Of a stretch of DNA of 64,000 nt, positions 1 through 64,000 are shown one piece after another. This stretch comes from Candidatus Nomurabacteria bacterium. Lineage in GTDB: Bacteria; Patescibacteriota; Patescibacteriia; Magasanikbacterales; UBA922. Each line of letters starts with the position of its first letter. The stretch's first letter is position 1. A model generated the notes under the pieces. The model made no database searches. It had not been told where the DNA came from and saw only the letters and a list, made by a program, of their open reading frames with translations. The stretch covers positions 4,952 to 68,951 of the forward strand of contig JACKFN010000004.1 in NCBI GenBank assembly GCA_020632445.1, given 5' to 3'. The translations under genes were made by a program, and so were the position numbers.

Positions 1-565
1 ATTGAATGGATCGGACATAAAATCCGTGATTGCGATGAGAAGTTTGGTGGCAAGTGGAAGTTCTGCATCAAAATCTTTGAATATTTCAAGGAGCTTTGGC
101 AAGACAACCGTAACCATAAGGATAGCAACACTCACGAGCGCAAGGATAATGACTGCCGGGTAGACCATAGCTCCCCGGATACTTGAAATCAAATCATGTT
201 GCTTGCGCATTTGTATCACAATTTGTTCGAGAGATTGTTCAAGTTGCCCGGCAACTTCACCTGAGGCGACCATTTTTACGTAAATTGGTGGGAAAGCCTT
301 TGGGTGTTTTTCCAGAACCTCACTGAGATTTTTTCCCTGTTCTATCTCTGATCGGATTTCAATGATGATGTTTTTGAATTTACGATTTTCGGTTTCCTTT
401 TCCAAAATATTTAATGCTTCGACCAAAGAAAGTCCGGCTTGAATCATTGTCCTCATGTGGTCGACAAAAAAAATCTTCTCAATGTATTTTATGCTACTGA
501 GGTGTTCTGCTACCCAGTTGTTTACTCTTTCCATGGCTGGAGAGAGATTTTTTTTGGGGGGCATA
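1..565 (-). CDS. pilC: Type IV pilus / type II secretion platform protein PilC/GspF family, N-terminal part (runs off the window edge)
   Basis: The minus-strand translation from an ATG at 563-565 reads MPPKKNLSPAMERVNNWVAEHLSSIKYIEKIFFVDHMRTMIQAGLSLVEALNILEKETEN...QLEQSLEQIVIQMRK, a typical T2SS-F domain. Its start sits right after the pilB stop at 566. Confidence 0.7.
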
Positions 566-2296
566 TTAGTCACGTGTTACACGGAGAACTTCTTCAATGG
601 TAGTGGTACCTTGCTTCGCTTTTATTATACCATCTTGAATGATGGTAACCATACCATTTTTGATAGCATGTTCTTTTATTTCATCGACGGTTGCTCTGGC
701 ATTGATCTTTTTTGCAAGTGCGTCATCGACTTCGAGTACTTCATAGATTCCGACTCTTCCTTTGTAACCGGTTTTTCCACATTTGCGACAACCCTCTCCT
801 CGGTAAAAAGTCATTGACTCAAGATTTTTTTCTTGGACTTTAAGAGCAACTCCGTTCTTTTGGAAGTGTTGGAGGAGCATTCGAGTGTCAGTGAGATGGA
901 GCAGCTCAGTGGTTTCATCTTTGTTGAGTTTATATTCGATACGACAGTTTTCGCAGATACGTCTGACCAGACGCTGTGCAACAATTACGTTGGCAGTGAA
1001 AGCAACCAAGAAAGGTGGAATGTCCATGTCCAAGAGTCTCGGTAGGGTAGTTGGGGCATCATTGGTATGCAGTGTGGAAAGTACGAGGTGTCCAGTCATG
1101 GCCGCATGGATGGCGATTTCTGCGGTTTCCTGGTCACGGATTTCTCCAACCATGATGATATCAGGATCTTGACGCAAAAAAGCACGTAGTCCCTTTGCAA
1201 AGGTGTATCCGACACGGTCATTGGTTTGTGACTGATTGATACCGGCAACATGATATTCAATAGGATCTTCAATGGTAGAGATGTTCACATTGGGCTTGTT
1301 GAGCATTCCGAGCACCGAATACAGGGTTGTTGTTTTACCACTTCCCGTAGGGCCGGTTACCAAGATAATTCCATGAGGCTTACTAATAGCCGCTTGAACA
1401 ATTTTCTTTGGCTCCGGTAAAAATCCAAGCTCTTCAAGCTCGAGTGGTTTTTCTCCCTCGTGCAAAAGACGAAGCACAATTTTTTCACCATCATACACGG
1501 GCATGATAGACACACGAAAGGAATACTTGTCTTCTTGGATTTGAATTTTAAATCGACCGTCTTGTGGAAGCATGTGTTCGTCGATTTTGAGGTTGGCAAG
1601 AATTTTGATTCTTGCGATGATTCCATTTTTTACGGTTTTGGGAAGGGTCATGACCTGGCGAAGCATTCCATCAACACGATAGCGAACAATGACTTCTTTT
1701 TCCGTCGGTTCGATGTGAATATCAGAGGATCCTTCATAGACGGCATGCTCCAAAACACTGTTTACGATATTGATGATCGGAAGTTCTTCTGCTGCTTTTT
1801 TGAGATCATCGCCCCCTTCTTCTCCTCCTTCAGTGAGTTGTTGAATATTGATTCCTTCTTGTTCAAGGTCTGCGTGGTACCTGCGAAGTGCGTCTTTGAT
1901 ATCTGTTGGAGTGGTAAGAAATACCTCAGGGACGAGTCCAAGCTTTCGTCTGATAAACTCTATCGTCTGGATGTCATCGGGATCGAGCATCGCCAAAGAG
2001 ATGCTTTCGCTGGTTTTGGCAAAGGCAATGATGTGGTGCGTTTGCGCTAGTGGTGCGGGAATCAGATTGAGGACTTCTTTTTTAATCTCTTGTCCTTTGA
2101 GTGGAACAAATTTTACTTTGAGTGCCTCTGCCAGCTTGCTATAGAGCTCTGTTTCGTCTACTATCCCTTCGTCAACCAAAAAAGTATCCAAGTCTTTTTT
2201 TTGCTTTTGTGCATCTTCAAGATTTTTTTTCAGGTCTGCTTCTGAAAGTTCAAAATCGGATTTGAGAATTTCTAAAAGCTCTTTTTCGTGAAACAT
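566..2296 (-). CDS. pilB: Type IV pilus assembly ATPase PilB / GspE family
   Basis: Walker A GPTGSGKTTTLYS, Asp box, a GEIRD-type motif and a C-terminal tetracysteine (CENC...CRKCGKTGY). The ORF was trimmed to the MFHEKELL start; the exact start is uncertain. Confidence 0.85.
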   Translation of the reverse strand: MFHEKELLEILKSDFELSEADLKKNLEDAQKQKKDLDTFLVDEGIVDETELYSKLAEALKVKFVPLKGQEIKKEVLNLIPAPLAQTHHIIAFAKTSESISLAMLDPDDIQTIEFIRRKLGLVPEVFLTTPTDIKDALRRYHADLEQEGINIQQLTEGGEEGGDDLKKAAEELPIINIVNSVLEHAVYEGSSDIHIEPTEKEVIVRYRVDGMLRQVMTLPKTVKNGIIARIKILANLKIDEHMLPQDGRFKIQIQEDKYSFRVSIMPVYDGEKIVLRLLHEGEKPLELEELGFLPEPKKIVQAAISKPHGIILVTGPTGSGKTTTLYSVLGMLNKPNVNISTIEDPIEYHVAGINQSQTNDRVGYTFAKGLRAFLRQDPDIIMVGEIRDQETAEIAIHAAMTGHLVLSTLHTNDAPTTLPRLLDMDIPPFLVAFTANVIVAQRLVRRICENCRIEYKLNKDETTELLHLTDTRMLLQHFQKNGVALKVQEKNLESMTFYRGEGCRKCGKTGYKGRVGIYEVLEVDDALAKKINARATVDEIKEHAIKNGMVTIIQDGIIKAKQGTTTIEEVLRVTRD

Positions 2297-2364
2297 AAAA
2301 ATGTTCGCTTTACACCTGGCAAGAAGTCCATTATAGTATAGCATAAAGTAACACTTCATCCTAT

Positions 2365-2709
2365 ATGAATGAGCAAATAAAATACTCTCGATTAACAAGA
2401 TTTGTGGCAGCAGGTTACTATTTTTTTGATTTGGGTGAATTACTCATTTTTCGCGAAAAGAATATGAGTGATTTGGAGCAAACATTTGTAAAGTTTCACC
2501 TAAACGAAAGTCTTAAGCTTTTGCCATTTTTATTGGTGGGGGGTTTGGGTCTTTTTTTTGGATTGGCACCAAATGAGTTTAATTTTGTGAGTCGTGATTT
2601 GGCTAGAAATGCGGGATTCATTTTTTTGGTCGTGTACGTACTGTTTGCTATTCGAGGTATGCGATGTGCCTGGAAAGGGAATATGAAGAAAATATATGAC
2701 TTTTCGTAG
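2365..2709 (+). CDS. hypothetical small membrane protein
   Basis: ORF with a hydrophobic segment (LLPFLLVGGLGLFFGL) and native AT-rich codon usage. No recognisable domain. Confidence 0.3.
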   Translation: MNEQIKYSRLTRFVAAGYYFFDLGELLIFREKNMSDLEQTFVKFHLNESLKLLPFLLVGGLGLFFGLAPNEFNFVSRDLARNAGFIFLVVYVLFAIRGMRCAWKGNMKKIYDFS

Positions 2710-2742
2710 GATGGTTACCACGTTAAATCGGAAAACTATTGT

Positions 2743-3027
2743 ATGAATGCTGAACATAGGTATGAACAGTTAGAAAAACGAATAGAGGCCATAGAGCAGC
2801 GGAATGCGCGTGTTGAGGCCGATAAGGCTTGGGAGACAAGCTTGTTTCGAAAGGTCTCGATCGTAGTCATTACTTATATTATTGCGGTATTGGTGATGAT
2901 GGCTCTCAAAATTGAAAGTCCTCTTGTGAGTGCTGTGATCCCAACAGTGGGCTTTTTTTTGTCTACGTTAACGCTTCCTGCCATCAAAAAGTGGTGGGTG
3001 GTACGAAAGAATGGGTTTTTTTCTTAA
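2743..3027 (+). CDS. hypothetical membrane protein with an N-terminal coiled-coil segment
   Basis: Sequence EQLEKRIEAIEQRNARVEAD followed by two predicted TM helices. Confidence 0.35.
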   Translation: MNAEHRYEQLEKRIEAIEQRNARVEADKAWETSLFRKVSIVVITYIIAVLVMMALKIESPLVSAVIPTVGFFLSTLTLPAIKKWWVVRKNGFFS

Positions 3028-3139
3028 TTTAAACAAATTTCCTTCCACATTCAGGCTTGACAGGGCCTGATTTTTTTGATATATTGCCACTACAGCGCAA
3101 AACGCCCGCGGGTCGATGTGGGCACAAGACAATATATTT

Positions 3140-3682
3140 ATGAATACATACGAACTTTTGTTCATCCTCCCAGGGACTATGACCGAAGAGGAGCAAAAGC
3201 CAGTTGCAGACAGGGTACAAGAAACCCTGGAGCAAAATGGTGCTTCAAATATTGAAGCAAAAAGTATGGGAAAGAGTCGACTTGCATACCCTATGAAGCA
3301 TATTCGTTATGGGTATTATCATGTGGTGCATTTCCAAGCAGAAGGAGCATCACTTCCAAAAATGCAAGAAAAGCTACGACTTATCCCAGAAATTCTTAGA
3401 TCTATGCTACAAGTTTTTGATGCCGAGCGTGCATCAAAGGAAGTAGAGCAGTACTTTGAAAAAGGTCCTGTCGCACATATTTCAAGAGAAAAAGAAGGTG
3501 GACGTTCACGAAAGCCAAGTCCTACCCGAAAAGAAACTTCTGAAAAGCCAGTTAAAGAAGAAGCTTCAGAAGAAAATAAAAAAGAAGAAACAGAAGAAGC
3601 TGCAGCACCAAATATCGACTTGAAGGAAATTGATAAGAAACTGGACGAAATCACTGGTGATGATGCCGCTAACAATGTTTAA
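3140..3682 (+). CDS. rpsF: 30S ribosomal protein S6 with an extended acidic/Lys-rich C-terminal tail
   Basis: MNTYELLFILPG...YGYYHVVHFQAEG is classic S6; rpsF-ssb-rpsR synteny. Confidence 0.85.
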   Translation: MNTYELLFILPGTMTEEEQKPVADRVQETLEQNGASNIEAKSMGKSRLAYPMKHIRYGYYHVVHFQAEGASLPKMQEKLRLIPEILRSMLQVFDAERASKEVEQYFEKGPVAHISREKEGGRSRKPSPTRKETSEKPVKEEASEENKKEETEEAAAPNIDLKEIDKKLDEITGDDAANNV

Positions 3683-3707
3683 TTCATAGTTATTTTTAAC
3701 ATATCCT

Positions 3708-4157
3708 ATGGACCTCAATCGAGCCACAGTCTTAGGAAGACTAACTCATGACCCCGAAGTTAGAACCACTCCCTCAGGCCAGACTGTTTGTACGCTCTCG
3801 GTTGCAACCAACCGTGCGTGGACAGATAATTCCGGTCAAAAGCAGGAAAAGAGTGAATTTCACAATTGCGTTCTCTGGGGAAAGCTCGCAGAGATTGCAG
3901 GTCAATACCTTAACAAAGGACGTCGTGCCTATATGGAAGGACGTCTCCAGACCAGAGATTGGACTGGGCAAGATGGTGTAAAGCGCTATCGAACGGAGAT
4001 CATTGTCGAAAACATGATCATGCTCGATGGGCCACGCGGTGATGGAAACAGCAGCCGCTCAAATGCCGTACCTATGCCACAGGCAGACGACTCACTTCCA
4101 GTGATTCAACAGTCTGGAGCAGAAGACGAAATTAAGGTAGAGGATATCCCATTCTAA
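3708..4157 (+). CDS. ssb: single-stranded DNA-binding protein
   Basis: OB-fold motifs (NRATVLGRLTHDPEVR, WHNCVLWGKLAE) and an acidic C-terminus ending in DIPF. Confidence 0.9.
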   Translation: MDLNRATVLGRLTHDPEVRTTPSGQTVCTLSVATNRAWTDNSGQKQEKSEFHNCVLWGKLAEIAGQYLNKGRRAYMEGRLQTRDWTGQDGVKRYRTEIIVENMIMLDGPRGDGNSSRSNAVPMPQADDSLPVIQQSGAEDEIKVEDIPF

Positions 4158-4163
4158 TGACCT

Positions 4164-4385
4164 ATGCCAAAGAAAAAAGTAGATGATAGGCCATGCTATT
4201 TCTGCGTAAAAAATACACAGCACATTGAATACAAAGATGTACAAACGCTCAGACGATTTGTATCATCATACTTCAAAATTGTGCCACGTCGCAGAAGTGG
4301 ACTGTGCGCAAAGCATCAACGTCATGTCGCTCGCGCTATTAAGCAAGCGAGAATTGCAGGACTCATTGCTTTTGTACCGAAATAA
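4164..4385 (+). CDS. rpsR: 30S ribosomal protein S18
   Basis: CYFCVKNTQHIEYKDVQTLRRFVSSYFKIVPRRRSGLCAKHQRHVARAIKQARIAGL. Confidence 0.9.
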   Translation: MPKKKVDDRPCYFCVKNTQHIEYKDVQTLRRFVSSYFKIVPRRRSGLCAKHQRHVARAIKQARIAGLIAFVPK

Positions 4386-4649
4386 TGGACTATTTGCAAA
4401 AAACCTCGGTGAAAGTCGGGGTTTTTTTGTTGGCGAATATTTCAACTTATTTAAGAAAAAGTTGAGCAAAAAATTGTGAGCTTCTCACATCAAGCAGAAA
4501 AATATTCATCAAAAATACCTATCACAAAATCGCCCTACGGGCTTTTGGGTTGTGACAAAAATCAGGAGGACCTGATTTTGCGCATTTTTTGATGGATATT
4601 TTTTTGTCTTGCTGCTTAAATGCTCACGATGAGGAGTGAGGTCCCTATG

Positions 4650-4678
4650 TTGACAAAACAGACAAAATGTGATATATT
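4650..4678 (+). promoter_or_regulatory. sigma70-type promoter for the high-GC cassette 4771..5853 (TTGACA - 17 nt - TATATT with TGTG extended -10)
   Basis: ttgacaaaacagacaaaatgtgatatatt. It is near-identical in architecture to the promoter at 34786. Confidence 0.5.
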
Positions 4679-4770
4679 TTTGCGTTAGCTTTTTGGCTGT
4701 GTTATGCGTTTATTTTGGAAAGATTCTGGGATAAACGCATTTCGCAGCATGGAGCTGCAAGGAGGACGAG

Positions 4771-5853
4771 ATGAACAGGCAGATCTGGCTCATGGTGGGC
4801 CTGATGCTGGTCGGTTGTGGGCAGGACATGGGCAGCGGCCATCAGGTCGACGAGACGCCCCCGGGTCTGGACAAGGCGGAGCAGGTCTACACCGAGCTGA
4901 CGGGCAAGACCGTCGGCCACCGCTGGCCCACGGTCGAGGAGATCGAGTACAGGCCTCAGGGGCCGAGGGAGCCCGAGCACCTCCTTCTGGAGGTGCAGCT
5001 GGACGAGAACTTCGAGTACGTCCAGGCGGACAACCTCGGCGTCGTACTGATCGACATGACGGCGAGCAAGGTCCCCACGTCCGCCTACCTGGCCTTCGTG
5101 CTGGCCCGCGATCGGTTCGTACACGAGGCCAAGCGCCAGATCGAGAACTGGAAGGGGGCGAGTCCCGAGCAGTGCTGGGAGGAGTTCCAGCGTGATCGGG
5201 AGAAGCTGCAGGCCCGCGGCGCGTGCCGGTACTTCTGCACCGGCGGGTGCGAGCTGGAGCAGATCGTCAAGGATCGTGAAAAGGCCGTCGAGGACGCGGG
5301 CTACGCCCCGTGGTCGGTGGATGCCTACTGGGAACTGCACGATGCCTACGTCAGCGCGGAGATCTTCACGCCTCTGCCGGGATGGTTCGTTGTGGGCGAG
5401 GATCCCGAGCGAACGCGTCAGGTGATGGCGCTCACGACCGAGTGGGAGCGTCGCTGCATCGAGTGGCAACTCGATCGTGGTGTCGTCAAGAGCCTCGCGC
5501 TCCTGTCGACCATGGCCAAGTACCGACGCTGGGCGCTCGAAGAGTTCGGACCCGAGCTGCGCTCCGAGCTGTTCAAGCGGTGGAGCGAGAGGACGTACGT
5601 TTCCGATGAGGAGATGTCCTGTGATCCCACGGCTCCGCACGCTGACGTGCGGTTCATGATGTCCTGGGAGGTCGCCTATGAGCTCGAGGAGCGTCAGGTC
5701 AGGGACTGGACCTGCGTGAACTTCTTCGAGCGCGAGGTGCAGGCTGACGTGTGCGGCATGCCGGTGCACTCGAGCTACGACTTCATGGATGAGCAGGTCA
5801 CGCAACAGAACCTGATTCACCTGTTCCCGTTCGAGGAACACCAGGACCTGTAG
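4771..5853 (+). CDS. high-GC (about 65%) putative lipoprotein of unknown function (compositionally foreign cassette)
   Basis: AGGAGG Shine-Dalgarno 6 nt before the ATG. Signal peptide with lipobox LVGCG. GC content far above the flanking DNA. The antisense ORF 4702..5841 is a high-GC artefact. Confidence 0.6.
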   Translation: MNRQIWLMVGLMLVGCGQDMGSGHQVDETPPGLDKAEQVYTELTGKTVGHRWPTVEEIEYRPQGPREPEHLLLEVQLDENFEYVQADNLGVVLIDMTASKVPTSAYLAFVLARDRFVHEAKRQIENWKGASPEQCWEEFQRDREKLQARGACRYFCTGGCELEQIVKDREKAVEDAGYAPWSVDAYWELHDAYVSAEIFTPLPGWFVVGEDPERTRQVMALTTEWERRCIEWQLDRGVVKSLALLSTMAKYRRWALEEFGPELRSELFKRWSERTYVSDEEMSCDPTAPHADVRFMMSWEVAYELEERQVRDWTCVNFFEREVQADVCGMPVHSSYDFMDEQVTQQNLIHLFPFEEHQDL

Positions 5854-5952
5854 TCACCACGGTCCGATCCACCCACCAACATACCCCACCCCCGGCGCGT
5901 TCCCACCACGCGCCAACCCCAATTATAGTTTTCATCTTGGAAGTTATTGAGG

Positions 5953-5985
5953 GAAAAGCACAGACATTGATCTGTGCTTTTTTTA
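5953..5985 (+). terminator. rho-independent terminator
   Basis: aaagcacagacattgatctgtgcttttttt: hairpin followed by a T-run. Confidence 0.6.
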
Positions 5986-6014
5986 TTGTATAATACATGC
6001 ACACATACAAAACT

Positions 6015-6479
6015 ATGACCATTGAATCAGCAAAAAATTACGAAAATCGCGTCGAGCGACAAGCAGAACACCGCGAATCCAAAGAAGGAGAAAAAGATCC
6101 CGAGCTTCAAGCTGCCGCGGCTATGGAGCGTGCCGAGCTTTTGGCAAAGGAAGTGAAAAATAGCAAAAAGCAGATGCAAAATATTGCGATCAATGTAGCC
6201 AATGTCAAAAATACTATTGCACAGCTGCGCGCCCAGCTCCAACTTGCTGCTAGTGACGATGATCCTCAATCAGTGCAGCAAGACAAGCAAGCACTCGAGG
6301 CGCTCAAAAAGAAAATTGCTCTTCATCAAGACGAGCTTATGAAAATGCGAGGAGATTTGATAAAACAACAAATGGAAGTGCTCAGTGAAGGAGGAACAGA
6401 CATGACACCTTCACAGCTCCAAGAACTGGCACAAAGACAGGTTGATGCGCTTATTGGCTCAGCGCATGATGATGAGTAA
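6015..6479 (+). CDS. hypothetical coiled-coil protein
   Basis: A TATAAT box sits just upstream. The product is a Glu/Lys/Gln-rich helical protein. Confidence 0.45.
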   Translation: MTIESAKNYENRVERQAEHRESKEGEKDPELQAAAAMERAELLAKEVKNSKKQMQNIAINVANVKNTIAQLRAQLQLAASDDDPQSVQQDKQALEALKKKIALHQDELMKMRGDLIKQQMEVLSEGGTDMTPSQLQELAQRQVDALIGSAHDDE

Positions 6480-6604
6480 AAATTGTGGTATACTAGGAAG
6501 GTAAAAATCGTTGCATTGCTACATGGTGAACATCTAGCAAATTTTTACGTATATACGTAGAATATAAAACCATTTGACCACATGGCAATGGAGCAATTAT
6601 TGGT

Positions 6605-8404
6605 ATGTACCCACGCCTGTCAAAATGTCACAAAGGAATTACTCTCATAGAAATTATTCTTGGAATAGGAATTTTTTTGCTTTTTGCCGTTGGAATTTTT
6701 AGTGGACTCAAGTTTATTTTCACAGTGGTGTATCAGTCTCGTGTTCGCATTTTGGAAACAGCTATTTTAAACGAACAAATTGAAATAGTACGGAACATGT
6801 CTTTTTATGATGTAGGTATCATCAATGGGTCTCCAGCTGGGAATTTGGAGGCGACAATAACGACCGTACGAAACGGAATATCATTTGATATCGTCCGTAC
6901 CGTGCGCAACATAGATGATGAGTATGATGGTACGATTGGTGGTGATCCAAACGATACATCACCGGCAGACTACAAGCTCGTAGAAATTTCTGTAAACTGT
7001 GTGAGCTGCCGGCAAAGAGTTCCACTGACTATGACGAGCTATATTGCCCCGAAGTATATAGAGGGAAACCCAGACAATGGTGCCTTGTTTATTCAAGTTT
7101 TTGATGCCCAGGCTCAGCCAGTAGCAGGTGCCACATTGGACATTGATGCCGTCATTGGCACCACAACCATAGATATCACGGACACGACCGATAACGAAGG
7201 ATACTTGCGAATAGTTGATCTGCCAGCTGGCGTCAACGAATATACTCTTGTCGCGACAAAGGCAGGATATACCACCGATCAAACAGAGTCATCAACAGAA
7301 GCATTGCCAAATCCCGTAAAACCATTTGCTTCCGTTGTAGCGCAAGATGTTACGGAAATAAGTTTGAGTATCGATAGGGTTTCTCAGATTAACCTCACGA
7401 CCAAAAATATTTTTTGTAACCCGCAAGGGTCTGTACAAGTGAACCGGCTTGGGACAAAGCTCAAAGGAACGGATCCGGAAACGCTCAAAGTCAACGACAA
7501 TATTGTTACCGATGGCAGTGGAGTATATGGCTATAGCAGTGTTATTTGGGATAGTTATGGTTTTCGAGCAACGGGGTATGATATTTTGGGAACGGTGCCT
7601 GCTATGCCACTTTCTGTCCTTCCCAATACGAGTAATGATATTGATTTGATTCTTGGTCCTGATAGCGATGATTCTTTGGTGGTGTATGTTTACGATAGTG
7701 TAACGAGCGAACCGATTTCTGATGCCACGGTAAGGCTCACAGATGGAGCTGCTTTTGATCAATCTTCACAAACGGGTGTGGGCTATATTCGACAAACAGA
7801 TTGGTCAGGAGGAAGTGGTCAAGAAAATATGCTCGACGATACGATGTATGATAGTGATAATGGTGGGGTGAATGTGATTTCGTCGGCTGGCAACATGATG
7901 CTTCAGTCTGTTGGGCCAGATTACGTGGCATCTGGCGAGCTTGTTTCTTCTGTATTTGATCTTGGTGTTGGTGTTAATTATCTGTATCTTGATTGGCAGC
8001 CAATAGCTCAGCCCGTAGCAACAGGAGAAAACTCACTGCGTATCCAGGTTGCGACAAGCGCCTCGTCGACACCGGCAACGTGGAATTTCTTGGGTCCTGA
8101 TGGTACAGATGCGACCTATTATGATCAGAATAATTTTGAAATTCACGCTGGACATGATAATGACCAATACTTTCGTTACAAAGTATACTTGTCTACCAAT
8201 ACGACGACGCAATCACCAACACTTTCTGACATTACCATGACATATACAACAGCATGTACTCCGCCAGGGCAGGTCTATTTTGGCAATCTCGTGAATGCCA
8301 CCGAGTATACGGCTACGGTATCAAAAGATGGTTACGAGACGTCAACACAAGCCGTAATTGTGAGTGGGGATATTGTCTTTGGTGTGTCACTCAATACTTT
8401 GTAA
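6605..8404 (+). CDS. type IV pilin-like protein (prepilin-type N-terminus, G|ITLIE with Glu at +5) with a large beta-rich C-terminal ectodomain
   Basis: KGITLIEIILGIGIFLLFAVGIF class-III signal / N-methylation motif, followed by about 550 aa of a Thr/Asp/Gly-rich extracellular region. Confidence 0.65.
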   Translation: MYPRLSKCHKGITLIEIILGIGIFLLFAVGIFSGLKFIFTVVYQSRVRILETAILNEQIEIVRNMSFYDVGIINGSPAGNLEATITTVRNGISFDIVRTVRNIDDEYDGTIGGDPNDTSPADYKLVEISVNCVSCRQRVPLTMTSYIAPKYIEGNPDNGALFIQVFDAQAQPVAGATLDIDAVIGTTTIDITDTTDNEGYLRIVDLPAGVNEYTLVATKAGYTTDQTESSTEALPNPVKPFASVVAQDVTEISLSIDRVSQINLTTKNIFCNPQGSVQVNRLGTKLKGTDPETLKVNDNIVTDGSGVYGYSSVIWDSYGFRATGYDILGTVPAMPLSVLPNTSNDIDLILGPDSDDSLVVYVYDSVTSEPISDATVRLTDGAAFDQSSQTGVGYIRQTDWSGGSGQENMLDDTMYDSDNGGVNVISSAGNMMLQSVGPDYVASGELVSSVFDLGVGVNYLYLDWQPIAQPVATGENSLRIQVATSASSTPATWNFLGPDGTDATYYDQNNFEIHAGHDNDQYFRYKVYLSTNTTTQSPTLSDITMTYTTACTPPGQVYFGNLVNATEYTATVSKDGYETSTQAVIVSGDIVFGVSLNTL

Positions 8405-8405
8405 T

Positions 8406-9008
8406 ATGGATAGGCGTGGAATAACACTTTTGGAAATAGTTATCTCAGTTGGCATCTTTGTTATGCTTACTTTTTCTATCGCTTATATACTTATTACTAC
8501 GCTCAAATCCAATGCCATTGTATGGGATCAGCTCCAAATTCAAAATGAAGGGAGAAAAGTTATTCAGCAAGTTGTAGATGAGGTCCGTCGGGCTGAAAGT
8601 TCCAGTATTGGAAGCTATGCCATTGCTACATCCTCAGCAAATGATTTGGTGTTTTATGCAAACATTGATGATGATGAGCTTCGGGAGAGAGTTCGATTTT
8701 GGCTTGATGGAACAGTGCTAAAAAGAAGTACGGTAAAGCCGTCTGGAGCTGACCTAGCGTACAACAACGCTAATGCATTTGTCGTTGAGCTTGCGCACAA
8801 TTTGACCAACGCTGCAGATGGTGAGGCGGTGTTTGAGTATTATGACGGTGACTATACTGGATCTGGTTCAGGATTAACCCAGCCGGTAAGTACGACCGCT
8901 GTCAGAGCGGTGAGAGTACAACTCAACTTTGAACGCGCCCCAGATAAGAGTCCGGAGCCATTGCGTGTGGAAGCATTTACGAGCATTCGAAATCTCAAAA
9001 CCAATTAA
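8406..9008 (+). CDS. type IV minor pilin / pseudopilin-like protein
   Basis: RRG|ITLLEIVISVGIFVM prepilin motif. The ATG at 8406 follows the upstream stop by 1 nt. Confidence 0.65.
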   Translation: MDRRGITLLEIVISVGIFVMLTFSIAYILITTLKSNAIVWDQLQIQNEGRKVIQQVVDEVRRAESSSIGSYAIATSSANDLVFYANIDDDELRERVRFWLDGTVLKRSTVKPSGADLAYNNANAFVVELAHNLTNAADGEAVFEYYDGDYTGSGSGLTQPVSTTAVRAVRVQLNFERAPDKSPEPLRVEAFTSIRNLKTN

Positions 9009-9013
9009 TTCAT

Positions 9014-10426
9014 ATGAAGTATTTCAAAAAACAATTTGCTCAGTTGGTGCATGATACCAAAGGAACCATGGTGGTTGTTATTTTGGTCTTTGGAGCAGTC
9101 GCAACCATGATCATTGCCAGTGGAATTTCAAGCTACGCGTACTTTGAGCATCGCGCCTCAAACAGAAAATACGATTCTGATTTAGCGCTGCATATTGCCG
9201 AAGCAGGTTTGAACTATTACAAGTGGCACTTGGCTCATAATCCAACGGACTACTATGACGGCAATGGCGGACCTTCAACGTCTACTGATCCGTATATCCA
9301 TGATTACTATGACAAAGACGGAAACGCTATCGGAAAGTTTGAGCTTTTGATAGAAGAGCCGGAGGTAGGGAGCACAGTTGTTGGTGTAGAATCCACCGGG
9401 TATACCAATTGGTCACCACACGTAAAGCGTACACTCTATGCACGGTATGGTTTTCCGAGTTTTGCTGATTATACGTTCTTGTCAAACGCCAACCTGTGGT
9501 TTAGTTTTTCCGCTATTGTTCATGGAGTAATCCATTCAAATGGAGGAATTCGTTTTGATGGTGAGACGGATTCTTGGGTAAAGAGTGCCAAAGAAACATA
9601 CAAGTACGAAAACCAGACACACAAGGGAGTTTGGGGTGGTGGTGGACCGAAGTCATTTTGGGTGTATCCTGTTCCACCTATTGATTTCGACTCAGTAAGT
9701 TCTGATTTGGCAGCTATCAGGGATGAAGCAGATGCTTCTGGTGTACATTTATTTTCTTCCGGTGCCGAAGGATATCACGTGGTGTTTTCTGGTGATACCT
9801 ACGACCTGTATCAGGTAGATACACGAGATTGCTATTATGGTGAGGGGCGTTGGAGGCACAAGTGGGGTGGTTGGTATTGGGACGGTGAAGTCTATTGTTT
9901 TGATATTGGAGATGAAACATTGATCAGTGAAGATAATGCTATCCCAGCAAGTGGCATGTTCTTTTCGGAAGATAACGTATGGGTGGAGGGGACCGTAGAT
10001 GGAAGAATTACCATTGGTGTGGGAAGGTTTCCTGTCCAAGAACCATATTTGAATATCATTATAAACAATAACTTAGTGTATAACGCCAAAAATGATGACG
10101 ACGTGGTTGGACTGATTGCACAGGGTGACATCATCGTCCCATACGAAACTCCAGATACCATGGAAATCAATGCCGCACTTCTCTCGCAGTATGGTTCAAA
10201 CTACCGTCCTTATTATGATGAAGATATGAAAGCAGAGCTTTCCATATTTGGTTCACAGATTTCGTACGAAGGTGGGGGATGGAAATACGTAAACGGATGG
10301 GGAAATGTCATTTCCGGATATGAGGATACGATCCACAGCTATGATGGAAATTTGAAGTACAATCCACCGCCAGGATTCCCGGTTGGAAATGTGCATGAGA
10401 TTCTCTCCTGGGAGGAAGTCGAGTAA
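9014..10426 (+). CDS. pilus-associated protein with an N-terminal TM anchor (PilX-like?)
   Basis: N-terminal hydrophobic helix GTMVVVILVFGAVATMIIASG with no Glu at +5. It is co-operonic with the two pilin genes. Confidence 0.4.
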   Translation: MKYFKKQFAQLVHDTKGTMVVVILVFGAVATMIIASGISSYAYFEHRASNRKYDSDLALHIAEAGLNYYKWHLAHNPTDYYDGNGGPSTSTDPYIHDYYDKDGNAIGKFELLIEEPEVGSTVVGVESTGYTNWSPHVKRTLYARYGFPSFADYTFLSNANLWFSFSAIVHGVIHSNGGIRFDGETDSWVKSAKETYKYENQTHKGVWGGGGPKSFWVYPVPPIDFDSVSSDLAAIRDEADASGVHLFSSGAEGYHVVFSGDTYDLYQVDTRDCYYGEGRWRHKWGGWYWDGEVYCFDIGDETLISEDNAIPASGMFFSEDNVWVEGTVDGRITIGVGRFPVQEPYLNIIINNNLVYNAKNDDDVVGLIAQGDIIVPYETPDTMEINAALLSQYGSNYRPYYDEDMKAELSIFGSQISYEGGGWKYVNGWGNVISGYEDTIHSYDGNLKYNPPPGFPVGNVHEILSWEEVE

Positions 10427-10506
10427 GGGCTATTTTCTTGAAAGCTTGTTGATATTTTGGTATAGTTTCTCACAAGAAAGCAGTTATTTACGCTAATTTT
10501 TTTACT

Positions 10507-11379
10507 ATGCAAAGCGTTCGAAAAGGAATTATTACGGTTGCAGGATTGGGTACTCGATTTTTGCCAGCTACCAAGGCCATGCCAAAAGAAATGCTTCCGG
10601 TGCTTGATAAGCCGGTTTTGCAGTATATTGTAGAAGAAATGGTCGAAAGTGGTATCAAAGAGATTATTTTTGTCACCAGTTCTCAAAAACGTCCGATTGA
10701 AGATCATTTTGACCGTGATAGAGATTTTGAAATTTTTTTGAAAAGCAAGGGAAAACTCAATCGGCTTCAACCACTCATTGATTTATGCGAGAAAGTACGA
10801 TTTTTTTATACAAGGCAGTCAGAGCCGCTCGGAAATGGACATGCCATGATGTGTGCCCGTGAGTTTGTTGGTGACGAACCATTTGCTTTTTCGGACGGAG
10901 ATTCTATTATTGACGGAGAAACACCAGTGGTCAAGCAACTCGTTAAGGTGTTTAACAAAAAACAGGCATCAGTCATCGGGGTACAGCGTATCGAAGATAA
11001 GAAAGCTATGATGAAGTATGGGAATGTCTATGGAACACCGGTTCGGGGTGAGTCAAGAACGTATCGCGTGAGTGAGTTTATTGAAAAACCGGCAATGTCA
11101 AAGGTATCACCACATGGGCTGATTGTGGGAGGAATGCGATACGTTTTCACCAAAGACATTTGGGCACATTTGGAAAAACAACGCGAAGGAAGAGATGGTG
11201 AGATATGGCTTGCAGACGCGGCCAATTCACTTGCCAAGAAAAAACCTTTTTTTGCCTATGAATACGATGGAATCTATTTTGATACCGGGGATAAACTCGC
11301 ACTGTTGAAAACAACACTTCATTTTGCCATGAAAGATAATGAAATGGCAGATGAAATTAAAAAATTTGTTTGTGGGTAA
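10507..11379 (+). CDS. galU: UTP--glucose-1-phosphate uridylyltransferase
   Basis: GIITVAGLGTRFLPATKAMPKEMLPVLDKPVLQYIVEE nucleotidyltransferase motif. Confidence 0.85.
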   Translation: MQSVRKGIITVAGLGTRFLPATKAMPKEMLPVLDKPVLQYIVEEMVESGIKEIIFVTSSQKRPIEDHFDRDRDFEIFLKSKGKLNRLQPLIDLCEKVRFFYTRQSEPLGNGHAMMCAREFVGDEPFAFSDGDSIIDGETPVVKQLVKVFNKKQASVIGVQRIEDKKAMMKYGNVYGTPVRGESRTYRVSEFIEKPAMSKVSPHGLIVGGMRYVFTKDIWAHLEKQREGRDGEIWLADAANSLAKKKPFFAYEYDGIYFDTGDKLALLKTTLHFAMKDNEMADEIKKFVCG

Positions 11380-12613
11380 AAGATTTTTACATTTTTTCGT
11401 ATTAAGTCTATTTATTGTAGTAGGTCTTTCGATGTATTTAGAAAATGCGTACGCCGCAGAGAAGCCAAGACTCATTGAGTGTGGTGTGCCAGGGGAGACG
11501 ACTCAATACACAGTCTGGTGGATGGGGGGAAAATATGAGAAAAGAGTTTGTCTCGATGTAAGGAAAGGTAAAACATCTTTAACGTATTGGGAGCTTTTTC
11601 GATCGGGGATATTTAGTGATCATGGTCCTTGGGAAGATGTGGATGCTTTCGTAAGTTACAGATGTGATGGGGCATTTTGGCGGAATCCTGGACTTCCTGA
11701 ATGGAGAAAGTTAAAGGATATTACTTTTCCACTAGAAGAAAAAATTGAAGTGGATGGAAAGAAGTGTGAATGGAGAGTTTTACTTGATACGGAAGATAGA
11801 CCAACATATATTTATTATGAGGGTGTGCAGTTGCCTTCTGAGGCAGAAGTTGCTGCTGCCGCGGGTTGTGAATGTAAAATTGAATATGCTGGGATTGGAG
11901 GAAATCCGGATCGCGGAGCTGTGTTTTTTGGTGGAGTTGCTAAGCTTCCATATGTTGATCATAACTCGATTCCCAAAAATCAGCTCTGTGGAGAAAGTAC
12001 CACCGTTACTATTGGTATAGGTCGATCAGGTCCTGCGAATGAATTGTTGAATTTAAGAAAGATTGCAGAGGCACAAGCGCTTGGTCGATCAAATTGTTGG
12101 CCAATGTATTTGAAAGAAAGTGCCGTTGCATCAAGGACTCTTCAGATCGATAATGAAGAACAGTGTAAGGCACTAGAGGGTGGACTTCAAAATTTTGCGG
12201 TCCCTGAATTTTCTATGAGACTCAATGGAATAGGAGAAGTGACAGTTCGAGGTGCATATCGTATTTTAATTAAAAGCTGTGAGATTGTTGGAAAACTTGA
12301 GAGTGCCCCTTCGGATAGTCAGCCAGTCGTTTCAGAAGTTCCTTTTTCAGTGCCAAGCCCATCTTCTCTGAACCGATTGGGGGATACCAATTTTCAGGGC
12401 CTTATTGGGAGGGCAATCAAGTTCGTTGTTCAGATGCTCGGATCCATTGCTTTTGTGATGTTTGTGTATGGGGGAATTTTGTTTATGTTTTCTGGTGGAA
12501 ATAGTAGCAAAGAATTGAAGGCCATTAAGACACTTGCTTATGGAGGTATAGGTGTACTGATTATACTTTCAAGTTATATTCTTGTTCAGTTTTTATTTAG
12601 TGCATTTTCATGA
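11339..12613 (+). CDS. T4SS-pilin-like (TrbC/VirB2-type) protein with a large N-terminal ectodomain
   Basis: Signal peptide. The C-terminal core LIGRAIKFVVQMLGSIAFVMFVYGGILFMFSGGNSSKELKAIKTLAYGGIGVLIILSSYILVQF is shared with 11 paralogs (helix - short polar loop - helix). Confidence 0.55.
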   Translation: MKWQMKLKNLFVGKRFLHFFVLSLFIVVGLSMYLENAYAAEKPRLIECGVPGETTQYTVWWMGGKYEKRVCLDVRKGKTSLTYWELFRSGIFSDHGPWEDVDAFVSYRCDGAFWRNPGLPEWRKLKDITFPLEEKIEVDGKKCEWRVLLDTEDRPTYIYYEGVQLPSEAEVAAAAGCECKIEYAGIGGNPDRGAVFFGGVAKLPYVDHNSIPKNQLCGESTTVTIGIGRSGPANELLNLRKIAEAQALGRSNCWPMYLKESAVASRTLQIDNEEQCKALEGGLQNFAVPEFSMRLNGIGEVTVRGAYRILIKSCEIVGKLESAPSDSQPVVSEVPFSVPSPSSLNRLGDTNFQGLIGRAIKFVVQMLGSIAFVMFVYGGILFMFSGGNSSKELKAIKTLAYGGIGVLIILSSYILVQFLFSAFS

Positions 12614-13431
12614 TGAAGAGATGTGGGCTTTGGTTTGTGTGTAGTTTACTCGGTGCATTTTTCGTGACTCCTCCGTTTGCCGTATCAAAGAATCTTTGTG
12701 AATGTTTTGTGGTTGTTGAGGGTGTTCAAGATCGATATGGAAACCCCGTCGGTAACCAGATTTGTAGATCAGAAGGACAGACCAAAGGAGTTTCTCAATT
12801 CGTCATAGAGCTTGGGTCTCTTTCAGGGGATACCGTACAGGTAAACTTAGAAGAAAAAATTACTCCATTGGTGAAAAATCTTTATGATGCAACCAATTAT
12901 GGGTCAAGAGCTTGTTTTCCAATTGAAGAGTCAAAGTATCGTCAGCATATAAACAAGTACATGATTGACGTAAGTAATGTGGATGTCTCTGAAGAATCTT
13001 GTGGGGATCAGTTGCATGGTCTAAGTGTAGCAGTACCGGTAAAAAGCACATCAAACGTAAATTACGATGGGTATTATGTGGCAAACCTTTCTTGTAAATA
13101 TGTTGTTAGAGAAGAAGATGGAAGTGAAGCAGTTATAATCCAAGAGGTTGGAGGGGGTTATAGGGAATTTCGTTTTCAGGACCAACTTTCCAAAGGCGTT
13201 GCCGGTTCTTTCCAGATGCTCATAGGAAAAGCGATTAAATTTGTAGTCGGAATGCTTGGATCTGTTGCGTTTATTATGTTTGTATATGGCGGAATTCTTT
13301 ATATGTCTTCGAGAGGAAATACTGACACGCAGAAAAAGGCGCTCCTTACATTGGCCTATGCAGGGATAGGAGTCGTAATTATTCTCTCAAGCTACATACT
13401 GGTGAAGTTTTTGTTTAGTGCATTTTCATAA
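12610..13431 (+). CDS. T4SS-pilin-like protein with an N-terminal ectodomain
   Basis: The C-terminal 90 aa are near-identical to the preceding gene (…FVYGGILYMSSRGNTDTQKKALLTLAYAGIGVVIILSSYILVKFLFSAFS). Confidence 0.55.
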   Translation: MMKRCGLWFVCSLLGAFFVTPPFAVSKNLCECFVVVEGVQDRYGNPVGNQICRSEGQTKGVSQFVIELGSLSGDTVQVNLEEKITPLVKNLYDATNYGSRACFPIEESKYRQHINKYMIDVSNVDVSEESCGDQLHGLSVAVPVKSTSNVNYDGYYVANLSCKYVVREEDGSEAVIIQEVGGGYREFRFQDQLSKGVAGSFQMLIGKAIKFVVGMLGSVAFIMFVYGGILYMSSRGNTDTQKKALLTLAYAGIGVVIILSSYILVKFLFSAFS

Positions 13432-14843
13432 TGCATGGTATAATAGGAGCAATTAAAAAACTTATGAAAAGGAAAATCATTGCCATATTTTCGCTTCTTG
13501 CTACCGTTCTTTTGACGGGCGGTCTTGGATGTAAGGGGTTGTCAGCCGACGAACAGGCGGCCATTCAGCCAATATCACTCACATACTGGACAGTATATGG
13601 TGATATTGATGAACTTCGGGCGCTTGCTGCAGAGTACAGCCAGCTGCGGACCTATGTCACTGTCAATATTCGTCAAATTCGGTATGATGAACTCGAAGAA
13701 AGATTGCTTACGGCGTTGGCTGATGATGTTCCACCGGATATTATCTCTATTCCAGCTGAATCTATCCCGCAGTATCTCAAGTGGCTCGAACCAATGCCAA
13801 GGCAGGTGAGTGTTTCCAACGTATACACCAAAGGGACCTATGCCAAGGAAACCGTCGTTGAGCGAGTGGTTCAGCCGATGCCAACCCTTCGTGAAATTGA
13901 AAGTACTTTTGTGCAGGCAGTCGTTGATGATGCGGTCATAGGTAATCAAGTATATGGTTTGCCACTTTCACTTGATACGCTGGCACTTTACTACAACAAA
14001 AATTTACTTGATCTTTCTGGTATTCCCACACCGCCACGAACATGGGATGACTTCCAAAAGGCTGTTGAACAGATTGTGCGTTATGATGTGAATGGAAATG
14101 TTACACAGGTTGGTGTTGGACTTGGGACAGGAAGCAATGTAAACAATGCTGCAGATATCCTTGCACTTTTGATGCTCCAAAATGGAGTAGAGCCAATTAA
14201 GGGAAACCGTGTGGCTTTTCACGCTGGAATGGAAAAAAATGTTTCACAAAACCATAAGACTTTTGAGTCGCTTCGTTTTTACACACAGTTTTCTGACAAA
14301 ACCAAAAAGGCATATACTTGGAACGAGAAACAAGAGCAAGCGCTTGATGCCTTCGTGCGTGGAAAGTCAGCATTTTACATAGGATATGCAAGGGATTTTG
14401 CGCAGATGTCACGCAGAGCGCAGGCGCTCAACCTAGAGGTTATTCCACTTCCTCAACTGAATCCAAATAGACCAACGAATGTAACGAGCTATTGGGTGGA
14501 AAGTGTTGTAGAAAAAAGTAACAAAGGAAATCATGCATGGGATTTTGTGAGATTTATGACCACGGAAAGAAACATTCGGAAGTACGTCGAGTCTACACGA
14601 CTTCCATCTCCAGTTAGGACACATGTTACTCTCTTTCAAGACGACGAAGTGCTCGGTCCATTTGCTCAGCAGGTACTCTTTGCCAAGACATGGTATTCTG
14701 GTCGTGACGCAGACAGAGCCAAGCGAGCATTTGCTGACTTGATAGAAGCATATCGCCTGCCTGGAGCAACAGATAAAAAGAAGCTTGAAAATGATGTAAA
14801 CGCTGTGAACTACGCGGCGCAGATCATCCAGCAGACATTGTAG
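13431..14843 (+). CDS. ABC transporter extracellular solute-binding lipoprotein (family 1, sugar-type)
   Basis: Lipobox LTGGLGC and a bipartite SBP-like sequence of about 450 aa. Confidence 0.65.
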   Translation: MHGIIGAIKKLMKRKIIAIFSLLATVLLTGGLGCKGLSADEQAAIQPISLTYWTVYGDIDELRALAAEYSQLRTYVTVNIRQIRYDELEERLLTALADDVPPDIISIPAESIPQYLKWLEPMPRQVSVSNVYTKGTYAKETVVERVVQPMPTLREIESTFVQAVVDDAVIGNQVYGLPLSLDTLALYYNKNLLDLSGIPTPPRTWDDFQKAVEQIVRYDVNGNVTQVGVGLGTGSNVNNAADILALLMLQNGVEPIKGNRVAFHAGMEKNVSQNHKTFESLRFYTQFSDKTKKAYTWNEKQEQALDAFVRGKSAFYIGYARDFAQMSRRAQALNLEVIPLPQLNPNRPTNVTSYWVESVVEKSNKGNHAWDFVRFMTTERNIRKYVESTRLPSPVRTHVTLFQDDEVLGPFAQQVLFAKTWYSGRDADRAKRAFADLIEAYRLPGATDKKKLENDVNAVNYAAQIIQQTL

Positions 14844-14861
14844 TTTCTTTGGATTATTACT

Positions 14862-15704
14862 ATGAAAAGATTCACGACCAAAAAAGTACTCTCAGCGGTG
14901 TTTCTGTTGCTCTTTTTTGTGATACCAACTGTAGCGGATGCTGCTGGACAATGTTTTTATTATAGTGTAAAGATTGACTACAGCAACGAAGGAAAGGCTA
15001 CCAAACAGTGTCGATCTGACATGACACAAGCAGAAAAGGATCGGTGTGAGCCGTTTACAGGCTGTGGATGTATTTTGGTGCTTGATGAGTCTCATGCGAG
15101 GTTACCTGGTGCCACTGCAAGGTGTATGGAAAACAAGGAAGGTGGATTGCAAGTGTGTGATAGTACGGGTGATATATCGACATGTAAAGATTATTTGAAT
15201 GCAGGAAGCGGTGCGCAGATAAATTCGATTGATGACTGTGTATCTATTTGTTCGACTCCGTTTGCTAATGGTTATGCGGCAGTAAAATGCACCTACTTTC
15301 GTCAGGGATTCAATTCGTGTGAAGACGTACTTGCCAAGTACCGTGCAGATTTGAACAAAGAAGAAACTTCCCCTGTTCCTGAAAGTCTCGAGCGAGGACA
15401 ACTGCGACTTCCAGACTGCGCTTACAGTAAAACCGGGTGCCGAAACATCAATGCACTTTTGGAACTGGTGATCAACATCGGCGACTGGATATTTGGATTT
15501 ATCGGTGGTGTGGCCCTTTTGGTGTTTGTCTATGGTGGGTTTGTCGTGGTAACATCATTTGGGAATGCTGAAAAAGTCAAAAAAGGATATAGTATTCTCG
15601 GAGCGGCGCTTATTGGTATGGCCATAGCGGTAAGTGCCTATTTACTCGTGGATTTCTTGCTTGATGCTCTTACGGTTAAGGAAGAGTTTAGAAGTGTAAG
15701 GTAA
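14862..15704 (+). CDS. T4SS-pilin-like protein with a Cys-rich N-terminal ectodomain
   Basis: 14 Cys in the ectodomain; the C-terminus carries the FVYGGFVVVTSFGNAEKVKKG...AYLLVDF core. Confidence 0.55.
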   Translation: MKRFTTKKVLSAVFLLLFFVIPTVADAAGQCFYYSVKIDYSNEGKATKQCRSDMTQAEKDRCEPFTGCGCILVLDESHARLPGATARCMENKEGGLQVCDSTGDISTCKDYLNAGSGAQINSIDDCVSICSTPFANGYAAVKCTYFRQGFNSCEDVLAKYRADLNKEETSPVPESLERGQLRLPDCAYSKTGCRNINALLELVINIGDWIFGFIGGVALLVFVYGGFVVVTSFGNAEKVKKGYSILGAALIGMAIAVSAYLLVDFLLDALTVKEEFRSVR

Positions 15705-15705
15705 T

Positions 15706-16437
15706 ATGAAGAAACAGATTTTGTATTTTGTGTATACTTTAGGAATTATCTGTGCAGTATTTTTTCCTATGGTCACATACGCCGAAATTGTTAAGTGTAC
15801 CTGTCGTGTAAATATTGTCCAGCCTGGTGATCTGTGTGTTGTAGAACATTCAGAGGTGTTTACCTTTGACACTGAGAATGGTGCAGTAGTTCCAATTGAT
15901 TTGCCATTAGACGGTTTTTTTGCAGATGCGGCAGATACACAAGCATGTATGAATGTCGCTCCTCCTTTTGATACCATATCTGGTGGGCAAACATTGCAAC
16001 TTGCTGTGGATAGCTGTAATGTAGATCAGGAGGAAGAAAAAGATGGGAATAGTTATACACTAAACTGCTTTTTCGAAGGACAAGATCCTGCCGCCGCGCC
16101 AGGCGCAGCAGCAGGCGCGCCAGGATCTGGCGCTGCTCCAGCCTCCGGTGGTGATGTCGGAAAAGAAGGAGAACTCCGCAAATTATCCCTTCCAAACCCT
16201 CTCCAAGAGGTAAATATCAACCGACTCATTGGGCGTATTATTGGACAGGCACTTGGCCTCCTTGGATCTATTTCACTTGCCGTGTTTGTGTATGGAGGAT
16301 TTATGTTTTTAACTTCTGCTGGTAACGATGATAAGGTCAAAAAAGGTACCAATGCCATGCTCTATGCCGCAGTCGGGGTATTCCTTGTTTTGGCAAGTTA
16401 TGTTATACTAAGGGAAGTATTTACTAAGGTATTTTAG
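15706..16437 (+). CDS. T4SS-pilin-like protein with a Cys-containing ectodomain and an Ala/Pro/Gly linker
   Basis: C-terminal core FVYGGFMFLTSAGNDDKVKKGTNAMLYAAVGVFLVLASY. Confidence 0.55.
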   Translation: MKKQILYFVYTLGIICAVFFPMVTYAEIVKCTCRVNIVQPGDLCVVEHSEVFTFDTENGAVVPIDLPLDGFFADAADTQACMNVAPPFDTISGGQTLQLAVDSCNVDQEEEKDGNSYTLNCFFEGQDPAAAPGAAAGAPGSGAAPASGGDVGKEGELRKLSLPNPLQEVNINRLIGRIIGQALGLLGSISLAVFVYGGFMFLTSAGNDDKVKKGTNAMLYAAVGVFLVLASYVILREVFTKVF

Positions 16438-16527
16438 GCCTGATTTTAGGTAAAGACATGGGATTCTTGACAAATTCGAGGCACCATGTCACTATATACC
16501 GTTATCTATCTAAACTTATGAAAGGGG

Positions 16528-16980
16528 GTGAGAAACATGCTTAGCAAATTGAGTAAGAAGGCAATGCTCGGATTCGGGGCTTTCCTCGTACTTGGAACAG
16601 CACTTGTTCCTGCTAGCGCAGGAGCTGCTGAAGTTGACGATGACGTTAACACTTTCTTTGGAGTATCATATGCACAAAAGTCAGGTCTTGGTAACCGTGA
16701 TGTGCGTGATACTATTGCCTCTATCATTCGTGTCGCTCTTTCACTTCTCGGTATTATTGCGCTCCTTATTATTCTCGCAGGTGGTTTCCAATGGATGACC
16801 GCAGGTGGTAATGATGATAAGGTTCAGGAAGCGAGAAAGCGTATGATTCAAGGTGTGATCGGTCTAGCGATCATCATGAGTGCATATGCAATCTCTATCT
16901 TTGTTATCGAACAGCTGTCAGAAGCAACCCAATCAGGTCAAGCTGATGCTGCAGATCTTGGTGCCGGTGACGAAGAATAA
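16528..16980 (+). CDS. T4SS-pilin-like protein (minimal form)
   Basis: Signal peptide plus LLGIIALLIILAGGFQWMTAGGNDDKVQEARKRMIQGVIGLAIIMSAYAI. Confidence 0.6.
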   Translation: MRNMLSKLSKKAMLGFGAFLVLGTALVPASAGAAEVDDDVNTFFGVSYAQKSGLGNRDVRDTIASIIRVALSLLGIIALLIILAGGFQWMTAGGNDDKVQEARKRMIQGVIGLAIIMSAYAISIFVIEQLSEATQSGQADAADLGAGDEE

Positions 16981-17034
16981 TATTTACCGGAGAGACGGGC
17001 GCACACTGGTGCGCCTCACTTTCTTGTAAACCCT

Positions 17035-17442
17035 ATGAAAAAACTCTCCCCATATATTTCTTTTGGGATCTTACTTCTTGTTTTGGCGGTTTTGTTTGCC
17101 CCTGATTTTGCGTTTGCTGGTGGACCAAATCTTGGTCTTGAGTTTGGGAGCAATACCGGACTGGGAAAATCAGATGTTCGTATTACAATAGCGCGAATTA
17201 TCAAGGTCGTGCTGAGCGTTCTGGGAATACTCACCCTTGTGCTCATCTTGTTTGCCGGATTCAAATGGATGACCGCTGGAGGAGATGAAAGCAATGTTGA
17301 CAGTGCAAAAATGATCATGAAAAATGCCGTCATTGGGCTGGCGATTGTGATGGTTTCCTACGCGCTTACAGACTTTATTCTGACGAATCTGTACAAGCAA
17401 ACCACTGGGTACGACTATCACGAGGAGGTATTTATACCGTAA
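17035..17442 (+). CDS. T4SS-pilin-like protein (minimal form)
   Basis: VLGILTLVLILFAGFKWMTAGGDESNVDSAKMIMKNAVIGLAIVMVSYAL. Confidence 0.6.
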   Translation: MKKLSPYISFGILLLVLAVLFAPDFAFAGGPNLGLEFGSNTGLGKSDVRITIARIIKVVLSVLGILTLVLILFAGFKWMTAGGDESNVDSAKMIMKNAVIGLAIVMVSYALTDFILTNLYKQTTGYDYHEEVFIP

Positions 17443-17538
17443 AAATAGATAAATTGAAAAATTGTTAAATGGTTACATTGAGGATCAATAAATAGCTATG
17501 CTATCATTTGTAATGGAATAGTGTAATCCTTTAGCAAT

Positions 17539-18486
17539 TTGTCAATTTCGCAATTTTCTTCTATGAACACAAAATTCAAAATACTTTTTCTTTCATTTAC
17601 GCTTACCATAGGAGTTTTGCTTGGTGCTGGTTATGCACTTGCCAACGATTATGGGCTTGGTGCTACCGCTGGAGCTGCCGGACTTACCAATTCAGCCGGT
17701 GGAAATGATGTGCCAACTATTCTTGGTAATGTTATTGGAACGGCACTATCAGTAGTATCTATTGTCTTTTTTATCCTCATGATTTATGGAGGATTCTTGT
17801 GGATGACTGCACACGGAAAAAGTGATCAGACAAGTAAAGCACTTGATACCATTATTGCTGCGGTGATAGGTATTATCATTGTACTTGGAGCGTATGCGCT
17901 TACCCAATTTGTGTTTGATAACATTGCTGGAGGTGGAGGCGCTGGCGGAGGTGTGGCACCTTCTGCGGCTGATCTTAAACCGAATGATACATCTTGCAAT
18001 ATTGATGCAGACTGTCAATCTGGTGCATGTGTTCTCTTTGCTGGAGCACCGACTAAGCTTTGTTCTGCGCCTGGTGCAATCGGAGAAGAATGCCAGGCAA
18101 ATAACCATTGTGTTACTGGAAATTGTCAGGGTGGCCAATGTGCAGATGGGGGGGCAGCGGCAGGCGCAGGCGCAGGCGCTGATGACCTAGCCGCACAAAG
18201 AAATCAGCTCAATGCAGAGCTTCAGGGAATGCTACAGCTTGTCGATGGTTTTGCTACTTGTATAGATGATGGTGATAACGTCGGCTGCGACGATGCTGAA
18301 GATGACTTCGGTGAACAGATAACTGAGCTTGGAACACTCATTGGCACGGCACAAGCGACGGATGATATTGCTCAAAAGGAGGCATCAAAGATACAGGTGC
18401 AAACTAAAATAGATGCAATGGCAGGGATGATGAGGAATGTGTGTGATCAAGATGTACTTAATTGTGCAGCGCGAGCAGGTAGGTAA
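17539..18486 (+). CDS. T4SS-pilin-like protein with a C-terminal Cys-rich extension
   Basis: Pilin core (IYGGFLWMTAHGKSDQ...GAYALTQF) followed by a Gly linker and CNIDADCQSGAC...CQANNHCVTGNCQGGQC. Confidence 0.55.
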   Translation: MSISQFSSMNTKFKILFLSFTLTIGVLLGAGYALANDYGLGATAGAAGLTNSAGGNDVPTILGNVIGTALSVVSIVFFILMIYGGFLWMTAHGKSDQTSKALDTIIAAVIGIIIVLGAYALTQFVFDNIAGGGGAGGGVAPSAADLKPNDTSCNIDADCQSGACVLFAGAPTKLCSAPGAIGEECQANNHCVTGNCQGGQCADGGAAAGAGAGADDLAAQRNQLNAELQGMLQLVDGFATCIDDGDNVGCDDAEDDFGEQITELGTLIGTAQATDDIAQKEASKIQVQTKIDAMAGMMRNVCDQDVLNCAARAGR

Positions 18487-18496
18487 AAAAGATTGT

Positions 18497-19273
18497 ATGC
18501 AGTTTCGTGTGAAAACAAAAACGTTTCTATTTTTAGTAGGGTGTTTAGCTCTTTCCATATTATTGTCCGTGCCGAGCTATGCCAAAAAATCCTTCGCCGA
18601 TCAGGGCGCAGCACTTGATACTGCCGTAAGCCGAACCGGAGTGAGTGGCGAAAACCTCACCAGTCTTCCTGCGTTTATTGGCAATGGGATACGAGCCGCC
18701 CTATCTCTTGTGGCGGTTATTTTCTTCATACTCATGTTTTATGGGGGAATGCGTTGGTTTACCTCTCGCGGAGAAGAAGATGCGGTCAAGCACGGGCGGG
18801 ATACCATATCTGCCGCACTCATTGGGCTTTTACTTGTCGTTGGAGCATACGCAGTTACGAATCTCGTACAAGATAGAATTATTAGCGGCAATCAGTCAGT
18901 TGGTGCTGGAGCAGGAGGGGATAGCGGAGGAGAGCCAGGAGCCCCGGGATGCTGTCTTGATGCTATCCAAGATGCAGGAGCGAACATTGGATTTTCTGGT
19001 GTAGACTTTGACCTCGGATTTTCTTTTGTATACGCAGCATATATTCGTGATAGACAGGGCTGTAGCACACGCCAAGCAGATGATGCTCTTGCTGGGGCTG
19101 AGGGGTCGTACTGGTTTTGGTTCCCGGAAACCGGTGGCGATATGAACAAGTGTAATGAAATTTTTATAACTTGCTTTGATGATGCTGTAGTTGGGCAAGA
19201 TAAAATTGCTGACAAAAATGCTTGCGCTCAAAATGTTATTCGGCAAAATGGCTGGCAAACTCCTACGAATTAG
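18497..19273 (+). CDS. T4SS-pilin-like protein with a C-terminal Cys-containing extension
   Basis: Core FYGGMRWFTSRGEEDAVKHGRDTISAALIGLLLVVGAYAV. The start was trimmed to MQFRV. Confidence 0.5.
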   Translation: MQFRVKTKTFLFLVGCLALSILLSVPSYAKKSFADQGAALDTAVSRTGVSGENLTSLPAFIGNGIRAALSLVAVIFFILMFYGGMRWFTSRGEEDAVKHGRDTISAALIGLLLVVGAYAVTNLVQDRIISGNQSVGAGAGGDSGGEPGAPGCCLDAIQDAGANIGFSGVDFDLGFSFVYAAYIRDRQGCSTRQADDALAGAEGSYWFWFPETGGDMNKCNEIFITCFDDAVVGQDKIADKNACAQNVIRQNGWQTPTN

Positions 19274-19285
19274 TAGAGCAAAATT

Positions 19286-19684
19286 TTGTATGCTATACTT
19301 GATCATATGAATATGAAAAAATTTGCAAAAAAAATAACTTCTTTTTTTATCGTGGCATTGCTTTTTGCCCCTACGATGGCCGGAGCGGTTGGTCTACAAA
19401 AGTCGGGTACGCTGCTTGGTCAAACGGCTTCTAAGACAGGAGTTGATACCAGTAAGCAGGTCGAAGATGTTGTTGGGGCCGGAATTCGAGCCGGGCTTAC
19501 CTTAGTGGGGCTAATTTTCCTTGTACTTATGGTCTATGCCGGGTATCTTTGGATGACAGCGCGTGGTGAAGAGTCACAGGTAGACAAAGCAAAAAAAATC
19601 GTCAGTACCTCTATCATTGGTCTTGTGCTGGTGGTAGGTGCGTATGCTATCACCTTCCTTATTACTTCTCGACTTGGGAGGTAA
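19286..19684 (+). CDS. T4SS-pilin-like protein (minimal form)
   Basis: VYAGYLWMTARGEESQVDKAKKIVSTSIIGLVLVVGAYAI. Confidence 0.6.
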   Translation: MYAILDHMNMKKFAKKITSFFIVALLFAPTMAGAVGLQKSGTLLGQTASKTGVDTSKQVEDVVGAGIRAGLTLVGLIFLVLMVYAGYLWMTARGEESQVDKAKKIVSTSIIGLVLVVGAYAITFLITSRLGR

Positions 19685-19722
19685 AGAAGACGGATAAATA
19701 GGACGTTTTAAATTGTTATACT

Positions 19723-20325
19723 ATGAAAAAATACCTCCTCATATTAGCTTTTGCTATAGGTGTGGCGCTTCCGTTTTCAGCTTCTGCTTTTGTTGATCTT
19801 GGAAAAGATCGCCTAACTGGTGGTGGAAGATCTGCAGGATATTCCGTAGATACTACCACAGAAACCACTTTTGCAGAGATTGTCGGTGAGGTTATCGCTG
19901 TCGCCCTTTCGCTCGTGGGTGCGATTTTTTTGGTTATTACGTTTTATGCAGGATTTCTGTGGATGACGGCACATGGAGACGAACAACAAGTCGACAAGTC
20001 AAAAAACATGATTCGTCAGTCTATGATTGGACTTGCGGTAGTACTGGGTGCTTACAGCATTACGAATTTTGTGGTTCCACGGCTCGTGGCAAAGACCACA
20101 GGTGGTGCTGCTTCTCAGGGCGGGGAACCTCTCAAACCGGGCGATACTCTTTGTTGTATAAAGACAGATGAAGGAACTGGAAACGAAGTATCACGACGCA
20201 TTGTGCAGGAAGTTTCGCAGTGTTATTCTAGTGGTTTTTTTGGAATTGGATCAGGTTGCTCTGATAATAATGTCGATGGTCATGAATGTCAGGCGATGGC
20301 AATGCCAGCAGAACAGTGTAAGTAA
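19723..20325 (+). CDS. T4SS-pilin-like protein with a short Cys-containing C-terminal extension
   Basis: FYAGFLWMTAHGDEQQVDKSKNMIRQSMIGLAVVLGAYSI. Confidence 0.55.
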   Translation: MKKYLLILAFAIGVALPFSASAFVDLGKDRLTGGGRSAGYSVDTTTETTFAEIVGEVIAVALSLVGAIFLVITFYAGFLWMTAHGDEQQVDKSKNMIRQSMIGLAVVLGAYSITNFVVPRLVAKTTGGAASQGGEPLKPGDTLCCIKTDEGTGNEVSRRIVQEVSQCYSSGFFGIGSGCSDNNVDGHECQAMAMPAEQCK

Positions 20326-20326
20326 T

Positions 20327-20938
20327 ATGAAAAAACTGAAGTACATTTTCATGGTTGCCATCTTTGGGATAAGCCTAGCACCGAGCGTGGCTTTTGCTGG
20401 AGTTGCCTCTGATCTCAACGCGCAACTTGGTGCAGGAGCCAAACGTGCTGAGTACGGAGAGGCGCAAGATCCAAGGAATTTGGTAGAAGAAGTGATTAAA
20501 GTCATCCTCGAGCTTACCGGGACTATATTTTTGGTGTTAATTATCATTGGTGGTTTTCATTTTTTTACCTCAGCGGGTGATGAAGAAAAAGCAACAAAGG
20601 GAAAGGCATATATTCGAAATTCCACCATTGGTCTTGCGGTGGTTTTGGCATCGTATAGCATTACGCTTTTTGTCGTTTCGCAGACACAGCAGGCGGTGAC
20701 TCCCGGGGGACCTGGTTCTGGTCCGCGAGATGTCGTTCCTCCAGGTACGGCTCCTGGCGAGATCGTTATGTGTTGTGATGTTGAATACCGTGGAATTCTT
20801 GTCGATGACTCAGAGACTTTTATTGTCCAGCAAGAAAGCGATTGTTACAGCCGATGTGATCGTCCAGGAGAAAATGGAGCCCCAACCACCTGTGTGGTTT
20901 CTCGTGTTACCAAAAATGAATGCGTAAATAGACACTAG
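20327..20938 (+). CDS. T4SS-pilin-like protein with a Cys-containing C-terminal extension
   Basis: The start was trimmed to MKKLKYIF right after the upstream stop. Core IIGGFHFFTSAGDEEKATKGKAYIRNSTIGLAVVLASYSI. Confidence 0.55.
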   Translation: MKKLKYIFMVAIFGISLAPSVAFAGVASDLNAQLGAGAKRAEYGEAQDPRNLVEEVIKVILELTGTIFLVLIIIGGFHFFTSAGDEEKATKGKAYIRNSTIGLAVVLASYSITLFVVSQTQQAVTPGGPGSGPRDVVPPGTAPGEIVMCCDVEYRGILVDDSETFIVQQESDCYSRCDRPGENGAPTTCVVSRVTKNECVNRH

Positions 20939-20945
20939 GGCCTTT

Positions 20946-21446
20946 ATGAAAGCACAAAAAAAACATAAATTCTACTTTGTACTTACACTTGTGATAATGG
21001 TAATTTTTTTGCTTCCCGAGGCTTCACATGCACTGAGCAGAGCCGTTGGCCAAACCAGTGCTGTTGCCGGCTCTCAAGGGGCAAATTTTGGTGAAGCTGC
21101 AGACCCACGCGTTGTCGTGGCAAAGGTTATCAAGAATATACTTGGGATCATGGGAATTGCTATGGTTGGTTTTTATGTCTATGCAGGCGTTCTTTGGACA
21201 TCTGCTGGCGGTAGCCAAGACCAGGTTGATAAAGCAAAAAAAATCATACGGTACAATGTTATCGGAACCATCATTATCTTTATGGCGTATAGCATTACGT
21301 ATTTTATATCTACTTCATTTTCTCGTGCGACAGTGGATAAACCTGAGGGGCAGTGGCAGATTGATATTGGCGAGGACCAAGATCGATTTGATAGGCCAAA
21401 TGTTTACCGGACACCAAGCAACGAAGCCTACTATAACACGAACTAA
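20946..21446 (+). CDS. T4SS-pilin-like protein
   Basis: VYAGVLWTSAGGSQDQVDKAKKIIRYNVIGTIIIFMAYSI. Confidence 0.55.
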   Translation: MKAQKKHKFYFVLTLVIMVIFLLPEASHALSRAVGQTSAVAGSQGANFGEAADPRVVVAKVIKNILGIMGIAMVGFYVYAGVLWTSAGGSQDQVDKAKKIIRYNVIGTIIIFMAYSITYFISTSFSRATVDKPEGQWQIDIGEDQDRFDRPNVYRTPSNEAYYNTN

Positions 21447-21478
21447 AAAACACCACGGTCCATTCGTGGTGTTTTTTT
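21445..21478. terminator. bidirectional rho-independent terminator
   Basis: aaaaaacaccacggtccattcgtggtgttttttt, between convergent genes. Confidence 0.6.
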
Positions 21479-22562
21479 ATCCTTCTATTATCATTTTCGA
21501 TGGACGCTTTTTGTAGGTAAGAGGGCTGTATAAAAAGTCTTTTTTGAGTATTTTTTCTATTGTATCTGCGAGGCTTTCTTTTTGTGAAATGTGCTTTCCC
21601 AAATGATGTTGCTCAATAAATTGGGCGTTGTCTATTTCCTGGCCAGGAATTGGCTCTATTGCCAAGAGAGGTTTTTGTAGTGTGATGCACTCGGATGTCG
21701 TAATTCCTCCAGGTTTAGAGATAACAACATCGCTGCATCGCATGAAATTTTGCATTTGATCCGTCCAGCCATGTGCTTGGTAATGGTGCTGTTTTGGGGC
21801 AAGGTTCTTTAAAGAAGCTTGGAGTTTTGCATTCTCTCCAGCGATGGCAACAATATTGCAGGGGTGTGAAATACCATCAATAGCTATACGGACATAATGA
21901 TCAAGAGGAATGAGTCCGTGACCACCAGCCAAAAAAAGGAGTGTTGGGAGATTATCTTTGAGGTTAAGCTGTTTTTGCAGGTCAGTGAGGCTATAGGTAT
22001 CATAAAATGCGCTTCGGATAGGGATGCCGGAGACAACTGTATTTGCTTTGGGGACAAACTTTTTGAGTTCATCGGAAGTCGATTCTGCAGCAACAAAATA
22101 GCGTCGCATGTTTGGGTGGGCCCAAAGGGCATGTACGCCATAATCAGTGAGAACAGCGTCAACGGGAATCGATATGCTACGATCTTTATTCATGTCTGAA
22201 AACACATGCGCTGGCAAAAAATGCGTAGCAATGATTCTGTCTGGTTTGTAGTCTGCTACAAAATCATTTAGCTTTTTAGCATGCATGATATGTACGAGTT
22301 TTGAAAGTTCACTGAGTCCTTTTGAGGCAGAAGGTCTATTCGCATTTTTGTATAAAAATCCCCAGAGCGTGGGGAAGCTTTTGATAAAAGATTCATAGGA
22401 GTTGGCAACCAGTTTTTTGGCTTTTCCACTTACCAGTTCCAGCAGGTCTATGTGTTTGGCGTCAATACCCTGGGCATGTGCCTCTTGTTCGAGTGCAACA
22501 GCGGCGCTTGTGTGGCCTGAGCCGGCTGAGACTGACAAAATAAGGATTCGTTCTTTTTTCAT
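21477..22562 (-). CDS. glycosyltransferase family 28 (MGDG synthase / UgtP-like diacylglycerol glycosyltransferase)
   Basis: N-terminus ILILSVSAGSGHTSAAVAL and a C-terminal GT-B fold with ISKPGGITTSE. Confidence 0.65.
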   Translation of the reverse strand: MKKERILILSVSAGSGHTSAAVALEQEAHAQGIDAKHIDLLELVSGKAKKLVANSYESFIKSFPTLWGFLYKNANRPSASKGLSELSKLVHIMHAKKLNDFVADYKPDRIIATHFLPAHVFSDMNKDRSISIPVDAVLTDYGVHALWAHPNMRRYFVAAESTSDELKKFVPKANTVVSGIPIRSAFYDTYSLTDLQKQLNLKDNLPTLLFLAGGHGLIPLDHYVRIAIDGISHPCNIVAIAGENAKLQASLKNLAPKQHHYQAHGWTDQMQNFMRCSDVVISKPGGITTSECITLQKPLLAIEPIPGQEIDNAQFIEQHHLGKHISQKESLADTIEKILKKDFLYSPLTYKKRPSKMIIEG

Positions 22563-22617
22563 ATACAGATAGTATACGTGAGAATGTTACTTGGCTCAAC
22601 AAAAAAACACGCACGGG

Positions 22618-22689
22618 GGTGACCAACGGGAATTGAACCCGTGATAAGGGTACCACAAACCCCTGTGTTACCACTACACCATGGCCACC
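22618..22689 (-). tRNA. tRNA-His (anticodon GTG) with encoded G-1 pairing to C73
   Basis: The reverse complement folds as a cloverleaf: acceptor GTGGCCA/TGGTCAC, anticodon loop TTGTGGT, T-arm ACGGG-TTCAATT-CCCGT, and an extra 5' G. Confidence 0.85.
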
Positions 22690-22828
22690 CCACTGCGTGC
22701 TTTAGGCGTGACGAGAGGTATTATAGGGGAAAATGGGAGGTTTGTCAAGAATAGACCGGTATGTAGGAGGATAAAAAATCCAGGCTTCAGCTGGATTTTT
22801 TGAGGAGATATTGATAAGTACCTATTGA

Positions 22829-23575
22829 CTATTTCCCTCCTGCCCTTTCAAAGGCTCGAAGAATCTCAAGTGGAACCGCAAATATGACCGTATTTGATTG
22901 GTCTGAAGAAAGGTCGTTGAGGGTGTTGAGCGTACGCAAATGAAGTGCTCCTGTTTGGCTGGCAAGCATTTCAGCAGCTTTTTGAAGATTTTCCGCCGCT
23001 ACAACCTCACCGCTTGATTTGATGATTACCGCACGTCTTTCACGTTCTGCTTCTGCCTGTTTTGCGATGACTCGTTGCATTTCGTCTGGCAGGATAACGT
23101 CTTTGAGTTCTACTGAATCAACAAGGATTCCCCATGGGTCGGTTGCCTTGTCGACAATGGTTTCAATCTTTTTTGCAGCAGCATCTCTGTTGGCAAGAAG
23201 CTCGTCGAGCTCCATTTCACCGACGACATTTCTCATGGTTGTCTGCGCAAGCTGAGAGACGGCAAACCAAAAGTTTTCGACTTCCAAAATAGCTTTTGAT
23301 GCATCAGCGACCTTGTAATAGATAACGGCGTTTATTTTACAAGAAACATTATCTTTGGTAATGGCTTCTTGAAAAGGAACATCTACGGCTTTGATACGCA
23401 TGTCCACTTTGGTCATGCTTTGTACTACCGGCAAGATGATGCGCCAACCTGGGTTGACGACTTTATGAAATTTTCCGAAAAAGAATTTTACTCCACGTTG
23501 GTATTCATTGACTTGGCGAATGGAGATCAAGAGAATGACCAAAATAATTATGAGGAGCGTTCCAAATGGTACCAT
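22829..23575 (-). CDS. SPFH/band-7 (stomatin/prohibitin-like) membrane protein
   Basis: N-terminal TM, then a PHB domain (YQRGVKFFFGKF...VDMRIKAVDVPFQEAITKDNV...ERERRA). Confidence 0.8.
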   Translation of the reverse strand: MVPFGTLLIIILVILLISIRQVNEYQRGVKFFFGKFHKVVNPGWRIILPVVQSMTKVDMRIKAVDVPFQEAITKDNVSCKINAVIYYKVADASKAILEVENFWFAVSQLAQTTMRNVVGEMELDELLANRDAAAKKIETIVDKATDPWGILVDSVELKDVILPDEMQRVIAKQAEAERERRAVIIKSSGEVVAAENLQKAAEMLASQTGALHLRTLNTLNDLSSDQSNTVIFAVPLEILRAFERAGGK

Positions 23576-23646
23576 AGGGATAGGTTAAGCTTTATATAAA
23601 TAGTATTTCAAAAAACAGGGAAGATTTCAAGCCAGGGTGGTGCTGG

Positions 23647-24270
23647 CTATTCGGTGTGGGTGTACAGGTGTGGCCACACGGCATAGCGGAGGTCAGCGTT
23701 TGTCTCCACCTCCATCTGAGCAGATAGAAAGACGGTTCGGTGGTCTGGGGGGAGTACACGCCTTATGCTCACCAGTGGTGAGCGTAGATAAGCGATAGGT
23801 TCTTCGATGACATTTCGTCCTCCGTTGGACGCATGGATCGCTGTGCCTTTCTCGGTCAGAAGTACCACATGTCCTACGGGGGGATCGACATGAGTCCAGC
23901 TGTGGTATCCCAGGGTGAAACCAAGATCGCCATCCTGAAATGGTTCGCCGTTTTTCAGCGCTTGGCCTTGCTGGCTTTGCTCTGCGCTAAAGCGAGGGAG
24001 CCAGACACCCATCTGGCTGTAAATCCACTTTACAAAACTCGAGCAGTCCACGAGCTCAGGGGCAAGGGAAGCACTGACATGCTTTACGTATTGACTCTGG
24101 CCGATTTGACCGCGTGCCATCTCGACGGGGTCGATTCGCTGCCAGGCGCATCCAATAGCCCCCAATGCCTCGTAGATCTGCCTGTCACTGAACTGTTTCC
24201 AGAAGTCGATATTTCGGTCGATCAGACATCGTCCTGCGCGAGCGTGAAAAAGCATAATTCCCCTGCGCAA
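23647..24270 (-). CDS. NlpC/P60 (C40) family peptidase, GC-elevated (about 55%)
   Basis: Catalytic Cys context DCSSFVKWIY plus downstream His (HVVLL). GC is clearly above the flanks. Lies between tRNA-His and tRNA-Arg. Confidence 0.6.
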   Translation of the reverse strand: MRRGIMLFHARAGRCLIDRNIDFWKQFSDRQIYEALGAIGCAWQRIDPVEMARGQIGQSQYVKHVSASLAPELVDCSSFVKWIYSQMGVWLPRFSAEQSQQGQALKNGEPFQDGDLGFTLGYHSWTHVDPPVGHVVLLTEKGTAIHASNGGRNVIEEPIAYLRSPLVSIRRVLPPDHRTVFLSAQMEVETNADLRYAVWPHLYTHTE

Positions 24271-24390
24271 TCGTGTTCCCCCAAAGGAGAAAGATGGTTG
24301 AGAGTTTGTTTTGCTTCGGCACTATTGAAGCAGAAACTCAGCAGGAAGTCAATGCAGAAAAAAAACAGCGTATTTTTGTGCTGTTTTTTA

Positions 24391-24465
24391 TGGTACCCCC
24401 GCTAGGAATCGAACCTAGAACCTCGGCTTAGAAGGCCAATGTTATATCCATTTAACTACAGGGGC
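24391..24465 (-). tRNA. tRNA-Arg (anticodon TCT), CCA encoded
   Basis: Reverse complement GCCCCTGTAGTTAAATGGATATAACATTGGCCTTCTAAGCCGAGGTTCTAGGTTCGATTCCTAGCGGGGGTACCA folds as a cloverleaf with anticodon loop CTTCTAA. Confidence 0.8.
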
Positions 24466-24565
24466 ATGAATTTTGCTTTAGCACTCGACATTGTCAGGGG
24501 CAAAGCATGGTGTTATCCATTTCCCGCCCAAGGCGGGTCCGCCTCGGGCGGAAACTACAGGGGCA
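24466..24565 (-). pseudogene. degenerate partial duplicate of the tRNA-Arg 5' half, interrupted by a 31-nt GC-rich double-hairpin insert
   Basis: GCCCCTGTAGTT[TCCGCCCGAGGCGGACCCGCCTTGGGCGGGA]AATGGATAAC… lies immediately 5' of the intact tRNA and does not fold as a tRNA. Confidence 0.35.
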
Positions 24566-24607
24566 TCTTGGGCAATGGGATCATTTTAGGGCAAAAGGAC
24601 CAAAAAG

Positions 24608-25558
24608 TCAAGGTGAGCCCTTCTTTCTGTGAAATTTTTTGTGAACTTTTTTGAGACCCTTATCTGTGATGTGAGTATATATCTGTGTGGTAGTAATAGA
24701 AGAATGACCAAGCATGGATTGCACGCTACGGATGTCAGCACCATTTCCTAGCAGATCAGTGGCAAAGGAGTGACGAAGTGTATGAGGGGTCACTGGTTTG
24801 GTGATACCGGCTGCTTTTGCCCATTTTTGAACAATGCGTTGCACGGAACGGGGCGTAAGGCTTCTTTCAGCGCTTCGATCGCTTGTGGTCCTTTTGTCGT
24901 GAGATACAAATAAACTTGAACAGATATCTTTGCGGGTACGCAAATACTTTTCTAAGGCACGCTTGGCATCCTCAGACAAAAAAGCAATGCGCCGTTTTCC
25001 ACCCTTTCCACTGACAGAAAATTCATCTCGCTTGAGGTTGATATCTTTTTTTTCAAGCTTTGCAAGTTCCGATACACGAAGGCCTGTACAAAAAAGCATT
25101 TCTAGTATGGCCTTGTCCCGAACGGGTATTAGTGGGTTCCCAACAGTTTTTTCCTTGAGGGGTGCTTCCAGAAGACGAAAGACCTCATCTTGCTCGAGGA
25201 AGGTTACCTCGCGATCTGGCATCTTCATCAGCTCGATTTTTTCTGGGGCAAGTGTTTTTACATCTCTTTTGGCCAGATACTTGAGAAAGGAGCGAAGGGC
25301 AATGAGGTGGTAGTTCTGTGTATTTTTTTTGAGTTCATCTCCGTGGACATCGATAAGACGGTTGAGCCACAAGCGGTATTTGCGAACATCTTCGCCGGTG
25401 ATGCTTTCGGGATTTTTGTCGCCAAACCATTCAATAAACCGCCTCAGGTAGAAATCATAATTTCGCAGTGTCTTCTGGCTGCGATTTTTTTCAATTTCAA
25501 GGTGTTCAAGAAATTGTACGAGATATTTTGAGAGTTTCATGTATATATTGTACGACAC
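24608..25558 (-). CDS. xerC: tyrosine site-specific recombinase, XerC/XerD family
   Basis: N-terminal SAM-like domain and a C-terminal catalytic domain with R…HTLRHSFATDLLGNGADIRSVQSMLGHSSITTTQIYTH. Confidence 0.85.
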   Translation of the reverse strand: MSYNIYMKLSKYLVQFLEHLEIEKNRSQKTLRNYDFYLRRFIEWFGDKNPESITGEDVRKYRLWLNRLIDVHGDELKKNTQNYHLIALRSFLKYLAKRDVKTLAPEKIELMKMPDREVTFLEQDEVFRLLEAPLKEKTVGNPLIPVRDKAILEMLFCTGLRVSELAKLEKKDINLKRDEFSVSGKGGKRRIAFLSEDAKRALEKYLRTRKDICSSLFVSHDKRTTSDRSAERSLTPRSVQRIVQKWAKAAGITKPVTPHTLRHSFATDLLGNGADIRSVQSMLGHSSITTTQIYTHITDKGLKKVHKKFHRKKGSP

Positions 25559-25625
25559 ATTTGCATTTCAATCAACGGTTCTTCATGATAAGTAAAATTT
25601 TGCTAAAATAGGTAAAATTTGCCTA

Positions 25626-25654
25626 TTGACAAAAGTACTTTTTTGTGCTATACT
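25626..25654 (+). promoter_or_regulatory. strong sigma70-type promoter (TTGACA - 17 nt - TATACT) with a roughly 260-nt leader before the next ORF
   Basis: ttgacaaaagtacttttttgtgctatact. Confidence 0.5.
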
Positions 25655-25913
25655 ATGTATGTGAGAAGTTCCAAAAGCGTGTTGTTATCGCCACGGAAAG
25701 TCTCGCACGCAAAAAAAGGTCGAAAACAGACCGAAAATAAAAACAAAAACAAAATATGCATAAGCAAAATAAGGGTGTAAAAGCACCTGCACAGTTTGAC
25801 TTTTCTTTAGTGTATCTCTATTTATTGACTGGTATAGTGATGTTTATATCAGTTTTTTTATTCATACCAAACCTGTCGTAGGAAAAGAGAAGAGACAAGC
25901 ATGGGCATATACG

Positions 25914-26414
25914 TTGCCAAAGGGAAGGTTTTTTATTACAATAGCGCATATGCCTCAATTTTCTTTAGTACTCCCAAATATTCGTTCTTGCCACAATGTT
26001 GGAGCCATGTTTCGTACGGCTGATGTATTTGGGTTTGAAAAACTTTATCTCGTTGGATATACAGCTCAGCCTCCAAAACCTCAGATCGATAAGGTTTCGC
26101 TTGGGGCAGAGCAGTGGGTCTCATGGGAGCACGCCGAGGATCTTGAAAAGCTGATAAGGGAGCTCCAAAAAGATGGAACAAAGGTGATAGCTCTTGAAAA
26201 GTCCGAGATGAGCACAGATATACGCGACTTTCAGATTCGGGAAGAAGAAAACATTGCTCTTGTGGTAGGCAATGAAGTAACCGGCGTTGCACCTGAGATT
26301 CAGCAGCTTTGCGATGGAGTTGTACATATTCCCATGTATGGGAAAAAGGAAAGCCTTAATGTCAGTATTGCCGCTGGTGTTGCTATGTACATACTCAAGC
26401 ATGCTCTAGGATGA
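25914..26414 (+). CDS. SpoU/TrmH-family RNA 2'-O-methyltransferase
   Basis: SPOUT motifs: LVLPNIRSCHNVGAMFRTADVFG, LVVGNEVTGV, SLNVSIAAGVAMY. Confidence 0.75.
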   Translation: MPKGRFFITIAHMPQFSLVLPNIRSCHNVGAMFRTADVFGFEKLYLVGYTAQPPKPQIDKVSLGAEQWVSWEHAEDLEKLIRELQKDGTKVIALEKSEMSTDIRDFQIREEENIALVVGNEVTGVAPEIQQLCDGVVHIPMYGKKESLNVSIAAGVAMYILKHALG

Positions 26415-26546
26415 GTGACAGACTCCGTAAAGCGGGGTTTTTCTTTGTTAAAGGGATTTGATATACTAGAAGTATCTTTAAGAGTGTTGTTCTACTGTAA
26501 ACTTTTTTGATTGTAGACTTTAGGTTTAGAATTTTACTGATGATTT

Positions 26547-27248
26547 ATGTCAGAAACTATTCATTATACATTGCATATTTTTGAGCGGCTTATACGTCAG
26601 ATGCCTCCACTAGTTCCTGAGAAGATCCAAAAGGACATGCACCGCGCATTTGAACAGATGAGGCATAATCCAAGTCTTCAGGAGCAAGATCTCGAGGATA
26701 CCATTGTTGTTTTTGGAAAAAAAGTTTGGCCATATCGTCAGGCCTTTTTGGAATTTTTTCGTGTTCACGAGGGACGGTTGGCAGAAAAAGCATTTCTCAA
26801 GAAAGCAAGTGCTGGCATTAAAAAGAAATACAAAGAGTTTCAGGCAGGAGGAGGCAATTTTCGTGATTTGTATTATGGAAGGCTGGCATTGTTTTTTACT
26901 TCAGAGCAGCGTAATGAAATTTGCGTTTTGCTAGTAGAGGTATACGAAGATGTGAGACGTCATGCCAAACAAGCCGTTCTCAGTAGCCAGCGAGTGCAAT
27001 ATGAAAAAAGAATTGAGGAGTTTAAAAAGGTTCTCAAAGATATCGAAAAGCAGATTGAGGGACTTCATATGATGGCAGATAATGAACAAGAGCATCCTGA
27101 GCTTGCAGAGGAAATTCGTCAACATATACGTGGGTTTGAGCATGGTATTGCATTGCTTGGTCCAAGTATTGATTATACGGCAGTATGCAATTCAGGTCTC
27201 CATTTCCAAATGAGAAAAGAACAAAAGAGAATGCTCAGTAATCGATAA
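26547..27248 (+). CDS. hypothetical alpha-helical protein
   Basis: Native composition, no recognisable domain; co-directional with the cluster below. Confidence 0.4.
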   Translation: MSETIHYTLHIFERLIRQMPPLVPEKIQKDMHRAFEQMRHNPSLQEQDLEDTIVVFGKKVWPYRQAFLEFFRVHEGRLAEKAFLKKASAGIKKKYKEFQAGGGNFRDLYYGRLALFFTSEQRNEICVLLVEVYEDVRRHAKQAVLSSQRVQYEKRIEEFKKVLKDIEKQIEGLHMMADNEQEHPELAEEIRQHIRGFEHGIALLGPSIDYTAVCNSGLHFQMRKEQKRMLSNR

Positions 27249-27250
27249 AT

Positions 27251-27910
27251 ATGGAAAACTATACCAAGAAATTGTTTCAAATTTTACTTGAGAGAAAACC
27301 TGTGGGGATGGACGAAGAAGTATTTGAAAAGGCAAGTGAGCAGTGCAAAAGTATCACGGATGAAGCTATGCCTGAACAGGTTGAAGCGTTCATGATAGAG
27401 TATGGACTTCATGCGTGGCCACTTTGGCAGGCAGAATATGAGCTTAAACAGGAGATAGGAGAAAATTTACAGCAAGAGCTTTTTTTGTCTGCGCTTCCTG
27501 ACGATGTAAGGCAGCGATGGATCGAGTTTCAGATGGAAGGGCATTCTTTTCGTGATGGCGATGCTTATGAGAAGGCTTTTAGCGCTGAGGAGGACGTGCT
27601 TATAGAAAAAGCCAGCGTCGAGGCGCAGGTACAAGCCCGTGAGCAGCTTCGAGCACTTTTGGCTGGAGAAAAGGCATCGGAGTATGAAGCGGCTGCTCAG
27701 AAATATTCCATTGAAAAAGAAGAGATACTCACCAAGCTCAAAGAGCTTGAAGGTCTCAAGAAAAAAGGAAAAAAATGGGCGAGCGAAATAGATCAGGTGG
27801 TTCTGGATACTCGGCGTGGATTTGCTGAAATCAATGAACGACCACAGGTGCAGGAGGTCCAAGGGAAGATCGATTTTTATGTGGGACAGATAGAAGCAGG
27901 AAACAAGTAA
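27251..27910 (+). CDS. hypothetical alpha-helical acidic protein
   Basis: As above; a 2-nt gap to the upstream gene. Confidence 0.4.
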   Translation: MENYTKKLFQILLERKPVGMDEEVFEKASEQCKSITDEAMPEQVEAFMIEYGLHAWPLWQAEYELKQEIGENLQQELFLSALPDDVRQRWIEFQMEGHSFRDGDAYEKAFSAEEDVLIEKASVEAQVQAREQLRALLAGEKASEYEAAAQKYSIEKEEILTKLKELEGLKKKGKKWASEIDQVVLDTRRGFAEINERPQVQEVQGKIDFYVGQIEAGNK

Positions 27911-27911
27911 T

Positions 27912-28436
27912 ATGAAAAAGGTTGCACTTATCGTGGCTGGAGAAGGTTTTCAGTCAAAGGAGTATCTTCCCATAAAAGAGCAGCTTGAAGCTGCAGGGGT
28001 TGTCGTGGTAACGGTCAGTGATGTATCAAGACAGGCAACTGATAATGAAGGGCGGGGATATCCAGTGGATCTAGTGCTCAGTGCAGTAGAGGCTCTGGCA
28101 TTTGATGGAGTTTTTTGGATAGGTGGTTCTGGTACACTTGAGCATCTGGATAATCAAGAGTCAAATAGAATCGCCAATGAGTGTATGCTTTTGCAAAAGT
28201 TCTATGGGGCCATTTGTATTGCTCCTCGTATTTTGGCTAAAGCACATGTGATGACAGGGAAGAAGGCAACCGGTTGGAATGGTGATAATGCACTCGCGCA
28301 GATATATGCCGAAAACAACGTTGAATATATTGCAAAACCGGTAGTTGTTGACGAGTATCTCATCACCGCAGATGGTCCAGGGAGTGCACAACGTTTTGGA
28401 AAAGCAATAGCCGATGTGTTTGCTGCAAAAGTATGA
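27912..28436 (+). CDS. DJ-1/PfpI family protein (class I glutamine amidotransferase-like)
   Basis: Nucleophile-elbow Cys in AICIAPRIL, VALIVAGEGF, and a typical length of about 170 aa. Confidence 0.7.
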   Translation: MKKVALIVAGEGFQSKEYLPIKEQLEAAGVVVVTVSDVSRQATDNEGRGYPVDLVLSAVEALAFDGVFWIGGSGTLEHLDNQESNRIANECMLLQKFYGAICIAPRILAKAHVMTGKKATGWNGDNALAQIYAENNVEYIAKPVVVDEYLITADGPGSAQRFGKAIADVFAAKV

Positions 28437-29341
28437 CACCCAAGAATGCGACCCCAAGCTTTTTAGGGCTTGATTTCTTAGTAGACAAAACAGGAAAGGT
28501 ATATTTCAACGAAATAAATTCTTTTCCTGGTTTTTTTATTTATCATCATGAGCGACTGCCAGAACTTTTTGATTTGATAACTGGTCTTGTGGATCATTAT
28601 GGAAAGGATATTGTTTTGATATATTCAAAGAAAAAGTTTTTTCAGTGGACCAAACAAAATTTGCGGTTTCGAAGGCTCAGTGAGCTCACCGATGGTCAAG
28701 CCCGTATGTGTATTGTGGAAGATCCAAACAATGTAGCATCAGATTTGAGAGATATTTTTGGTCAAAAAGTCAAACATGGGGTGATTTTCACGTCATCAAT
28801 TTCCATAAAAAAACAATTCCAAAAGCGGCGAGGTTTTTCAGTCATAAACAGTATTGAGCTTTCAGAGTTTGTGAGAGATAAATGGAAGGTACATGAATTT
28901 TTTGCAAAATATGCCCCAGAAATATGTCAGCCGAAAACATTTTTGCTCAGTCAAAAAATTGCTATTGGAAAATCAGGCCTGAAGCGATTGGTTCTCAAAC
29001 CTCGCTATGGTATGGGGGGTGAAGGAGTTATATTTACCACCAAGGGAAAGCTTGAGAGCGTTGCCAAACAAAAGGGGATAGTTCGCAGCCAGTATGATCA
29101 ATGGATTGTACAGGAGGTTATTGTCGCAAGGAGAGGATTAAAAGCACAGGAGTACTATGATGTACGCAGCTACCTCATGAACCTTCATTATGTCAACGCC
29201 TTTATGCGTACATCGACGAGTCAGGTCGTAGGTATATCACAAGGTGGTTGTATCAGAGCGCTGCCGAAAAAAGAAAAAGCTCCAATAGAAAAGGCATCTG
29301 CCTTGGTGGCAGATGCTCTCAAAAAGTACTTGGTGTACTAG
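28433..29341 (+). CDS. ATP-grasp domain protein (atypical; the ATP-grasp C-terminal Mg-binding motif EINSFPG occurs at the N-terminus)
   Basis: FLGLDFLVDKTGKVYFNEINSFPGF at residues 10-35, then KPRYGMGGEGVIF later. A 4-nt ATGA overlap with the upstream gene. Confidence 0.5.
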   Translation: MTPKNATPSFLGLDFLVDKTGKVYFNEINSFPGFFIYHHERLPELFDLITGLVDHYGKDIVLIYSKKKFFQWTKQNLRFRRLSELTDGQARMCIVEDPNNVASDLRDIFGQKVKHGVIFTSSISIKKQFQKRRGFSVINSIELSEFVRDKWKVHEFFAKYAPEICQPKTFLLSQKIAIGKSGLKRLVLKPRYGMGGEGVIFTTKGKLESVAKQKGIVRSQYDQWIVQEVIVARRGLKAQEYYDVRSYLMNLHYVNAFMRTSTSQVVGISQGGCIRALPKKEKAPIEKASALVADALKKYLVY

Positions 29342-30246
29342 CGGCGTGCACGTTTGGCGGCAAACTTGATGATTTCTCCGGCAACGTCTCTTCCTGTGGC
29401 CTTGGTGATTCCCTCAAGTCCTGGATTCGCATTTACTTCAAGGACCTTTGGTCCTTTTTTGGTACGCAAAATATCTACACCTGCCATATCGAGTCCGCAC
29501 GCCGCTACTGCTGCAAAGGCAATGTCTTTTTCCTTGCGAGTAAGTTCAGCAACGCGCACTCTGCCTCCGAGTTTAAAGTTGGATCGGAATTCACCACGTT
29601 TGGTTGCGACACGCTCCATGGCAGCAATAATACGCTTACCGAGAATAAATACACGGATATCTTTTCCTTTTGATTCTTTGACGTACTCCTGCACAATAAG
29701 TGGATTTGATCCTCCACTTTCTGTAAGCATTTCTACGATAGATCGCATTCCACGTTTGCTCTCGACAATGGCAACACCAAGGCCATGTGATCCTGAAATA
29801 TTTTTGAGTATTACTGGGTAAGTCCCGAAGTCCTTTACCACGTCTTCAATGTAGTCCGCACTTCGGACAACATAGGTTTTTGGCATGGGGACACCATTTT
29901 TTGCAAGTGTCTGAAGGGTATGGACTTTGTTTTTTGCCTTGATGACTCCTGAGTGTTTATTGACTACCTTAACGTTTGACATTTCAAACTGTTTGATCAG
30001 GCTTGCATGAATTTCGAGATCTTTGTGCAGAAAATTTGCACGCACAAGGAGTATTTTGGCTCTTGGTGGCTTACCATCGACTAGGATCTTGGGTTTTCCC
30101 GTAAATTTAAGTTGGCAATCGCGGGAATGGATAATTTCTATTTCATGCCCAAGCTTTTCAGCTGAATCACGAAGCATAGAGAGATCAGTTCTTACAGTTG
30201 AGCTGAGATTGCCTGCACTTCCGTAGACAAGAACGTGTATTTTCAT
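29338..30246 (-). CDS. rimK: RimK-family alpha-L-glutamate ligase (ATP-grasp)
   Basis: CGLDMAGVDILRTKKGPKVLEVNANPGLEGI and ILKNISGSHGLGVAIVES. Confidence 0.8.
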   Translation of the reverse strand: MKIHVLVYGSAGNLSSTVRTDLSMLRDSAEKLGHEIEIIHSRDCQLKFTGKPKILVDGKPPRAKILLVRANFLHKDLEIHASLIKQFEMSNVKVVNKHSGVIKAKNKVHTLQTLAKNGVPMPKTYVVRSADYIEDVVKDFGTYPVILKNISGSHGLGVAIVESKRGMRSIVEMLTESGGSNPLIVQEYVKESKGKDIRVFILGKRIIAAMERVATKRGEFRSNFKLGGRVRVAELTRKEKDIAFAAVAACGLDMAGVDILRTKKGPKVLEVNANPGLEGITKATGRDVAGEIIKFAAKRARR

Positions 30247-30977
30247 AGGAGTGTTTTGAGTGATTGAGCGATGAGCGCACCTGTGCGTTTGGCGTGCTCT
30301 TTGTCAGTTCGCAGTGATTTATCAATTTCTAATTGGAATGCCCAATCAGCTTTGTTAATGGTTTTGTGAGTTTGTATTCCCGTCCATCTGCTCCAAGCCG
30401 GAAAGTATCTACCGATCGTTACCTCTTTGTCGCTGACGGCTTTGAAAGTGTGTTCCAATTTTTTCCTTAGAAGAATTGCCATTTCGGGTGGCATGGTCAC
30501 TTCACCGTTGTTTTCTTTTACATTGGCGCTATCTTCAAATGCACGTATATGTGAATTATACCACGCACCCATACCAATATCTATACAACTGTCTTGGTTT
30601 TGCATTCCGTGAATATGGACAATGATAGCTCGCCCAAGATCGCTTTCGCGCACTTTTTTTTGCAGAGCAAAGATATCTTTGTAGAATGCTTTTAAGTCAG
30701 GATGTTTGTTTTGAAAGAGGTGCTTTCCCCCCTTTTGCCACCAGGTGAGACGGTTAAAGTTGCATACTCGCTCCGGGTACCTCTTTGCTTTTTTGTTGGT
30801 CTCTTTGAAATACTGTGTGTTAATCACGGCGCTAGCCTGAAGTTCCTGTGCCAGTGCGTAGGTGATGTACCTTGTAAAAGCATCGTCACCTGCAGCGTGC
30901 GGAGCGACAAAAATAAAGTTAGATGCTTTTTCGACCATGTATCCATAAGGACGTGATTGGTAGTTGGCTTTTTCCAT
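30243..30977 (-). CDS. putative amidohydrolase (N-formylglutamate amidohydrolase / zinc peptidase-like), co-operonic with rimK
   Basis: FVAPHAAGDD…IIVHIHGM motifs. Assignment is weak. Confidence 0.35.
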   Translation of the reverse strand: MEKANYQSRPYGYMVEKASNFIFVAPHAAGDDAFTRYITYALAQELQASAVINTQYFKETNKKAKRYPERVCNFNRLTWWQKGGKHLFQNKHPDLKAFYKDIFALQKKVRESDLGRAIIVHIHGMQNQDSCIDIGMGAWYNSHIRAFEDSANVKENNGEVTMPPEMAILLRKKLEHTFKAVSDKEVTIGRYFPAWSRWTGIQTHKTINKADWAFQLEIDKSLRTDKEHAKRTGALIAQSLKTLL

Positions 30978-31046
30978 ACAGCAGGCTAATAGTATAGCGG
31001 AAAAAGAAGAAAATGTCCAGACTTGGGTCGTATACGTAAACTGGAC

Positions 31047-32039
31047 TTATCGTAGTGGCTGTGGGAGGATTGAGGGATATTTTTTGAGCAGGCTCGATAT
31101 GCCGGCTCGAGAGAGAAGTCCGTTTTGTGCACCAAATTTTTGGATGACACCACCAGCGTTTGCTGTTGCCCAGCAAAGAGCTTCTTGGGGTGGCTTTTGG
31201 TATATGATCGCCGCAAGCAGTCCACTGGCAAACGCGTCCCCTGCACCAGTTTTTGCAAACGCCTGAATAGGAAAGGGTTTCATAAAAAAAGATTGACCGC
31301 TTGAGCGGAGGAAGGATCCTTTGGTCCCATCAGTGATAGCAACCTGAGCAATGCCAAGTTTTTCAAACTTTTTGAGAAGAAGAGGTATATCTCCTTTACT
31401 TTTGAGCATGGCTTGGGCTTCCTCCTTGTTGCAAATGAGTAGGTTTACATAGGGAAGGACTTCATGAACAAGAGACATGTTGTCTTTGAGCATGTGAGAC
31501 CCTGGATTGAAGGCAAGATTGCTGTGTTTATGTTTGCGCAAATAGGAAATAACCCCTTTTTGAATATTGGAACAATTTTGTCCGTGGGAAGTGTAGTAAA
31601 TCCACTGCGTTGGGGCAAGTTTTGGGAGCTTGTATTTTCTCTCTGGGTAGTAGGATAATATGGTTCTTTCAGCCTTGTAGTTAAGTACCACGCCATAGCG
31701 AGTTTCCCTTTTTTTCTCTTGTCTGAGATACGTGGTGTCAACGCCCGATTCTTGAAGTCGATACGCTACATAGTTTCCATTGATGTCATCTCCTATTTGG
31801 CTAACAATACCACAGCGAAGTCCGAGTTTGGCAATTCCAGAGGCAACATTTGCAGCATTACCACCGATGTCCTGACAGGAATTGGTAATGGCAATTTTCT
31901 CTGCATAGTTCAAACAGAGTTTTTCTGGTCGATGAGATGTTTTACCATAGGTAAGGTGTGCTTGGTCGATTTCTACATAGGTGTCGACCACGCAATCGCC
32001 AATACTTAGGACATCAAAGGTGTTTTTTTTTGTTGGCAT
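31047..32039 (-). CDS. PfkB-family carbohydrate kinase (ribokinase/fructokinase-like)
   Basis: DVLSIGDCVVDTY N-terminal and GAGDAFASGLLAAI C-terminal signatures. Confidence 0.8.
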   Translation of the reverse strand: MPTKKNTFDVLSIGDCVVDTYVEIDQAHLTYGKTSHRPEKLCLNYAEKIAITNSCQDIGGNAANVASGIAKLGLRCGIVSQIGDDINGNYVAYRLQESGVDTTYLRQEKKRETRYGVVLNYKAERTILSYYPERKYKLPKLAPTQWIYYTSHGQNCSNIQKGVISYLRKHKHSNLAFNPGSHMLKDNMSLVHEVLPYVNLLICNKEEAQAMLKSKGDIPLLLKKFEKLGIAQVAITDGTKGSFLRSSGQSFFMKPFPIQAFAKTGAGDAFASGLLAAIIYQKPPQEALCWATANAGGVIQKFGAQNGLLSRAGISSLLKKYPSILPQPLR

Positions 32040-32259
32040 AGGTATTTTTCAAGGTAGAGAGTTCCCAGAGACTTGCTGATATAAATAGTACTTGAAGGGG
32101 AATAAAGATAGGGTCTTTGAGAGAAATGCTATAGATGAGAAGTCCCAGTCCTCCAAAAACAAAGAGCCAGTCTTGTTGTTTTTCTGATTTTGCAAAGATG
32201 GCCCATGTTATGATGAGCAATCCTAGTATACCAAAAATTTTTGGTAGGGTGATAGTCAT
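32014..32259 (-). CDS. hypothetical small membrane protein (2 TM)
   Basis: Hydrophobic ORF in an operonic position. Confidence 0.3.
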   Translation of the reverse strand: MTITLPKIFGILGLLIITWAIFAKSEKQQDWLFVFGGLGLLIYSISLKDPIFIPLQVLFISASLWELSTLKNTYANKKKHL

Positions 32260-32262
32260 GGA

Positions 32263-32640
32263 CTAATCATTCAAATAGAAAAAATCCGTTGGGTCGTCTT
32301 TGTGAGTTTTTTCGATAAAAACACAATCAGTAACCATGTGCATTTCATGATAGATCATCGGATCAATTTTCCAGCTTGTTGGTGCTTCTGCATCAAATGC
32401 CTGTTCTTCTCCGTTGTCTAAATTTCTACAGATAAACCTGGCTTTTCCAGAAATAAGCACACCATGCTCCGGTGTTCTGCTTGGGGAGTTTCCCTTATGG
32501 TAGTGTTTTCCACCTACAATGCCTTGTTTGCGAAAAAATATTCCCACTCCTTGGGTTGCAAAGTTGGCAATAGCGATATTCCACCCTTTTTCAGTGATTC
32601 GCTTGGTATCATTTAGGTTTTCAAAAACAACTCCTTTCAT
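32263..32640 (-). CDS. cupin-fold protein (WxcM/FdtA-like sugar isomerase or RmlC-like)
   Basis: GGKHYHKGNSPSRTPEHGVLISGKARF. The start was trimmed to MKGVVF with a 4-nt gap to trxB. Confidence 0.45.
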   Translation of the reverse strand: MKGVVFENLNDTKRITEKGWNIAIANFATQGVGIFFRKQGIVGGKHYHKGNSPSRTPEHGVLISGKARFICRNLDNGEEQAFDAEAPTSWKIDPMIYHEMHMVTDCVFIEKTHKDDPTDFFYLND

Positions 32641-32641
32641 A

Positions 32642-33598
32642 CTACGATTTGGGATGCCATTTGTTGATATATTCAATGGCACTGAGCGCAGCAGTAGCTC
32701 CTTGACCGGCGGCAATGCTGATTTGTTTGTATTGGATGGAAGTGACATCTCCGGCTGCAAAGACGCCAGGGCAGCTGGTGCGGCAGTGCAGGTCAATTTC
32801 AAATTCTTTTTGAGAGTTTTTGTTTGCACAGTTTGTAAAGTCAGAATTTGGAATGACTCCAATATGAACCATGACACCATTTACATCAATGTATTGTTTT
32901 TCACCGGACGGTTCATCGATGTAGCAAAGCTTATTTACAAGGCCTTCTCCAAGGATTTCACAGGTCATGGCATTGTAGATGATTTCAATGTTATCGGTAG
33001 CTTTTACTTTGTCTACAAGGATGTTTTCTCCCTTTGGAAAGCCTCCTTTTACACTCGGGTCATCTGGATACTTGGTGATCAGATAGGCTTTTTGGGCAAT
33101 CGTCGAGAGCATAAGCGCAGATTCCAGCGCTGAGTTTCCAGCTCCGACCGTTGCGGTGATTTTGTTTCGAAACAGGGGCCCATCACATACTGTACAATAG
33201 GTAACACCTTTGCCTTTGAATTCTTTTTCGCCAGGAATATCAAGACTCCTTGGATGAATCCCGGTGGCAATGATGACGGTTTTGGTTTCGTAGGTTCTTT
33301 CTTCGCCAGAAAAGTTTTTGGCAACCACGACGTGATAATTTTCTACCTGTTTGATTTCTTGAACACGGAATCCTTCATCAATTTTGACGTTGTAATTCTT
33401 TACATGGTCATGGAAATTTTGTGCAAGTTCTACACCGGTGGTGTGAATGACTCCTGGCCAGTTTTCGACTTCTCCAGAGAGAGCAACTTCTCCACCAATG
33501 TCGTCACTCACAATCAAAAAGTTAAGATTTCGACGAGCAGCATATACAGCAGCGCTACATCCGGCAGCAGAGGCTCCAATAATCACAAGATCTAACAT
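32642..33598 (-). CDS. trxB: thioredoxin-disulfide reductase
   Basis: MLDLVIIGASAAGCSAAVYAARRN (FAD), CTVCDG redox CxxC, GAGNSALE (NADPH). Confidence 0.85.
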   Translation of the reverse strand: MLDLVIIGASAAGCSAAVYAARRNLNFLIVSDDIGGEVALSGEVENWPGVIHTTGVELAQNFHDHVKNYNVKIDEGFRVQEIKQVENYHVVVAKNFSGEERTYETKTVIIATGIHPRSLDIPGEKEFKGKGVTYCTVCDGPLFRNKITATVGAGNSALESALMLSTIAQKAYLITKYPDDPSVKGGFPKGENILVDKVKATDNIEIIYNAMTCEILGEGLVNKLCYIDEPSGEKQYIDVNGVMVHIGVIPNSDFTNCANKNSQKEFEIDLHCRTSCPGVFAAGDVTSIQYKQISIAAGQGATAALSAIEYINKWHPKS

Positions 33599-33611
33599 AA
33601 GGGCATTTCTT

Positions 33612-34253
33612 TTAAGAATTTTGTATAAGATTTTTAAGGTATTCAAAGTTGTCGGCAAAGGTATTCTTGTCATTCCATAGCGCGCTGCCAACACAAAAGT
33701 TTTGCACACCCACTGATTTAAGATCGGGGATGGTGTCGGGTCCCACATGACCATCAGCGGAAATTGGAACATCGGGGTTTTGCTTTGCAAAGTGTTCTAT
33801 TTTATCAAGCACTGATGGCAAAAAGGGTTGGCCCTGTTTTCCGGGGACGATGCACATGAATTGGACTGAGTCGATTTGATCAATAACCGGGTCAAGAACA
33901 AGAGATGGTGTTTCAATATTGAGACAGACGGAAATATGCTTGTCATAAGCGCTCATAATACGAACAGCAATTTCTATATCGTCAACGGCTTCGTAGTGGA
34001 AGATAATGCGTTTGAGACGTTCGATATTTTTCCAATTTTCGATTTCTTCGAGTGGGTTTTCGACCATCATGTGCAATTCAAAATCAACAGGACAGTTTTG
34101 GGCAATTATTGCGGAGTTATGCCATGTTTGATTGTCAACAAATTTTCCATCGGCAATGTCGATTTGTACAAAGTCTGTTGTCTTGGAGGCGATTTCAATT
34201 TGTTTTTCGAATGATTGTCGGTCGTAGGTGAGAATAGAAGGAATGAGTTTCAT
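33612..34253 (-). CDS. rpe: ribulose-phosphate 3-epimerase
   Basis: MKLIPSIL, IDIADGKFV, HMMVENP, ISADGHV motifs. Confidence 0.7.
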   Translation of the reverse strand: MKLIPSILTYDRQSFEKQIEIASKTTDFVQIDIADGKFVDNQTWHNSAIIAQNCPVDFELHMMVENPLEEIENWKNIERLKRIIFHYEAVDDIEIAVRIMSAYDKHISVCLNIETPSLVLDPVIDQIDSVQFMCIVPGKQGQPFLPSVLDKIEHFAKQNPDVPISADGHVGPDTIPDLKSVGVQNFCVGSALWNDKNTFADNFEYLKNLIQNS

Positions 34254-34256
34254 AAT

Positions 34257-34712
34257 CTAGCATTTTTCCATTTCTGATACTTTTTTGAGTCTTCTGACAT
34301 GTCTTTCTTCGTTACTAAAGTCAGTTTCAAGCCATTTTTTGACAATGGCCATGGCATGTTCCTCGGAGAGTCCTTTGGCAGCCAGTGCGAGGACATTGGT
34401 GTTGTCATCTGCCATCATGGTTTCGGCTGCCATGAGGTTGTAGCCGATGCCACAGCGAATACCATCTACTTTGTTGGCACCAATACAGACTCCTATGCCG
34501 TTTTTACAGATCACAATGCCTCGGCCACTCGTTTTGAGAACCTCTTGGGAGAGTGGGAGGACATAGTCTGGATAGTCGTCTGACTCGTCATATTCAAAAG
34601 GACCGATATCTTCTATGGAGAGGTTTAGTTCGTTTTCGATATATCGAATCAGACGTTTTTTGAGTTGGTATCCGCCATGATCGCTGGCAATGTAGAGGTT
34701 TCCTTGGAACAT
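34257..34712 (-). CDS. rpiB: ribose-5-phosphate isomerase B
   Basis: LYIASDHGGYQLKKRLIRY…GRGIVICKNGIGVCIGANK. Confidence 0.85.
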   Translation of the reverse strand: MFQGNLYIASDHGGYQLKKRLIRYIENELNLSIEDIGPFEYDESDDYPDYVLPLSQEVLKTSGRGIVICKNGIGVCIGANKVDGIRCGIGYNLMAAETMMADDNTNVLALAAKGLSEEHAMAIVKKWLETDFSNEERHVRRLKKVSEMEKC

Positions 34713-34785
34713 ATGAGCGTATTTTATGGGGGAAGTATACCACCATGGGTGAGTTGTTTCAAACTGGGGAAAAGGCTGTAATGTA

Positions 34786-34814
34786 TTGACAAAATTTGCG
34801 TTATGTGATATACA
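34786..34814 (+). promoter_or_regulatory. sigma70-type promoter (TTGACA - 17 nt - TATACA, TGTG extended -10)
   Basis: ttgacaaaatttgcgttatgtgatataca followed by AGGAGG and an ATG at 34849. Confidence 0.5.
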
Positions 34815-34848
34815 GAGAAGTCCGAAAACTGCCAACGAAGGAGGTATC

Positions 34849-35637
34849 ATGGGAATCTCGGTCACGATCAATAAGGGGAAGCATTCCCATCCGATTCCGG
34901 ATGGGGCCAAGGAACTCCTCGAGGAGTTCTTCGGGAGCGCCGGACTCGAGGGTGAGATTACCGTCCAGCAGGGGGCGGCGGTCAAGGGCACTGCCCACCT
35001 GCAGGGCTTGACTAATGTCTCCATTAAGGGGATCAGTGGTCGGTACGTGATCGTCCGGGTTCAGCCCGGCAACAACACCACTGGTCGTGAGTACCAGGTG
35101 GTGACCCCCAATAACCTCTCGCCGCAACTTCTGTTTCGACTGCTCAAGTCCACAGCCCAAGAGCTCAAGGAAGGTGGCAGCAACGGGACAGTTGTCGGTT
35201 TCGATGATCTGCAGGACCAGGAATCGCAGATTCTGCGGCAGATTCAGGAGTGCGATGATGAACTCAATGCCCTGACCGAGAAGATCGGGCAGCTGAAGGA
35301 GTTTGTTGAAGCGGATCGCTTGCCTCTGAGTCGGCTCGAGCAGAAGATCGAGCAGGTCAGACAGCAGATCACGGCGCTGCAGGAGGCCTTGGAAGGTCAC
35401 CGACGCGAGCGCAATGGACTCGAGGAGAAGTTCTCCAAGTCCCAAAGTGATCTAGCAATCGCGCAGCATGACTACGAGGAGGCCGTGCAGAAGAGAGATG
35501 CCTTGCTGGAACGGCAACATGCTCTGCAGCAACTGCGGGCTGACAGGATAGTCGAGATCGTGCTCGATGCGGCGCATAACCAGAGTGTCGATCCGAATGT
35601 TGTTCACGCCCGACTCGGAGATCTGATTCGGGACTGA
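34849..35637 (+). CDS. high-GC (about 60%) hypothetical protein with a C-terminal coiled coil (foreign cassette)
   Basis: AGGAGGtatcATG start. A coiled-coil heptad region (residues about 130-240) spelled entirely in GC-rich codons. Confidence 0.55.
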   Translation: MGISVTINKGKHSHPIPDGAKELLEEFFGSAGLEGEITVQQGAAVKGTAHLQGLTNVSIKGISGRYVIVRVQPGNNTTGREYQVVTPNNLSPQLLFRLLKSTAQELKEGGSNGTVVGFDDLQDQESQILRQIQECDDELNALTEKIGQLKEFVEADRLPLSRLEQKIEQVRQQITALQEALEGHRRERNGLEEKFSKSQSDLAIAQHDYEEAVQKRDALLERQHALQQLRADRIVEIVLDAAHNQSVDPNVVHARLGDLIRD

Positions 35638-35691
35638 GCTTTTTCCCACAAATGACCCACCACTCGATTTCCCATCGCTCGAGAAATTCCC

Positions 35692-35718
35692 AAAAAACTC
35701 CTCTTTGAGGAGTTTTTT
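35692..35718 (+). terminator. rho-independent terminator
   Basis: aaaaaactcctctttgaggagtttttt. Confidence 0.6.
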
Positions 35719-35725
35719 GGTCGTC

Positions 35726-35754
35726 TTGACAAGTCAAAAGGAATGTGGTATTTT
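35726..35754 (+). promoter_or_regulatory. sigma70-type promoter (TTGACA - 17 nt - TATTTT, TGTG extended -10)
   Basis: ttgacaagtcaaaaggaatgtggtatttt. Confidence 0.4.
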
Positions 35755-35849
35755 CAAATGTCAAATTTTTGGCAACATACAGAGAAATTTTCTTTGTATA
35801 ATGCCCAAAAGGCAGAGACAATTTTTCTATCGGCAACAGAGGGAAAACA

Positions 35850-37109
35850 TTGGGAAGAGAGCATCGTACTGGTAAGCGTAGGGGAGGCGTTCGGCACGCA
35901 CATAAGGCGCGTGCTGTCGTGCGGGCGAACTGGAACAGTCAGGTCGCGGCGCTCAGGGCCGCATACAAGTCCGGCGAGGTCGTGACCGCCGGTGATCTTG
36001 CCAAGCGATGCCCGGGGGCGTTCGAAAACGCCTACAGGGCAGGCGAGTTCCTGGTTCGGGCTCGTCAGCATGGACTGGTGGTCCAGGATGGAAAGCGGGT
36101 GCGTCTTGTCGGCGACGATGCTGGGTCAATGACTCAGGCCGGTGACGAGGACATCGGCACAATCACCAGGATCGGTGACATGGACATCATGGTCCGCACC
36201 TTCTTCGAGAGCAGGACCCCCGCTACGGCGGTTCAGTCCTTTGACCACAGGAGTCTTCAGAAAGAGGGTGGTGTTCTCGGTGGGTACACCTGGGGCGCAC
36301 TCGGGATGTTGTGCCGAGTGCTCAGCGATCGACAGCTCATCGAGCATCCGGTGGTGGAAGGCTTCTTCGGGAGAGGAAGTCGATGGGTGCTCAGTGAGGC
36401 TGGTCTTACGCATCTTCGTGAGATTCAACCCGGTCTTCTTCCAGAGCCTGAGCCTGAGCAGCAGGAACACATGGCTTCAGCCACGGTTGAGCTGGAGGAG
36501 GTCGAGGCCGCGCCAAGCGTGCCGGAGCCAGAGTCTGTCGCCGAGCCGGAACCAACCGTCGAGGTCGACACTCGTCCGGAGCCCCTCAAGCCACGCAGCA
36601 TCGATATGCGTCGATTCCGCCATGATCGCATCGTGCGCGAGCGGGTGCGTCAGGGGCTCCAAGATGCACTCGATGCATCGGGTGGGCGAAGCTGGCTCAC
36701 GCTCGGCAGGGCAGAGATGCTCGGCTTGGGTGAGGCGCTTGCTGAGCTCGAGTTCCTCGGGTGGAACCTTGTACCTGCGGGGGTACGTTCCCGTGCCTTG
36801 GGCTACTTGGCAGAGGATGGTCATATCGTGCGTCAGCGCCGAAGTGGCGTCTACGTCTACAGCCTGAAGGGGTACGAGCCTACGGCTAAGGTCGCGGCCT
36901 CTGCTGTTCCCGACAGAGCACTCGAACCCATCAAGTCCACAGCGGTCAAGTCTGGTGCTGTGTGCAAGCCTAAGCGTACACGACCTGCTGCGACTCCTGC
37001 AGTCGCTCAGCAGCAGGCAACTGAGCCAGACCTCGCAACGATCCTCCTGAACCTGTTCAGCCTGATGGCGGAGATCCCCGACGATCGTCTTCAGGTTCAC
37101 ATCAGCTGA
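35850..37109 (+). CDS. high-GC (about 65%) hypothetical protein with two winged-helix-like modules joined by an acidic Pro/Glu linker (foreign cassette)
   Basis: The frame opens at a TTG after GGGAAA, so the true start is uncertain. EPEPEQQE…PEPESVAEPEPTVE linker. Overlapping alternative-frame ORFs 36142..36867 and 36477..37157 are GC artefacts. Confidence 0.45.
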   Translation: MGREHRTGKRRGGVRHAHKARAVVRANWNSQVAALRAAYKSGEVVTAGDLAKRCPGAFENAYRAGEFLVRARQHGLVVQDGKRVRLVGDDAGSMTQAGDEDIGTITRIGDMDIMVRTFFESRTPATAVQSFDHRSLQKEGGVLGGYTWGALGMLCRVLSDRQLIEHPVVEGFFGRGSRWVLSEAGLTHLREIQPGLLPEPEPEQQEHMASATVELEEVEAAPSVPEPESVAEPEPTVEVDTRPEPLKPRSIDMRRFRHDRIVRERVRQGLQDALDASGGRSWLTLGRAEMLGLGEALAELEFLGWNLVPAGVRSRALGYLAEDGHIVRQRRSGVYVYSLKGYEPTAKVAASAVPDRALEPIKSTAVKSGAVCKPKRTRPAATPAVAQQQATEPDLATILLNLFSLMAEIPDDRLQVHIS

Positions 37110-37240
37110 CTTACCGACACCCCACCTCCGGTCGCACACCCACACGACCAACCCCAAAAAAGCATCTGCAAAAGGTGTTTTTTTGTTTGCAAAAATATAC
37201 CTACTATGTTTAAATCATTTTGGAAACGAGAGGAGTGCAC

Positions 37241-37843
37241 ATGCTGTATCCAACGGGTAGAATGCTTGAGATCCTCTTGAGGGAACTCTATTTACAGGTA
37301 CAAGGGCATATTCCGGGGTCAGTGACGGTAGAGCAGGCGCAGCAGGCTACCTGTTTGATGAGGCTCTATAGCTGCACCGTTATAGCAGATGTGTTCGCCT
37401 TGGCTGTGAGGCATGAGTTGCTTGTAGAGCAAACGCCTGAGCTTTATCTGTGGACCACAAAAGCAAAACAGGCGCTACGCGATTTTGAGCAGTTGAAGTC
37501 CAAGAGAGAAACAAAGAAGTCCGAGCCAAGAAGGGGAAGGCCGGCCATGCGACTTCCAAAAGGCTTTTTGCGAAGTCCAACCTTCGAGCTCGTTGCTGTT
37601 GAAACGGTCATTTTCCTCTTGGAGGATCCATTGGATCCTGGACAGTCTGTGGAGTACGGTGTACTGATTACCCGAATGGCGCAAGAGTTCGGATTTCAGC
37701 GTGACCTGGTCGTCGCCTCCTTTGGGAAAGGACTCTTTGACCTCGCTCGAAGGGGTGTATTGGTTCTGCTGGAGAACCCTACAAAGTGTTACTCTCTGAC
37801 AGATGATGTTCGTAAAGTAGTTGCCGCGCACGCTTGCCTTTAG
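37241..37843 (+). CDS. GC-elevated (about 55%) hypothetical protein (foreign cassette)
   Basis: GAGAGGAGtgcacATG start. Followed by the C-rich tail cctacccaccttcc. Confidence 0.5.
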   Translation: MLYPTGRMLEILLRELYLQVQGHIPGSVTVEQAQQATCLMRLYSCTVIADVFALAVRHELLVEQTPELYLWTTKAKQALRDFEQLKSKRETKKSEPRRGRPAMRLPKGFLRSPTFELVAVETVIFLLEDPLDPGQSVEYGVLITRMAQEFGFQRDLVVASFGKGLFDLARRGVLVLLENPTKCYSLTDDVRKVVAAHACL

Positions 37844-37914
37844 TTTCCTACCCACCTTCCAATTCAGTATTTTGACAGAAATCGTATTTTGAGAGAAAAT
37901 ACTCGCAGAAATAT

Positions 37915-38502
37915 ATGTCAAAACAACAGGGAAGTGTCGAAGTTATCTGTGGCAGCATGTTTTCCGGAAAAACCGAAGAGCTTATTCGTCGTTTGCGTCG
38001 GGCGCAGTATGCTAAGCAAAAGATTCAGGTTTTTAAACCTATACTGGATAACCGGTATGCAGGAGATGCGGTGGTTTCACATGAAGGGTTTACTATAGAA
38101 TGTATTGCGCTTGATCGCGCGCATCATATTTTGTATTTGCTGAGCCCTGATACTGACGTGGTCGGCATTGATGAAATTCAATTTTTTGAAGAAGATATTA
38201 TAGAAGTCGTGCAAGAGCTTGCCGATAGAGGCAAGCGGGTGCTCTGCGCTGGTCTTGATCAGGATTTTACTGCCAAGGGATTTGGTCCAATGCCACAGCT
38301 GCTTGCAATCGCTGAAAAGGTAGATAAAATACAGGCGATTTGTATGCAATGTGGTGACGACGCAAGTCGTACACACAAAATTGCAGGTTCAAGCAGTCAG
38401 GTAGAGGTGGGAGAAAAGGAATTGTATGAAGCCCGTTGCAGATCTTGTCACAAGGGGGCCGCAAAAAGCGAAAAACAAAAGCAATTTTCATTCATTGAGT
38501 AG
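37915..38502 (+). CDS. tdk: thymidine kinase
   Basis: VICGSMFSGKTEEL P-loop and a C-terminal zinc ribbon CMQCG…C. Confidence 0.9.
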   Translation: MSKQQGSVEVICGSMFSGKTEELIRRLRRAQYAKQKIQVFKPILDNRYAGDAVVSHEGFTIECIALDRAHHILYLLSPDTDVVGIDEIQFFEEDIIEVVQELADRGKRVLCAGLDQDFTAKGFGPMPQLLAIAEKVDKIQAICMQCGDDASRTHKIAGSSSQVEVGEKELYEARCRSCHKGAAKSEKQKQFSFIE

Positions 38503-38535
38503 CTTGACAGTTTTTGAAAAAGGGAGTAATGTAAC

Positions 38536-38745
38536 TATACAATTACACAGACTGTTGACTGGTTATCAGCCAGGAATCCGCCTTGGGCGGGGAGTCAAAG
38601 GAAGAAATCTCCATAGACCCTATGTGGTAAGTGGAGGAGAGTAAAACCTTTCGGGTACGCCCGTAACAGCTGTAAGTAAGCGCCACAGAGGAAGCAGGAT
38701 GGTACCGCCCGAAATTGGGTTCCTGCAGATAAGGCGTTTTTTTAT
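38536..38745 (+). promoter_or_regulatory. T-box riboswitch leader of ileS (putative Ile specifier)
   Basis: Promoter TTGACA-17-TAATGT at 38505-38533. T-box consensus-like AGGATGGTACCGCCCG at 38696-38711, followed by GGCG-TTTTTTT just before the ileS ATG. Confidence 0.5.
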
Positions 38746-38753
38746 TTTCACAT

Positions 38754-41753
38754 ATGTATAAAGCAAACGAATCAGAACAAGAAATACTCAAGTTCTGGGA
38801 TCAAGACAAAACATTTGAGCGCTCGGTAGGTGAGCGTCCAGCAGACAAGCCCTATGTTTTTTATGATGGGCCTCCTTTTGCCACAGGTTTGCCACACTAT
38901 GGTCACATTGTGGCCAGCACCATGAAAGATACGGTTCCACGCTATTGGACAATGAAAGGACATCGCGTCGAGCGCCGTTGGGGGTGGGATTGTCATGGGC
39001 TTCCGATTGAAAATATTGTGGAAAAAGAACTCAATCTTCCTGGAAAAAAGGAAATCGAAAATTTTGGGGTTGCACAGTTTAATGAGGCATGCAGGTCAAA
39101 GGTGCTCATGTACGCCGACGAATGGAAAAAAATCATTCATCGCATTGGGCGTTGGGTTGACATGGAAAATGATTATAAAACCATGGATGTGGATTTCATG
39201 GAGAGCGTGTGGTGGGTATTCAAACAGCTTTGGGATAAAGGATATGTATACGAAGGAAAAAAGCCTATGCATGTTTGTCCTCGATGTGCGACGCCACTCT
39301 CAAACTTTGAAGTCTCTCAAGGGTACAAGGATATCAAGGATATGTCAGTAACAGCAAAGTTTGTGATTAAAGATGCGGAAGAGCAAAAGAAAAAATGGAA
39401 TATTCCAGAAGGTGCCAAAGTATCTCTTTTAGCTTGGACCACAACACCGTGGACTCTTCCCGGAAATATTTTGGTCGCAGTAGGAAACGAGATTGATTAT
39501 GTTGTGGTTCCAGATTTTGTACAAAACGAACAAGGTGTCACATCTCTAGAATTTGTTATTTTGGCAAAAGATATATATCAGCAAGCATCTTTGGAAAAAC
39601 CTGAAAGTATCTTCACCCCCGAGCAACAGAAGCACTTCAAAAATACAGATCCACTGTTAACAATCAAAGGTTCTGATTTAGTTGGTCTTACCTATGAGCC
39701 GTTGTTTCCATACTTTACCCAAATGGAAGGCGCAGAAAATGGATTTCGTGTTTTACATGCAGATTTTGTAAACACTGACGAAGGGACCGGGCTTGTGCAT
39801 TTGGCCCCGGCATTTGGTACGGATGATTATGAAGTATTTCGTCAGGAAAATGTCCCATTTATTCAGCATGTGACGATTGATGGACGTTTTATCGATGAAG
39901 TGACGGATTTTGCTGGTGAAGAAGTCAAAGATCGCGATGATCACATGAAGGCAGATATTGAAATCGTCAAATACTTAGTAGGAAAAGGAACACTTTTTTC
40001 AAAGAAGAAGTATGAACACAGCTATCCTCATTGTTGGCGTTGTGATACTCCACTTTTGAACTATGCCACAAGTAGTTGGTTTGTGGAGGTTACGAAGATA
40101 AAAGATCAACTGCTTAAAAATAATCAGCAAATTAATTGGATTCCGGAGCATATTAAAGATGGCCGGTTTGGTCTGTGGCTTGAGGGTGCGCGCGACTGGG
40201 CCGTGTCGCGAAATCGATATTGGGGAACGCCACTTCCCGTATGGAAAAGCGAAGATGGTGAAGTATTGTGTATCGGAAGTGTCGCTGAGCTCGAGCAGTT
40301 TTCTGGAAAAAAAGTGACGGATCTGCACAAGCACATGATCGACGATATTGTTCTTGAAAAAGATGGAAAGAAGTATCACAAGATTCCCGAAGTCTTTGAT
40401 TGCTGGTTTGAATCTGGATCTATGCCGTATGCGCAGTTTCATTATCCATTTGAGAATAAAGAAAAGGTAGAGCAAGGCTTTCCTGCGCAGTTTATTGCCG
40501 AAGGGCAGGATCAGACGCGTGGGTGGTTTTATACCCTTCATGTTCTGGCAACAGCGCTTACCAGTGGTGAAGACTCTGCCATGCCAATGCAGGAGTCGAG
40601 TGGGGCATTTGCCAATTGTATCGTCAATGGAATGGTGCTTGCAGAAGATGGAAAGAAGATGAGTAAGCGTCTGCAAAATTATCCGGATCCGATGGAAGTG
40701 GTAGGCAAATACGGCGCTGACGCTATGCGATTTTATCTGGTGAGTTCTCCGGTTATGCACTCTGAAAGTTTAAACTTTTCAGAAGATGGTGTTCGTGAAG
40801 TTTTCAATAAACTCTGTAACACACTTTGGAATGTGGTGGAGTTTTATAGCACCTTCCAAAGTGGAAATGTGCAGGATTGGAAAGCTAGCGAGTCTGCGCT
40901 TGATACTTGGATTGTTGCACGATTGCACCAAACCATGCAAGAGGTCACAGAGAATATGGAAGTATACCGATTGGCCGCTGCAAGCCGCCCGCTTGTGGAT
41001 TTTGTACTCGATTTATCACAGTGGTATGTTCGTCGTAGTCGTGATCGGTTTAAGCTCGGTGATGAAGGAGACAAACAGGCTGCTATTAGCACACTTGGAT
41101 ATGTTTTGCGTGAATTTTCCAAGGTGCTAGCACCCTTTGCACCATTTTTGGCAGAAAAAATATGGCAACAAGTGATGCCGGGAGATTCGGTCCATTTACA
41201 AATGTGGCCAGAGTTTGAGGAAAGCAAAGTAGACAGGCAAATGCTCAAAGAAATGGGGCTTGCTCGAAAGGTTGTAGAGATGGGACTTTCAGCGCGTAAA
41301 GAGGCTGGAATAAAGGTTCGCCAGCCACTTGCGTATTTGCGGTATCAGGGTGATGCGTTTTCGCAGCAACTTGAGCAGATTATTGCCGATGAGCTTAATG
41401 TGCTTGAGGTGAAACATACTGAGCAGGTTCGAGAGCAAGATGGTAGGATAACAAGAGGGGACCAAGGTATAAAAGTTGGTCTGAGTGTTGAATTGACCGA
41501 AGAACTTGAAAAAGCTGGATTTGCAAGAGAGCTCGTTCGTGCCATAAACACCATGAGAAAGGAAAAAGGGTATACACTCGAGACGATGATATGTGTGACG
41601 TGGAGCAGTGAGGACGACTTTGTACAGTCAGTGTTTGAAATCCATGGTGAGGAAGTCAAAAGAACAACGCTTACCCGGGAATTTGCTCATGGTGCTGGTG
41701 AAAGCATAGAAATTGATGGAAGGTTGCTGCAACTCTCTGTGGAAAAGGCGTAA
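38754..41753 (+). CDS. ileS: isoleucine--tRNA ligase
   Basis: HYGH (PHYGH), KMSKR (KMSKRLQN), an editing domain, 999 aa. Confidence 0.95.
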   Translation: MYKANESEQEILKFWDQDKTFERSVGERPADKPYVFYDGPPFATGLPHYGHIVASTMKDTVPRYWTMKGHRVERRWGWDCHGLPIENIVEKELNLPGKKEIENFGVAQFNEACRSKVLMYADEWKKIIHRIGRWVDMENDYKTMDVDFMESVWWVFKQLWDKGYVYEGKKPMHVCPRCATPLSNFEVSQGYKDIKDMSVTAKFVIKDAEEQKKKWNIPEGAKVSLLAWTTTPWTLPGNILVAVGNEIDYVVVPDFVQNEQGVTSLEFVILAKDIYQQASLEKPESIFTPEQQKHFKNTDPLLTIKGSDLVGLTYEPLFPYFTQMEGAENGFRVLHADFVNTDEGTGLVHLAPAFGTDDYEVFRQENVPFIQHVTIDGRFIDEVTDFAGEEVKDRDDHMKADIEIVKYLVGKGTLFSKKKYEHSYPHCWRCDTPLLNYATSSWFVEVTKIKDQLLKNNQQINWIPEHIKDGRFGLWLEGARDWAVSRNRYWGTPLPVWKSEDGEVLCIGSVAELEQFSGKKVTDLHKHMIDDIVLEKDGKKYHKIPEVFDCWFESGSMPYAQFHYPFENKEKVEQGFPAQFIAEGQDQTRGWFYTLHVLATALTSGEDSAMPMQESSGAFANCIVNGMVLAEDGKKMSKRLQNYPDPMEVVGKYGADAMRFYLVSSPVMHSESLNFSEDGVREVFNKLCNTLWNVVEFYSTFQSGNVQDWKASESALDTWIVARLHQTMQEVTENMEVYRLAAASRPLVDFVLDLSQWYVRRSRDRFKLGDEGDKQAAISTLGYVLREFSKVLAPFAPFLAEKIWQQVMPGDSVHLQMWPEFEESKVDRQMLKEMGLARKVVEMGLSARKEAGIKVRQPLAYLRYQGDAFSQQLEQIIADELNVLEVKHTEQVREQDGRITRGDQGIKVGLSVELTEELEKAGFARELVRAINTMRKEKGYTLETMICVTWSSEDDFVQSVFEIHGEEVKRTTLTREFAHGAGESIEIDGRLLQLSVEKA

Positions 41754-41768
41754 ACAGATGCACAAAGG

Positions 41769-41798
41769 AAAAAATGCCCTCATTGGGCATTTTTTTTG
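41769..41798 (+). terminator. rho-independent terminator of ileS
   Basis: aaaaaatgccctcattgggcatttttttt. Confidence 0.65.
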
Positions 41799-41817
41799 CT
41801 ATAATATAACAAAATGC

Positions 41818-41846
41818 TTGACAAATGGCGGCATGTGTGGTAAGTT
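41818..41846 (+). promoter_or_regulatory. sigma70-type promoter (TTGACA - 17 nt - TAAGTT, TGTG extended -10)
   Basis: ttgacaaatggcggcatgtgtggtaagtt. Confidence 0.45.
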
Positions 41847-41859
41847 GCACTGTCAGATC

Positions 41860-41900
41860 AAAGGTCTTAGGCAAGGTAAAAAGCCTTGCCTAAGACCTTT
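41860..41900 (+). promoter_or_regulatory. perfect 17-bp stem / 7-nt loop hairpin in the 5' UTR of cassette 41916..42512 (operator or attenuator candidate)
   Basis: aaaggtcttaggcaagg taaaaag ccttgcctaagaccttt, ending 1 nt before the GAGAGGAG Shine-Dalgarno. Confidence 0.5.
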
Positions 41901-41915
41901 GAGAGGAGTGAGAAG

Positions 41916-42512
41916 GTGATAGAAAAGCTGTATACAGCTCGCCGTGTAGCCTTCCACGCGCGGAATGGCTTTACTCAGCGTCAACAAGAGATGCTCGTGC
42001 GGGATGGCTGTGAGCTCCACACGATCAAAGGCGGTCACCAGTTCGTGGTGATGCGCTACGACGTGGGTGAGTACACGGGTCTCCCAGTGTACGAGTTCAT
42101 GAAGGAAATGTCGGATCAAAAGGATGCTTTTTTTTCCGTTCACGTTTTGCCTGTAGAGCTTGATGGGTGGAACCAAGTGGCGGTCATCCCGGCGGGGAGT
42201 GACTACTATGCGTTTCATCTAACTACCATTCGATGGGTGCGGGGAACATACGTGTGCATCCATTTGGGCATCTGTGGAAAAAGTGGTGTGATCGTCCTCA
42301 ACTTGCATCAGCTCGAGCGAGTAGAGCAGATGCAGAAGGTAGAAGGGTTGTCTTTTGACGGGACGATCTATAGAGTTGCTACGCGACACATGCATTTTCC
42401 CGGATTCCGTGAGTTGTCCGAAGATCAACCGGACATGGGAGCCGCAGTGCTTGGATCGCTCAGTGATAGGATCGGTTCGGTACGCGCTCACGAACTGCTC
42501 GTCACTCGCTAA
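41916..42512 (+). CDS. high-GC (about 58%) hypothetical protein (foreign cassette)
   Basis: GTG start 7 nt after GAGAGGAG; no recognisable domain. Confidence 0.5.
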   Translation: MIEKLYTARRVAFHARNGFTQRQQEMLVRDGCELHTIKGGHQFVVMRYDVGEYTGLPVYEFMKEMSDQKDAFFSVHVLPVELDGWNQVAVIPAGSDYYAFHLTTIRWVRGTYVCIHLGICGKSGVIVLNLHQLERVEQMQKVEGLSFDGTIYRVATRHMHFPGFRELSEDQPDMGAAVLGSLSDRIGSVRAHELLVTR

Positions 42513-42686
42513 CAGAATCCCACCAAAAAAGGTAGTCAAAACCCTGCCACAAAGCTACCCTTCAAAAAAATTCCAAAAGTGTATATAATAGCGGTGTTAT
42601 TTGCTGATTGCATCAGAAAAACTGATGCAGCCAGGAAACCACACCAGCGACCGGGGGTCGCACTTGCGCCAGAGGAGGGCGCAACT

Positions 42687-42905
42687 ATGAAGAGGCATTT
42701 CCTGCAGCAGTCGGATCCCAACGGCGACAAGGACCCGCGTACACACGCCAAGCGTGCGTGGGTGGGGCTGACCAACGCCGGTGTTCCCGGTGTTCCCCTC
42801 GACTTCGCGAGCAACCTGCCCCTCGCCATGCACGAGGCGACGGTCGCGGGGCTGCTCACGCCGCGTGTCTTCCACAAGGGCGTGAGCCAGACCGCCAGCT
42901 TCTAG
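42687..42905 (+). CDS. small high-GC (about 65%) hypothetical protein, 72 aa (foreign cassette)
   Basis: Perfect TATAAT at 42584-42589, an 8-bp hairpin at 42609-42629, GAGGAGG 7 nt before the ATG. C-rich tail after the stop. Confidence 0.4.
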   Translation: MKRHFLQQSDPNGDKDPRTHAKRAWVGLTNAGVPGVPLDFASNLPLAMHEATVAGLLTPRVFHKGVSQTASF

Positions 42906-42960
42906 GCCTCCACACAACTCCCCCCTCGCGCCGCCGCGAGAACCCGCCTAGCGCCTCGAC

Positions 42961-43509
42961 TCACCTCGAGGCTTCTCCAACTCCAATGGTTTTTAAAATC
43001 GTATCCACGTGCACGTCATAGGCTTTGCTTGCAGGCAATAGGTGGTACGGTACTTGGTTTTTGAGAAAGAGATGGGCAATGAGTCTATCCATCATATCCC
43101 GGAATTCTTTATCAGTGCTGCGAATTCCATCAGCTTTCGCCTCGATCGAAAGTTTTTTTGTTTTAAAAACATAGTCATAGCTTGCCATATGCTCTGCTGC
43201 TGCGCGCTCAAAGTGCGAGATATCGAGCGGGCTGGTGATTCGGTACATGTAGGCAAAATTATCAAGTGCAGAGCGGTCGGTGATAAACACTTTATCGCTG
43301 TGGTCTATCTCAGTTTCTCGAGAAATTTGGTTGAGCAGAATCCATTTTTGCGCATCGAGAGTCGTCTGCTCATTGATAGGCATTGGGCACACCCTTGCCA
43401 GCTCCTCAAGGACGACAACGTGTTTTCCATGCGTTTCCAGTGCGGCCTGTAGGTGCGTGATGATAGATGTTTTTCCAGTGGAGTGGGTACCAATGATAGC
43501 GATTTTCAT
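42961..43509 (-). CDS. P-loop NTPase (AAA_28 / NadR-like small kinase family)
   Basis: MKIAIIGTHSTGKTS Walker A and DRS…; a GC-neutral native gene. Confidence 0.5.
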   Translation of the reverse strand: MKIAIIGTHSTGKTSIITHLQAALETHGKHVVVLEELARVCPMPINEQTTLDAQKWILLNQISRETEIDHSDKVFITDRSALDNFAYMYRITSPLDISHFERAAAEHMASYDYVFKTKKLSIEAKADGIRSTDKEFRDMMDRLIAHLFLKNQVPYHLLPASKAYDVHVDTILKTIGVGEASR

Positions 43510-43612
43510 GGAGAAGGGGTTGTTCAGGTCGATAATTGCCACAAGTATAGCATTTGACTCAAAGGCAAAGCAAACGTACAATAGGTATACTTATGTAGAT
43601 AAATTTTTGTAT

Positions 43613-45094
43613 ATGATTTCGTACAAAATCAAACAGCAAATCGAAAAGACAGATCTTTTGGTTTTGCCAATTTTTGAAGCAAAAAAGTTTTCAGGTCTGG
43701 CGAAGATGATTGATGAGCAGCTTAGTGGTCAGATAACCAAACTGTATGAAAGCAAGGAGTTTGAAGCAAAGCTCAAGCAAACAGCGCTCCTGTACACACA
43801 GGGTCAGGCCTACCAGCGGGTTTTGCTCATTGGATGTGGTGATATAAAGAATGTGAACAGCCGTCATCTCAAGCAGGTTCTTGGAATGGCGACCTTGCAG
43901 GCGCAGTCAAAAAAGATCAAAAAGTTGGAATTGGCACTTCCAAAAGAACTTTTCAAAAAGTTTGACCCTCAGATTCTCGGACAAGATATTTCGGCAGGTA
44001 TTGGAATGTCTGATTATGCCTTTGATACCTACAGAGAAAAGGATGCGAGAGTCGTTCACATATCGAGAGTTACACTTGTCACTGATTGCGACACCAAACA
44101 AAAAAAGGCTTTGGAAAAGGGATTGGAGGCTGGAGACAAAATTGCCCAGGCAGCCAACTTTATGCGTGAGCTTGGGAATACTCCTCCATCTGACATGACC
44201 CCAACCAGGCTTGGAAAGGAAGCTCAAACCATGGGACAGCTTCACAAAAATCTCAAGATCAAAGTGCTTGGACAGACCGAAATCGAAAAACTTAAAATGG
44301 GATCATTTCTTGCGGTGGCAAAGGGATCACACGAGGAGCCAAAGTTTATCATCATGGAGTTCATGAACGGAAAAAAGGGTGATAAACCAACCGTTTTAGT
44401 GGGAAAGGGTATCACCTTTGATTCTGGTGGACTTTCTATCAAGCCGGCGAATTTTATGAGCGACATGAAGTTTGATATGCTCGGAGCCGCCACGGTAATC
44501 GGATGTATGAATGCTCTTGCGAGGCTTGATGTCAAAAAGAATGTCGTTGGTCTGGTGCCAGCGTGTGAAAACATGCCAGGAGGAAGAGCCTATAGACCGG
44601 ATGACATCCTTACGGCTATGAATGGGAAGACTATTGAAGTCAAAAACACTGATGCCGAAGGGAGACTGATTTTGTGTGATGCTCTGTGCTATGCGAGTCG
44701 TTATGAGCCAAAGGAAGTGATTGATTTTGCAACACTTACCGGCGCTTGCGTTGTCGCGATTGGTGAAGAGCGTTGTGGACTTTTTTCAAAAGAAGAAAAA
44801 ATGGTGAGTGGACTGCTTGCAAGTGCTGAAAAAACCGGTGAACTTCTCTGGAGACTCCCATTAGGAGAAGAGTATAGTGAAATGATGAAGTCCATGGTGG
44901 CTGATTATAGCAATATCAGTGCTTCTCGCTACGCCGGTGCGAGTACTGCCGCTGCATTTTTGGAATTCTTCACAGACTATCCATGGGCTCACATTGATCT
45001 GTCGGGCTCATACACTTCCGGAAAGTCACATCCTTGGATGCACGTGGGAGCGAATGGATTTGGCGTACAGACTGTCGTTGATTATCTAGCATAA
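43613..45094 (+). CDS. pepA: leucyl aminopeptidase (M17)
   Basis: NTDAEGRLILCDAL, GKGITFDSGG, VGLVPACENM. Confidence 0.85.
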   Translation: MISYKIKQQIEKTDLLVLPIFEAKKFSGLAKMIDEQLSGQITKLYESKEFEAKLKQTALLYTQGQAYQRVLLIGCGDIKNVNSRHLKQVLGMATLQAQSKKIKKLELALPKELFKKFDPQILGQDISAGIGMSDYAFDTYREKDARVVHISRVTLVTDCDTKQKKALEKGLEAGDKIAQAANFMRELGNTPPSDMTPTRLGKEAQTMGQLHKNLKIKVLGQTEIEKLKMGSFLAVAKGSHEEPKFIIMEFMNGKKGDKPTVLVGKGITFDSGGLSIKPANFMSDMKFDMLGAATVIGCMNALARLDVKKNVVGLVPACENMPGGRAYRPDDILTAMNGKTIEVKNTDAEGRLILCDALCYASRYEPKEVIDFATLTGACVVAIGEERCGLFSKEEKMVSGLLASAEKTGELLWRLPLGEEYSEMMKSMVADYSNISASRYAGASTAAAFLEFFTDYPWAHIDLSGSYTSGKSHPWMHVGANGFGVQTVVDYLA

Positions 45095-45100
45095 AAAATT

Positions 45101-45478
45101 ATGATTCTTGAAATGGAGCATCCTGAAAGGGCAAAACAAAATCGTCTGAGTCAGTGCAAGGACCTTCAGGCAGGATTTGTGACCGGAGAGGTTATGAAAA
45201 ATGATGAAAAGCTTGCCGGTGCGCTCGAGAGTGTGCAACAAATGTTGAGTACCCTTCCTGATGCATCGACTTTGACAGATATTGGTGATGAGGAGCGGTT
45301 TGTTTTTGAAGACTTTGTACAGATTGTTGGGGATCATATTCGGGATATTGCTATGGGTAATGGAGGACAGAGTTTAAAAAATATTGAGACGGCGAGGGCG
45401 TTATGGCAAGAGCTTGCCATGCTGCAAGATGCGTATGATGATGCGGAAGTAAGTGACGATGTTAAAGACGCAGCTTAG
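45101..45478 (+). CDS. hypothetical acidic protein
   Basis: Native composition, no recognisable domain. Confidence 0.35.
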   Translation: MILEMEHPERAKQNRLSQCKDLQAGFVTGEVMKNDEKLAGALESVQQMLSTLPDASTLTDIGDEERFVFEDFVQIVGDHIRDIAMGNGGQSLKNIETARALWQELAMLQDAYDDAEVSDDVKDAA

Positions 45479-45480
45479 AT

Positions 45481-46056
45481 ATGATTGCTTTTATTCAAGG
45501 AACGGTACAGGAAAAGGGCAAAGAGAGTATATTGATCCTTACTAATTCTGGAGTTGGCTATGCTATCTTTATGTCGGTGCTCGATGTCGCTCAGATAGAA
45601 AAAGGAAGCACTGTTTCTCTCTATACGCATTTGAAGGTTTCAGAAAATGACATGCAGCTGTTTGGGTTTACAAGCTTTCAGCAGCAGGCATTTTTTGAGC
45701 TTCTTCTTTCCGTGAAGGGGGTTGGTCCAAAGGCGGCGCTGCGAATTTTGTCACTAGGATCACTCGAAGAAATACAAGGCGCCATTGCTCGCTCGGACGT
45801 CAAATATCTCACTGCGGTTCAAGGTATGGGGGGGAAGACGGCCGAACGGCTCGTGGTAGAATTGAAGTCAAAAGTTGGAGTGCTCGCTCAGTCGCATGAT
45901 GTGGATATCGATAGTGAAGCTATGGGAGAAGCTTTTGAAGCTTTGGTGAGTTTGGGGTATAATGGGAATGAGGTCCGTGAAGTTCTCAAGTCTCTTGATT
46001 TTTCACAAACTTCTGCGCATCTTATCAAACAAGCTCTCAAGCAATTGGGGCGTTAA
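45481..46056 (+). CDS. ruvA: Holliday junction branch migration complex subunit RuvA
   Basis: MIAFIQGTV…, HhH GVGPKAALRIL, and a C-terminal domain III. Confidence 0.85.
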   Translation: MIAFIQGTVQEKGKESILILTNSGVGYAIFMSVLDVAQIEKGSTVSLYTHLKVSENDMQLFGFTSFQQQAFFELLLSVKGVGPKAALRILSLGSLEEIQGAIARSDVKYLTAVQGMGGKTAERLVVELKSKVGVLAQSHDVDIDSEAMGEAFEALVSLGYNGNEVREVLKSLDFSQTSAHLIKQALKQLGR

Positions 46057-46065
46057 TACACACAC

Positions 46066-46549
46066 TATGGGACTACGCAAATGGTTTGGAAGAGAAAAAT
46101 CGCAAGTAAGTACACAAGAAACAGGGACCAGGTCACCAGAGCAAAGAGCGGGAATAGAATCTTCGCATTTTCCGTCAAATGAGTCTCCTTCATCAGCCCA
46201 GGTTATAGAGCAAGAGTATGGTGGATACAATCCAGAATCTGCAGCAGAGGGTATGGGCGCTGTAAGTGACGGACTTGAGCATGGGCAGTTTATGGTGCCA
46301 AATCCAGAAAAGAACGCCGAGAATCCATTTTTTTGGAAAGGGGTGGCTGCATCGCTTCAGACAGAAGGAATCTATGGAAATGGTGAGGCAGCACGGCTTG
46401 CGGTTGAAATTAATGGAATGGTAAACCAAGCCCAAAATAGAGATGGGGTAAAAACGGACGGAGCGAAAGTAGATTTTTCTGGACTTGATCAGCGAGTAGG
46501 TGAGGTACTCATGCATTCCGACACTGGTGGTTTAGAGAAAGTAGCATAA
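46066..46549 (+). CDS. hypothetical protein
   Basis: Ser/Glu-rich N-terminus; followed by the terminator at 46553-46590. Confidence 0.35.
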
Positions 46550-46552
46550 GAG

Positions 46553-46590
46553 AATTAAAAAAAAACCGGCACTCGCCGGTTTTTTTTATT
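46553..46590. terminator. bidirectional rho-independent terminator
   Basis: aaaaaaaaaccggcactcgccggtttttttt. Confidence 0.65.
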
Positions 46591-46600
46591 TCTCTCTGTT

Positions 46601-49081
46601 TTAGAGCAGTGCAATCGTTACCACTGCATCACTCTGAGCCTTGAATCTCATGATTCGAACCCCCTGCGTAGCGCGTCCGAGGGTAGAGACGCTATTAAGT
46701 GTTATGCGAACAACCTGACCTTTTTTGGAGATCATCATGATGTCTTTTTCTACGGTATTGTTGACGACGTTGGCGCTGACGATCTTTCCGGTTTTGTCGG
46801 TGATGTTCATGGTTTTGATACCACTTCCACCACGTCCTTGCACCTTGTATTCATTGAGGAGCGTTCGTTTTCCCAGACCATTTTCTGAGACAACGAGGAG
46901 CTCAAGAACCTTTTTGGAAATAAGTGACGGAGGAACTATGGCCATGCCAACGATCTTATCACTTGATTTCATCTTCATTCCTTTGACTCCTGATGCCGTT
47001 CTTCCCATGGCGCGTACTCCAGATTCTTTGAAGCGGATGGCTTGCCCCTGGGAAGTAATGAGCATGATGTCGTCGGTTCCAGTAGATGGTCGTACCCACT
47101 CGAGCTTGTCGTCATTTTTGAGTTTGAGGGCAATCAGTCCGGATCTTCGAACATTCGCAAAGTCTTCGAGCTTGGTTTTTTTGATGATACCGCTCTGGGT
47201 AACCATGACGAGGAATTTGTACTTAGAGACATCGTCCATAGAGAGCACTGACGATACATCCTCGTTTGGCGCAAGCTGCAGAAAGTTTACCAGTGCCTGC
47301 CCTTTTGCCGTGCGGCTTGCCACCGGGATGTCATAAGCTTTAAGTTGGAAAACTCGACCACGAGTGGTGAAGAACAGCATATTGTCATGCGTGTTGGTGG
47401 AGATGATCCGCTCGATGACATCTTCTTCTTTGGTGGTAAGTCCAATCACTCCTTTTCCACCGCGATTTTGTGTTTTGAAGGTGTCGACAGGCATACGTTT
47501 GATGTAGCCATCACGGGTCACAAAGATGATCGTTGGTTCATTGGGAATGAGATCTTCGGTAGAAAAGTCTTTGACTCCATGCGCAATGATCTTAGTTCGT
47601 CTCTCGTCAGCGTGTTTTTCACGGATTTCCTTGACTTCTGTTTTAATGAGTGAAAGAATTTTCTTTTCACTTCCGAGAAGTTCTTCGAGCTGCTTGATGA
47701 TAGCATGTTTTTCTTTGAGTTCGTCTTCGAGTTTTTTGCGCTCCATATTAGCAAGCTGCTGCAAACGCATTTCCAGGATTGCTTGGGCTTGTCTCTCGGT
47801 AAACTTGAATTTTTTCATCAGGTTTTCCTTGGCAACGTCTTTGTCCTTTGATTTTCTGATGGTATCAATAATGGCATCAATTTTGTCGAGTGCTTTTTTG
47901 AGACCTTCGAGGATGTGAGCTCGATCTTTTGCCTTATTCAAATCAAATTGCGCCCTGCGACGAACGACCTCTTGTCTGTGCTTGATAAACTCTTCCAGTA
48001 CGGTTTTGAGATTGAGGAGTCGTGGTTGGATACCATCAACCAGCGCAATAAGGTTGACATGGTAGGTGGTTTGCAAATCGGTAAGTTTGAAAAGACGATT
48101 GAGGACCTTTTTTGGGTAGGCGTCTTTTTTCAGCTCAATAACGACACGAACACCGTCTTTGTTGGATTCGTCGCGTAGGTCTTTGATACCATCGAGCTTT
48201 TTTTCTTGTACGAGGCTTGCGATTTTTTCAATGAGTTTGGCTTTGTTTACTTGGTAAGGTACCTCTGAGACGACAATTTTGAATTTGTCACCGGCGTCTT
48301 CTTGGATGTCGGTTTTGGCGCGAAGGACAATACCTCCACGACCCGTGGCATAGGCCTGGAGAATATCTTTTTTGTTGTAAATGATTCCTCCTGTTGGGAA
48401 ATCCGGCCCTTTGATGAATTCTGTTAGGTCTTCGACACTGCAACTTGGTTTTTCTATGAGGTGTTCTACGGCATCACAGATTTCTCCAAGGTTGTGTGGA
48501 GGAATATTGGTAGCCATACCGACCGCAATACCCATTTGACCGTTCAGTAAGAGGTTCGGAAGTTTGGATGGCAGTACGCGAGGTTCTTTTTGTGATCCAT
48601 CGTAGTTTGGAACAAGATCAACGGTGTCTTTTTCAATGTCTGAAAGCATCTCAACCGAAATACTTTTGAGTTTAGCTTCGGTGTAACGCATGGCAGCGGC
48701 AGAATCTCCATCCATTGAACCAAAGTTTCCCTGACCGTGTACAAGTGGAGTGCGCATGGAAAAATCTTGCGCCATACGGACCATGGAATCATAGATCGCC
48801 GCATCACCATGAGGATGGTATTTACCCATAACGTCACCAACAACACGTGCAGATTTGAGAAACTTTGAGTTAGGACGAAGTCCAAGGTTCCACATGGCAT
48901 AGAGGATGCGTCTATGGACGGGTTTGAGCCCGTCTCGGACATCTGGAAGTGCACGTGCAACAATAACACTCATGGCATAATCCAAATATGATGTGCGCAT
49001 TTCATCGACAATACGAATCGGTTCAACTCGGTCGACGATCTTCGGGAGGTTTTCTTCTTTTTCAGTTTTCTTTTTTGGCAT
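46601..49081 (-). CDS. gyrA: DNA gyrase subunit A
   Basis: AMRYTE (YTEAKL) active-site Tyr region, GyrA-box QRRGGKG-like, 826 aa. Confidence 0.95.
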
Positions 49082-49095
49082 AAAAAACGATTATG

Positions 49096-49800
49096 TCATT
49101 GCTGGTTTGTAGATGTCGCCGTGGTGGCGCTGGTACTTGTTGTTTGTGATGTTGATGTCGATGTCTGTGTAATGATTCCAGAGAGTGCATCTGCAATTTC
49201 TCGTTTTGCTTTGTCAATTTCGCTTTCTTCGTTTGGGTCACCCAAATTGTTTTGAGTATTCTTTGGTTCCAGAGCTGACAAATCGGACTGTGCCTGCTCA
49301 AAACTTTGCTGAGCAATTTCACCAAATCCAGGTGTTTGGCCGATGGTTTTCATAATCACCATTTTGAAGTTGTACATCCACAACCCCACAAGCATAATAA
49401 CAAAGATGCTGATGACGGCAAGTACGGCTCTGTTCTTTTTGGCTTCCAGATATTGGTCAAAATTTTGATTGAGCCTTTTTTTGTTGTCTGCGTAGGGATC
49501 AATTGGCTCGTACGGCTTTTGGGCGTATTCATTCACCAGTGATTCTACGGCAGAAATAGTAATTTGAATGTTCTCTTTTTGTTTTTTGTCGAGTTTTGGT
49601 TTTGACTTTGTCTTTTTTGCTTTGGTTGCAGAAGATTTCTTCTTTGCAGAAGAAGTCTTTTTTGTTGAAGCTTTTTTGGGAGTCTTTTTGGCTTTGCTTT
49701 TGGTCTGAACTTTCTTCTTTACCGTTTTTTTCTTTCCTTCCTTTTCGTCTGATTCTTTTTTGGCTTCTTTTTTTGGTTTTGGTGTCTTTTTGGCAGGCAT
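49096..49800 (-). CDS. hypothetical protein: histone-H1-like poly-Lys N-terminus, one TM helix, and a C-terminal Ser/Thr-rich tail
   Basis: MPAKKTPKPKKEAKKESDEKEGKKKTVKKK…, then AVLAVISIFVIMLVGLWMY, then …TSTSTSQTTSTSATTATS. Confidence 0.45.
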   Translation of the reverse strand: MPAKKTPKPKKEAKKESDEKEGKKKTVKKKVQTKSKAKKTPKKASTKKTSSAKKKSSATKAKKTKSKPKLDKKQKENIQITISAVESLVNEYAQKPYEPIDPYADNKKRLNQNFDQYLEAKKNRAVLAVISIFVIMLVGLWMYNFKMVIMKTIGQTPGFGEIAQQSFEQAQSDLSALEPKNTQNNLGDPNEESEIDKAKREIADALSGIITQTSTSTSQTTSTSATTATSTNQQ

Positions 49801-49810
49801 AGTGCTGTGT

Positions 49811-50425
49811 CTATTCTTTTTCGAGAACAAAAACAAGCATATCTTCCTGTGGAAGATCTTTTTTCTTGATAATGACCTTCTTTTCTGGGGCATCCGTCTT
49901 CATTCCAAGTTCTTTGAGAAATGCTGAAACGTCTGCTGCCTTGGGGTCATTGTCGCATTGGTACGCCATTGGGATAACGACTCTGGGTTCGATCATGTTG
50001 ACGATTTTGACGGCTTTTTGTGCATCGTAGCAACCGTTACCACCCACAGGAATAAACAGGACGTCAACTCCTGAGAGAATTTCCATTTGGGCATCATTTG
50101 GTTCCTGGCTGAGCATCCCAAGATGACCAAGACTCATGCCTTCGCTGTCGATACGGACAATGTTATTGCCCGGTTCATTTCCTTGGGCGGCATACATGAG
50201 TACTCCACTGGTTTCGCATTCACCAGCGGTTTCAAGTACAAATGGGTCTCCGGAAAGGGTGATAGAGTTGTCGCTTCCTCGGGTGTACAGGGCTATTTGG
50301 GGGGTAAGGCTACGAGGTGCTGAGCCTTTTGAGGGTTTGTAGGGATCAATAACAATATTTACGTCATTTGAGCCAGATTTGGCCTGCAGACGAATCGCAG
50401 TGTTTCCAAGCCATGAGATATGCAT
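49811..50425 (-). CDS. MBL-fold metal-dependent hydrolase (UPF0173-like)
   Basis: MHISWLGNTAIRL…VIDPY… pattern of small MBL-fold hydrolases. Confidence 0.5.
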   Translation of the reverse strand: MHISWLGNTAIRLQAKSGSNDVNIVIDPYKPSKGSAPRSLTPQIALYTRGSDNSITLSGDPFVLETAGECETSGVLMYAAQGNEPGNNIVRIDSEGMSLGHLGMLSQEPNDAQMEILSGVDVLFIPVGGNGCYDAQKAVKIVNMIEPRVVIPMAYQCDNDPKAADVSAFLKELGMKTDAPEKKVIIKKKDLPQEDMLVFVLEKE

Positions 50426-50649
50426 ATTTTCCTAAAGTCATGCTATTTAGCAGGTACATTATAGTACATTTCTTCTTCTCTATCAAGGGATGATGCATCC
50501 TCCATGCGTTACTTGACACGATCGATCTTTTCTGGTACTATAGAGCCATCTTAAGTAACTAACCCGAAATAGGGACTTTGGCGATTGCCAAGGTTAAATC
50601 CATAAAATAGGTTGCCTTAAGAGCAATTTTTTTTGTGGAAAAGGTGATT

Positions 50650-51807
50650 ATGACAACGCAAAACAAAGACTTTGCAACACTCCTCAAGGAGTACACCGCA
50701 AAGCTTCCTCATGTAGGAGATCTCATTGAAGGTACTATTGTCGCTGTAGAAAATGGTGCTGTTCGAATTGATATTGATGGACTTGCCACTGGTGTGGTTC
50801 GTGGTCCAGAGCTTTTTGCAGAATCAAAGGAATTCTCAGGAATTAAGGTTGGTCAAAAAGTGCATGCCACAGTAATCGAACAGGAAAACGAAAACGGTGA
50901 GCTTGAGCTTTCTTTTCGTGCTGCTGGATACCAACGTGTCTGGGATGCCATGATTGAAGCACGTGACTCTGGTGTGACCATTGATGCCAAGATTGTTGCT
51001 GCTAACAAGGGAGGACTCATGATGCAGGTAGACGCACTTTCTGGGTTTATGCCAGTATCACAGCTTGCCCCAGATCATTACCCACGTGTTCCTGGTGGAG
51101 ATAAGAATCGTATCCTCGAAGAATTGAAACTTTTGGTAGGACAGACTTTGCAAGTAAAAGTGCTTGATGCTATCCAAAAAGATGAAAAGCTCATTGTTTC
51201 AGAGAAGGCTGTTTGGGAAGACCAACAAAAAGCCGTTCTCGATAAGTACGGAATCGGAGACACTATTGAAGGAGAAGTGAGTGCGCTTACTTCATTTGGT
51301 GCCTTTGTAAAGTTTGGAGTTGGTCTTGAAGGGCTCGTACATATTTCTGAGATTGCTTGGCAACGTATTGAGCATCCAAAGGACGTTCTCAAGGTTGGAG
51401 ACAAGGTACAGGCTCAGATTATTGACCTCAACAAATCAAAGATTTATCTTTCTATCAAGCGTCTTGTGGACGATCCATGGAAGCAGGTAAAGGATAAGTA
51501 CAAGGTCAATGATGTGGTAGAGGGTGAAATCCACAAAGTAGAACCATTTGGTGTTATGGTAAAGCTTGATGAGCAGATTCATGGTTTGGCTCATATTTCT
51601 GAGCTTTCTGATAAACCAATCAAAGATGTCAAAGATTTGGAAGAAAAGTTTACGATTGGTTCTACGCATAAGTTTGCTATTGTGAGTATTGAACCAGCAG
51701 AACACCGGCTTGGTCTTCGTCTTGATGGAGTAAAGCCAAAGGCTCCAAAGGAAGAAAGGACAGAAGAGCCAAAGGCAAAGGAAGAAACAGCTGAGGCTTC
51801 AGAGTAA
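50650..51807 (+). CDS. rpsA: 30S ribosomal protein S1 (short 4-domain form)
   Basis: Repeated S1 domains (GDLIEGTIVAV…, GDTIEGEVSAL…, NDVVEGEIHKV…). AGGTGA Shine-Dalgarno before the ATG. Confidence 0.85.
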   Translation: MTTQNKDFATLLKEYTAKLPHVGDLIEGTIVAVENGAVRIDIDGLATGVVRGPELFAESKEFSGIKVGQKVHATVIEQENENGELELSFRAAGYQRVWDAMIEARDSGVTIDAKIVAANKGGLMMQVDALSGFMPVSQLAPDHYPRVPGGDKNRILEELKLLVGQTLQVKVLDAIQKDEKLIVSEKAVWEDQQKAVLDKYGIGDTIEGEVSALTSFGAFVKFGVGLEGLVHISEIAWQRIEHPKDVLKVGDKVQAQIIDLNKSKIYLSIKRLVDDPWKQVKDKYKVNDVVEGEIHKVEPFGVMVKLDEQIHGLAHISELSDKPIKDVKDLEEKFTIGSTHKFAIVSIEPAEHRLGLRLDGVKPKAPKEERTEEPKAKEETAEASE

Positions 51808-51821
51808 AGGATTGAAGTAAC

Positions 51822-51853
51822 AAAAAAAGCTTCTCGAAAGAGAAGCTTTTTTG
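51822..51853 (+). terminator. rho-independent terminator of rpsA
   Basis: aaaaaaagcttctcgaaagagaagcttttttg. Confidence 0.65.
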
Positions 51854-51918
51854 TTATTTGGATTGACAAAAAGGGGGTAATCATGTAAAAAGGTGAGGCG
51901 TGGCACGAGGAGGTGAAA

Positions 51919-53151
51919 GTGGACGCGAAAATGTACTGGAGCCTGGACCCCGACAACTGGGGCATGCAGCAGAAGATCGGTTACGTCCCGGTCGATGATC
52001 CGGATGCGGCGATGGCTGAGATCATGGTGTGGAACGTCCCCTACATGCGGGGCAAGATCACCATGGACAACAAGGGTTACTTCTACATCTACATTCATAG
52101 TCGGCTCCGGTGGTTCCGTGTTGGGCATGGTATCTTCGTGCTCTACCGGATGATCTGCCACATGCTCGATACCCACGCGCGGGAGATGCCGACGATTAAG
52201 CAGATCAGAAAGGCCCTTGACGGTCTGGACGTGGACTTTCAGGTCCTCGAGCCGCCGCAGACCGACCGTTTCGGTCAAGGCACGTACATTCGTGGTGTAC
52301 TTAGTGCACATCTGAGTGAGCTCGCGCGAGCAGTTGACTGCGACAAGGTCGAGGCACGCAAGTTGATCGTGCACATGCTCGGCGTGCATGGACTCGGCGA
52401 GGGACAGGAACTCAAGACGGTCGTCCTCACTTGCTTGAGCGAAGACGCACGGGAGTCGCTTCTCGATCGGCTCAGCAGCATCAGCTCCATGCATCCGCAT
52501 CTGTGCTACTATCGTGCGCAGGTGCGCCAGATGATCCTGCTGCTTGAGGATCTTCTGGATCAGGGAGTCGCAGCCGCCCAGTCCCTGATCCGCTACCTTG
52601 ATCCCAGCGCCGGACAGCCCGCCAACATCTTGGAGACCAAGATCAACGCAGTCGGTCGTTGGGTTTCAATGATGCGGATCAAGCCCTACTCGCATATCCC
52701 GGGGTACGCTGTCAGTGAGCTCGAGGAGCTCAGGCAGTTGGCTCGTGTCACTGGGAAGCAGGAAGAAGCTCTCGCGCTTGCGCGTCGAATCCACTCGGGG
52801 CTGTTGATCATGAAGATGCGTCGCAGTCTTGCGCTCTCGGCGATGCACGTCGACCATGGCAACAAGGCACTGAAGACGAAGGATGTGCGAGCCTCCAGCA
52901 AGCCGATGCGCCAGTCGCTTCTCAGGCGGATCATCGCATCCTTGGAGAGTACCTCCAGACAGTGTGCTCAAATCGATGAGACCGGCTTCTCCAACCCAGT
53001 GTGCGACCAGATTCGTGCCAATTTGTTGCAGGTGCTTTCACACCTGAAGCAGATTCTGTCACTACTGGAAACTGACGGTGATAGGGAGGAGATGGGGAGT
53101 CATTTCTCCATCGCCGCGGCGCACCTCAAGAATACGGCTCAGCTCATCTAG
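51919..53151 (+). CDS. high-GC (about 60%) hypothetical protein, about 410 aa (foreign cassette)
   Basis: Promoter TTGACA (51863)-17-TAAAAA. GAGGAGG 5 nt before the GTG at 51919. C-rich tail cccacctctgc…caccccaccggccgcc. Confidence 0.5.
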   Translation: MDAKMYWSLDPDNWGMQQKIGYVPVDDPDAAMAEIMVWNVPYMRGKITMDNKGYFYIYIHSRLRWFRVGHGIFVLYRMICHMLDTHAREMPTIKQIRKALDGLDVDFQVLEPPQTDRFGQGTYIRGVLSAHLSELARAVDCDKVEARKLIVHMLGVHGLGEGQELKTVVLTCLSEDARESLLDRLSSISSMHPHLCYYRAQVRQMILLLEDLLDQGVAAAQSLIRYLDPSAGQPANILETKINAVGRWVSMMRIKPYSHIPGYAVSELEELRQLARVTGKQEEALALARRIHSGLLIMKMRRSLALSAMHVDHGNKALKTKDVRASSKPMRQSLLRRIIASLESTSRQCAQIDETGFSNPVCDQIRANLLQVLSHLKQILSLLETDGDREEMGSHFSIAAAHLKNTAQLI

Positions 53152-53359
53152 CAAGCATTTCAGTCGATCCCACCTCTGCACAGCGGTCACCCCACCGGCC
53201 GCCAGAAGATTCCCTTGACTTTTGTGAAAAAAAAGTGTAATGTATTGCAGAAGCTTTTTCGCTTTTTTTGTTTTAAAATAATGGAACAAAGAAAGCGACG
53301 AAGCTGCGAGCATGGGCTCAAAGCGGGGATCGCGCGACTCAATGGGGAGAAGAGAGAAG

Positions 53360-53590
53360 ATGGAAGCAACGAGCGAGGCTCAGGTGCACTTCGGTCTGGA
53401 TCGCAGCACGGGGCGTCAGGTGGCGGTCCAGGGCGCCACCGGTCGTCAGGCGCCCAAGCTCACCGACAAGATCCCGGGCACCGACAAGGCCTCGGGCATC
53501 GACAAGATCAACCCGGTCCAGAACCACGGCTTCGCGACCAGCCTCGGCGACCTGTTCGGCCCCCAGCTCAGGGGCGTTCACACCTCCTGA
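53360..53590 (+). CDS. small high-GC hypothetical protein, 76 aa, with internal repeats (TGRQVAVQGATGRQAPK / PGTDKASGIDKINP)
   Basis: Promoter TTGACT (53215)-17-TAATGT. Purine-rich Shine-Dalgarno GGGGAGAAGAGAGAAG before the ATG. C-rich tail gcacccgccaccaccc. Confidence 0.35.
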   Translation: MEATSEAQVHFGLDRSTGRQVAVQGATGRQAPKLTDKIPGTDKASGIDKINPVQNHGFATSLGDLFGPQLRGVHTS

Positions 53591-53774
53591 TCCTGGCTGG
53601 ACTCGTTCCAGCACCCGCCACCACCCATGAGCGCAGCGCTCGTCTCGCCAACCAGGCCTGCACCACCGCGGGCCTGTCACATACATCTATAGAAGCATAC
53701 AAACATTTGAACATATAAACATGGTGCCGATAGGGCATTTTTTGTTTTTCAAAAAAGATTTTCTGTGTTATGCT

Positions 53775-54569
53775 ATGGGTAATGTAATTATACTCTCTAT
53801 GGCAACAAGACATTGGAAAGAATATCTTACTCGACTCGGTTTTTCGGACAATGAAGCCTCGTTATATCTTACTTCTCTCAAAGAGGGGCAGCTTTCTGTC
53901 CAAGAGCTTTCACGCAAGACCAAGCTCTCTCGTGTGACTGTGTATGCGGTTTTGGAATCACTGATGAAGCGAGGGTTAATTTCTACCGTCCAAAAAGGAA
54001 AAAAGAATTACTATGCAGCAGAACCACCAGAAAGATTGTTTACGGTGGCAAGTCAAGAAATTGGAAAACTTGAAGTCATGGTTGAGGAGATGAAACAAAA
54101 TGTCTCAGAACTTCGAGCGATTCAAAGTGGTGATAAACCAGTGGTAAAAATGTTTGAGGGAGAGGAAGCCATGCTTATCTTTCAAGAAAAGCTTTTGAGC
54201 GCACCGGTCAAAGAATTCTATGAGTTTGGAAATATCGATGCCATACGAAATGCACCGATTCTTGGTGAAGTAGCATCGGATTTTTTTGAAAGAATGGATA
54301 AAAAGAAAATTGTTCGTTATGGCATGTTTTCTTCAAAGGAAAAAGACCCTATTAGTAAAAGTGATTTTGAAAAGGTAAAGAAACTGGAAAACATTGATGA
54401 ATATTCGGGAAATGTTTCGGTGTTTGGAGACGAAGTCATTATTTCTGGTATGAGTGGAAAGTTTATTTCTGTATATATTCAAAACAAAGAAATTGCCGAC
54501 ACCGTAAGAGCTCTACTACGAAAGCTTTGGAAGGAAACTCCAGAGAAAGAGATTAAAAAAACACCTTAA
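53775..54569 (+). CDS. TrmB-family transcriptional regulator
   Basis: N-terminal wHTH LSVQELSRKTKLSRVTVYAVLESLMKRGLIS and a C-terminal TrmB-like sensor region. Confidence 0.6.
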   Translation: MGNVIILSMATRHWKEYLTRLGFSDNEASLYLTSLKEGQLSVQELSRKTKLSRVTVYAVLESLMKRGLISTVQKGKKNYYAAEPPERLFTVASQEIGKLEVMVEEMKQNVSELRAIQSGDKPVVKMFEGEEAMLIFQEKLLSAPVKEFYEFGNIDAIRNAPILGEVASDFFERMDKKKIVRYGMFSSKEKDPISKSDFEKVKKLENIDEYSGNVSVFGDEVIISGMSGKFISVYIQNKEIADTVRALLRKLWKETPEKEIKKTP

Positions 54570-54600
54570 GGGAGTTTCATTAGCAAAAGAATTTTTTTCA

Positions 54601-54624
54601 GGGGCCATGGACATGGCCCCTTTT
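54601..54624 (+). terminator. rho-independent terminator
   Basis: ggggccatggacatggcccctttt. Confidence 0.6.
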
Positions 54625-55130
54625 AGGTGGGGCGGTGGTCGTTTGGCGTTAGGGCTTGGGCGGCCCTCGCGCCTGGTATTGGATGTTCAGGGTCGTCTCC
54701 TCATTCGAGCGTCAGGGACGCCCGACAAGTTGCGCGCGAGAATTCGATCTCACGCGCCTTGTTGTCGTTAGCGGCCGGAGCCCATGGGAACCTCCAGGTG
54801 TGCTGCTCGGGGCAGCTCCCGGTGGGTCATGCCTCCCTGTCTTTTCGGTTTCCTTCACCACTGTTTTTGATCTGCAGGTCTGTCTTGCACAAACAGACTC
54901 TTCCGTGGCAGGAGATGCCAGGGTTACCACAGATCGTGGACTTGGGTTCAGGAATAGTGTCCTCAGTTGTTCAAAGCGGCTTGGAGCAGCCTCGTGTATG
55001 AGGACTCTTACCTTAGGAAGGCCTCAGGCTAGGTGCCGACTTGATTTTTCGGCTTCCTTGCCTAGCTTGACCCAATTGTCGTGCCGAGACTATCACGGGC
55101 CTGCTCGATGGCAGTCTTGGGCACGCAAGT
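54625..55130 (+). other. GC-rich (about 60%) non-coding block; no convincing ORF in any frame
   Basis: Stops interrupt all six frames. The composition matches the foreign cassettes. It could be a structured RNA or a decayed cassette. Confidence 0.3.
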
Positions 55131-55612
55131 GTGTGTTGGCCCGTAACAGGAGTAATATATCACAAAATACAATATTTGTCAAGTGCTACTATACACAATG
55201 CGGGCATGTGCATTCATAGAGAAAAAAAGTGCTTTTTTCGAAACATAGCTCATGTGAGAAGTCCATTATGTATAGAACTCCTTATCATTTTAGTTGTGTA
55301 AATTTAGGTAAAAAAATAAGTTATCCACAAAAAATGAATAACTACTCTTGACAAGCAAATAAATACATGATAAAACAATAAGGTAGTCAAAAAAGTAAAT
55401 TGATTCTTTACAAACAATCACCACGAACCCAAGGGGGTTTTAGCTAGGCTCCTTTGGCATATAGCGTTTCGTGGTGGTTGGGTTATATGTCAAAGAGTCG
55501 AGCAAAGTCCCTCTAAATAAGGGGCTTTTTGCTTTGCCTGATTTCGCATCAGGAAGTTCCCAATGTTTTGAAAGTTTTAAGATATCGGGAACCATCACCA
55601 TGGAGGGACACA

Positions 55613-55714
55613 GTGAAGTACGAGCTGAGCGTCATCATGACGCCGGTCGTGTTTACGCTGGTGCACCTGGCGCTCATCGCCGGGTTCTGCGCCAGTCTGA
55701 CCGGCCGCATCTGA
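55613..55714 (+). CDS. possible small hydrophobic peptide (33 aa, single TM), high GC
   Basis: GGAGGG 5 nt before the GTG. Product VKYELSVIMTPVVFTLVHLALIAGFCASLTGRI. An overlapping Arg-rich frame exists, so this is speculative. Confidence 0.2.
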   Translation: MKYELSVIMTPVVFTLVHLALIAGFCASLTGRI

Positions 55715-55739
55715 TCGAGACACCCCCCGTCCGATAACC

Positions 55740-56140
55740 AACCTTCAATAATACTGGGTCAACCAGTCTCCTCTTGCATATAATTGCAGCTACTGGCGTT
55801 GCTTCCAGCAGGAAGCGACCCGGGTGCTCGAGGTGTGACCGCCGCTGTCCAACCTTTGTTCAGGCTCCCGCCATTGCCTGAACCATTCCCCAATGCCTCT
55901 TAATTGAGAAGTATTGGGGAGTAACTTCTAGGAGAATGCTTCCCGCCCGATCGGGCTACCCATTGAGATGGTCCCTAGGTTCAAAATTCCTTGCCTCGGC
56001 AAGACTACCTCCTAGGCCTGACGCATAAGCAGCGTGAATGGTAGTGCGCTGCGCCCACCCTGGCTCGATTCCCCATCGAGCCCCTTGATTGCCTCTTTCT
56101 GTTTTCAGGAAGTGGCTCAAAGGAATAATTTTTCATAACA
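55740..56140 (+). other. GC-rich non-coding region dense in nested hairpins (candidate structured RNA)
   Basis: TGTTCAGGC…GCCTGAACA, CCCCAAT…ATTGGGG, GCCCGATCGGGC, TTGCCTCGGCAAG, GGCTCGAT…ATCGAGCC. Confidence 0.3.
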
Positions 56141-56143
56141 CCC

Positions 56144-56193
56144 ATGCTTGTCACGTTTTCTCTTCACTCTGGGCCCTATGGCTCAGCGATGAA
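56144..56193 (+). repeat. repeat R1 (50 bp), a copy of the leader/start region of the cassette at 57124
   Basis: atgcttgtcacgttttctcttcactctgggccctatggctcagcgatgaa matches 57079-57128 with 3 mismatches. Here the ATG is followed by an early stop (atgaatag). Confidence 0.7.
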
Positions 56194-56296
56194 TAGAAAA
56201 TGGTATGTTTTTACTTCCTAAAATGATTGGGGAGTTAGTTGGAGATCTCTCAGTGTGCCAAATATGACATAGTGAGGGATTAACCAAGGAGCTCCC

Positions 56297-56977
56297 ATGA
56301 ACGAGTATGAGCGAGTCATTCAGGCCGGTGCGGTGGCGACGATCGTCGACTCTCACGAGTCTGACGGCGTCAATGACGTCGTGGTGCGAGTGGCCAATGG
56401 TCATGGGAGCGTGCTGTTGCTCATGTTGCTCAGCGGCACCGGTGTGGTGTGCACACAGCGCATTATAGCCGATGAGCTGGCGCACCAGCGTGAGCGGATC
56501 CTCAGTCGTGGGATCCACGCTGGCAATGCCAGTGTGAGGATCATCGACCTGGCAGAGTTTCGTCGGCGCTTCCCATCAAAGCCGTGTACGGTGCGGGAAG
56601 GGATCGAGGCTCACAGGCATCGCCTGTACGAGTATGCCGATCTGCGGCGCGAGCGGGGTGGCTCGGACTGGCGAGGTGAGATGCCGCTGACGGTCGACCC
56701 TGCGGTCAAAGAGCTGCTCGCTGAAAACCCGTATCTCACGGGAATAATCGTGAGAGGGGTTTACGCCAAGCGCGGTGGTGCCGGGTATTCGGTGCGACTT
56801 GGCTTCGGCAAGGCGGTCAAGTTCTGGGAGGAACATTCGAGTTCGTGTTCGGGGTTGCCTGTCAGCGTGAGTGTTGAACTCGTCGATGATGAGCCTCACC
56901 CGAGCTGGATCTTGTCGCCTGCGCAGGCTAACGTGTTGCGTTGGTACCTTGCGGTGACAGACGAGTGTTGCTCCTGA
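56297..56977 (+). CDS. high-GC (about 62%) hypothetical protein, 226 aa (cassette J)
   Basis: GGAG Shine-Dalgarno and an ATG at 56297. Its N-terminal motif AGAVATIVDSHESDGVNDVVVRVANG resembles the C-terminus of cassette K. Confidence 0.5.
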   Translation: MNEYERVIQAGAVATIVDSHESDGVNDVVVRVANGHGSVLLLMLLSGTGVVCTQRIIADELAHQRERILSRGIHAGNASVRIIDLAEFRRRFPSKPCTVREGIEAHRHRLYEYADLRRERGGSDWRGEMPLTVDPAVKELLAENPYLTGIIVRGVYAKRGGAGYSVRLGFGKAVKFWEEHSSSCSGLPVSVSVELVDDEPHPSWILSPAQANVLRWYLAVTDECCS

Positions 56978-57010
56978 CGCAGTTACTCTGCCTACCAAAT
57001 ACGCCTACCT

Positions 57011-57037
57011 CAATCACCACATTCAAACAAAGTTTTT
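57011..57037 (+). repeat. trailer repeat T1 after cassette J
   Basis: caatcaccacattcaaacaaagttttt; a copy lies at 57517-57543 after cassette K. Confidence 0.65.
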
Positions 57038-57078
57038 GTCGTGACAAATATTTTGTTGGACTTGTTTCACCAGCATCT

Positions 57079-57128
57079 ATGCTTGTCACGTTTTCTTTTC
57101 ACTCTGGGCCCTGTGGCTCAGCGATGAA
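57079..57128 (+). repeat. repeat R2 (leader plus start codon of cassette K)
   Basis: See R1. Confidence 0.7.
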
Positions 57129-57507
57129 CGGAAAACGGAAAATTGCGATGGTTATCATTCGTTTTGTTCGAGGGTCTGAGACTCGTGACATGGCCGTGGA
57201 CTTGGTAACCCGTGATGAGGCACGGGAGATTCTGGTCACCGGCCACAAGGCTGGCTTTGACTGGAAGATCGAGTATCGGCTAGCGAGCGAGATTGAGGCA
57301 CACCTGTGGATGGCCGCAGATTTTACCGCGCGGATCCTTCGTGCTCTGATGCGTGGGCTCCCTGTGAGGTTTGACGGCGTAACCTGGTTTCGGCTCGATC
57401 AGGCGGGCGAGATCGAAGACGTGATCGTCAATTCTGGTGCCGTCGTCACCATCGAATCAGACGATGATAATGGCTTGGTTATTATCAGAGCAGGACAGAT
57501 CCACTGA
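57124..57507 (+). CDS. GC-elevated hypothetical protein, 127 aa (cassette K)
   Basis: The ATG lies inside repeat R2. Its C-terminus SGAVVTIESDDDNGLVIIRAGQ resembles J's N-terminal motif. Confidence 0.45.
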   Translation: MNGKRKIAMVIIRFVRGSETRDMAVDLVTRDEAREILVTGHKAGFDWKIEYRLASEIEAHLWMAADFTARILRALMRGLPVRFDGVTWFRLDQAGEIEDVIVNSGAVVTIESDDDNGLVIIRAGQIH

Positions 57508-57516
57508 TCCCACCTC

Positions 57517-57543
57517 CAATCACCACACTCAAACAAAGTTTTT
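57517..57543 (+). repeat. trailer repeat T2 after cassette K
   Basis: caatcaccacactcaaacaaagttttt. Confidence 0.65.
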
Positions 57544-57751
57544 AAAGCGTGAAGTTGAAGATTTTGTTTGAAGGTTATAAGTATGTTTTTCACCAAAAAA
57601 GAACTCAAAAATTTGGATCAGGAGCAGCTCTACGAAGTTCGTGAAGCCTACTTGACACATATGAAAAATCCACAGGCATCAAAGTTTCAGTTTTTGCAGC
57701 GCAAACCAGTTCTTGCTGACATGTCGCTTGTTGATGATATGATTTTGCAGT

Positions 57752-58072
57752 ATGCTGCATAAGGTAGCTACGCAAACCGTGGTGAATAAAATTCTCAAGC
57801 AAGATAGAAATTCATATTTTTTTGCTCTCATGCTCTGGAAAATGCTCAAATCATTTGAAGCAGATGAGGGCATATGTGAAAAAAATCATCATTATATTTC
57901 TAAACTCCTGAAAGACCATAATTTGGACCTTGCGGATGGTCAAGACACAAATTTAAAAATCAGCGCTGCAGAGAGTCTTTGGTTAATAATGGCACTACGC
58001 AAGGTGGAGTTTATTGGTGAAAGGGATTTTACTGCCTATTTTGTCTATATAGAAGAGCTTTTTGGGAAGTAG
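57752..58072 (+). CDS. hypothetical protein (native composition)
   Basis: ORF only. Confidence 0.3.
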   Translation: MLHKVATQTVVNKILKQDRNSYFFALMLWKMLKSFEADEGICEKNHHYISKLLKDHNLDLADGQDTNLKISAAESLWLIMALRKVEFIGERDFTAYFVYIEELFGK

Positions 58073-58215
58073 GTGGAAGAAAGGAAAATTTTTTTCTCTA
58101 TTTTTACAAAAAAACGACCGAAAATAGTTTGCATCAATAGCTTGACACAGGGCTATTTTTTGTATATACTGAGCCTACTTATTTGTATGAAATATTTGGT
58201 TAAATTACTGTTTTT

Positions 58216-60120
58216 ATGAAGAATCTTTTGAAAAATTTTGGGATCGTCTTTCTCTTTTTGATTGTCGTTGCTGCTCTTTTGAGCACCTCGGCAGGGGAGC
58301 AAAGCAAGCCTGAGCAAGGTAGCCTCAACCAGGTTGTTCAGCTTATCAATGAGGAAAAAGTAGAAAAAATTGAATCAAAGGGACAGACCCTCTTGCTCAC
58401 ACTAAAGCCAGAAGAAGAGGGAGGGGAAGCAAAGCAAATTGAGGTTAAGAAAGAACCAGGTCAAAGCTTCACGGAAATTGCCAGCAACCTAGGAGTAGAC
58501 AAGGAGAAACTTTCGAAGTTTGAATATGAAGTCACCGAGGAATCGGGTGCACGTTTTTGGATACTGAGCATTTTGCCATATATTTTCCCCGTGCTTTTGA
58601 TTATCGGACTTATCTATTTCATGAGTCGCCAGGTGCAAGGAGTGAATAACAAGGCCATGGGATTTGGTCAGTCTGGTGCCAAGCAGGCAAAACAAGATGA
58701 CAACAACAAAAAAACCTTCAAGGATGTCGCTGGATGCGCTGAAGCAAAAGAAGAATTGAATGAAGTGGTTGATTTTCTCAAAGACCCAAAAAAGTTTGCT
58801 GATGTTGGGGCAAAGATTCCAAAGGGTGTACTGCTTATGGGTGCTCCCGGAATTGGTAAGACGCTCTTGGCACGCGCTGTTGCCGGAGAAGCGGGTGTAC
58901 CGTTTTTCCACATTTCTGGATCTGAGTTTGTTGAAATGTTCGTAGGAGTAGGAGCAAGCCGTGTACGTGATTTGTTTAACAAAGCAAAAAAAGCTGCGCC
59001 AGCTATTATCTTTATTGATGAAATTGACGCTGTAGGACGAAAGCGTGGTGCCGGACTTGGTGGGTCACATGATGAACGTGAACAAACGTTAAACCAAATT
59101 TTGGTAGAGATGGATGGATTTGATCCACATATTGGGGTGATTGTGATTGGTGCTACCAACCGCCCAGACGTTTTGGATCAAGCACTTTTGCGTCCAGGAC
59201 GTTTTGATAGACGTATTGTGATCGATAAGCCGGATATCAAGGATCGTGAGGCAATACTCAAAGTTCATGCAAAAGGAAAGCCAATTGCAAAATCTGTTTC
59301 GATGCGTGACATCGCAGAGCGAACACCAGGGTTTACCGGTGCTGATCTTGATAACCTGCTGAATGAAGCAGCTATCATGAGTGTGAGAAAGTCCATGAAA
59401 GAAATCGATCAAGATTTGATTCGCGAAGCTATTGAAAAGGTGTTACTGGGTCCAGAAAAGCGTAGTCGTGTGATGAGTGACAAGGACAGAGAAATGACTG
59501 CATATCACGAAGCTGGACACGCGATTGTTGGACACTTTCTCAAGAACTGTGATCCTGTTCGCAAGGTGTCGATTATTGGTCGTGGAATGGCTGGAGGGTA
59601 TACGCTTTCGATGCCAACAGAAGATCTCAATTACAAAACTCTCGCACAGTTCAAAGATGAAATGGCTATGGCGATGGGAGGATATGTGGCTGAGCGTATG
59701 ATTTATGGTGATGACAACCTTTCAACAGGACCTTCATCCGACCTCAAAAAAGTGACTCAGCTCGCGACCGCTATGGTGAAGCAATATGGTATGAGTGACA
59801 AGGTTGGACCACGTACGTATGGTGACAATGAAGAGACCATTTTCTTGGCGCAGGAAATTCATGACAAGAAAAACTATAGTGAAAAGGTTGCGGAGATGAT
59901 TGATGAGGAAATCAATCGCGTTATTGCCGATGCCAAAGAAAAAGCAAAAGAGGTATTGCACGATAAGAAAGCGCAGATGGAGGATCTGGTAAAAGTTCTT
60001 CTCAAAAAAGAAACCGTAGAACATGAGGACTTTGTGGCTGTGATGGAAGGAAAGTTTGATATGGCAAGCCTGGATAGGGAAAAGGAAGTCCCAAAGCCAA
60101 ACAAAAGTGAGAAGAAGTAG
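58216..60120 (+). CDS. ftsH: ATP-dependent zinc metalloprotease FtsH
   Basis: Two N-terminal TM helices, AAA+ ([18 protein letters not shown]), SRH, HEAGHA zinc site. Confidence 0.95.
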
Positions 60121-60135
60121 TTGCAAAGTGTAAAA

Positions 60136-60165
60136 TAAAAAACTCCCCGCTTGGGGAGTTTTTTG
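60136..60165 (+). terminator. rho-independent terminator of ftsH
   Basis: aaaaaactccccgcttggggagttttttg. Confidence 0.65.
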
Positions 60166-60180
60166 ATGTACATTTTGCTT

Positions 60181-60714
60181 TTATGAAGATCGTTTTTTGA
60201 GTCCAAGATAATGATGAAGATTGTCTATATGCGTTTCGTGTCGATGTTGTTTGGATACAACCGCAGCAAGCTCAGTATCGTATTTTTTGTGAACTCCTAC
60301 AACATAGTCTGCATGTTCTAGAAGATTATTGTCGACGCGGTTGATTTCGGCTGTGAGACTTGATTCGATGCGGTTGATCTCGACTGTTAGGATTGATTCG
60401 ACTCGTTCGATTTCAGCCGTCAAGCTTGATTCGACGCGGTTGATTTCGGCCGTAAGCTCTTTTTTTACTTCTTGTAAATCATCTTTGGTGGCTGCATTGT
60501 CCTGTATAAAGCGTACTGTCTCATGGAGACTTTCAATTGATGCAGAATTTTGATCTACCTTATTACTGAGACCTTCGAACTCTGTTCTGAGGCCTTGGAA
60601 TTCTGTTTTGAGACCTTTGAATTCGTTGTTTAGACCAGAAAACTGGTCGGCAAGACCCTGGATCATGTTTGCCAGATCCAGCATAGTAGGCTGTTTTTGC
60701 ATAGTAGCATACAT
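60181..60714 (-). CDS. coiled-coil protein with tandem 11-aa repeats (SLTAEINRVES ×4) and 7-aa repeats (EFKGLKT)
   Basis: 33-bp tandem DNA repeats at about 60330-60460 on the coding strand. Confidence 0.5.
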   Translation of the reverse strand: MYATMQKQPTMLDLANMIQGLADQFSGLNNEFKGLKTEFQGLRTEFEGLSNKVDQNSASIESLHETVRFIQDNAATKDDLQEVKKELTAEINRVESSLTAEIERVESILTVEINRIESSLTAEINRVDNNLLEHADYVVGVHKKYDTELAAVVSKQHRHETHIDNLHHYLGLKKRSS

Positions 60715-60810
60715 AATATTCGGAAGGGTCTTACGAATAAGTATGCTTAGTATACCATTCTACTTTTCTTGTACAAGCAAAATTGTGGATAGCTTTTAGA
60801 ACAAATGTTC

Positions 60811-61908
60811 TTACAAATCCACTAGATTTCCATCTTTAACAATCTGAAGTTTAAATTTCGCATTTTCTAAGTCTCCATTGTCGTCAAACGAAATTTCAGG
60901 AAGGGAAACACCATCAGTGTATTCGAGATTTTTTAGATACTCAATCATGGCTTTGTGGTCAGTTCCTACTTGTTCGAATCCTTGAAGAGCAATGTTCATA
61001 GCATCATAGCCAAGTGGTGCTAGGATATTGACGGCGTCGACTGATGCGGTTGATTGTGTTTTAATCATTTGTTGAAATTCCTCTGGATTAGAAATCTTTC
61101 CTGAAGTAATCATAGTACCTTCGGCAATTGGTTGAGTATAAAAATCTTCTGACAAAAGGAAGTCTCCACCTATGGCAGGAAGTGAAATGCCAAGTTCTTG
61201 CATTTGTCGAAGAAGAGCAAGTCCACTTTCAGATCCTAGGGGGATATAAAGTACATCTGTTGCAGATTCTTTTATTTTGGTAAGAATGGTTCGAAAATCT
61301 TTTTCAGATGGATCTGTTGCTTGAACAAGTTCGATATTCCCACCAAGACGCTTGAATTCTTCAATAAAAATATCCTGGATGGCTTGACCCCAGTCATCTT
61401 GCCTGTAGATTACGGTGGCATTTTTTTTCTGAAGTTTTTCAAATGCGTATTGAGCAGCAAATTTTCCTTGAAGACCATCAGATGGGTAAATTCTAAAGAT
61501 GTTATTACCAAGGGTTGCTAATCCATTTGCCGAAGCTCCAGGAATAATTACAGGGACATTGCTTTTTGTGGTGAAAGGAAGACCTGCAGAGCCAGCGGCG
61601 GAACAGATAGGCCCAATGATAAGATCAACATTGTCGACATTAGTGAGTTTTTGAAATGCATTTGCTCCTGTTTTTCCATCACATCCGCTGTCTTCATAGA
61701 TAAGTCTTACTTTTACGTTTCCTGAATATTTTGACAATGCAAGTTCTATCCCAGCGCGAAGATTTTCGCCATAGCTTCCTGCATCCCCGGTTAGAGGTCC
61801 CGCGACACCTATGGTAACTGAGTTTGGTTGTGGTGTTTGTGGCTTACTACATCCCGCCATAAGCAGTGGTAGCATAAGAAATAGTCCCAAAACAATATGT
61901 TTCTTCAT
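60811..61908 (-). CDS. ABC transporter substrate-binding lipoprotein, branched-chain amino acid (LivJ/K-like, PBP type 1)
   Basis: Lipobox LMAGCS and SVTIGVAGPLTGDAGSYGENLRAGIELAL. Confidence 0.75.
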   Translation of the reverse strand: MKKHIVLGLFLMLPLLMAGCSKPQTPQPNSVTIGVAGPLTGDAGSYGENLRAGIELALSKYSGNVKVRLIYEDSGCDGKTGANAFQKLTNVDNVDLIIGPICSAAGSAGLPFTTKSNVPVIIPGASANGLATLGNNIFRIYPSDGLQGKFAAQYAFEKLQKKNATVIYRQDDWGQAIQDIFIEEFKRLGGNIELVQATDPSEKDFRTILTKIKESATDVLYIPLGSESGLALLRQMQELGISLPAIGGDFLLSEDFYTQPIAEGTMITSGKISNPEEFQQMIKTQSTASVDAVNILAPLGYDAMNIALQGFEQVGTDHKAMIEYLKNLEYTDGVSLPEISFDDNGDLENAKFKLQIVKDGNLVDL

Positions 61909-62067
61909 ACAATTGATTAATGAATATACTCAATAATAGCATGATGAGATAATTTGTCTTTTTTTAAACTAAAATACTGAAAAACATCTAAAAAATCTTT
62001 ACTTTTTTATCTTAATTGAGTATAATTATTTGAGTAATTTATTTGTCTAAAATAGTAGACAAAATAC

Positions 62068-62829
62068 ATGAAAACACTTATCAAAAAGCTCGAAGAGCTT
62101 GACTTTTCCGATAAAGAAGCAAGAGTTTATTTGGCTCTTTTAGAATTAGGTTATGCGAGCCCTGCCCAAATAGCTACAAAGGCTGGGATTAAAAGAACCA
62201 CTGTCTACAATGTCCTTCCAGAACTTCTTAAAAGAGGATTTATATCTAAAACGTTCGTCAAAGGAAAAAAGGTATTTTGGGTTGAAGATGTGAGAAAACT
62301 CAAGTTTGTTATTGACGAAAGACAGCAGAAGTTTGAACATCTTTTTCCACAGCTTGAAGCTTTACATAGCGTGCTTCCATCTAAGCCAAAGTTTCGTTAT
62401 TACGAAGGAGAAAATGGAATGAAGCAACTTCATATGTATGCTTTGGAAAAAACTATACCTGGAGATACTATTTATGAATATCTTGGGACCGTGGATTTTA
62501 AAAGGCTTTTTCCTGAGGAGTTTTATGATTTTTATCCAAAAGAAAGAACCAGAAGAAAAATTTCTGCACGTATAATAGCTCCTGACATTCCTGAGACCAG
62601 GGATATTGTGCAAAAAGACAAAAGGACGTTGCGTGAAACACGCCTTGCACCGAGAGATCAGCTTTTGTTTTCTGGTGATATGCAATTGTATCGGAATCAT
62701 GTAGCACTTATTTCTTATAAAGAAAACTTCATGGGAGTTGTTATTGAGAGTAAGGAAATTTATGAAATGCAAAAATGTGTTTTTGAGCTTTTATGGAACA
62801 CGCTTGCAGGTCCAACAGCAACACCCTAA
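62068..62829 (+). CDS. TrmB-family transcriptional regulator (second copy)
   Basis: N-terminal wHTH EARVYLALLELGYASPAQIATKAGIKRTTVYNVLPELLKRGFIS. Confidence 0.6.
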   Translation: MKTLIKKLEELDFSDKEARVYLALLELGYASPAQIATKAGIKRTTVYNVLPELLKRGFISKTFVKGKKVFWVEDVRKLKFVIDERQQKFEHLFPQLEALHSVLPSKPKFRYYEGENGMKQLHMYALEKTIPGDTIYEYLGTVDFKRLFPEEFYDFYPKERTRRKISARIIAPDIPETRDIVQKDKRTLRETRLAPRDQLLFSGDMQLYRNHVALISYKENFMGVVIESKEIYEMQKCVFELLWNTLAGPTATP

Positions 62830-62898
62830 TATTCATTGCGACCTCACCGAGCTCGTGGTATAATGTACCTAACACTAACGACCTAAACACATCTGCAT

Positions 62899-63867
62899 AT
62901 GAAAGATCGTCATTATTTCGATTCAATCAAATTCAGCTGGGAATTTGTAAAAACGCACAAGTTGTTTTGGGGTTTTGGACTTCTGGCTGCGATGCTTGGA
63001 CAAATGGGAGTAATGGAATTTTTGACCAAGATCATCAAGCTTGGAAGTGATGATGTCACTGTAAAATGGTTATTTCTTCCTGCATTTATAAGAAACTCTC
63101 ACGTGTTTGCCATGGGAGATTTTTCGGCTTCAATGAATGCGATTACCATTATTGCGCTTCTTTTGGTTCTGGCAATATTTGGTTTCCTTCTTTTTGCAGC
63201 GCTCAGTTCGCAGGGAGCGCTCATTCATGCCGTCGCACAAAATGTCCGCGGAGTAAAGGAACCCAATGTTGCTCGCGCTTGGCATGCAGGGGTAGGTCAT
63301 GCAGGGAGACTTTTCTGGATCAATCTTTTTCGAAAAGCTATTGTGCTTCTTGCTGGTATGGCGGTGAGCTTTATGCTGCTGTGGTGTGCGCTTGAGCTGA
63401 CAGCAATAAATCTTATACTTACTATTTTGGTGTTTGTGGTCGCTGCACTGCTCGGAATGATGGCAACGATTCTCGGAATCTATGCTGGAGGATACGTCGT
63501 AGTTGAAGAACTCAGTTTTGGACAGTCACTCGTTGCTGCTTGGAAGCTTTTTGCAAGTCATTGGCTTGTGTCTATTGAGATCGGTTTGCTTATTTTGATA
63601 CTGGAATTCCTTATGGTGTTTTTGGCTATCTGGGGAGTTGCGATGATGTTTCTTCCGGGTGTACTTATTTGGACGGTCTCTGTTTTGACTTTGTCTTCAA
63701 CACTTTGGGTAGCAGGAATGACAGTTTCCATGGTACTTTCAACCGTGTACGTTATCATCTTGGGCGCTGTGTTTACCATATTTACTACTGGAGTGTGGAC
63801 AACGCTTTTTATGAAAATGCACAAGGAGGGAATTGCCAGTCGAATCATGAGAGCCTTTGGTAAATAG
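62899..63867 (+). CDS. hypothetical polytopic membrane protein (6-7 TM)
   Basis: Multiple hydrophobic helices; no recognisable domain. Confidence 0.45.
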   Translation: MKDRHYFDSIKFSWEFVKTHKLFWGFGLLAAMLGQMGVMEFLTKIIKLGSDDVTVKWLFLPAFIRNSHVFAMGDFSASMNAITIIALLLVLAIFGFLLFAALSSQGALIHAVAQNVRGVKEPNVARAWHAGVGHAGRLFWINLFRKAIVLLAGMAVSFMLLWCALELTAINLILTILVFVVAALLGMMATILGIYAGGYVVVEELSFGQSLVAAWKLFASHWLVSIEIGLLILILEFLMVFLAIWGVAMMFLPGVLIWTVSVLTLSSTLWVAGMTVSMVLSTVYVIILGAVFTIFTTGVWTTLFMKMHKEGIASRIMRAFGK

Positions 63868-64000
63868 TATAACTAAGAGACTGTGTCTGATTTTCCTTCA
63901 CTCAATTCGCTGACCGGTGGATCATCTGGAAATTCTGCAGGTGGCGGTCTTAAGATTGCTAGTGATGAGATGGAAGAGAAGTTTCGTGAAAAAATGAAAA

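Follow-up and report, generated by a model that had tools for sequence, protein, structure and literature searches.

The locus described here raises the question of whether twelve pilin-like genes in a row are interchangeable copies of one surface subunit, as the initial annotation proposed, or different parts of one structure. The window, a stretch of 64,000 nucleotides, belongs to a metagenome-assembled genome (MAG) of the Patescibacteria (CPR), Magasanikbacteria-like and of class ABY1, confirming the CPR placement suggested initially. Twelve ORFs with a pilin domain (p1 to p12, Table 1) lie between 11339 and 21446, all on the + strand and following one another closely in head-to-tail order, either overlapping or separated by short gaps; the gene of a solute-binding protein is the sole interruption.

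Table 1. Features of the array and its surroundings. Positions are those of the ORFs as listed; the listed start codons of p8, p9 and p11 are too early, and likely starts are given in the description.
Feature	Positions	Strand	Description	Match
PilB	566-2398	-		
Three type IV pilus (T4P) minor-pilin-like genes	6605-10426	+	599, 214 and 470 aa	N_methyl motif, prepilin-type N-termini
Promoter-like site	10438-10466		ahead of GalU	promoter scan
GalU-like nucleotidyl transferase	10507-11379	+	immediately upstream of array	PF00483, E 1.5e-25
p1	11339-12613	+	424 aa; signal peptide; 10-Cys N-terminal ectodomain of ~305 aa; hairpin core at the C-terminus (residues ~347-420)	PF18895, 29.6 bits
p2	12610-13431	+	273 aa; 6-Cys N-terminal ectodomain	PF18895, 33.3 bits
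Solute-binding lipoprotein, sugar-type	13431-14843	+	inside array, between p2 and p3	SBP_bac_8/SBP_bac_1, E 3e-27
p3	14862-15704	+	280 aa; 14-Cys N-terminal ectodomain	PF18895, 27.9 bits
p4	15706-16437	+	243 aa; 6-Cys N-terminal ectodomain, Ala/Gly/Pro-rich linker	PF18895, 29.5 bits
p5	16528-16980	+	short, Cys-free; 150 aa (147 aa from ATG at 16537)	PF18895, 37.7 bits; TrbC, 23.7 bits
Stem-loop after p5	16997-17016	+	G+C-rich; GGGCGCAC-ACTG-GTGCGCC, then T-rich tail	terminator-like site
p6	17035-17442	+	short, Cys-free; 135 aa	PF18895, 35.2 bits
p7	17539-18486	+	N-proximal core; C-terminal extension of 189 aa made up of a Gly-rich linker, a 12-Cys module and an acidic helical tail; likely start ATG at 17563	PF18895, 25.0 bits
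p8	18437-19273	+	core, ~132-aa C-terminal extension with 6 Cys; likely start 18497	PF18895, 23.5 bits
p9	19286-19684	+	short, Cys-free; 125 aa from likely start, ATG at 19307	PF18895, 30.2 bits
p10	19723-20325	+	core, 82-aa C-terminal 6-Cys knob with CC at its start	PF18895, 28.9 bits
p11	20168-20938	+	core, 86-aa C-terminal 6-Cys knob with CC at its start; likely start 20327	PF18895, 26.8 bits
p12	20946-21446	+	core, 43-aa Cys-free tail; last array gene	PF18895, 27.4 bits; TrbC, 19.6 bits
Stem-loop after p12	21445-21477	.	13 bp, where p12 and the glycosyltransferase gene converge; probable bidirectional terminator closing the array	
MGDG-synthase-type glycosyltransferase	21477-22562	-	convergent with array; conserved downstream neighbour	PF06925, E 4e-24

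Each of the twelve proteins starts with a Sec-type signal, consisting of an N-terminal hydrophobic segment and an AxA-type cleavage site, and carries two more hydrophobic helices behind it. The two-helix core of 74 residues aligns without gaps over all twelve and contains the motif GGFxWMTAGG...KxxxAKK, then GLAIVxxAY, as read in the initial annotation; in the family alignment four core positions (three Gly, one Ala) are invariant and the WMT motif is conserved. The shared signal peptide and hydrophobic core were thus found as first described, but the core is not always C-terminal, as had been claimed. It is so in p1-p6 and p9, whereas in p7, p8, p10, p11 and p12 it is N-proximal, with a C-terminal extension of 43-189 residues behind it.

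The family proposed initially, Pfam T4SS_pilin (PF18895), was the top match of all twelve proteins (E 2e-9 to 6e-5) and not an unrelated family, with most or all of the model covered in each. Ten exceeded the gathering score of 26.6 bits, p7 and p8 falling just below it, and an HMM built from the cores recovered exactly the twelve, p8 included, and nothing more in the window. The name T4SS_pilin is itself a prediction. The TrbC/VirB2 model (PF04956) gave sub-threshold matches to the same residues in five proteins and was passed by none (best score, p5, 23.7 bits against a cut-off of 27.9), and many database homologues bear both domains. The family profile found 76,885 representatives, and the same array was seen again in independent MAGs. 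Solved pilins, compared with the proteins by sequence and by fold, gave no specific match. In an AlphaFold2 model of p6, which is 100% identical to NCBI H6758_02905, the signal helix is followed by a helical hairpin (residues 48-80 and 85-124) with pLDDT >90 over most of its length; in a structure search, helical hairpins resembled thousands of structures. Weak sub-threshold matches to unrelated membrane families (Holin_9, E 0.002; DctQ; others) were also seen. For p1, a search of 5.8e9 proteins matched only p1 itself (NCBI H6758_02875), annotated there from M32 and so deprived of its signal peptide.

The cores share 19-69% identity in protein (median 31%) and 34-64% in DNA, therefore the paralogues are old and not assembly duplicates, and the identical DNA copies expected of an artefact were not found. 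With a core identity of 69%, p1 and p2 both map to one single gene in related arrays; judging from these comparisons, p2 is a recent, lineage-specific duplicate of p1.

To compare gene order, orthology was assigned by reciprocal best hits in a set of 80 related loci, 37 arrays of which entered the order test. Concordant gene-order pairs outnumbered discordant ones by 755 to 13, and 28 of the 37 arrays were perfectly collinear. All paralogues except p2 (11/12) can be matched to positional orthologues that follow the same order in genomes of distant relatives; in the closest of the genomes compared, GalU is 58-75% identical to that of the window. Reciprocal best hits were obtained in 28/37 arrays for p3, whose orthologues are likewise N-extended and Cys-rich, in 33/37 for p4, in 22 for p9 and in 33 for p10. 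The placement of extensions is also conserved by array position. Neither inverted repeats nor switch elements were found in the array. Its longest DNA repeats measure 65-66 nt at 73-77% identity and so give no indication of gene conversion. Conserved order and orthology, together with tight co-directional packing, argue for long-retained, non-redundant parts; from these sequence comparisons, the array appears to consist of about eleven distinct parts, old and kept in a fixed order, and one recent duplicate (p2).

Extensions are confined to the protein termini and are dense in cysteine (4.9% of residues, versus 0.24% in the cores), with an even count in each of the eight window extensions that contain any. 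The even counts and the concentration of Cys in terminal extensions fit with both termini being extracytoplasmic. Between positional orthologues, alignment z-scores were 22-44 for cores and 0-2.6 for extensions, and BLAST between extensions gave no similarity save one weak p7 match. The Cys-rich ectodomains are hypervariable between lineages, but the hairpin is conserved, as is the end of the protein at which an extension sits. Of the variation envisaged in the initial annotation, this part stands; the interchangeable repertoire is not supported, given the order data and the lack of switch repeats.

Among the short subunits, p5 is distinguished in several ways. It has the best PF18895 and TrbC scores in the array, the highest orthologue identity among the paralogues (median 56%) and the widest intergenic spacers on its flanks. 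The only clear Shine-Dalgarno-like sequence of the array, AAAGGGGGTGA, serves its ATG at 16537, and the stem-loop right after it is the strongest in the array (-21.2 kcal/mol). Of 24 p5 orthologues, 88% have a hairpin at least as strong as -15 kcal/mol in the 90 nt downstream, with a median of -20.7 versus -7.7 for the other paralogues, p12 excluded (Mann-Whitney p 1e-11); its position is kept among orthologues, its sequence is not. The stem-loop is a candidate attenuator, terminator or 3' mRNA-stabilising hairpin. Because it follows p5 in 88% of orthologues, p5 is the candidate major subunit, the expression signals being indirect.

The neighbourhood is conserved as well. At the head of the locus GalU is conserved, homologues being present in 42 of the 80 loci compared, and the T4P minor-pilin trio precedes it wherever the related flank extends far enough. 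This trio is context and lies outside the pilin family of the array. With PilB, it bears out the separate type IV pilus described initially, except for pilC, as no T2SSF match was found in the window. The solute-binding protein, nearest among solved structures to maltose/sugar binding proteins (E 1.5e-13), has a conserved G[FLV]GC[KS]G behind its signal helix and a homologue at the same place in 47/80 loci; the window showed no detectable ABC permease. The glycosyltransferase has homologues in 21 related loci.

No VirB4, VirB6 or VirD4 family was detectable in the window among ORFs of at least 110 aa, so their absence, noted initially, holds. To our knowledge, a pilus built of PF18895 proteins has never been seen in any Patescibacterium. 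Arrays of 2-11 VirB2-like pilin genes with a mean identity of 25% have been described in 383 Patescibacteria assemblies, and VirB4 is listed as positive for 6 of 7 sister Magasanikbacteria MAGs with arrays (Table S1, PMC12102498). In the saccharibacterium S. epibionticum, a six-gene pilin array lies within the T4SS cluster and is essential, each gene individually so (PMC10633639; PMC12857230). The conserved neighbours of the present array include no T4SS genes.

Several explanations of the array can be weighed on these data. Assembly duplication, or compositional Pfam matches of arbitrary transmembrane helices such as those of small holins, could be suspected from the Holin_9 and DctQ matches and from the thousands of structures that resemble helical hairpins. 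However, we regard such an artefact as refuted by the consistent PF18895 matches over most or all of the model, the divergence of the core DNA and the recurrence in independent MAGs, to which the gapless core with its invariant positions and WMT motif and the size of the family can be added. The interchangeable repertoire, in which subunits would be used alternatively or mixed so that a single organism could vary antigenically or in adhesion, we consider improbable. Many paralogues with differing ectodomains, the extremely fast evolution of these ectodomains, their difference even between the recently duplicated p1 and p2, and the analogy with the VirB2 paralogue arrays of Bartonella and Anaplasma (PMC12102498) are in its favour. 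Interchangeable copies are expected to turn over and homogenise, however, therefore the order and orthology kept by eleven paralogues between genomes as distant as their GalU indicates count against it, as do the lack of gene conversion and switch elements, the head-to-tail packing and the architecture fixed by position. A fixed multi-part assembly fits the data better.

Such an assembly need not be a pilus. The PF18895 hairpin could be a two-helix membrane anchor or oligomerisation module, and a hetero-oligomeric membrane complex would then show adhesin-like ectodomains independently of any T4SS, tied functionally to the adjoining envelope and type IV pilus genes; we take this possibility seriously but hold it to be rather unlikely. 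In its favour, a check of flank genes up to 10 kb away from the 80 related arrays found no T4SS component such as VirB4, synteny with the T4P minor pilins, GalU, the binding lipoprotein and the MGDG synthase is invariant, and the fixed order of eleven distinct paralogues suggests a fixed stoichiometry. Giant proteins of 2100-3475+ aa hold the same hairpin at residues ~50-130, and single chains with 2, 6 and 17 hairpins but only one signal peptide cannot act as free pilus monomers; a classical VirB2 polymer does not easily accommodate the giant proteins, the chains of 6-17 hairpins or a 300-aa domain on a subunit. On the other hand, the family is related to TrbC/VirB2, the saccharibacterial array is essential and sits in a T4SS cluster, 1135 of 1948 assemblies have a pilin gene close to virB4 (PMC12102498), sister genomes encode VirB4, and a dedicated subunit that is short, Cys-free and equipped with dosage signals of its own suits a filament shaft better than an anchor. 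We lean, with some reserve, towards a chromosomal array of VirB2-like T4SS 'pilin' proteins (PF18895) that forms a fixed multi-part set for a T4SS-assembled pilus-like structure, in which polymerisation, major and minor roles, T4SS dependence and host binding are presumed.

For this pilus-like structure, each protein would be exported by Sec and its signal peptide cleaved, leaving a two-helix membrane hairpin whose short charged loop faces the inside and whose two ends face outwards. The hairpins would be extracted and put together by a monoderm-type T4SS, with genes for VirB4 and VirB6 at another place in the genome. The bulk (shaft) subunit could be p5, whose dosage appears to be set apart from that of the others by a ribosome-binding site and a 3' stem-loop of its own, with p6 and p9 as additional short subunits. 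Disulfide-rich domains would be carried at the outward-facing N-terminus by p1-p4 and at the outward-facing C-terminus by p7, p8, p10 and p11, p12 having only its short Cys-free tail; the conserved sugar-type binding lipoprotein would be co-expressed with them.

Pilin arrays of Patescibacteria are already published (PMC12102498, PMC10633639, PMC12857230), and the array is less new than the initial annotation assumed. What is added here is the fixed order, the hypervariable ectodomains on a conserved hairpin, the hairpin after p5 and the conserved neighbourhood. The ectodomains are likely host-contact surfaces, and the product of the array may be a pilus-like surface structure that serves the epibiotic lifestyle.

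All twelve genes of the array (p1 to p12, numbered 5' to 3') lie on the plus strand, overlap or are separated by gaps of at most about 100 nt, and are interrupted only once, by a gene for a 470-aa solute-binding protein. In hydrophobicity and cleavage-site scans, each product carries an N-terminal hydrophobic segment with an AxA-like end and two more hydrophobic helices, and a core of 74 residues with the motif GGFxWMTAGG...K..AKK...GLAIV..AY could be aligned without gaps over the twelve proteins. T4SS_pilin (PF18895) was the best Pfam-A family for every one of them (E 2e-9 to 6e-5). Ten reached its gathering score of 26.6 bits (26.8-37.7 bits); p7 (25.0 bits) and p8 (23.5 bits) were slightly under the cut-off, with PF18895 still their best match over approximately 60-67 of the 71 model positions, and both were also recovered by an HMM built from the twelve cores. 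This HMM found exactly p1 to p12 in the 64-kb window and nothing further. The twelve tandem pilin-like paralogues of the initial annotation, and their assignment to a T4SS pilin family, are thus borne out, and the array is real, far beyond chance. For TrbC/VirB2 (PF04956), five of the twelve proteins showed sub-threshold matches on the same residues (including p5 with 23.7 bits, p12 with 19.6, p9 with 15.2 and p7 with 14.5), and none reached the gathering score of 27.9 bits. The array proteins are related to this family but filed outside it.

Core identity ranged from 19 to 69% in protein (median 31%) and from 34 to 64% in DNA, and the longest DNA repeats within the array were 65-66 nt at 73-77% identity. 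The DNA-level copies expected from an assembly duplication, which had been raised as a concern, were therefore not present, and such a duplication is ruled out by the DNA identity of the cores. Holins were also considered; there was a single weak compositional match, and the signal peptides and conserved chromosomal context count against them. Sortase-assembled Gram-positive pilins were rejected as no LPXTG-like motif occurs in any of the twelve proteins. The core was originally placed at the C-terminus throughout, which holds for p1 to p6 and p9, whereas in p7, p8, p10, p11 and p12 it is followed by an extension of 43-189 residues. The ORF boundaries also needed some correction, with likely starts for p8, p9 and p11 that differ from those first proposed (see table). 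The NCBI annotation of p1 (H6758_02875, 393 aa) begins at Met32 and loses the signal peptide; read from the earlier start, p1 shares its first 41 nt with the end of galU.

Coordinates of the array, its neighbours and other features of the window
Feature	Position	Strand	Remark
G+C-rich island	4771-5853		opens with lipoprotein-like signal (LVGC)
Three type IV pilus minor-pilin-like genes	6605-10426		upstream of array
Minor-pilin-like gene	6605-8404		prepilin-type N-terminus
Minor-pilin-like gene	8364-9008		prepilin-type N-terminus
GalU-like gene	10507-11379	+	between minor-pilin-like genes and p1
Pilin array, p1 to p12	11339-21446	+	12 ORFs
N-terminal part of p1 before Met32	11339-11431	+	signal peptide lost in NCBI annotation
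Solute-binding protein gene	13431-14843		between p2 and p3
TTGACA and TATATA	16467-16498		p4-p5 spacer
p5 start codon (ATG)	16537	+	
Stem-loop after p5	16997-17016		-21 kcal/mol
Likely start of p8	18497	+	
Likely start of p9	19307	+	
Likely start of p11	20327	+	
MGDG-synthase-type glycosyltransferase gene	21477-22562	-	convergent, downstream of array
tRNA	22615-22689		
Tyrosine recombinase region	23647-25558	-	XerC/phage-integrase type
tRNA	24391-24465		
Adjacent ATP-grasp genes	28433-30246	+ and -	YheCD-like (+), RimK-like (-), convergent
G+C-rich island	35850-37109		
G+C-rich island	51913-53151		
TrmB-family regulator gene	53721-54569		
TrmB-family regulator gene	62068-62829		

PF18895 is a very large family, with 76,885 cluster representatives at E <= 1e-3 among 1.84 billion in a profile search; a tblastn search of p5 against 72,556 plasmids gave no match. 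The proteins p1 and p6 were 100% identical to NCBI entries H6758_02875 and H6758_02905, respectively, both labelled Candidatus Nomurabacteria bacterium and located on a 124-kb contig. The closest relatives of the array proteins and of the whole locus were from Magasanikbacteria, Uhrbacteria and other MAGs. Magasanikbacteria are placed in class ABY1 in PMC12102498, and the locus-tag prefix H6758 is absent from its supplement. Many of the related loci (L001, L003, L004, L006-L008 and others) come from TPA MAG records titled 'uncultured Gammaproteobacteria bacterium'. These records have their Patescibacteria-type locus in common with named Magasanikbacteria MAGs, and the titles are evidently wrong.

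The large ORFs of the window encode PilB, IleRS, PepA, GyrA, FtsH and a 599-aa type IV pilus-associated protein. A separately encoded type IV pilus had been described, and PilB and the minor-pilin-like genes agree with this, but pilC was not found in the window. When GTDB species genomes were scanned once with the family alignment, 80 related loci were obtained. Wherever the flank reaches, the gene string is near-invariant: genes for proteins of 599 aa, 214 aa (with a prepilin motif) and 470 aa are followed by GalU, sometimes one pilin, the binding protein, 8-15 pilins and an MGDG synthase or GT2 glycosyltransferase. In a sister subgroup (L013, L023, L025, L027 and similar loci), the convergent MGDG-synthase/GT2 gene divides the array, as one extra pilin gene lies past it and before NYN and PNPase. 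A homologue of the sugar-type binding protein was present in 47 of the 80 loci (L001-L071). Following its signal helix, the binding protein has a conserved cysteine in the motif G[FLV]GC[KS]G, which resembles a lipobox variant. An ABC permease was not detected in the window, so the protein may have a function other than transport.

In agreement with the initial annotation, no window ORF of at least 110 aa matched the VirB4, VirD4, VirB6, VirB3, VirB8 or VirB1 families. The conserved flank families of the related loci (PNPase, NYN, signal peptidase I, HisRS and GT2) include no T4SS component. The VirB4-like Walker A position was absent from the large flank ORFs, and the flank genes that were checked, up to 10 kb from the 80 arrays, did not include a VirB4-like ORF. 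Six of the seven sister Magasanikbacteria MAGs in which we found arrays are nevertheless VirB4-positive in Table S1 of PMC12102498, and in this lineage the T4SS ATPase therefore appears to be encoded apart from the array.

Arrays are the rule among the 80 related loci. With the family-specific HMM, 37 of them had at least 9 pilin-domain ORFs, with maxima of 16 in L018, 15 in L005, 14 in L007 and 13 in L001. Reciprocal best hits between p1 to p12 and these 37 arrays gave 755 concordant and 13 discordant ordered pairs, and the order was perfect in 28 arrays; in L015, for example, positions 1 through 11 correspond to p1 and p3 through p12. In other arrays a single gene corresponds to both p1 and p2, whose core identity is 69%, which marks p2 as a recent duplicate. 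Median orthologue identities were 39-56%, and in the closest loci GalU was 58-75% and the binding protein about 46% identical. From the collinear best hits and these identities it follows that the duplications are older than the divergence of these genomes and that each copy was kept. Judged by such comparisons, the paralogues appear to be ordered orthologues and not interchangeable copies, and the repertoire of interchangeable subunits proposed in the initial annotation is not supported. A search for phase-variation switches in the array found only short imperfect inverted repeats of a chance-like kind and no long direct repeats.

Domain architecture also tracks array position. Orthologues of p1 have a long N-terminal extension (median 249 residues, 10 Cys), those of p3 a shorter one (median 133 residues, 7 Cys) and those of p7 and p8 C-terminal extensions of 76-97 residues with 6 Cys, and the orthologues of p5, p6 and p9 are short and lack Cys. 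Local alignment z-scores between positional orthologues were 22-44 for the cores and 0-2.6 for the extensions, BLAST between extensions returned essentially nothing, and a search of p1 among 5.8 billion proteins returned p1 itself only. The ectodomains are hypervariable on a conserved scaffold, with extension sequences unrelated between positional orthologues. Cys makes up 4.9% of the extensions and 0.24% of the cores, and the eight Cys-containing extensions of the window have 10, 6, 14, 6, 12, 6, 6 and 6 Cys, all even numbers. The disulfide-rich domains sit at either end and never in the loop, which fits a predicted topology with both termini outside and the charged loop inside. An AF2 model of p6 from a 37-sequence alignment consisted of a signal helix and a helical hairpin (residues 48-80 and 85-124) with pLDDT >90 over most of the hairpin, and a single-sequence model of p1 was unusable (mean pLDDT 42.8). 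A search of solved structures with the family profile yielded nothing beyond a chance-level match (E 0.3), no sequence similarity to solved pilins was detectable, and fold matching of the hairpin was non-specific.

The candidate major subunit is p5, which has the top PF18895 and TrbC scores of the array and the highest orthologue conservation. Its start codon is preceded by the only clear Shine-Dalgarno-like sequence of the array, AAAGGGGGTGA, and it is directly followed by the strongest stem-loop. A downstream hairpin at least as strong as -15 kcal/mol was found in 88% of 24 p5 orthologues, conserved in position and different in sequence, and the median stem-loop energy was -20.7 kcal/mol for p5 orthologues compared to -7.7 kcal/mol for the other paralogues, p12 excluded (Mann-Whitney p ~1e-11). 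These signals could reflect separate dosage control of p5, either by attenuation or by a 3' stabiliser. The p4-p5 spacer contains a perfect TTGACA and a TATATA 20 nt apart, outside the canonical sigma-70 spacing; the promoter scan did not call this site, and no weight was given to a promoter there.

VirB2-like pilins, detected with PF18895 and PF04956, have been reported across Patescibacteria (Quinonero-Coronel et al. 2025, PMC12102498), and in Ca. Southlakia epibionticum ML1 a six-gene predicted pilin array inside a T4SS cluster is essential (Wang et al. 2023, PMC10633639). That array has been called the first hint of pilus building by a monoderm T4SS (2025 review, PMC12857230), and the role of the T4SS and pilin array has been described as completely unknown (PMC11665869). 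Arrays of such pilins are already published, and our locus is no new kind of system: with twelve genes and one intervening gene it falls within the tandem definition of PMC12102498 (at least 2 pilins, one non-pilin gap allowed, low identity). It shares with the published arrays (PMC12102498 and PMC10633639) PF18895, the phylum, a tandem layout sometimes broken by a non-pilin gene, low paralogue identity (published mean 25%; core median 31% here) and a chromosomal location with no relaxase nearby. It differs in having twelve genes, where the published maximum is 11, and in its top paralogue identity (69% for the p1/p2 duplicate, 54% published). Furthermore, the S. epibionticum pilin genes lie beside virB4, virB6 and virB3 and those of the window do not; the window array is instead set in the conserved block of T4P minor pilins, GalU, binding lipoprotein and MGDG synthase, and most of its members have Cys-rich ectodomains. 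No mention of a conserved gene order, a p5 stem-loop or ectodomain hypervariability was found in the accessible parts of these two papers. Given the arrays of 13-16 genes obtained with the family-specific HMM, the published ceiling of 11 is a matter of sensitivity.

The TrbC/VirB2 subunits of diderm T4SS, such as Agrobacterium VirB2 and RP4 TrbC, have a long Sec signal peptide, and their mature part, about 70-75 residues long, consists of two hydrophobic helices with a short charged loop. This layout is common to p1 to p12, in addition to the sub-threshold PF04956 matches. However, our organism is monoderm, the window contains neither a VirB5 nor a cyclase partner, a virB operon is not found next to the array, and there are twelve paralogues instead of one, with large terminal ectodomains fused to the hairpin. 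Type IV pili and type II secretion pseudopili have one abundant short subunit and a conserved, ordered operon of distinct minor subunits, some with tip or adhesin domains. The array resembles them in this layout, as a functional analogy only. A T4P minor-pilin cluster is the conserved upstream neighbour of the array. None of p1 to p12 matched PF07963 (N_methyl) or had G/(F,M)(T,S)L(I,L)E with Glu5 in its first 50 residues; lacking a class III signal peptide and forming a hairpin and not a lollipop, they are not members of the type IV pilin family. Bartonella and Anaplasma T4SS also have VirB2 paralogue arrays (as cited in PMC12102498), which likewise combine tandem pilin gene amplification, a host-dependent bacterium and proposed surface variation. 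Those arrays are read as variable and partly interchangeable, whereas the window paralogues keep order and orthology over deep divergence, which points to distinct roles.

A different architecture was seen in approximately 15 related loci, where a pilin-domain protein of about 600-820 aa comes before a giant one of 2100-3475 aa or more with the same hairpin at residues ~50-130. In L019, L021, L022, L024, L029, L037, L044, L050, L055, L060, L075, L078 and L080 the first of the two proteins has about 600-750 aa; in L021 the genes lie at 2627-4696 and 4707-14345, respectively. Signal peptidase I and HisRS are conserved flank families that co-occur with giant-protein loci, and in L022, L044 and L055 a 1100-aa laminin-G/ConA-like protein comes after the giant. 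In the representative library, there were also single chains of 6, 2 and 17 tandem hairpins behind one signal peptide each (database proteins P0063, P0069 and P0090), which look like genuine concatemers and not read-through artefacts.

To our knowledge, nobody has shown a pilus made by a monoderm T4SS. We consider it somewhat probable that the array encodes a fixed, multi-part VirB2-like surface assembly, with p5 as the bulk subunit and the ectodomain-bearing proteins as minor subunits, and that this assembly is built by a T4SS from another locus. The leading alternative is an anchored complex independent of any T4SS, in which the proteins would form a membrane-anchored hetero-oligomer instead of a VirB2-type polymer. 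This explanation seems to us rather unlikely, but it is kept alive by the giant proteins and multi-hairpin chains, which suggest that the hairpin is a general module for anchoring and co-assembly. A further-reaching reading, which we put forward as speculation and hold to be improbable, is that in the Magasanikbacteria lineage PF18895 hairpins do not build a homopolymeric pilus of the conjugative type. About 11 distinct, long-kept paralogues in fixed order would co-assemble at defined stoichiometry into a new kind of surface organelle, in which p5 forms the shaft or core and is crowned by disulfide-rich domains that evolve fast and recognise the host. This organelle would have no genetic link to VirB4 and would be inherited together with the T4P minor-pilin cluster and the sugar-binding lipoprotein, and the 6-17-hairpin chains and giants would be variants of the same assembly principle.

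Elsewhere in the window, G+C rises from a background of 43% to 54-55% in three islands, each about 1.2 kb long and with an ORF without Pfam match; these are possible foreign insertions. The tyrosine recombinase, approximately 3 kb downstream of the array and beside a tRNA-Arg and an NlpC/P60 hydrolase, could be a housekeeping XerC/D or the edge of an integrated element.

Few functions have been shown to be essential when a cultivated Patescibacterium lives as an epibiont, and the T4SS with its pilin array is one of them. The comparison sharpens the question of what such an array builds, as the paralogues appear to be distinct parts in a set order with one candidate major subunit, and there are hypervariable disulfide-rich tips on a conserved scaffold and an accompanying, conserved sugar-binding lipoprotein. 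The p5 orthologue is a candidate for filament labelling, and the ectodomain-bearing members are candidate determinants of host specificity. The comparative picture argues against 'antigenic variation' as the default reading of such arrays.

Follow-up and report, generated by a model that had tools for sequence, protein, structure and literature searches.

Array layout and gene content

The window analysed is a 64-kb stretch of a Candidatus Nomurabacteria MAG (Patescibacteria/CPR, ultra-small), in which positions 11339-21446 of the + strand hold a tandem array of 12 paralogs of Pfam family PF18895 ('T4SS_pilin'), broken by one solute-binding lipoprotein gene. Features are listed below; residue numbers refer to each protein, and core denotes the VirB2-like region.

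11339..12613, + strand: pilin paralog 1 (g11339), 424 aa; PF18895 at aa 350-419 (E 7e-7); signal peptide aa 1-39, D1a aa ~40-170 (4 Cys), D1b aa ~171-320 (6 Cys, starts GCECK), Pro/Ser linker aa ~321-347, core aa 348-424
12610..13431, + strand: pilin paralog 2 (g12610), 273 aa; PF18895 at aa 200-268 (E 5e-8); signal peptide aa 1-24, D2 aa 25-195 (6 Cys, starts LCECF), core aa 197-273
13431..14843, + strand: solute-binding lipoprotein gene, 470 aa, SBP_bac_1/8 (Pfam E 3e-27)
14862..15704, + strand: pilin paralog 3 (g14862), 280 aa; PF18895 at aa 203-266 (E 2.5e-6); signal peptide aa 1-27, D3 aa 28-194 (14 Cys), core aa 195-271
15706..16437, + strand: pilin paralog 4 (g15706), 243 aa; PF18895 at aa 171-234 (E 8e-7); signal peptide aa 1-26, D4 aa 27-128 (6 Cys, starts KCTCR), Ala/Pro/Gly linker aa 129-166 (AAPGAAAGAPGSGAAP), core aa 167-243
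16528..16980, + strand: pilin paralog 5, 150 aa, short, Cys-free; PF18895 score 37.7 bits, highest of the twelve; TrbC matched weakly
16997..17016, + strand: GC-rich stem-loop directly 3' of paralog 5, terminator- or attenuator-like (terminator scan)
17035..17442, + strand: pilin paralog 6, 135 aa, short, Cys-free; PF18895 E 1.3e-8
17563..18486, + strand: pilin paralog 7 (g17539), 307 aa from ATG 17563 (the ORF opens at TTG 17539, 315 aa); core aa 46-122, Gly-rich linker, C7 aa ~141-307 (12 Cys), in 307-aa numbering
18497..19273, + strand: pilin paralog 8, 258 aa, likely start 18497; PF18895 E 6e-5 (23.5 bits, below cut-off); core aa 53-129, C8 aa ~148-258 (6 Cys, starts GCCLD)
19307..19684, + strand: pilin paralog 9, 125 aa, short, Cys-free; PF18895 E 5e-7
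19723..20325, + strand: pilin paralog 10 (g19723), 200 aa; PF18895 at aa 49-117 (E 1.3e-6); core aa 46-122, C10 aa ~139-200 (6 Cys, count conserved, starts LCCIK)
20327..20938, + strand: pilin paralog 11, 203 aa from ATG 20327 (longest ORF from 20168); PF18895 E 5e-6; core aa 45-121, C11 aa ~143-203 (6 Cys, starts MCCDV)
20946..21446, + strand: pilin paralog 12, 166 aa, short, Cys-free, with a 44-aa polar tail; PF18895 E 3.6e-6

The array ends at a terminator-like hairpin (21445-21477, terminator scan). Its neighbours are envelope-related (GalU and MGDG synthase here, PBPs and DUF2079 in related loci). No permease genes were found near the solute-binding lipoprotein gene, which keeps its position in two other species (loci L003 and L005) and was detected by tblastn in 51 of 79 related loci.

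Pilin core and extensions

PF18895 was matched in 12/12 paralogs and 10/12 exceeded the curated cut-off; in paralog 7 the match (E 2e-5, 25.0 bits, aa 58-125 of 315) fell slightly below the cut-off of 26.6. All twelve start with a signal-like hydrophobic segment with an AxA-type end, followed by two hydrophobic helices, and each has, by prediction, a signal peptide of Sec type and a two-helix hairpin, VirB2-like, with a short charged loop between the helices. Aligned cores share invariant G/Y positions and a conserved loop, and were modelled by AF2 as two long helices. A search of the core profile against solved structures recovered no VirB2 or TraA by sequence, and TrbC Pfam matches stayed under cut-off. 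The pilin label of the array is homology-based; to our knowledge, polymerisation has been demonstrated for no PF18895 protein.

Three architectures were distinguished: four short Cys-free proteins, four with a module between signal peptide and hairpin, and four with a module after the hairpin. A previous sequence-only reading had likewise counted twelve pilin paralogs, and had placed N-terminal modules on 11339, 12610, 14862 (14 Cys) and 15706 and C-terminal modules on 17539 and 18497, assignments borne out here by cores at the C-terminal ends of the first four proteins and near the N-terminal end of the other two. Its total of six extended paralogs was too low; there are eight (8/12), with g19723 and the gene at 20327-20938 each carrying a C-terminal module of ~60-80 aa with 6 Cys. 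Cys residues are almost confined to the extensions, in even counts (4, 6, 6, 14, 6, 12, 6, 6 and 6) that are kept across species, and number 0 in the four short paralogs. Because the counts are even and conserved, the modules are probably disulfide-stapled, or their Cys could bind metal instead; no thiol-oxidising enzyme was found within the 64-kb window.

C7 is built of CxxxxxCxxGxC knot-like repeats and a helical stretch, and the previously read CNIDADCQSGAC...CQGGQC was confirmed in g17539. The 6 Cys of C8 are kept in each of the homologs P0017, P0018, P0020 and P0021, and C8 was detected in 15 loci by iterated HMM. BLAST alignment of paralogs 10 and 11 extends through the module (36.8% over 204 aa); paralog 11 has homologs P0016 and P0023, with 6 Cys in 4 sequences. 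Among the short paralogs, the cores of 5 and 6 are 52% identical.

The NCBI call for g11339 is 393 aa, 31 aa shorter than the present one, and leaves the signal peptide out. This discrepancy, the start-picking heuristic used in 79 loci, which could over-call some N-extensions, and one 'extended' ORF among related loci that contains two pilin stretches would all fit long N-regions that are over-extended ORF starts or fused gene calls. Such an artefact is nevertheless extremely unlikely, given that the signal peptide lies at the very start of the protein, that the N-region and its Cys pattern are conserved in the orthologs of two other species, that C-terminal extensions are independent of start choice, and that the same lengths appear in independent gene calls of Logan, ENA and JGI.

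Relationship of paralogs 1 and 2

The sequence-only reading had described the 3' ends of 11339 and 12610 as near-identical and their 5' domains as different, and had proposed that recombination swaps ectodomains on a constant anchor, as a modular system for showing adhesins or effectors on a T4SS-type pilus. Weighed here as a model, this becomes continuing recombination or gene conversion that exchanges ectodomain cassettes on an invariant 3' anchor, with rapid change in the adhesin or effector on display. The 3' ends proved to be well diverged: the cores are 71-74% identical as protein (74% over 74 aa) and about 75% as DNA, with pS 0.78 (synonymous sites saturated) and dN 0.20, so that the DNA comparison gave no signature of gene conversion. 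The longest intra-array repeats measure 65 nt at 74-77% identity, identical DNA tracts are absent, and the array is without silent cassettes or an invertase-type switch. As to the 5' domains, g11339 does have an extra N-terminal domain of about 130 aa, but the domains next to the cores are related: D1b (g11339 aa ~171-320) and D2 (g12610 aa 25-195) were aligned by hhalign, using three-species profiles, with probability 95% and E 2.6e-8 over 120 columns, and the BLAST alignment of the L003 ortholog P0014 with g12610 spans the CxC motif through the core. By these comparisons the pair is an old whole-gene duplication, homologous ectodomain included, plus one added N-terminal domain.

Conservation and spread in relatives

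The array is syntenic gene for gene in L003 and L005, giving 12 one-to-one positional orthologs across three species, those of paralog 1 included. Relative to L003, the closer species, identities were 58-94% for cores, 34-63% for ectodomains and 72-84% for neighbouring housekeeping proteins. Examples are paralog 3 (core 94%, ectodomain 63%; Cys counts 14/14/12 across the three species) and paralog 4 (90% and 34%), and in paralog 7 the cores of the two orthologs are 88% and 84% identical and the C-terminal regions 34% and 28%. Judged by identity, modules have about twice the divergence rate of cores and of housekeeping proteins; the cause could be relaxed constraint and not host interaction. 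Short paralogs are well kept: core identity of paralog 5 is 90% and 80% in the two other species, and the orthologs of paralog 9 are 125 and 123 aa long. The stem-loop after paralog 5 (fold -25.3 kcal/mol, z -5.25) has counterparts after gene 5 in L003 (z -5.0) and in L005 (z -4.4; sequence differs), and its conservation in three species marks paralog 5 as a candidate major subunit.

UPGMA clustering of cores gave three clades, namely the N-extended paralogs, the four C-extended ones with the short g19286, and the other three short ones. The nearest core in another genome had the same architecture in 61% of N-extended and 51% of C-extended cases, versus 12-14% expected, and the architecture class follows the core phylogeny as reconstructed from sequence. 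The order N-extended, short, C-extended/short is repeated across many related loci, and related arrays reach up to 14 genes. Among 584 complete pilin-core ORFs of 78 related loci, with starts set by a heuristic that may over-call some N-extensions, 60 were N-extended and 75 C-extended (about 22%); Cys content was 6.4% (N) and 8.6% (C) in extensions versus 0.12% in cores. Cys-rich modules on pilin cores are thus widespread in related bacteria, and no description of such a make-up was found in the literature.

The proposed comparison with related genomes did reveal module gain, loss and duplication. The L003 gene-2 ortholog has an extra C-terminal VanY domain (E 1e-9) in which the SxHxxGxAxD and WHFE motifs are both preserved, the L005 ortholog of paralog 4 (333 aa) has two tandem copies of D4, the number of C7 Cys-knot repeats varies between species, and an SLT lytic transglycosylase is fused to a pilin core at L080:1148-2569. 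From these sequences, modules are occasionally added, duplicated or lost, and those added in relatives include peptidoglycan hydrolases; the window itself holds no enzyme module of the VanY/SLT kind. Such shifts of architecture over evolutionary time, together with the accretion of D1a, would suit cassette swapping, as would a nearest core elsewhere that differs in architecture class in 39-49% of cases and the finding that most modules are unrecognisable beyond a few genera. Against swapping stand the diverged 3' ends, weak repeats and homologous proximal ectodomains of paralogs 1 and 2, the positional orthology of 12/12 genes in three species, and near-identical strains in which 5-17 kb of sequence show 0-5 substitutions and, in a single pair, one gap. 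For this genome, where no sign of recombination-driven swapping was seen, that model is largely refuted and is held to be highly improbable; the array is better traced, from its sequences, to old tandem duplications followed by gene-for-gene inheritance. The modular design that the earlier reading had recognised, a constant two-helix anchor with variable extracytoplasmic modules, is real.

Structure and topology of the modules

AF2 models were built on 5-6 sequences (mean pLDDT 57-66, cores about 50-65). Modules were folded with moderate confidence, neither disordered nor cytoplasmic, and linkers were disordered; D1a reached pLDDT 70-88, in a model of paralog 1 with a disordered linker and two helices, and C8, an alpha/beta fold, pLDDT 63-88. 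Searches of the modules gave no match in Pfam and none by Foldseek in PDB and BFVD (best E 0.08-1.7). After cleavage of the signal peptide, a two-helix hairpin would leave both termini extracellular, so that N- and C-terminal modules would both be exposed and grafts at either terminus would be compatible with display. Even, conserved Cys counts agree with exposed placement.

VirB4, VirB6 and VirD4 were found neither in the 64-kb window nor, within 10 kb on either side of 79 related arrays, among the families that recurred in ORFs of 560-1000 aa. The 'T4SS-type pilus' assignment derives from Pfam homology of the core and is putative, and a 77-aa core bearing a module of 100-300 aa might be hard to pack into a helical filament, unless at its tip or in few copies.

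Proposed function

The reading preferred here, at a probability of roughly 0.55, is a conserved, ordered array of 12 differentiated VirB2-like pilins in which short members form a filament or anchor and extended members display host-contact or wall-acting modules. Following signal-peptide cleavage the hairpin would insert with its loop cytoplasmic and both termini outside the cell. Short paralogs, with gene 5 probably the abundant one, would make up the shaft of a filament or a platform in the membrane. Extended paralogs would be minor subunits, incorporated by means of that shared core, with their modules presented on flexible linkers of Ala/Pro/Gly/Ser. The exposed modules might bind host-cell surface structures or act on the cell wall during the epibiotic lifestyle.

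The hairpin may instead be a mere membrane anchor, making the products 12 non-polymerising surface proteins of a monoderm cell, whose linkers cross the wall and whose modules reach the surface or work in the cell's own wall. This is possible, if rather unlikely. It would account for the missing T4SS genes by the array, here and in relatives, for modules too large to sit easily inside a packed filament, for VanY and SLT modules, which could serve turnover of the cell's own wall, and for the envelope-related adjacent genes. It sits badly with four module-free short paralogs, which have nothing to anchor and yet persist as one-to-one orthologs, their cores being the most conserved of all, with core conservation (invariant G/Y, conserved loop) far above the need of a generic transmembrane anchor, and with the pilin arrays of Southlakia epibionticum, which are essential (Wang et al. 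2023, PMC10633639; also PMC12857230) and sit within the T4SS cluster (PMC10633639).

Flexible, protease-accessible linkers between module and core, and the enzymatic modules of relatives, would also suit a core that is an export or targeting carrier, from which modules are freed by cleavage in the linker to act as soluble effectors (such as wall hydrolases or toxins). VirB2/TrbC-type pilins undergo additional proteolytic processing, which counts in favour of this model. We consider it improbable: a Sec signal peptide or Sec-inserted hairpin already gives export and makes a carrier needless, no conserved cleavage motif was identified, and N- and C-terminal arrangements side by side suit display better than one processing logic.

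Comparison with known systems

The closest known systems are VirB2-like arrays of 2-11 genes reported from 383 Patescibacteria assemblies (Quinonero-Coronel et al. 2025, PMC12102498), together with the essential pilin array of Southlakia epibionticum (Wang et al. 2023, PMC10633639). Pilins of published arrays are described as small and structurally conserved, with at most 54% identity, and grafted modules go unmentioned in the text that was searched; the present array has 12 genes, one pair at 71-74%, and Cys-rich N- or C-terminal modules on 8/12. It further differs from published arrays in its conserved, architecture-ordered genes, its embedded SBP gene and the lack of T4SS genes within 64 kb.

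Like VirB2/TrbC/TraA (F, T and RP4 pili), the proteins combine a signal peptide with a two-helix hydrophobic hairpin and a short polar loop, and the F-pilus protein has both of its termini facing outward, the topology that display needs. The similarity is at Pfam level only, and the canonical proteins, unlike the present ones, are small, lack extra domains and have their genes within T4SS operons of diderms. T4SS pilus subunit genes amplified in tandem and diversified, with a tie to host-surface interaction, are also found in Anaplasma and in the Bartonella Trw system (VirB2/VirB5 paralogs, as cited in PMC12102498), but there the paralogs are short variants of one another that bear no grafted domains, in diderm pathogens and inside a complete T4SS locus. 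The SLT/VanY fusions of relatives would have an activity like that of VirB1-type peptidoglycan hydrolases (SLT, sometimes with further wall-acting domains), but, unlike a separate VirB1 protein, the hydrolase is covalently joined to a VirB2-like core.

In joining a polymerisable pilin module to a functional one (adhesin or lectin), Streptococcus sanguinis PilB/PilC (PMC8179133, PMC9934059) offer a parallel in design; such modular type IV pilins serve as minor subunits, through which a simple filament gains functions (PMC8179133, PMC9934059). Type IV pilins are unrelated in fold and in machinery and have a class III signal peptide, a prepilin peptidase and a single N-terminal helix, whereas the present proteins have predicted Sec-type signal peptides and no N-methylation motif; the likeness is one of analogy, not membership.

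Composition of the pilin array

Twelve open reading frames on the + strand, at 11339-21446, were assigned to Pfam PF18895 ('T4SS_pilin') and numbered in array order (1-4, g11339, g12610, g14862 and g15706; 5 and 6, at 16528 and 17035; 7, g17539; 8, at 18497; 9 and 10, g19286 and g19723; 11 and 12, at 20327 and 20946). Scores were 26.8-37.7 bits in ten of the twelve paralogs (cut-off 26.6) and just under the cut-off in g17539 (25.0) and the 18497 gene (23.5). TrbC (PF04956)/VirB2 gave weak matches in several paralogs, with every TrbC score below its cut-off. All 12 proteins had a signal-like N-terminus with an AxA-type end followed, by hydropathy, by two hydrophobic helices, and in the aligned cores a short charged loop (e.g. 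GGNxxKVKK) joined the two. The Pfam scan gave no N_methyl match in any of the 12; for this reason, and because their N-termini are Sec-type with AxA ends, the proteins were not placed in the type 4 filament superfamily. Sequence searches of the PDB returned no solved homolog of the PF18895 core, the core profile giving only spurious designed 'Pizza' repeat proteins.

A single non-pilin gene, encoding a solute-binding lipoprotein (SBP), splits the array. The array, which comes from a Candidatus Nomurabacteria MAG, thus has the make-up of a Patescibacteria VirB2 array, defined as at least two divergent VirB2-like genes in tandem or one non-pilin gene apart in a genome of that group, and pairwise core identity among its paralogs was 18-71%. 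Eight of the twelve proteins were 200-424 aa long and carried extra modules, and so fell outside the description of a small, pilin-only protein (precursor about 90-135 aa). The best 120 PF18895 relatives in a core-profile search were short, consensus-like pilins of 92-135 aa, a set that indicates typical members and not the length distribution of the family.

Modules and cysteines

The sequence-only reading had named six extended paralogs and placed the core at the C-terminus of g11339, g12610, g14862 and g15706 and at the N-terminus of g17539 and the 18497 product. Pfam coordinates bore out these positions; the motifs and the Ala/Pro/Gly linker quoted earlier were present, and g14862 does have 14 Cys. 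The six named genes therefore stand, but the count rises to eight of twelve, as g19723 and the 20327-20938 gene each carry a C-terminal module of about 60-80 aa with 6 Cys. The mature modules (D1a and D1b in gene 1, D2-D4 in genes 2-4, and C7, C8, C10 and C11 in the genes so numbered) held 4, 6, 6, 14, 6, 12, 6, 6 and 6 Cys; the four short paralogs held none. Six Cys were kept in all compared sequences of D1b, D2, D4, C8, C10 and C11.

The start of gene 1 was corrected as follows.

11339-11434: start of g11339; the NCBI call MCB9798644.1 (393 aa) begins at Met32 and loses the signal peptide

The 424-aa form is that of the Logan assembly call, and the orthologs retain an N-terminal signal peptide. 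Artefactual extension of the reading frames was ruled out by N-regions and signal peptides conserved across species.

A single superfamily uniting the N-terminal modules, with their shared CxC start, and the C-terminal modules with CC was considered and found unsupported (hhalign P 0.005-0.05 at best); CxC and CC counts were not above chance, given the Cys content.

Mature g11339 was modelled with AF2 from a 6-sequence alignment (mean pLDDT 65.8). D1a was predicted to be beta-rich (pLDDT 70-88) and D1b mixed (45-83), with a disordered Pro/Ser linker and a core of two long helices (model residues 316-349 and 354-387). In the mature 18497 product, C8 was predicted as an alpha/beta module (pLDDT 63-88), with the core in front of it modelled at low confidence.

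The 11339/12610 pair

Genes 1 and 2 had been described as sharing near-identical 3' ends behind different 5' domains, and swapping of ectodomains by recombination had been proposed. The 3' ends are in fact 74% identical as protein over 74 aa and about 75% identical as DNA, with pS 0.78 (saturated) and dN 0.20 (Nei-Gojobori), and the longest direct repeats in the whole array are 65 nt at 74-77% identity. From this divergence, the saturated pS and the repeat lengths it follows that the pair bears no trace of recent gene conversion, which the check proposed for it had been meant to reveal.

The 5' domains differ in part only. D1a, about 130 N-terminal residues found solely in gene-1 orthologs, is extra in gene 1, whereas D1b (g11339 aa ~171-320) and D2 (g12610 aa 25-195) are homologous, with an hhalign probability of 95% (E 2.6e-8, 120 columns) for profiles built from three species by adding orthologs from two others. 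Two-sequence profiles were marginal (P 0.005), and direct Smith-Waterman comparison within this genome was not significant (z < 1.5). By BLAST, the g11339 ortholog in L003, one of two other species with a syntenic array, aligned with g12610 at 34.6% over 260 aa, from the shared CxC motif through the core. Because D1b and D2 are homologous and the alignment continues into the core, the two genes are an old whole-gene tandem duplicate.

No near-identical tracts or mosaic variants of the kind expected of antigenic-variation cassettes were seen; near-identical strains differed by 0-5 substitutions, with one gap in a single pair, differences too few to yield a selection signal. Saturated pS, repeat divergence, synteny in other species and the lack of mosaics in near-identical strains together contradict ongoing cassette recombination.

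Orthologous arrays in two other species

When the g12610 ectodomain and full-length g11339 were the queries, word-indexed searches found the same species only. An exhaustive phmmer search with concatenated ectodomains against 1.84 billion representatives added 10 proteins, of which seven were scanned with Pfam, all seven having a pilin core; the other three were short fragments. By such searches the ectodomains are near-orphans.

Two complete syntenic arrays were present on contigs of relatives, L003 and L005. Both run GalU, genes 1-2, SBP, genes 3-12 and then MGDG synthase on the opposite strand, and protein sizes agree with the window array at each position. Compared with L003, the closer species, neighbouring housekeeping proteins were 72-84% identical, pilin cores 58-94% and ectodomains 34-63%. 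In a UPGMA tree of the 12 paralog cores the four N-extended paralogs formed one group, g19286, itself short, fell in with the four C-extended paralogs, and the remaining three short paralogs made a cluster of their own, in agreement with gene order.

Changes within this framework were also found. L005 carries a tandem duplication of the gene-4 module, the number of Cys-knot-like repeats in gene 7 differs between species, and in L003 the gene-2 ortholog ends in an acquired VanY (M15) peptidase domain (Pfam E 1e-9) whose metal-binding motifs are intact.

L003:8647-10176 (P0019): N-terminal module, core and VanY (M15 peptidase), a peptidoglycan hydrolase fusion

Module change between species is real, as gains, duplications and differing repeat numbers; the array itself has been inherited position by position in L003 and L005.

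Extended pilins in 79 related loci

The conserved gene-7 core alignment was used as a query against GTDB species representatives, giving 79 related loci, mostly in Magasanikbacteria, Paceibacteria, Falkowbacteria and Uhrbacteria. A core HMM found 619 pilin-core ORFs in 78 of the 79 (maximum 14 per locus). With extensions defined as at least 120 aa before the core (N) or at least 60 aa after it (C), 60 N-extended and 75 C-extended proteins were counted among 584 complete ORFs with a signal-like start. Cys made up 6.4% and 8.6% of the extensions against 0.12% of the cores, and Cys counts in extensions were mostly even. Pfam scanning of 127 extended proteins gave the pilin domain, a few weak single matches to membrane families and one real module.

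L080:1148-2569 (Magasanikbacteria): two CxC modules, core and a C-terminal SLT lytic transglycosylase

The L080 protein is in effect a VirB2-VirB1 fusion.

The order N-extended, then short, then C-extended mixed with short recurred in many arrays. The nearest core in a different genome shared the architecture class for 61% (N) and 51% (C) of extended proteins, against 12-14% expected, from which architecture appears to be inherited mostly with the core. Single modules were detectable by iterated HMMs in 3-15 loci only, so that module sequences seem to diverge or be replaced fast; gains and losses occur.

Separately, CxC was present within the first 50 residues of 24 of the 60 N-extensions, usually directly behind the signal peptide, with a beta-strand-like stretch following the motif (e.g. 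GCKCTITLKG, SVCECILTIKG); surveyed examples came from L010, L011, L014, L015, L020, L021, L028, L043, L051, L080 and others. Several other N-extensions begin with CC, like the C-terminal modules here (CCLDA, CCIKT, CCDVE). Such starts may reflect either a stapling motif in common or one domain that has diverged very far. The records of many MAGs with such CPR-type arrays bear the title 'uncultured Gammaproteobacteria bacterium', and one each 'Bdellovibrionales' and 'Lysobacteraceae'; given the gene content, the titles look like mislabelled taxonomy.

Neighbouring genes and elements

The following features accompany the array.

566-2398 (- strand) and 5997-10426 (+ strand): type IV pilus genes just upstream of the array
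Within the type IV pilus-like block: PilB-type ATPase (T2SSE and MshEN), then a 160-aa ORF and a 599-aa protein with a CarboxypepD_reg domain
8364-9008: 214-aa protein with a weak, sub-threshold match to the N-terminal methylation motif, followed by a 470-aa orphan
13431-14843 (+ strand): SBP_bac_1/8 lipoprotein, lipobox-like ...GLGC, between pilin genes 2 and 3
16997-17016: GC-rich hairpin after gene 5 (z -5.3); counterparts at L003 ~13764-13782 (z -5.0) and L005 ~16110-16137 (z -4.4)

No permease or ATPase partner was found near the SBP gene. The gene occupies the same position in L003 and L005, with a tblastn match in 51 of the 79 related loci, and seems to belong to the cluster as a conserved part, not as a passenger. 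The hairpin likewise has a common position in three species, the L005 sequence being different. A strong hairpin in this place usually points to a major-subunit gene with high expression; here it may act as a terminator, an attenuator or a stabiliser of the mRNA, and gene 5 would then be the highly expressed subunit. A promoter scan gave 31 sites against 25 expected, and an Rfam scan of the window two tRNAs and nothing else.

The window array has type IV pilus-like genes, GalU and envelope enzymes as its neighbours, and the block of 599-aa, 214-aa and 470-aa proteins and GalU recurs upstream of related arrays. VirB4, VirB6 and the like were absent from the sizeable ORFs of the 64-kb window, and no T4SS ATPase or channel family recurred among the 53 large ORFs that flank related arrays.

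Islands of GC 0.50-0.55 against a background of ~0.43 lie at ~4700-5900, 34000-38000, 52000-54000 and 56000-58000, with overlapping ORFs on both strands and orphan proteins lacking a Pfam match, e.g. 4771-5853 (lipoprotein-like start LVGCGQD), 35850-37109 and 51913-53151. The first has no counterpart by gene order in L003 or L005, which run from S18 directly to the 155-aa gene, and for that reason looks like an insertion.

Proposed mechanism and relation to known systems

Domain order, signal peptides, the two-helix hairpin, the Cys pattern, orthology and the rate difference between modules and cores are established. The architecture is solid and general, and from it we infer function and assembly mechanism. 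After Sec export and signal-peptide cleavage, the two-helix hairpin would place both termini on the outer face, and all modules would then be extracytoplasmic. If the cores polymerise in the manner of known pilins, modules at either end would decorate the surface or tip of a filament. The likely bulk subunits would be the short paralogs, which are free of Cys and have the best-conserved cores; among them, gene 5 has the best family score and the hairpin in three species. The extended paralogs would be minor subunits with host-binding or wall-acting heads. The main rival is that the hairpin serves as a membrane anchor only, holding the modules at the cell surface; against it, paralogs with no module to anchor are conserved, and the cores are highly conserved.

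On the most far-reaching reading, a deeply conserved CPR cluster of Paceibacteria/Magasanikbacteria type would encode a hitherto unrecognised heteropolymeric surface organelle of ~12 differentiated VirB2-fold subunits, with no genetic linkage to any T4SS. The cluster comprises type IV pilus-like genes and GalU, then 1-4 N-extended pilins among which the SBP gene is embedded, short pilins and C-extended pilins. The disulfide-stapled heads of the organelle, sometimes peptidoglycan hydrolases, would both recognise the host envelope and breach it, with the SBP taking up the products set free. We give this joint reading a chance of about one in four.

A large part of bacterial diversity belongs to the Patescibacteria, which live attached to host cells. 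VirB2-like arrays in this group are already known, with 441 arrays of 2-11 genes described in 383 assemblies at an average identity of 25% and a maximum of 54%, and, from the parallel with Bartonella and Anaplasma, it was suggested that they may help in adapting to the host (PMC12102498). Of 1948 assemblies with both a pilin gene and virB4, 1135 had the two close together (PMC12102498), so that many pilin genes sit apart from it. The arrays are essential in S. epibionticum (PMC10633639; review PMC12857230), the one genetically tractable species. The literature on these arrays, with full-text searching, yielded no mention of grafted modules, Cys-rich ectodomains, hydrolase fusions, a conserved architectural order or an embedded SBP. 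The arrays are currently seen as sets of small pilins, divergent in sequence and interchangeable, that may serve antigenic variation or host range; the present evidence points instead to subunits that are differentiated and conserved in position. In related lineages about a fifth of array members bear Cys-rich surface modules that evolve fast, and a few relatives have wall hydrolases in that place. These are concrete candidates for those parts of an epibiotic apparatus that recognise the host and breach the wall. The analysis also provides a major/minor subunit model open to testing, several candidate new domain families, and the SBP as a conserved partner. Extended paralogs could also be used as host-specificity markers in metagenomes.

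Modular type IV pilins have a class III signal peptide with a prepilin-peptidase site and an N-terminal methylation motif, followed by a single long hydrophobic helix, a make-up that the array proteins do not share. The modular type IV pilins of Streptococcus sanguinis (PMC8179133) follow the same design principle, which the array proteins would realise on an unrelated pilin fold.

What the first reader, a model, noticed from the sequence alone, without database searches (positions are those of the whole stretch)
54625..56290. About 1.6 kb of GC-rich, mostly non-coding, hairpin-dense DNA between a TrmB regulator and the cassette array
The region contains a 500-nt GC-rich block (54625-55130) with stops in all frames. 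It is followed by an AT-rich promoter-like stretch (55130-55470) and a long imperfect hairpin (CCACCACGAA…TTCGTGGTGG, 55415-55465). Next is a possible 33-aa TM peptide with a good Shine-Dalgarno (55613-55714). Last is a 400-nt block (55740-56140) packed with nested stems (9-bp TGTTCAGGC/GCCTGAACA, CCCCAAT/ATTGGGG, GCCCGATCGGGC, CTCGAT/ATCGAG). This could be a large structured ncRNA (OLE/GOLLD/ROOL/HEARO-class), the RNA component or guide of whatever mobilises the cassettes, or a decayed cassette. I could not match it to RNase P, tmRNA, SRP, 6S or a group II intron by eye.
Basis: seen in the sequence. Interest (0 to 1): 0.6.

Follow-up and report, generated by a model that had tools for sequence, protein, structure and literature searches.

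The report
Two divergent structured RNA genes beside TrmB
The 1.6-kb "non-coding" stretch is not one giant RNA but two back-to-back, promoter-driven, unusually hairpin-rich small transcription units (one carrying a 33-residue membrane peptide), an arrangement that recurs next to the same TrmB-type regulator in eight other distantly related candidate-phyla-radiation (CPR) bacterial lineages and matches no known RNA family.

Summary
The window is a Candidatus Nomurabacteria (CPR) chromosome. Region 54600-56210 folds far better than shuffled sequence, and the better-folding strand agrees with the promoter direction: z = -6 on the minus strand for 54600-55147, and z = -12 on the plus strand for 55385-56210. 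It is not one element. A 29%-GC spacer holds two divergent sigma-70 promoters. The near-consensus one (55182->55154, minus strand) drives Unit A, a ~0.55-kb GC-rich RNA that ends at the TrmB terminator. The other (55348-55376, plus strand) drives Unit B: a 100-nt hairpin, an intrinsic terminator whose left arm is also an anti-Shine-Dalgarno sequence, a 33-aa membrane-peptide ORF (GC3 0.94), and a 0.42-kb hairpin-dense tail. I found the same layout downstream of TrmB homologues (37-47% identity) in all eight other lineages that had enough sequence downstream of TrmB. Unit A promoters are conserved in every one; the plus-strand promoter is missing in one. Five of nine lineages (the window included) carry a single perfect TTATCCACA box in the spacer. 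The RNA bodies share no detectable sequence similarity between distant lineages. Rfam, Pfam, PHROG, PADLOC and homology searches give no family. No integrase, guide-RNA enzyme or pseudogene signal is present. Function is unknown. My best guess is a locally regulated small-peptide/sRNA module. There is no covariation or expression evidence for the window's own structures.

The parts
54600..54621 (.). GC-rich hairpin (AGGGGCCATG/CATGGCCCCT). It terminates TrmB on the plus strand and is the likely 3' boundary of Unit A on the minus strand.
   Evidence: 10-nt arms, 100% complementary. TTTT follows on the plus strand. On the minus strand the downstream tail is A-rich, so termination of Unit A here is inferred, not canonical.
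54600..55147 (-). Unit A: a ~0.55-kb GC-rich (58%), highly structured RNA transcribed toward TrmB. It has no convincing ORF: only a 20-codon ORF whose Shine-Dalgarno sequence lies 1 nt from the ATG.
   Evidence: Minus strand z = -6.1 / -6.0, against plus strand -1.8 / -2.8. No codon periodicity. ORF scan. Equivalent units in 8 other loci.
55154..55182 (-). Unit A promoter: TTGACA, 17-nt spacer, TG-extended TATATT (11 of 12 consensus positions).
   Evidence: TTGACAAA...TAnnnT is present at the same place and orientation in all 8 lineages compared.
55183..55347 (.). AT-rich divergent-promoter spacer, a probable regulatory region. It holds the only perfect TTATCCACA (DnaA-box consensus) in the 64-kb window, at 55321-55329, inside the palindrome AGTTATCCA/TGAATAACT (55319-55343).
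   Evidence: The box lies in the equivalent spacer of L006, L008, L011 and L015, and is the only perfect copy in each of those loci. Weak sequence similarity to the L014 spacer.
55348..55376 (+). Unit B promoter: TTGACA, 17-nt spacer, TAAAAC. The -35 box is perfect; the -10 box is weak.
   Evidence: Read from the sequence and a regular-expression search. TTGACA-N17-TAnnnn is at the equivalent place in 7 of 8 lineages. It was not listed by the strict scan.
55402..55499 (+). H1: a ~100-nt extended imperfect hairpin (core CAATCACCACGAAC / GTTTCGTGGTGGTTG) at the 5' end of Unit B.
   Evidence: L006 has a similar closing stem (CAGTTCACACCATACGATCC / GGGTCGTGTGGTGTGGACTG) followed by the same TTATAT and a terminator.
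55504..55535 (+). Intrinsic terminator (9-bp stem plus T-tract). Its 5' arm GUCCCUC (55507-55513) is complementary to GAGGGAC (55604-55610), which overlaps the peptide's Shine-Dalgarno sequence.
   Evidence: Terminator. The alternative anti-SD pairing is the minimum-free-energy structure of 55385-55740, while the centroid keeps the terminator.
55537..55592 (+). Two leader hairpins (CCTGATTTCGCATCAGG, and GTTCCCAAT.../...ATCGGGAAC) lying between the terminator and the Shine-Dalgarno sequence.
55602..55714 (+). Shine-Dalgarno GGAGGG (55602-55607) plus a 33-codon ORF (55613-55714): VKYELSVIMTPVVFTLVHLALIAGFCASLTGRI. I infer a single-pass membrane peptide.
   Evidence: Codon-position GC 0.58/0.39/0.94. 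Hydrophobic core read by inspection. No family hit. Small SD-led hydrophobic peptides also occur in Unit B of L014 and L016; short SD-led peptides (25-33 aa) occur in L011 and L015.
55715..56135 (+). Hairpin-dense, C-rich 3' region of Unit B, with about 10 consecutive stem-loops. Stops occur in all six frames.
   Evidence: z = -5.7 on the plus strand, -4.0 on the minus strand. -4.4 and -5.9 in 300-nt windows. Stops. Stems.
56139..56203 (+). Copy 1 of the 60-nt 'head' repeat. It forms a 20-bp hairpin (56154-56202) in front of the first GC-rich ORF. Copy 2 is at 57074-57138.
   Evidence: It is ~85% identical in relative L005 although the ORF behind it is only 34% identical. 98% of cells are paired in 3 copies, with 1 compensatory and 3 G-U-type changes.

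Best explanation
The region is a bidirectional small-gene module attached to the TrmB-family regulator gene, not one RNA.

Shown or strongly indicated:
- An AT-rich spacer carries two divergent sigma-70 promoters.
- The leftward, near-consensus promoter makes Unit A, a ~0.55-kb GC-rich RNA that folds strongly only on the minus strand and runs to the TrmB terminator.
- The rightward promoter makes Unit B, which folds strongly on the plus strand.

Inferred mechanism:
- Unit B is a tightly gated mRNA for a 33-aa membrane peptide.
- Most transcripts would stop at the terminator at 55504-55535, giving a ~150-nt hairpin sRNA.
- In read-through transcripts, the same GUCCCUC segment would pair with the Shine-Dalgarno sequence and block translation.
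- The 0.42-kb chain of hairpins after the stop codon would stabilise or insulate the message. It ends just before the 'head' hairpin of the next gene.
- Unit A would be a structured sRNA or small-protein mRNA. Its counterparts in other lineages carry SD-led ORFs of about 22-51 codons; the window's copy has lost or never had a good one.
- The adjacent TrmB-like repressor, and/or DnaA acting through the single TTATCCACA box in a palindrome, would control both promoters.

What the peptide and the RNAs do for the cell is unknown.
For: - Promoters.
- Strand-specific folding in the direction the promoters predict: Unit A -6.1 on the minus strand against -1.8 on the plus; Unit B -6.5 and -12.1 on the plus strand; 55385-55684 gives -9.2 on the plus strand against -3.1 on the minus.
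- Background z in other parts of the window averages -0.2 to -1.1.
- The same layout (TrmB, then minus-strand Unit A, then AT-rich spacer, then plus-strand Unit B) occurs in L006, L008, L009 (no plus-strand promoter), L011/L012, L014, L015 and L016. L007 and L004 are partial but consistent. That is every TrmB-homologue locus with enough downstream sequence.
- The same strand-biased folding is seen in relatives: Unit A minus strand -7.0, -7.4 and -5.9; Unit B plus strand -8.8, -7.6 and -5.6.
- Unit A is 10-20 GC points above TrmB in each locus.
- Invariant CTTGACAAA...T.T..TAT..T promoter columns.
- A single perfect TTATCCACA in the spacer of 5 lineages, the only copy in the 64-kb window.
- The peptide ORF has the codon-position signature of genuine GC-rich genes here.
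- Terminator and the alternative anti-SD pairing.
- In the L006/L007/L009 subgroup, Unit A has a conserved Gly-Lys peptide and a 3' hairpin with compensatory changes.
Against: - There are no transcription data, so TSSs, 3' ends and the read-through model are all inferred.
- The bodies of Units A and B share no detectable sequence similarity with those of the other lineages. Homology therefore rests on position, orientation, promoters, composition and foldedness, and covariation could not be tested for the window's structures.
- The Unit B -10 box (TAAAAC) lacks the invariant T.
- On the minus strand the hairpin at 54600-54621 is not followed by a U-tract.
- L008 Unit A folds only weakly (-2.8), and the L008 Unit B strand bias is reversed.
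- The loci were selected through TrmB, so linkage to TrmB is shown only in that direction.
- Near-perfect short stems could also be DNA-level palindromes.
- Some GC-rich coding windows also reach z = -4 to -5.
Confidence: 0.45

Rival explanations
1. Type I toxin-antitoxin-like locus. The 33-aa hydrophobic peptide would be a membrane toxin held off by its own structured mRNA and by an RNA antitoxin (Unit A or the H1 sRNA).
For: - A small hydrophobic SD-led peptide in an intergenic region.
- A very structured mRNA with possible sequestration of the Shine-Dalgarno sequence.
- A divergently transcribed RNA next door, as in tisB/istR-1 and zorO/orzO (own knowledge; PMC2887945, PMC3919570).
- Hydrophobic micro-ORFs also occur in Unit B of L014 and L016.
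Against: - I found no stretch of complementarity between Unit A and Unit B. There is no repeat of 10 nt or more between 54600-55147 and 55385-56210.
- No antisense promoter was found opposite the ORF.
- An RNA-RNA duplex calculation did not finish.
- The peptides are not conserved between lineages.
- Toxicity is untested.
Confidence: 0.15
2. Decaying foreign or duplicated DNA. On this view the GC-rich blocks are remnants of former GC-rich ORFan genes or 'cassettes' like those on either side, and the hairpins are incidental.
For: - The window is dotted with GC-rich ORFan genes that have AT-rich promoters and C-rich 3' UTRs.
- Block 2 sits where a cassette body would sit, directly upstream of a head repeat.
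- The exact 10-mer CAATCACCAC of the cassette tail element also starts H1.
- A 187-codon frame remains open in block 1.
Against: - No homologue for the 187-aa ORF among 5.8 billion proteins other than itself.
- No six-frame similarity to any other part of the window or to three fetched loci.
- No codon periodicity.
- Folding well beyond the GC-rich coding controls, and strand-specific.
- A near-consensus promoter is retained, and the architecture is conserved beside TrmB across lineages whose TrmB is 37-47% identical to the window's.
Confidence: 0.15
3. One or two genuinely non-coding large structured RNAs of a new class (in the sense of GOLLD, ROOL or OLE), with the small ORFs incidental.
For: - Extreme fold z-scores.
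- GC-rich islands in AT-rich intergenic DNA are the classic signature used to discover structured ncRNAs (PMC8723152, PMC6429828).
- Strong promoters.
- No credible ORF in the window's Unit A.
Against: - No Rfam hit.
- No conserved sequence or common fold between lineages. This is unlike known large ncRNAs, which keep conserved cores.
- The stems are mostly short, local and near-perfect rather than forming a multi-junction architecture.
- Unit A in most of the other lineages, and Unit B in several, carry SD-led ORFs.
Confidence: 0.15
4. A recombination platform or guide RNA for the downstream cassettes (integron-like attI/Pc region, or the RNA of an RNA-guided mobile element).
For: - It lies directly upstream of two units bounded by conserved head and tail hairpins.
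- A promoter points into them.
Against: - No integrase, transposase, RT, IscB or TnpB in or near the region. The ORFs nearby have no Pfam, PHROG or PADLOC hits. The only tyrosine recombinase found among the ORFs I scanned is XerC/D-like, at 24608-25558.
- By inspection, the head hairpin ends do not fit the attC R''/R' consensus (RYYYAAC/GTTRRRY).
- Only two cassettes are present.
- The TrmB-linked module occurs in other lineages without such cassettes.
Confidence: 0.05

Closest known systems
Type I toxin-antitoxin loci with divergently transcribed sRNA (tisB/istR-1, zorO/orzO, shoB/ohsC)
   Same: - A small hydrophobic peptide of about 30 aa, encoded in an intergenic region.
- A long, highly structured mRNA with an occluded ribosome-binding site.
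- A second RNA gene transcribed divergently from a shared AT-rich spacer.
   Different: - No complementarity between the two RNAs was found.
- The second RNA is ~550 nt, not 60-150 nt.
- There is no sequence relation to any known toxin family.
- The module is linked to a TrmB-type regulator and to a DnaA-box-like site.
Large GC-rich structured ncRNAs found in AT-rich intergenic regions (GOLLD, ROOL, OLE, HEARO, raiA)
   Same: - A long, GC-rich, gene-free stretch in an AT-rich genome.
- Folding energy far below that of shuffled sequence.
   Different: - No covariance-model match.
- The region is split into two oppositely transcribed units.
- There is no conserved core between lineages.
- The structure is mostly a string of local hairpins.
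- The characteristic neighbours are absent (IscB for HEARO, OapA/B for OLE).
Terminator/anti-SD leaders (attenuators, riboswitch expression platforms)
   Same: A promoter-proximal structured leader, then an intrinsic terminator, then a Shine-Dalgarno sequence that can pair with one arm of the terminator.
   Different: - No recognisable aptamer, leader peptide or T-box.
- The leader hairpin is a long near-perfect duplex rather than a ligand pocket.
- The alternative pairing is a prediction only.
Integron cassette arrays (attC hairpins)
   Same: The downstream ORFs are each preceded by a conserved imperfect hairpin that is better conserved than the ORF it accompanies.
   Different: - No IntI.
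- No attC R''/R' core sites.
- Only two units.
- The hairpins tolerate G-U pairs on the plus strand, which suits an RNA element.

Membership tests
Known large or other ncRNA families (OLE, GOLLD, ROOL, HEARO, raiA, RNase P, 6S, SRP, tmRNA, Y RNA, group I/II introns) | Match to the family covariance model | tested here: not met
   - Rfam 15 at gathering thresholds on the whole window finds only 2 tRNAs.
- At E<=10 on 53000-58200 and on 54560-55200, only chance-level hits to eukaryotic snoRNA/miRNA models and similar.
- Nothing in the related loci.
- ARAGORN finds no tmRNA.
HEARO / omega-RNA and other guide RNAs of mobile elements | Adjacent IscB, TnpB, Cas, RT or transposase gene | tested here: not met
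   The ORFs within 5 kb have no Pfam, PHROG or PADLOC hit apart from TrmB and FtsH.
Integron (platform plus cassettes) | IntI tyrosine recombinase next to attI/Pc | tested here: not met
   There is no recombinase gene between 50 and 64 kb. The only one found among the ORFs I scanned is XerC/D-like, at 24608-25558.
Integron (platform plus cassettes) | attC sites with R''(RYYYAAC)/R'(GTTRRRY) cores and extrahelical bases | tested here: not met
   The head hairpin ends are ACGTTTTCT and AGAAAAYG. By inspection of alignment A5 they do not fit the consensus.
Type I toxin-antitoxin | Small (<60 aa) hydrophobic peptide with a translation start | tested here: met
   33-aa ORF at 55613-55714, GGAGG six nucleotides upstream, GC3 0.94, hydrophobic core of about 25 residues.
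Type I toxin-antitoxin | Antisense or trans sRNA with extended complementarity to the toxin mRNA | tested here: not met
   - No repeat of 10 nt or more between Unit A and Unit B.
- No minus-strand promoter opposite the ORF.
- The duplex-energy test timed out, so short imperfect pairing is not excluded.
Type I toxin-antitoxin | Toxicity of the peptide and its rescue by the RNA | not testable with these tools
   Requires expression experiments.
Transcription attenuator / riboswitch leader | Intrinsic terminator in the 5' leader with a mutually exclusive alternative structure | tested here: inconclusive
   - A terminator was found at 55504-55528 plus T-tract.
- The minimum-free-energy fold pairs its left arm with the Shine-Dalgarno sequence, while the centroid keeps the terminator.
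- No conservation test was possible.
Pseudogene / decayed protein gene | Frame-shifted similarity to a protein family, or residual codon periodicity | tested here: not met
   - The 187-aa ORF has only itself as a homologue.
- Six-frame tblastn against the window and three fetched loci finds nothing except the head repeat.
- Flat codon-position GC.
- Caveat: only one frame was searched against the large protein database.
Replication origin (oriC-type) | Cluster of DnaA boxes with an AT-rich unwinding element at a GC-skew switch | tested here: not met
   There is one perfect box only. Cumulative GC skew rises monotonically over the whole 64 kb.
Bacterial Y RNA / Ro60 (Rsr) module | Ro60/TROVE gene nearby, and a Y-RNA stem plus tRNA-like domain | tested here: not met
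   - A TROVE gene follows Unit B only in L015.
- None was found among the window ORFs I scanned.
- No Y_RNA or YrlA model hit.
- The rest of the genome was not available.

The most novel reading that the evidence does not exclude
The locus would be one instance of a previously undescribed module, widespread in CPR bacteria. It consists of:
- a TrmB-family regulator gene;
- always followed by a convergent, strongly promoted, GC-rich RNA of ~0.4-0.55 kb with extreme secondary structure;
- then an AT-rich control region, which carries a lone DnaA-box consensus in most lineages;
- then, in eight of nine lineages, a divergent, equally structured RNA. It encodes micro-peptides in several lineages, hydrophobic ones in the window, L014 and L016.

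The RNA bodies evolve so fast that only promoter, position, composition and foldedness survive. That pattern would point to an arms-race or host-interaction function (toxin-like peptides, decoy or dsRNA-like RNAs, perhaps coupled to replication status) rather than housekeeping.
Probability: 0.3. Interest if true: 0.75.

Novelty: new variant of a known kind. Interest (0 to 1): 0.55.

Why it matters
CPR/Patescibacteria have tiny genomes with little non-coding DNA. A 1.6-kb gene-poor stretch that is retained next to the same regulator across lineages with only 37-47% TrmB identity is therefore unlikely to be junk.

If the units are expressed, they would be among the first candidate regulatory RNAs or micro-peptide genes defined for this largely uncultured radiation. 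They also come with a ready-made handle: consensus promoters, a putative operator and a cognate regulator.

The combination is itself an unusual evolutionary pattern worth explaining. Architecture, GC-richness and foldedness are conserved, yet no sequence similarity is detectable between distant lineages.

Practically, the result also flags a false gene call. The 178/187-aa 'protein' at 54656-55219 lies antisense to the likely transcript.

Tried and rejected
- **Rfam.** Searched at gathering and permissive thresholds on the window and on 9 related loci: nothing.
- **Phage DNA similarity.** blastn of the region against phage genomes: no match.
- **Protein families.** Pfam, NCBIfam, PHROG and PADLOC on the neighbouring GC-rich ORFs: no informative hits.
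- **Homologues of the 187-aa ORF.** Only itself.
- **Paralogues.** Six-frame tblastn of both blocks against the window and three fetched loci: only the head repeat.
- **Close relatives for covariation.**
  - GTDB and JGI scans with TrmB returned only 37-38% homologues.
  - The exact-protein look-ups of window ORFs returned only the same strain, 100% identical.
  - The nearest relative, L005, is a 2.2-kb contig that stops 136 nt upstream of the cassette ORF.
- **Alignment across lineages.** Global MAFFT alignment of Unit A from 5 lineages aligns only the promoter. All-against-all blastn finds similarity only in spacers and promoters, and within the subgroups L006/L009, L011/L015 and L014/L016.
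- **Covariance model of H1.** A MAFFT alignment of H1 from the window and L006 was too poor to build a covariance model.
- **Failed computations.** The first was replaced by a sampled scan.
- **RNase P idea.** GAAAGUC-like motifs in L006 and L009 suggested it; the permissive Rfam search rejected it.
- **oriC idea.** Rejected: a single box and no skew switch.
- **Y-RNA idea.** Suggested by the Ro60 gene in L015; not supported for the window.
- **Head-repeat 18-mer in IMG/VR.** One hit at a phage gene start, judged to be chance.
- **Micro-peptide look-up.** Exact look-up of the micro-peptides was uninformative.
- **Literature.** Searches found no prior description.
Full report
**Context.** The window is a bacterial chromosome segment of the candidate phyla radiation. 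The 226-aa ORF at 56297-56977 is identical to NCBI protein H6758_03125 of a Candidatus Nomurabacteria bacterium. Housekeeping genes (ileS, gyrA, rpsA, ftsH, pilB, pepA) are intact under the standard code. Two Logan contigs from SRR12358675 and SRR12358676 are 100% identical to the region. The host DNA is about 40-45% GC, but it is interrupted by islands of 55-66% GC. The finding lies between a TrmB-family regulator gene (53721-54569; Pfam TrmB 3.3e-16) and two GC-rich ORFan genes.

**Checking the observation.**
- The GC-rich block is at 54625-55130.
- The AT-rich stretch is 29% GC.
- The long hairpin has 13-nt arms at 55415-55427 / 55468-55480, 92% complementary.
- The 33-codon ORF at 55613-55714 has GGAGG six nucleotides upstream.
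- The stems at 55858-55883, 55887-55920 and 56062-56082 are present.

Hairpin density is far above chance. With dinucleotide-preserving shuffles:
- 55715-56145 gives z = -5.7 on the plus strand.
- 55385-55740 gives z = -6.5.
- The whole of 55385-56210 gives z = -12.1, from 20 shuffles.
- 54625-55130 gives z = -6.1 on the minus strand but only -1.8 on the plus strand.

As a control I folded 300-nt windows elsewhere in the window. Host DNA averaged -0.21 (sd 1.12). The GC-rich coding islands averaged -1.14 (sd 1.45). The window 55385-55684 on the plus strand reached -9.2.

One detail needs correction. Every frame of 54625-55130 does contain a stop. However, one plus-strand frame is open for 187 codons (54656-55219), and gene callers annotate it. 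That ORF has flat codon-position GC (0.54/0.57/0.52), whereas the genuine GC-rich genes here show 0.61-0.65 / 0.38-0.52 / 0.63-0.84. It has no homologue but itself among 5.8 billion proteins. I regard it as a false gene call. The 33-codon ORF, in contrast, has 0.58/0.39/0.94 and looks coding. The 'cassette array' is only two units, which share a 60-nt head repeat and a ~35-nt tail repeat.

**Anatomy.** The AT-rich stretch contains two divergent promoters.
- On the minus strand, TTGACA-17-TATATT with a TG extension (55182->55154) scores 11 of 12. It points into the GC-rich block, and the minus strand is exactly the strand on which that block folds well. I call this Unit A (about 55147 to 54600). 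It ends with a C-rich segment (..CCACCGCCCCACCT) and the hairpin that also terminates TrmB. It has stops in all minus-strand frames. Its only SD-associated ORF is 20 codons long, with the Shine-Dalgarno sequence one nucleotide from the ATG.
- On the plus strand, TTGACA-17-TAAAAC (55348-55376) points into Unit B.

Unit B consists of:
- a ~100-nt extended hairpin, H1 (55402-55499);
- an intrinsic terminator (55504-55528 plus T-tract);
- two small hairpins;
- the Shine-Dalgarno sequence and the 33-aa hydrophobic ORF;
- a 0.42-kb C-rich run of about ten stem-loops, with stops in all six frames;
- finally, the head-repeat hairpin of the next gene.

The left arm of the terminator (GUCCCUC, 55507-55513) is complementary to GAGGGAC, which overlaps the Shine-Dalgarno sequence. 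The minimum-free-energy fold of 55385-55740 uses that pairing, while the centroid keeps the terminator.

**Related loci.** No close relative of the region could be retrieved. The nearest TrmB homologues are 37-47% identical. Even so, every homologue locus with enough downstream sequence shows the same layout. These are L006, L008, L009/L010, L011/L012, L014, L015 and L016, with consistent partial views in L007 and L004. The layout is:
- TrmB, with a recognisable intrinsic terminator in most loci;
- a 370-550-nt block that is 10-20 GC points richer than TrmB;
- a minus-strand promoter, TTGACAAA-N14-TAnnnT, usually with the TG extension;
- a spacer of 21-34% GC;
- in seven of eight lineages, a plus-strand TTGACA-N17-TAnnnn promoter 120-166 nt from the other -35 box.

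This is documented. In a five-way alignment essentially only the promoter columns are invariant.

The strand-biased folding recurs. Unit A on the minus strand gives -7.0 (L006), -7.4 (L009) and -5.9 (L011), but only -2.8 in L008. Unit B on the plus strand gives -8.8, -7.6 and -5.6.

The spacer of the window, L006, L008, L011 and L015 each contains one perfect TTATCCACA, the DnaA-box consensus. It is the only perfect copy in the 64-kb window and in each of those four loci. In the window it sits inside a palindrome at 55319-55343. L006, L008, L014 and L016 share a TAGCTwAnnTwAGCTA-like palindrome in the spacer (read).

The bodies of the units are not alignable between distant lineages. Within subgroups they are:
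- L006, L007 and L009 share in Unit A an SD-led Gly-Lys-rich micro-ORF (..DIGAGGGKG..GGGKGK) and a 12-14-bp 3' hairpin with compensatory substitutions.
- L011 and L015 share a 25-33-aa Unit B peptide (..VVxGVVYFS..).
- L014 and L016 share ~400 nt of Unit B and a 38-aa membrane peptide.
- H1 of the window resembles that of L006: CAATCACCACGAAC.../...GTTTCGTGGTGGTTG-gTTATAT against CAGTTCACACCATACGATCC.../...GGGTCGTGTGGTGTGGACTG-TTATAT. The insertions are matched on both arms, and a terminator follows in both.

**What it is not.**
- Rfam gives nothing credible at any threshold for the window or the relatives. OLE, GOLLD, ROOL, HEARO, RNase P, 6S, SRP, Y RNA and introns are therefore not supported.
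- There is no integrase, transposase, RT or RNA-guided nuclease gene nearby. The only recombinase found among the ORFs I scanned is XerC/D-like and lies 30 kb away.
- The pseudogene tests were negative.
- An origin of replication is unlikely: there is one box and no GC-skew switch.
- A type I toxin-antitoxin reading fits the peptide and the structured mRNA. However, I found no complementary RNA and no antisense promoter.

**Best explanation and its status.**

Shown:
- The region is exceptionally structured, and the structure is strand-specific.
- It contains two divergent promoter-like sites, each oriented toward the strand that folds.
- The layout is conserved next to TrmB homologues in distant CPR lineages.
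- It matches no known RNA or protein family.

Inferred:
- Unit A is a highly expressed structured sRNA or small-protein mRNA.
- Unit B is a gated mRNA for a 33-aa membrane peptide, with a terminator/anti-SD switch and a stabilising hairpin tail.
- The adjacent TrmB-like protein and/or DnaA act on the spacer.

Unknown: the cellular role.

The main weaknesses are the lack of expression data, the lack of covariation data for the window's own helices, and the fact that homology between lineages rests on architecture rather than sequence.

**Novelty and score.** The components (sRNA genes, micro-peptide genes, attenuator-like leaders, a local repressor) are known kinds. I found no description of their conserved combination beside a TrmB-family gene in CPR bacteria, nor of the pattern in which architecture and foldedness are conserved while sequence is not, in Rfam or in the searched literature. 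I rate it a new variant of a known kind, of moderate-to-good interest, pending expression and covariation evidence.

Noticed in passing
window 4771-5853, 34786-37109, 41886-42905, 51913-53590, 56297-57507: At least eight GC-rich (55-66% GC, GC3 0.63-0.84) ORFan genes sit in a ~42% GC CPR chromosome. Those I inspected have their own AT-rich TTGACA-type promoter, a 5'-UTR hairpin, a strong Shine-Dalgarno sequence and a C-rich, G-poor 3' UTR. None has a credible Pfam, PHROG or PADLOC hit. Their origin is unexplained.
   Followed up: partly
window 37121, 53169, 57509 (also 38403 on the minus strand); L005 ~812: The motif CCCACCTCY, which resembles the 16S anti-Shine-Dalgarno sequence, lies just downstream of the stop codons of three GC-rich ORFs (4 matches against 0.7 expected). 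The 3' end of Unit A carries a similar CCGCCCCACCT.
   Followed up: partly
window 56139-56203 and 57074-57138; L005 56-120: The 60-nt 'head' repeat before each cassette ORF forms a 20-bp hairpin. It is ~85% identical in relative L005, although the ORF behind it is only 34% identical at the protein level. Across 3 copies, 98% of cells are paired, with one compensatory and three G-U-type changes. It is not conserved as a reading frame.
   Followed up: yes
window 57004-57037 and 57509-57543; 55415-55424; L005 1-45 and 812-860: The 'tail' element after each cassette ORF is CAATCACCAC followed by a 9-bp hairpin. The two L005 copies differ by a compensatory pair (ATTCCATCA/TGATGGAAT against ATTTCATCA/TGATGAAAT). 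The exact 10-mer occurs only three times in the window; the third copy opens hairpin H1.
   Followed up: partly
L005 137-808, compared with window 56297-56977: The cassette ORF keeps its syntenic position (before the 59-aa and ~101-106-aa genes and ftsH) and its elevated GC content in a relative whose FtsH N-terminus is roughly 80% identical by eye. The ORF itself is only 34% identical, so it is a very fast-evolving gene. L005 lacks the second cassette.
   Followed up: partly
window 55321-55329; L006 2052; L008 5371; L011 5305; L015 4792: A single perfect DnaA-box consensus (TTATCCACA) is conserved in the divergent-promoter spacer of five lineages, at variable position and orientation. It could be a DnaA site or the operator of the TrmB-like protein.
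   Followed up: partly
L015 5813-7666: A Ro60/TROVE (vWA_Ro60) gene follows Unit B directly in one related locus. This raises the possibility that some Unit B RNAs are Y-RNA-like. There was no Rfam Y RNA hit, and no TROVE gene among the window ORFs scanned.
   Followed up: partly
window 56143-56155 and 57078-57090; L005 61; L014 5207; L016 4125: The 12-mer ATGCTTGTCRYG occurs only on the plus strand downstream of Unit B in the window, L005, L014 and L016. In L014 and L016 it is an SD-led start (MLVV...) of a small hydrophobic ORF. The link to the window's head repeat may be chance.
   Followed up: partly
window 54656-55219 (+): Automated pipelines call a 178/187-aa 'protein' here (P0001). It lies antisense to the promoter-defined Unit A, has no codon periodicity and has no homologues, so it is probably a spurious gene call.
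   Followed up: yes
window 62068-62829: A second TrmB-family paralogue (Pfam 6.8e-15) lies 7.5 kb downstream. It is followed directly by a 322-aa ORF rather than by a structured-RNA module.
   Followed up: no
window 24391-25558: An XerC/D-like tyrosine recombinase (24608-25558, minus strand) lies next to tRNA-Arg (24391-24465). It is the only recombinase found among the window ORFs I scanned.
   Followed up: no
window 60332-60456: Three tandem 33-nt repeats (73-78% identical to the reference copy) lie inside the coiled-coil-like ORF at 60181-60714 (minus strand).
   Followed up: no
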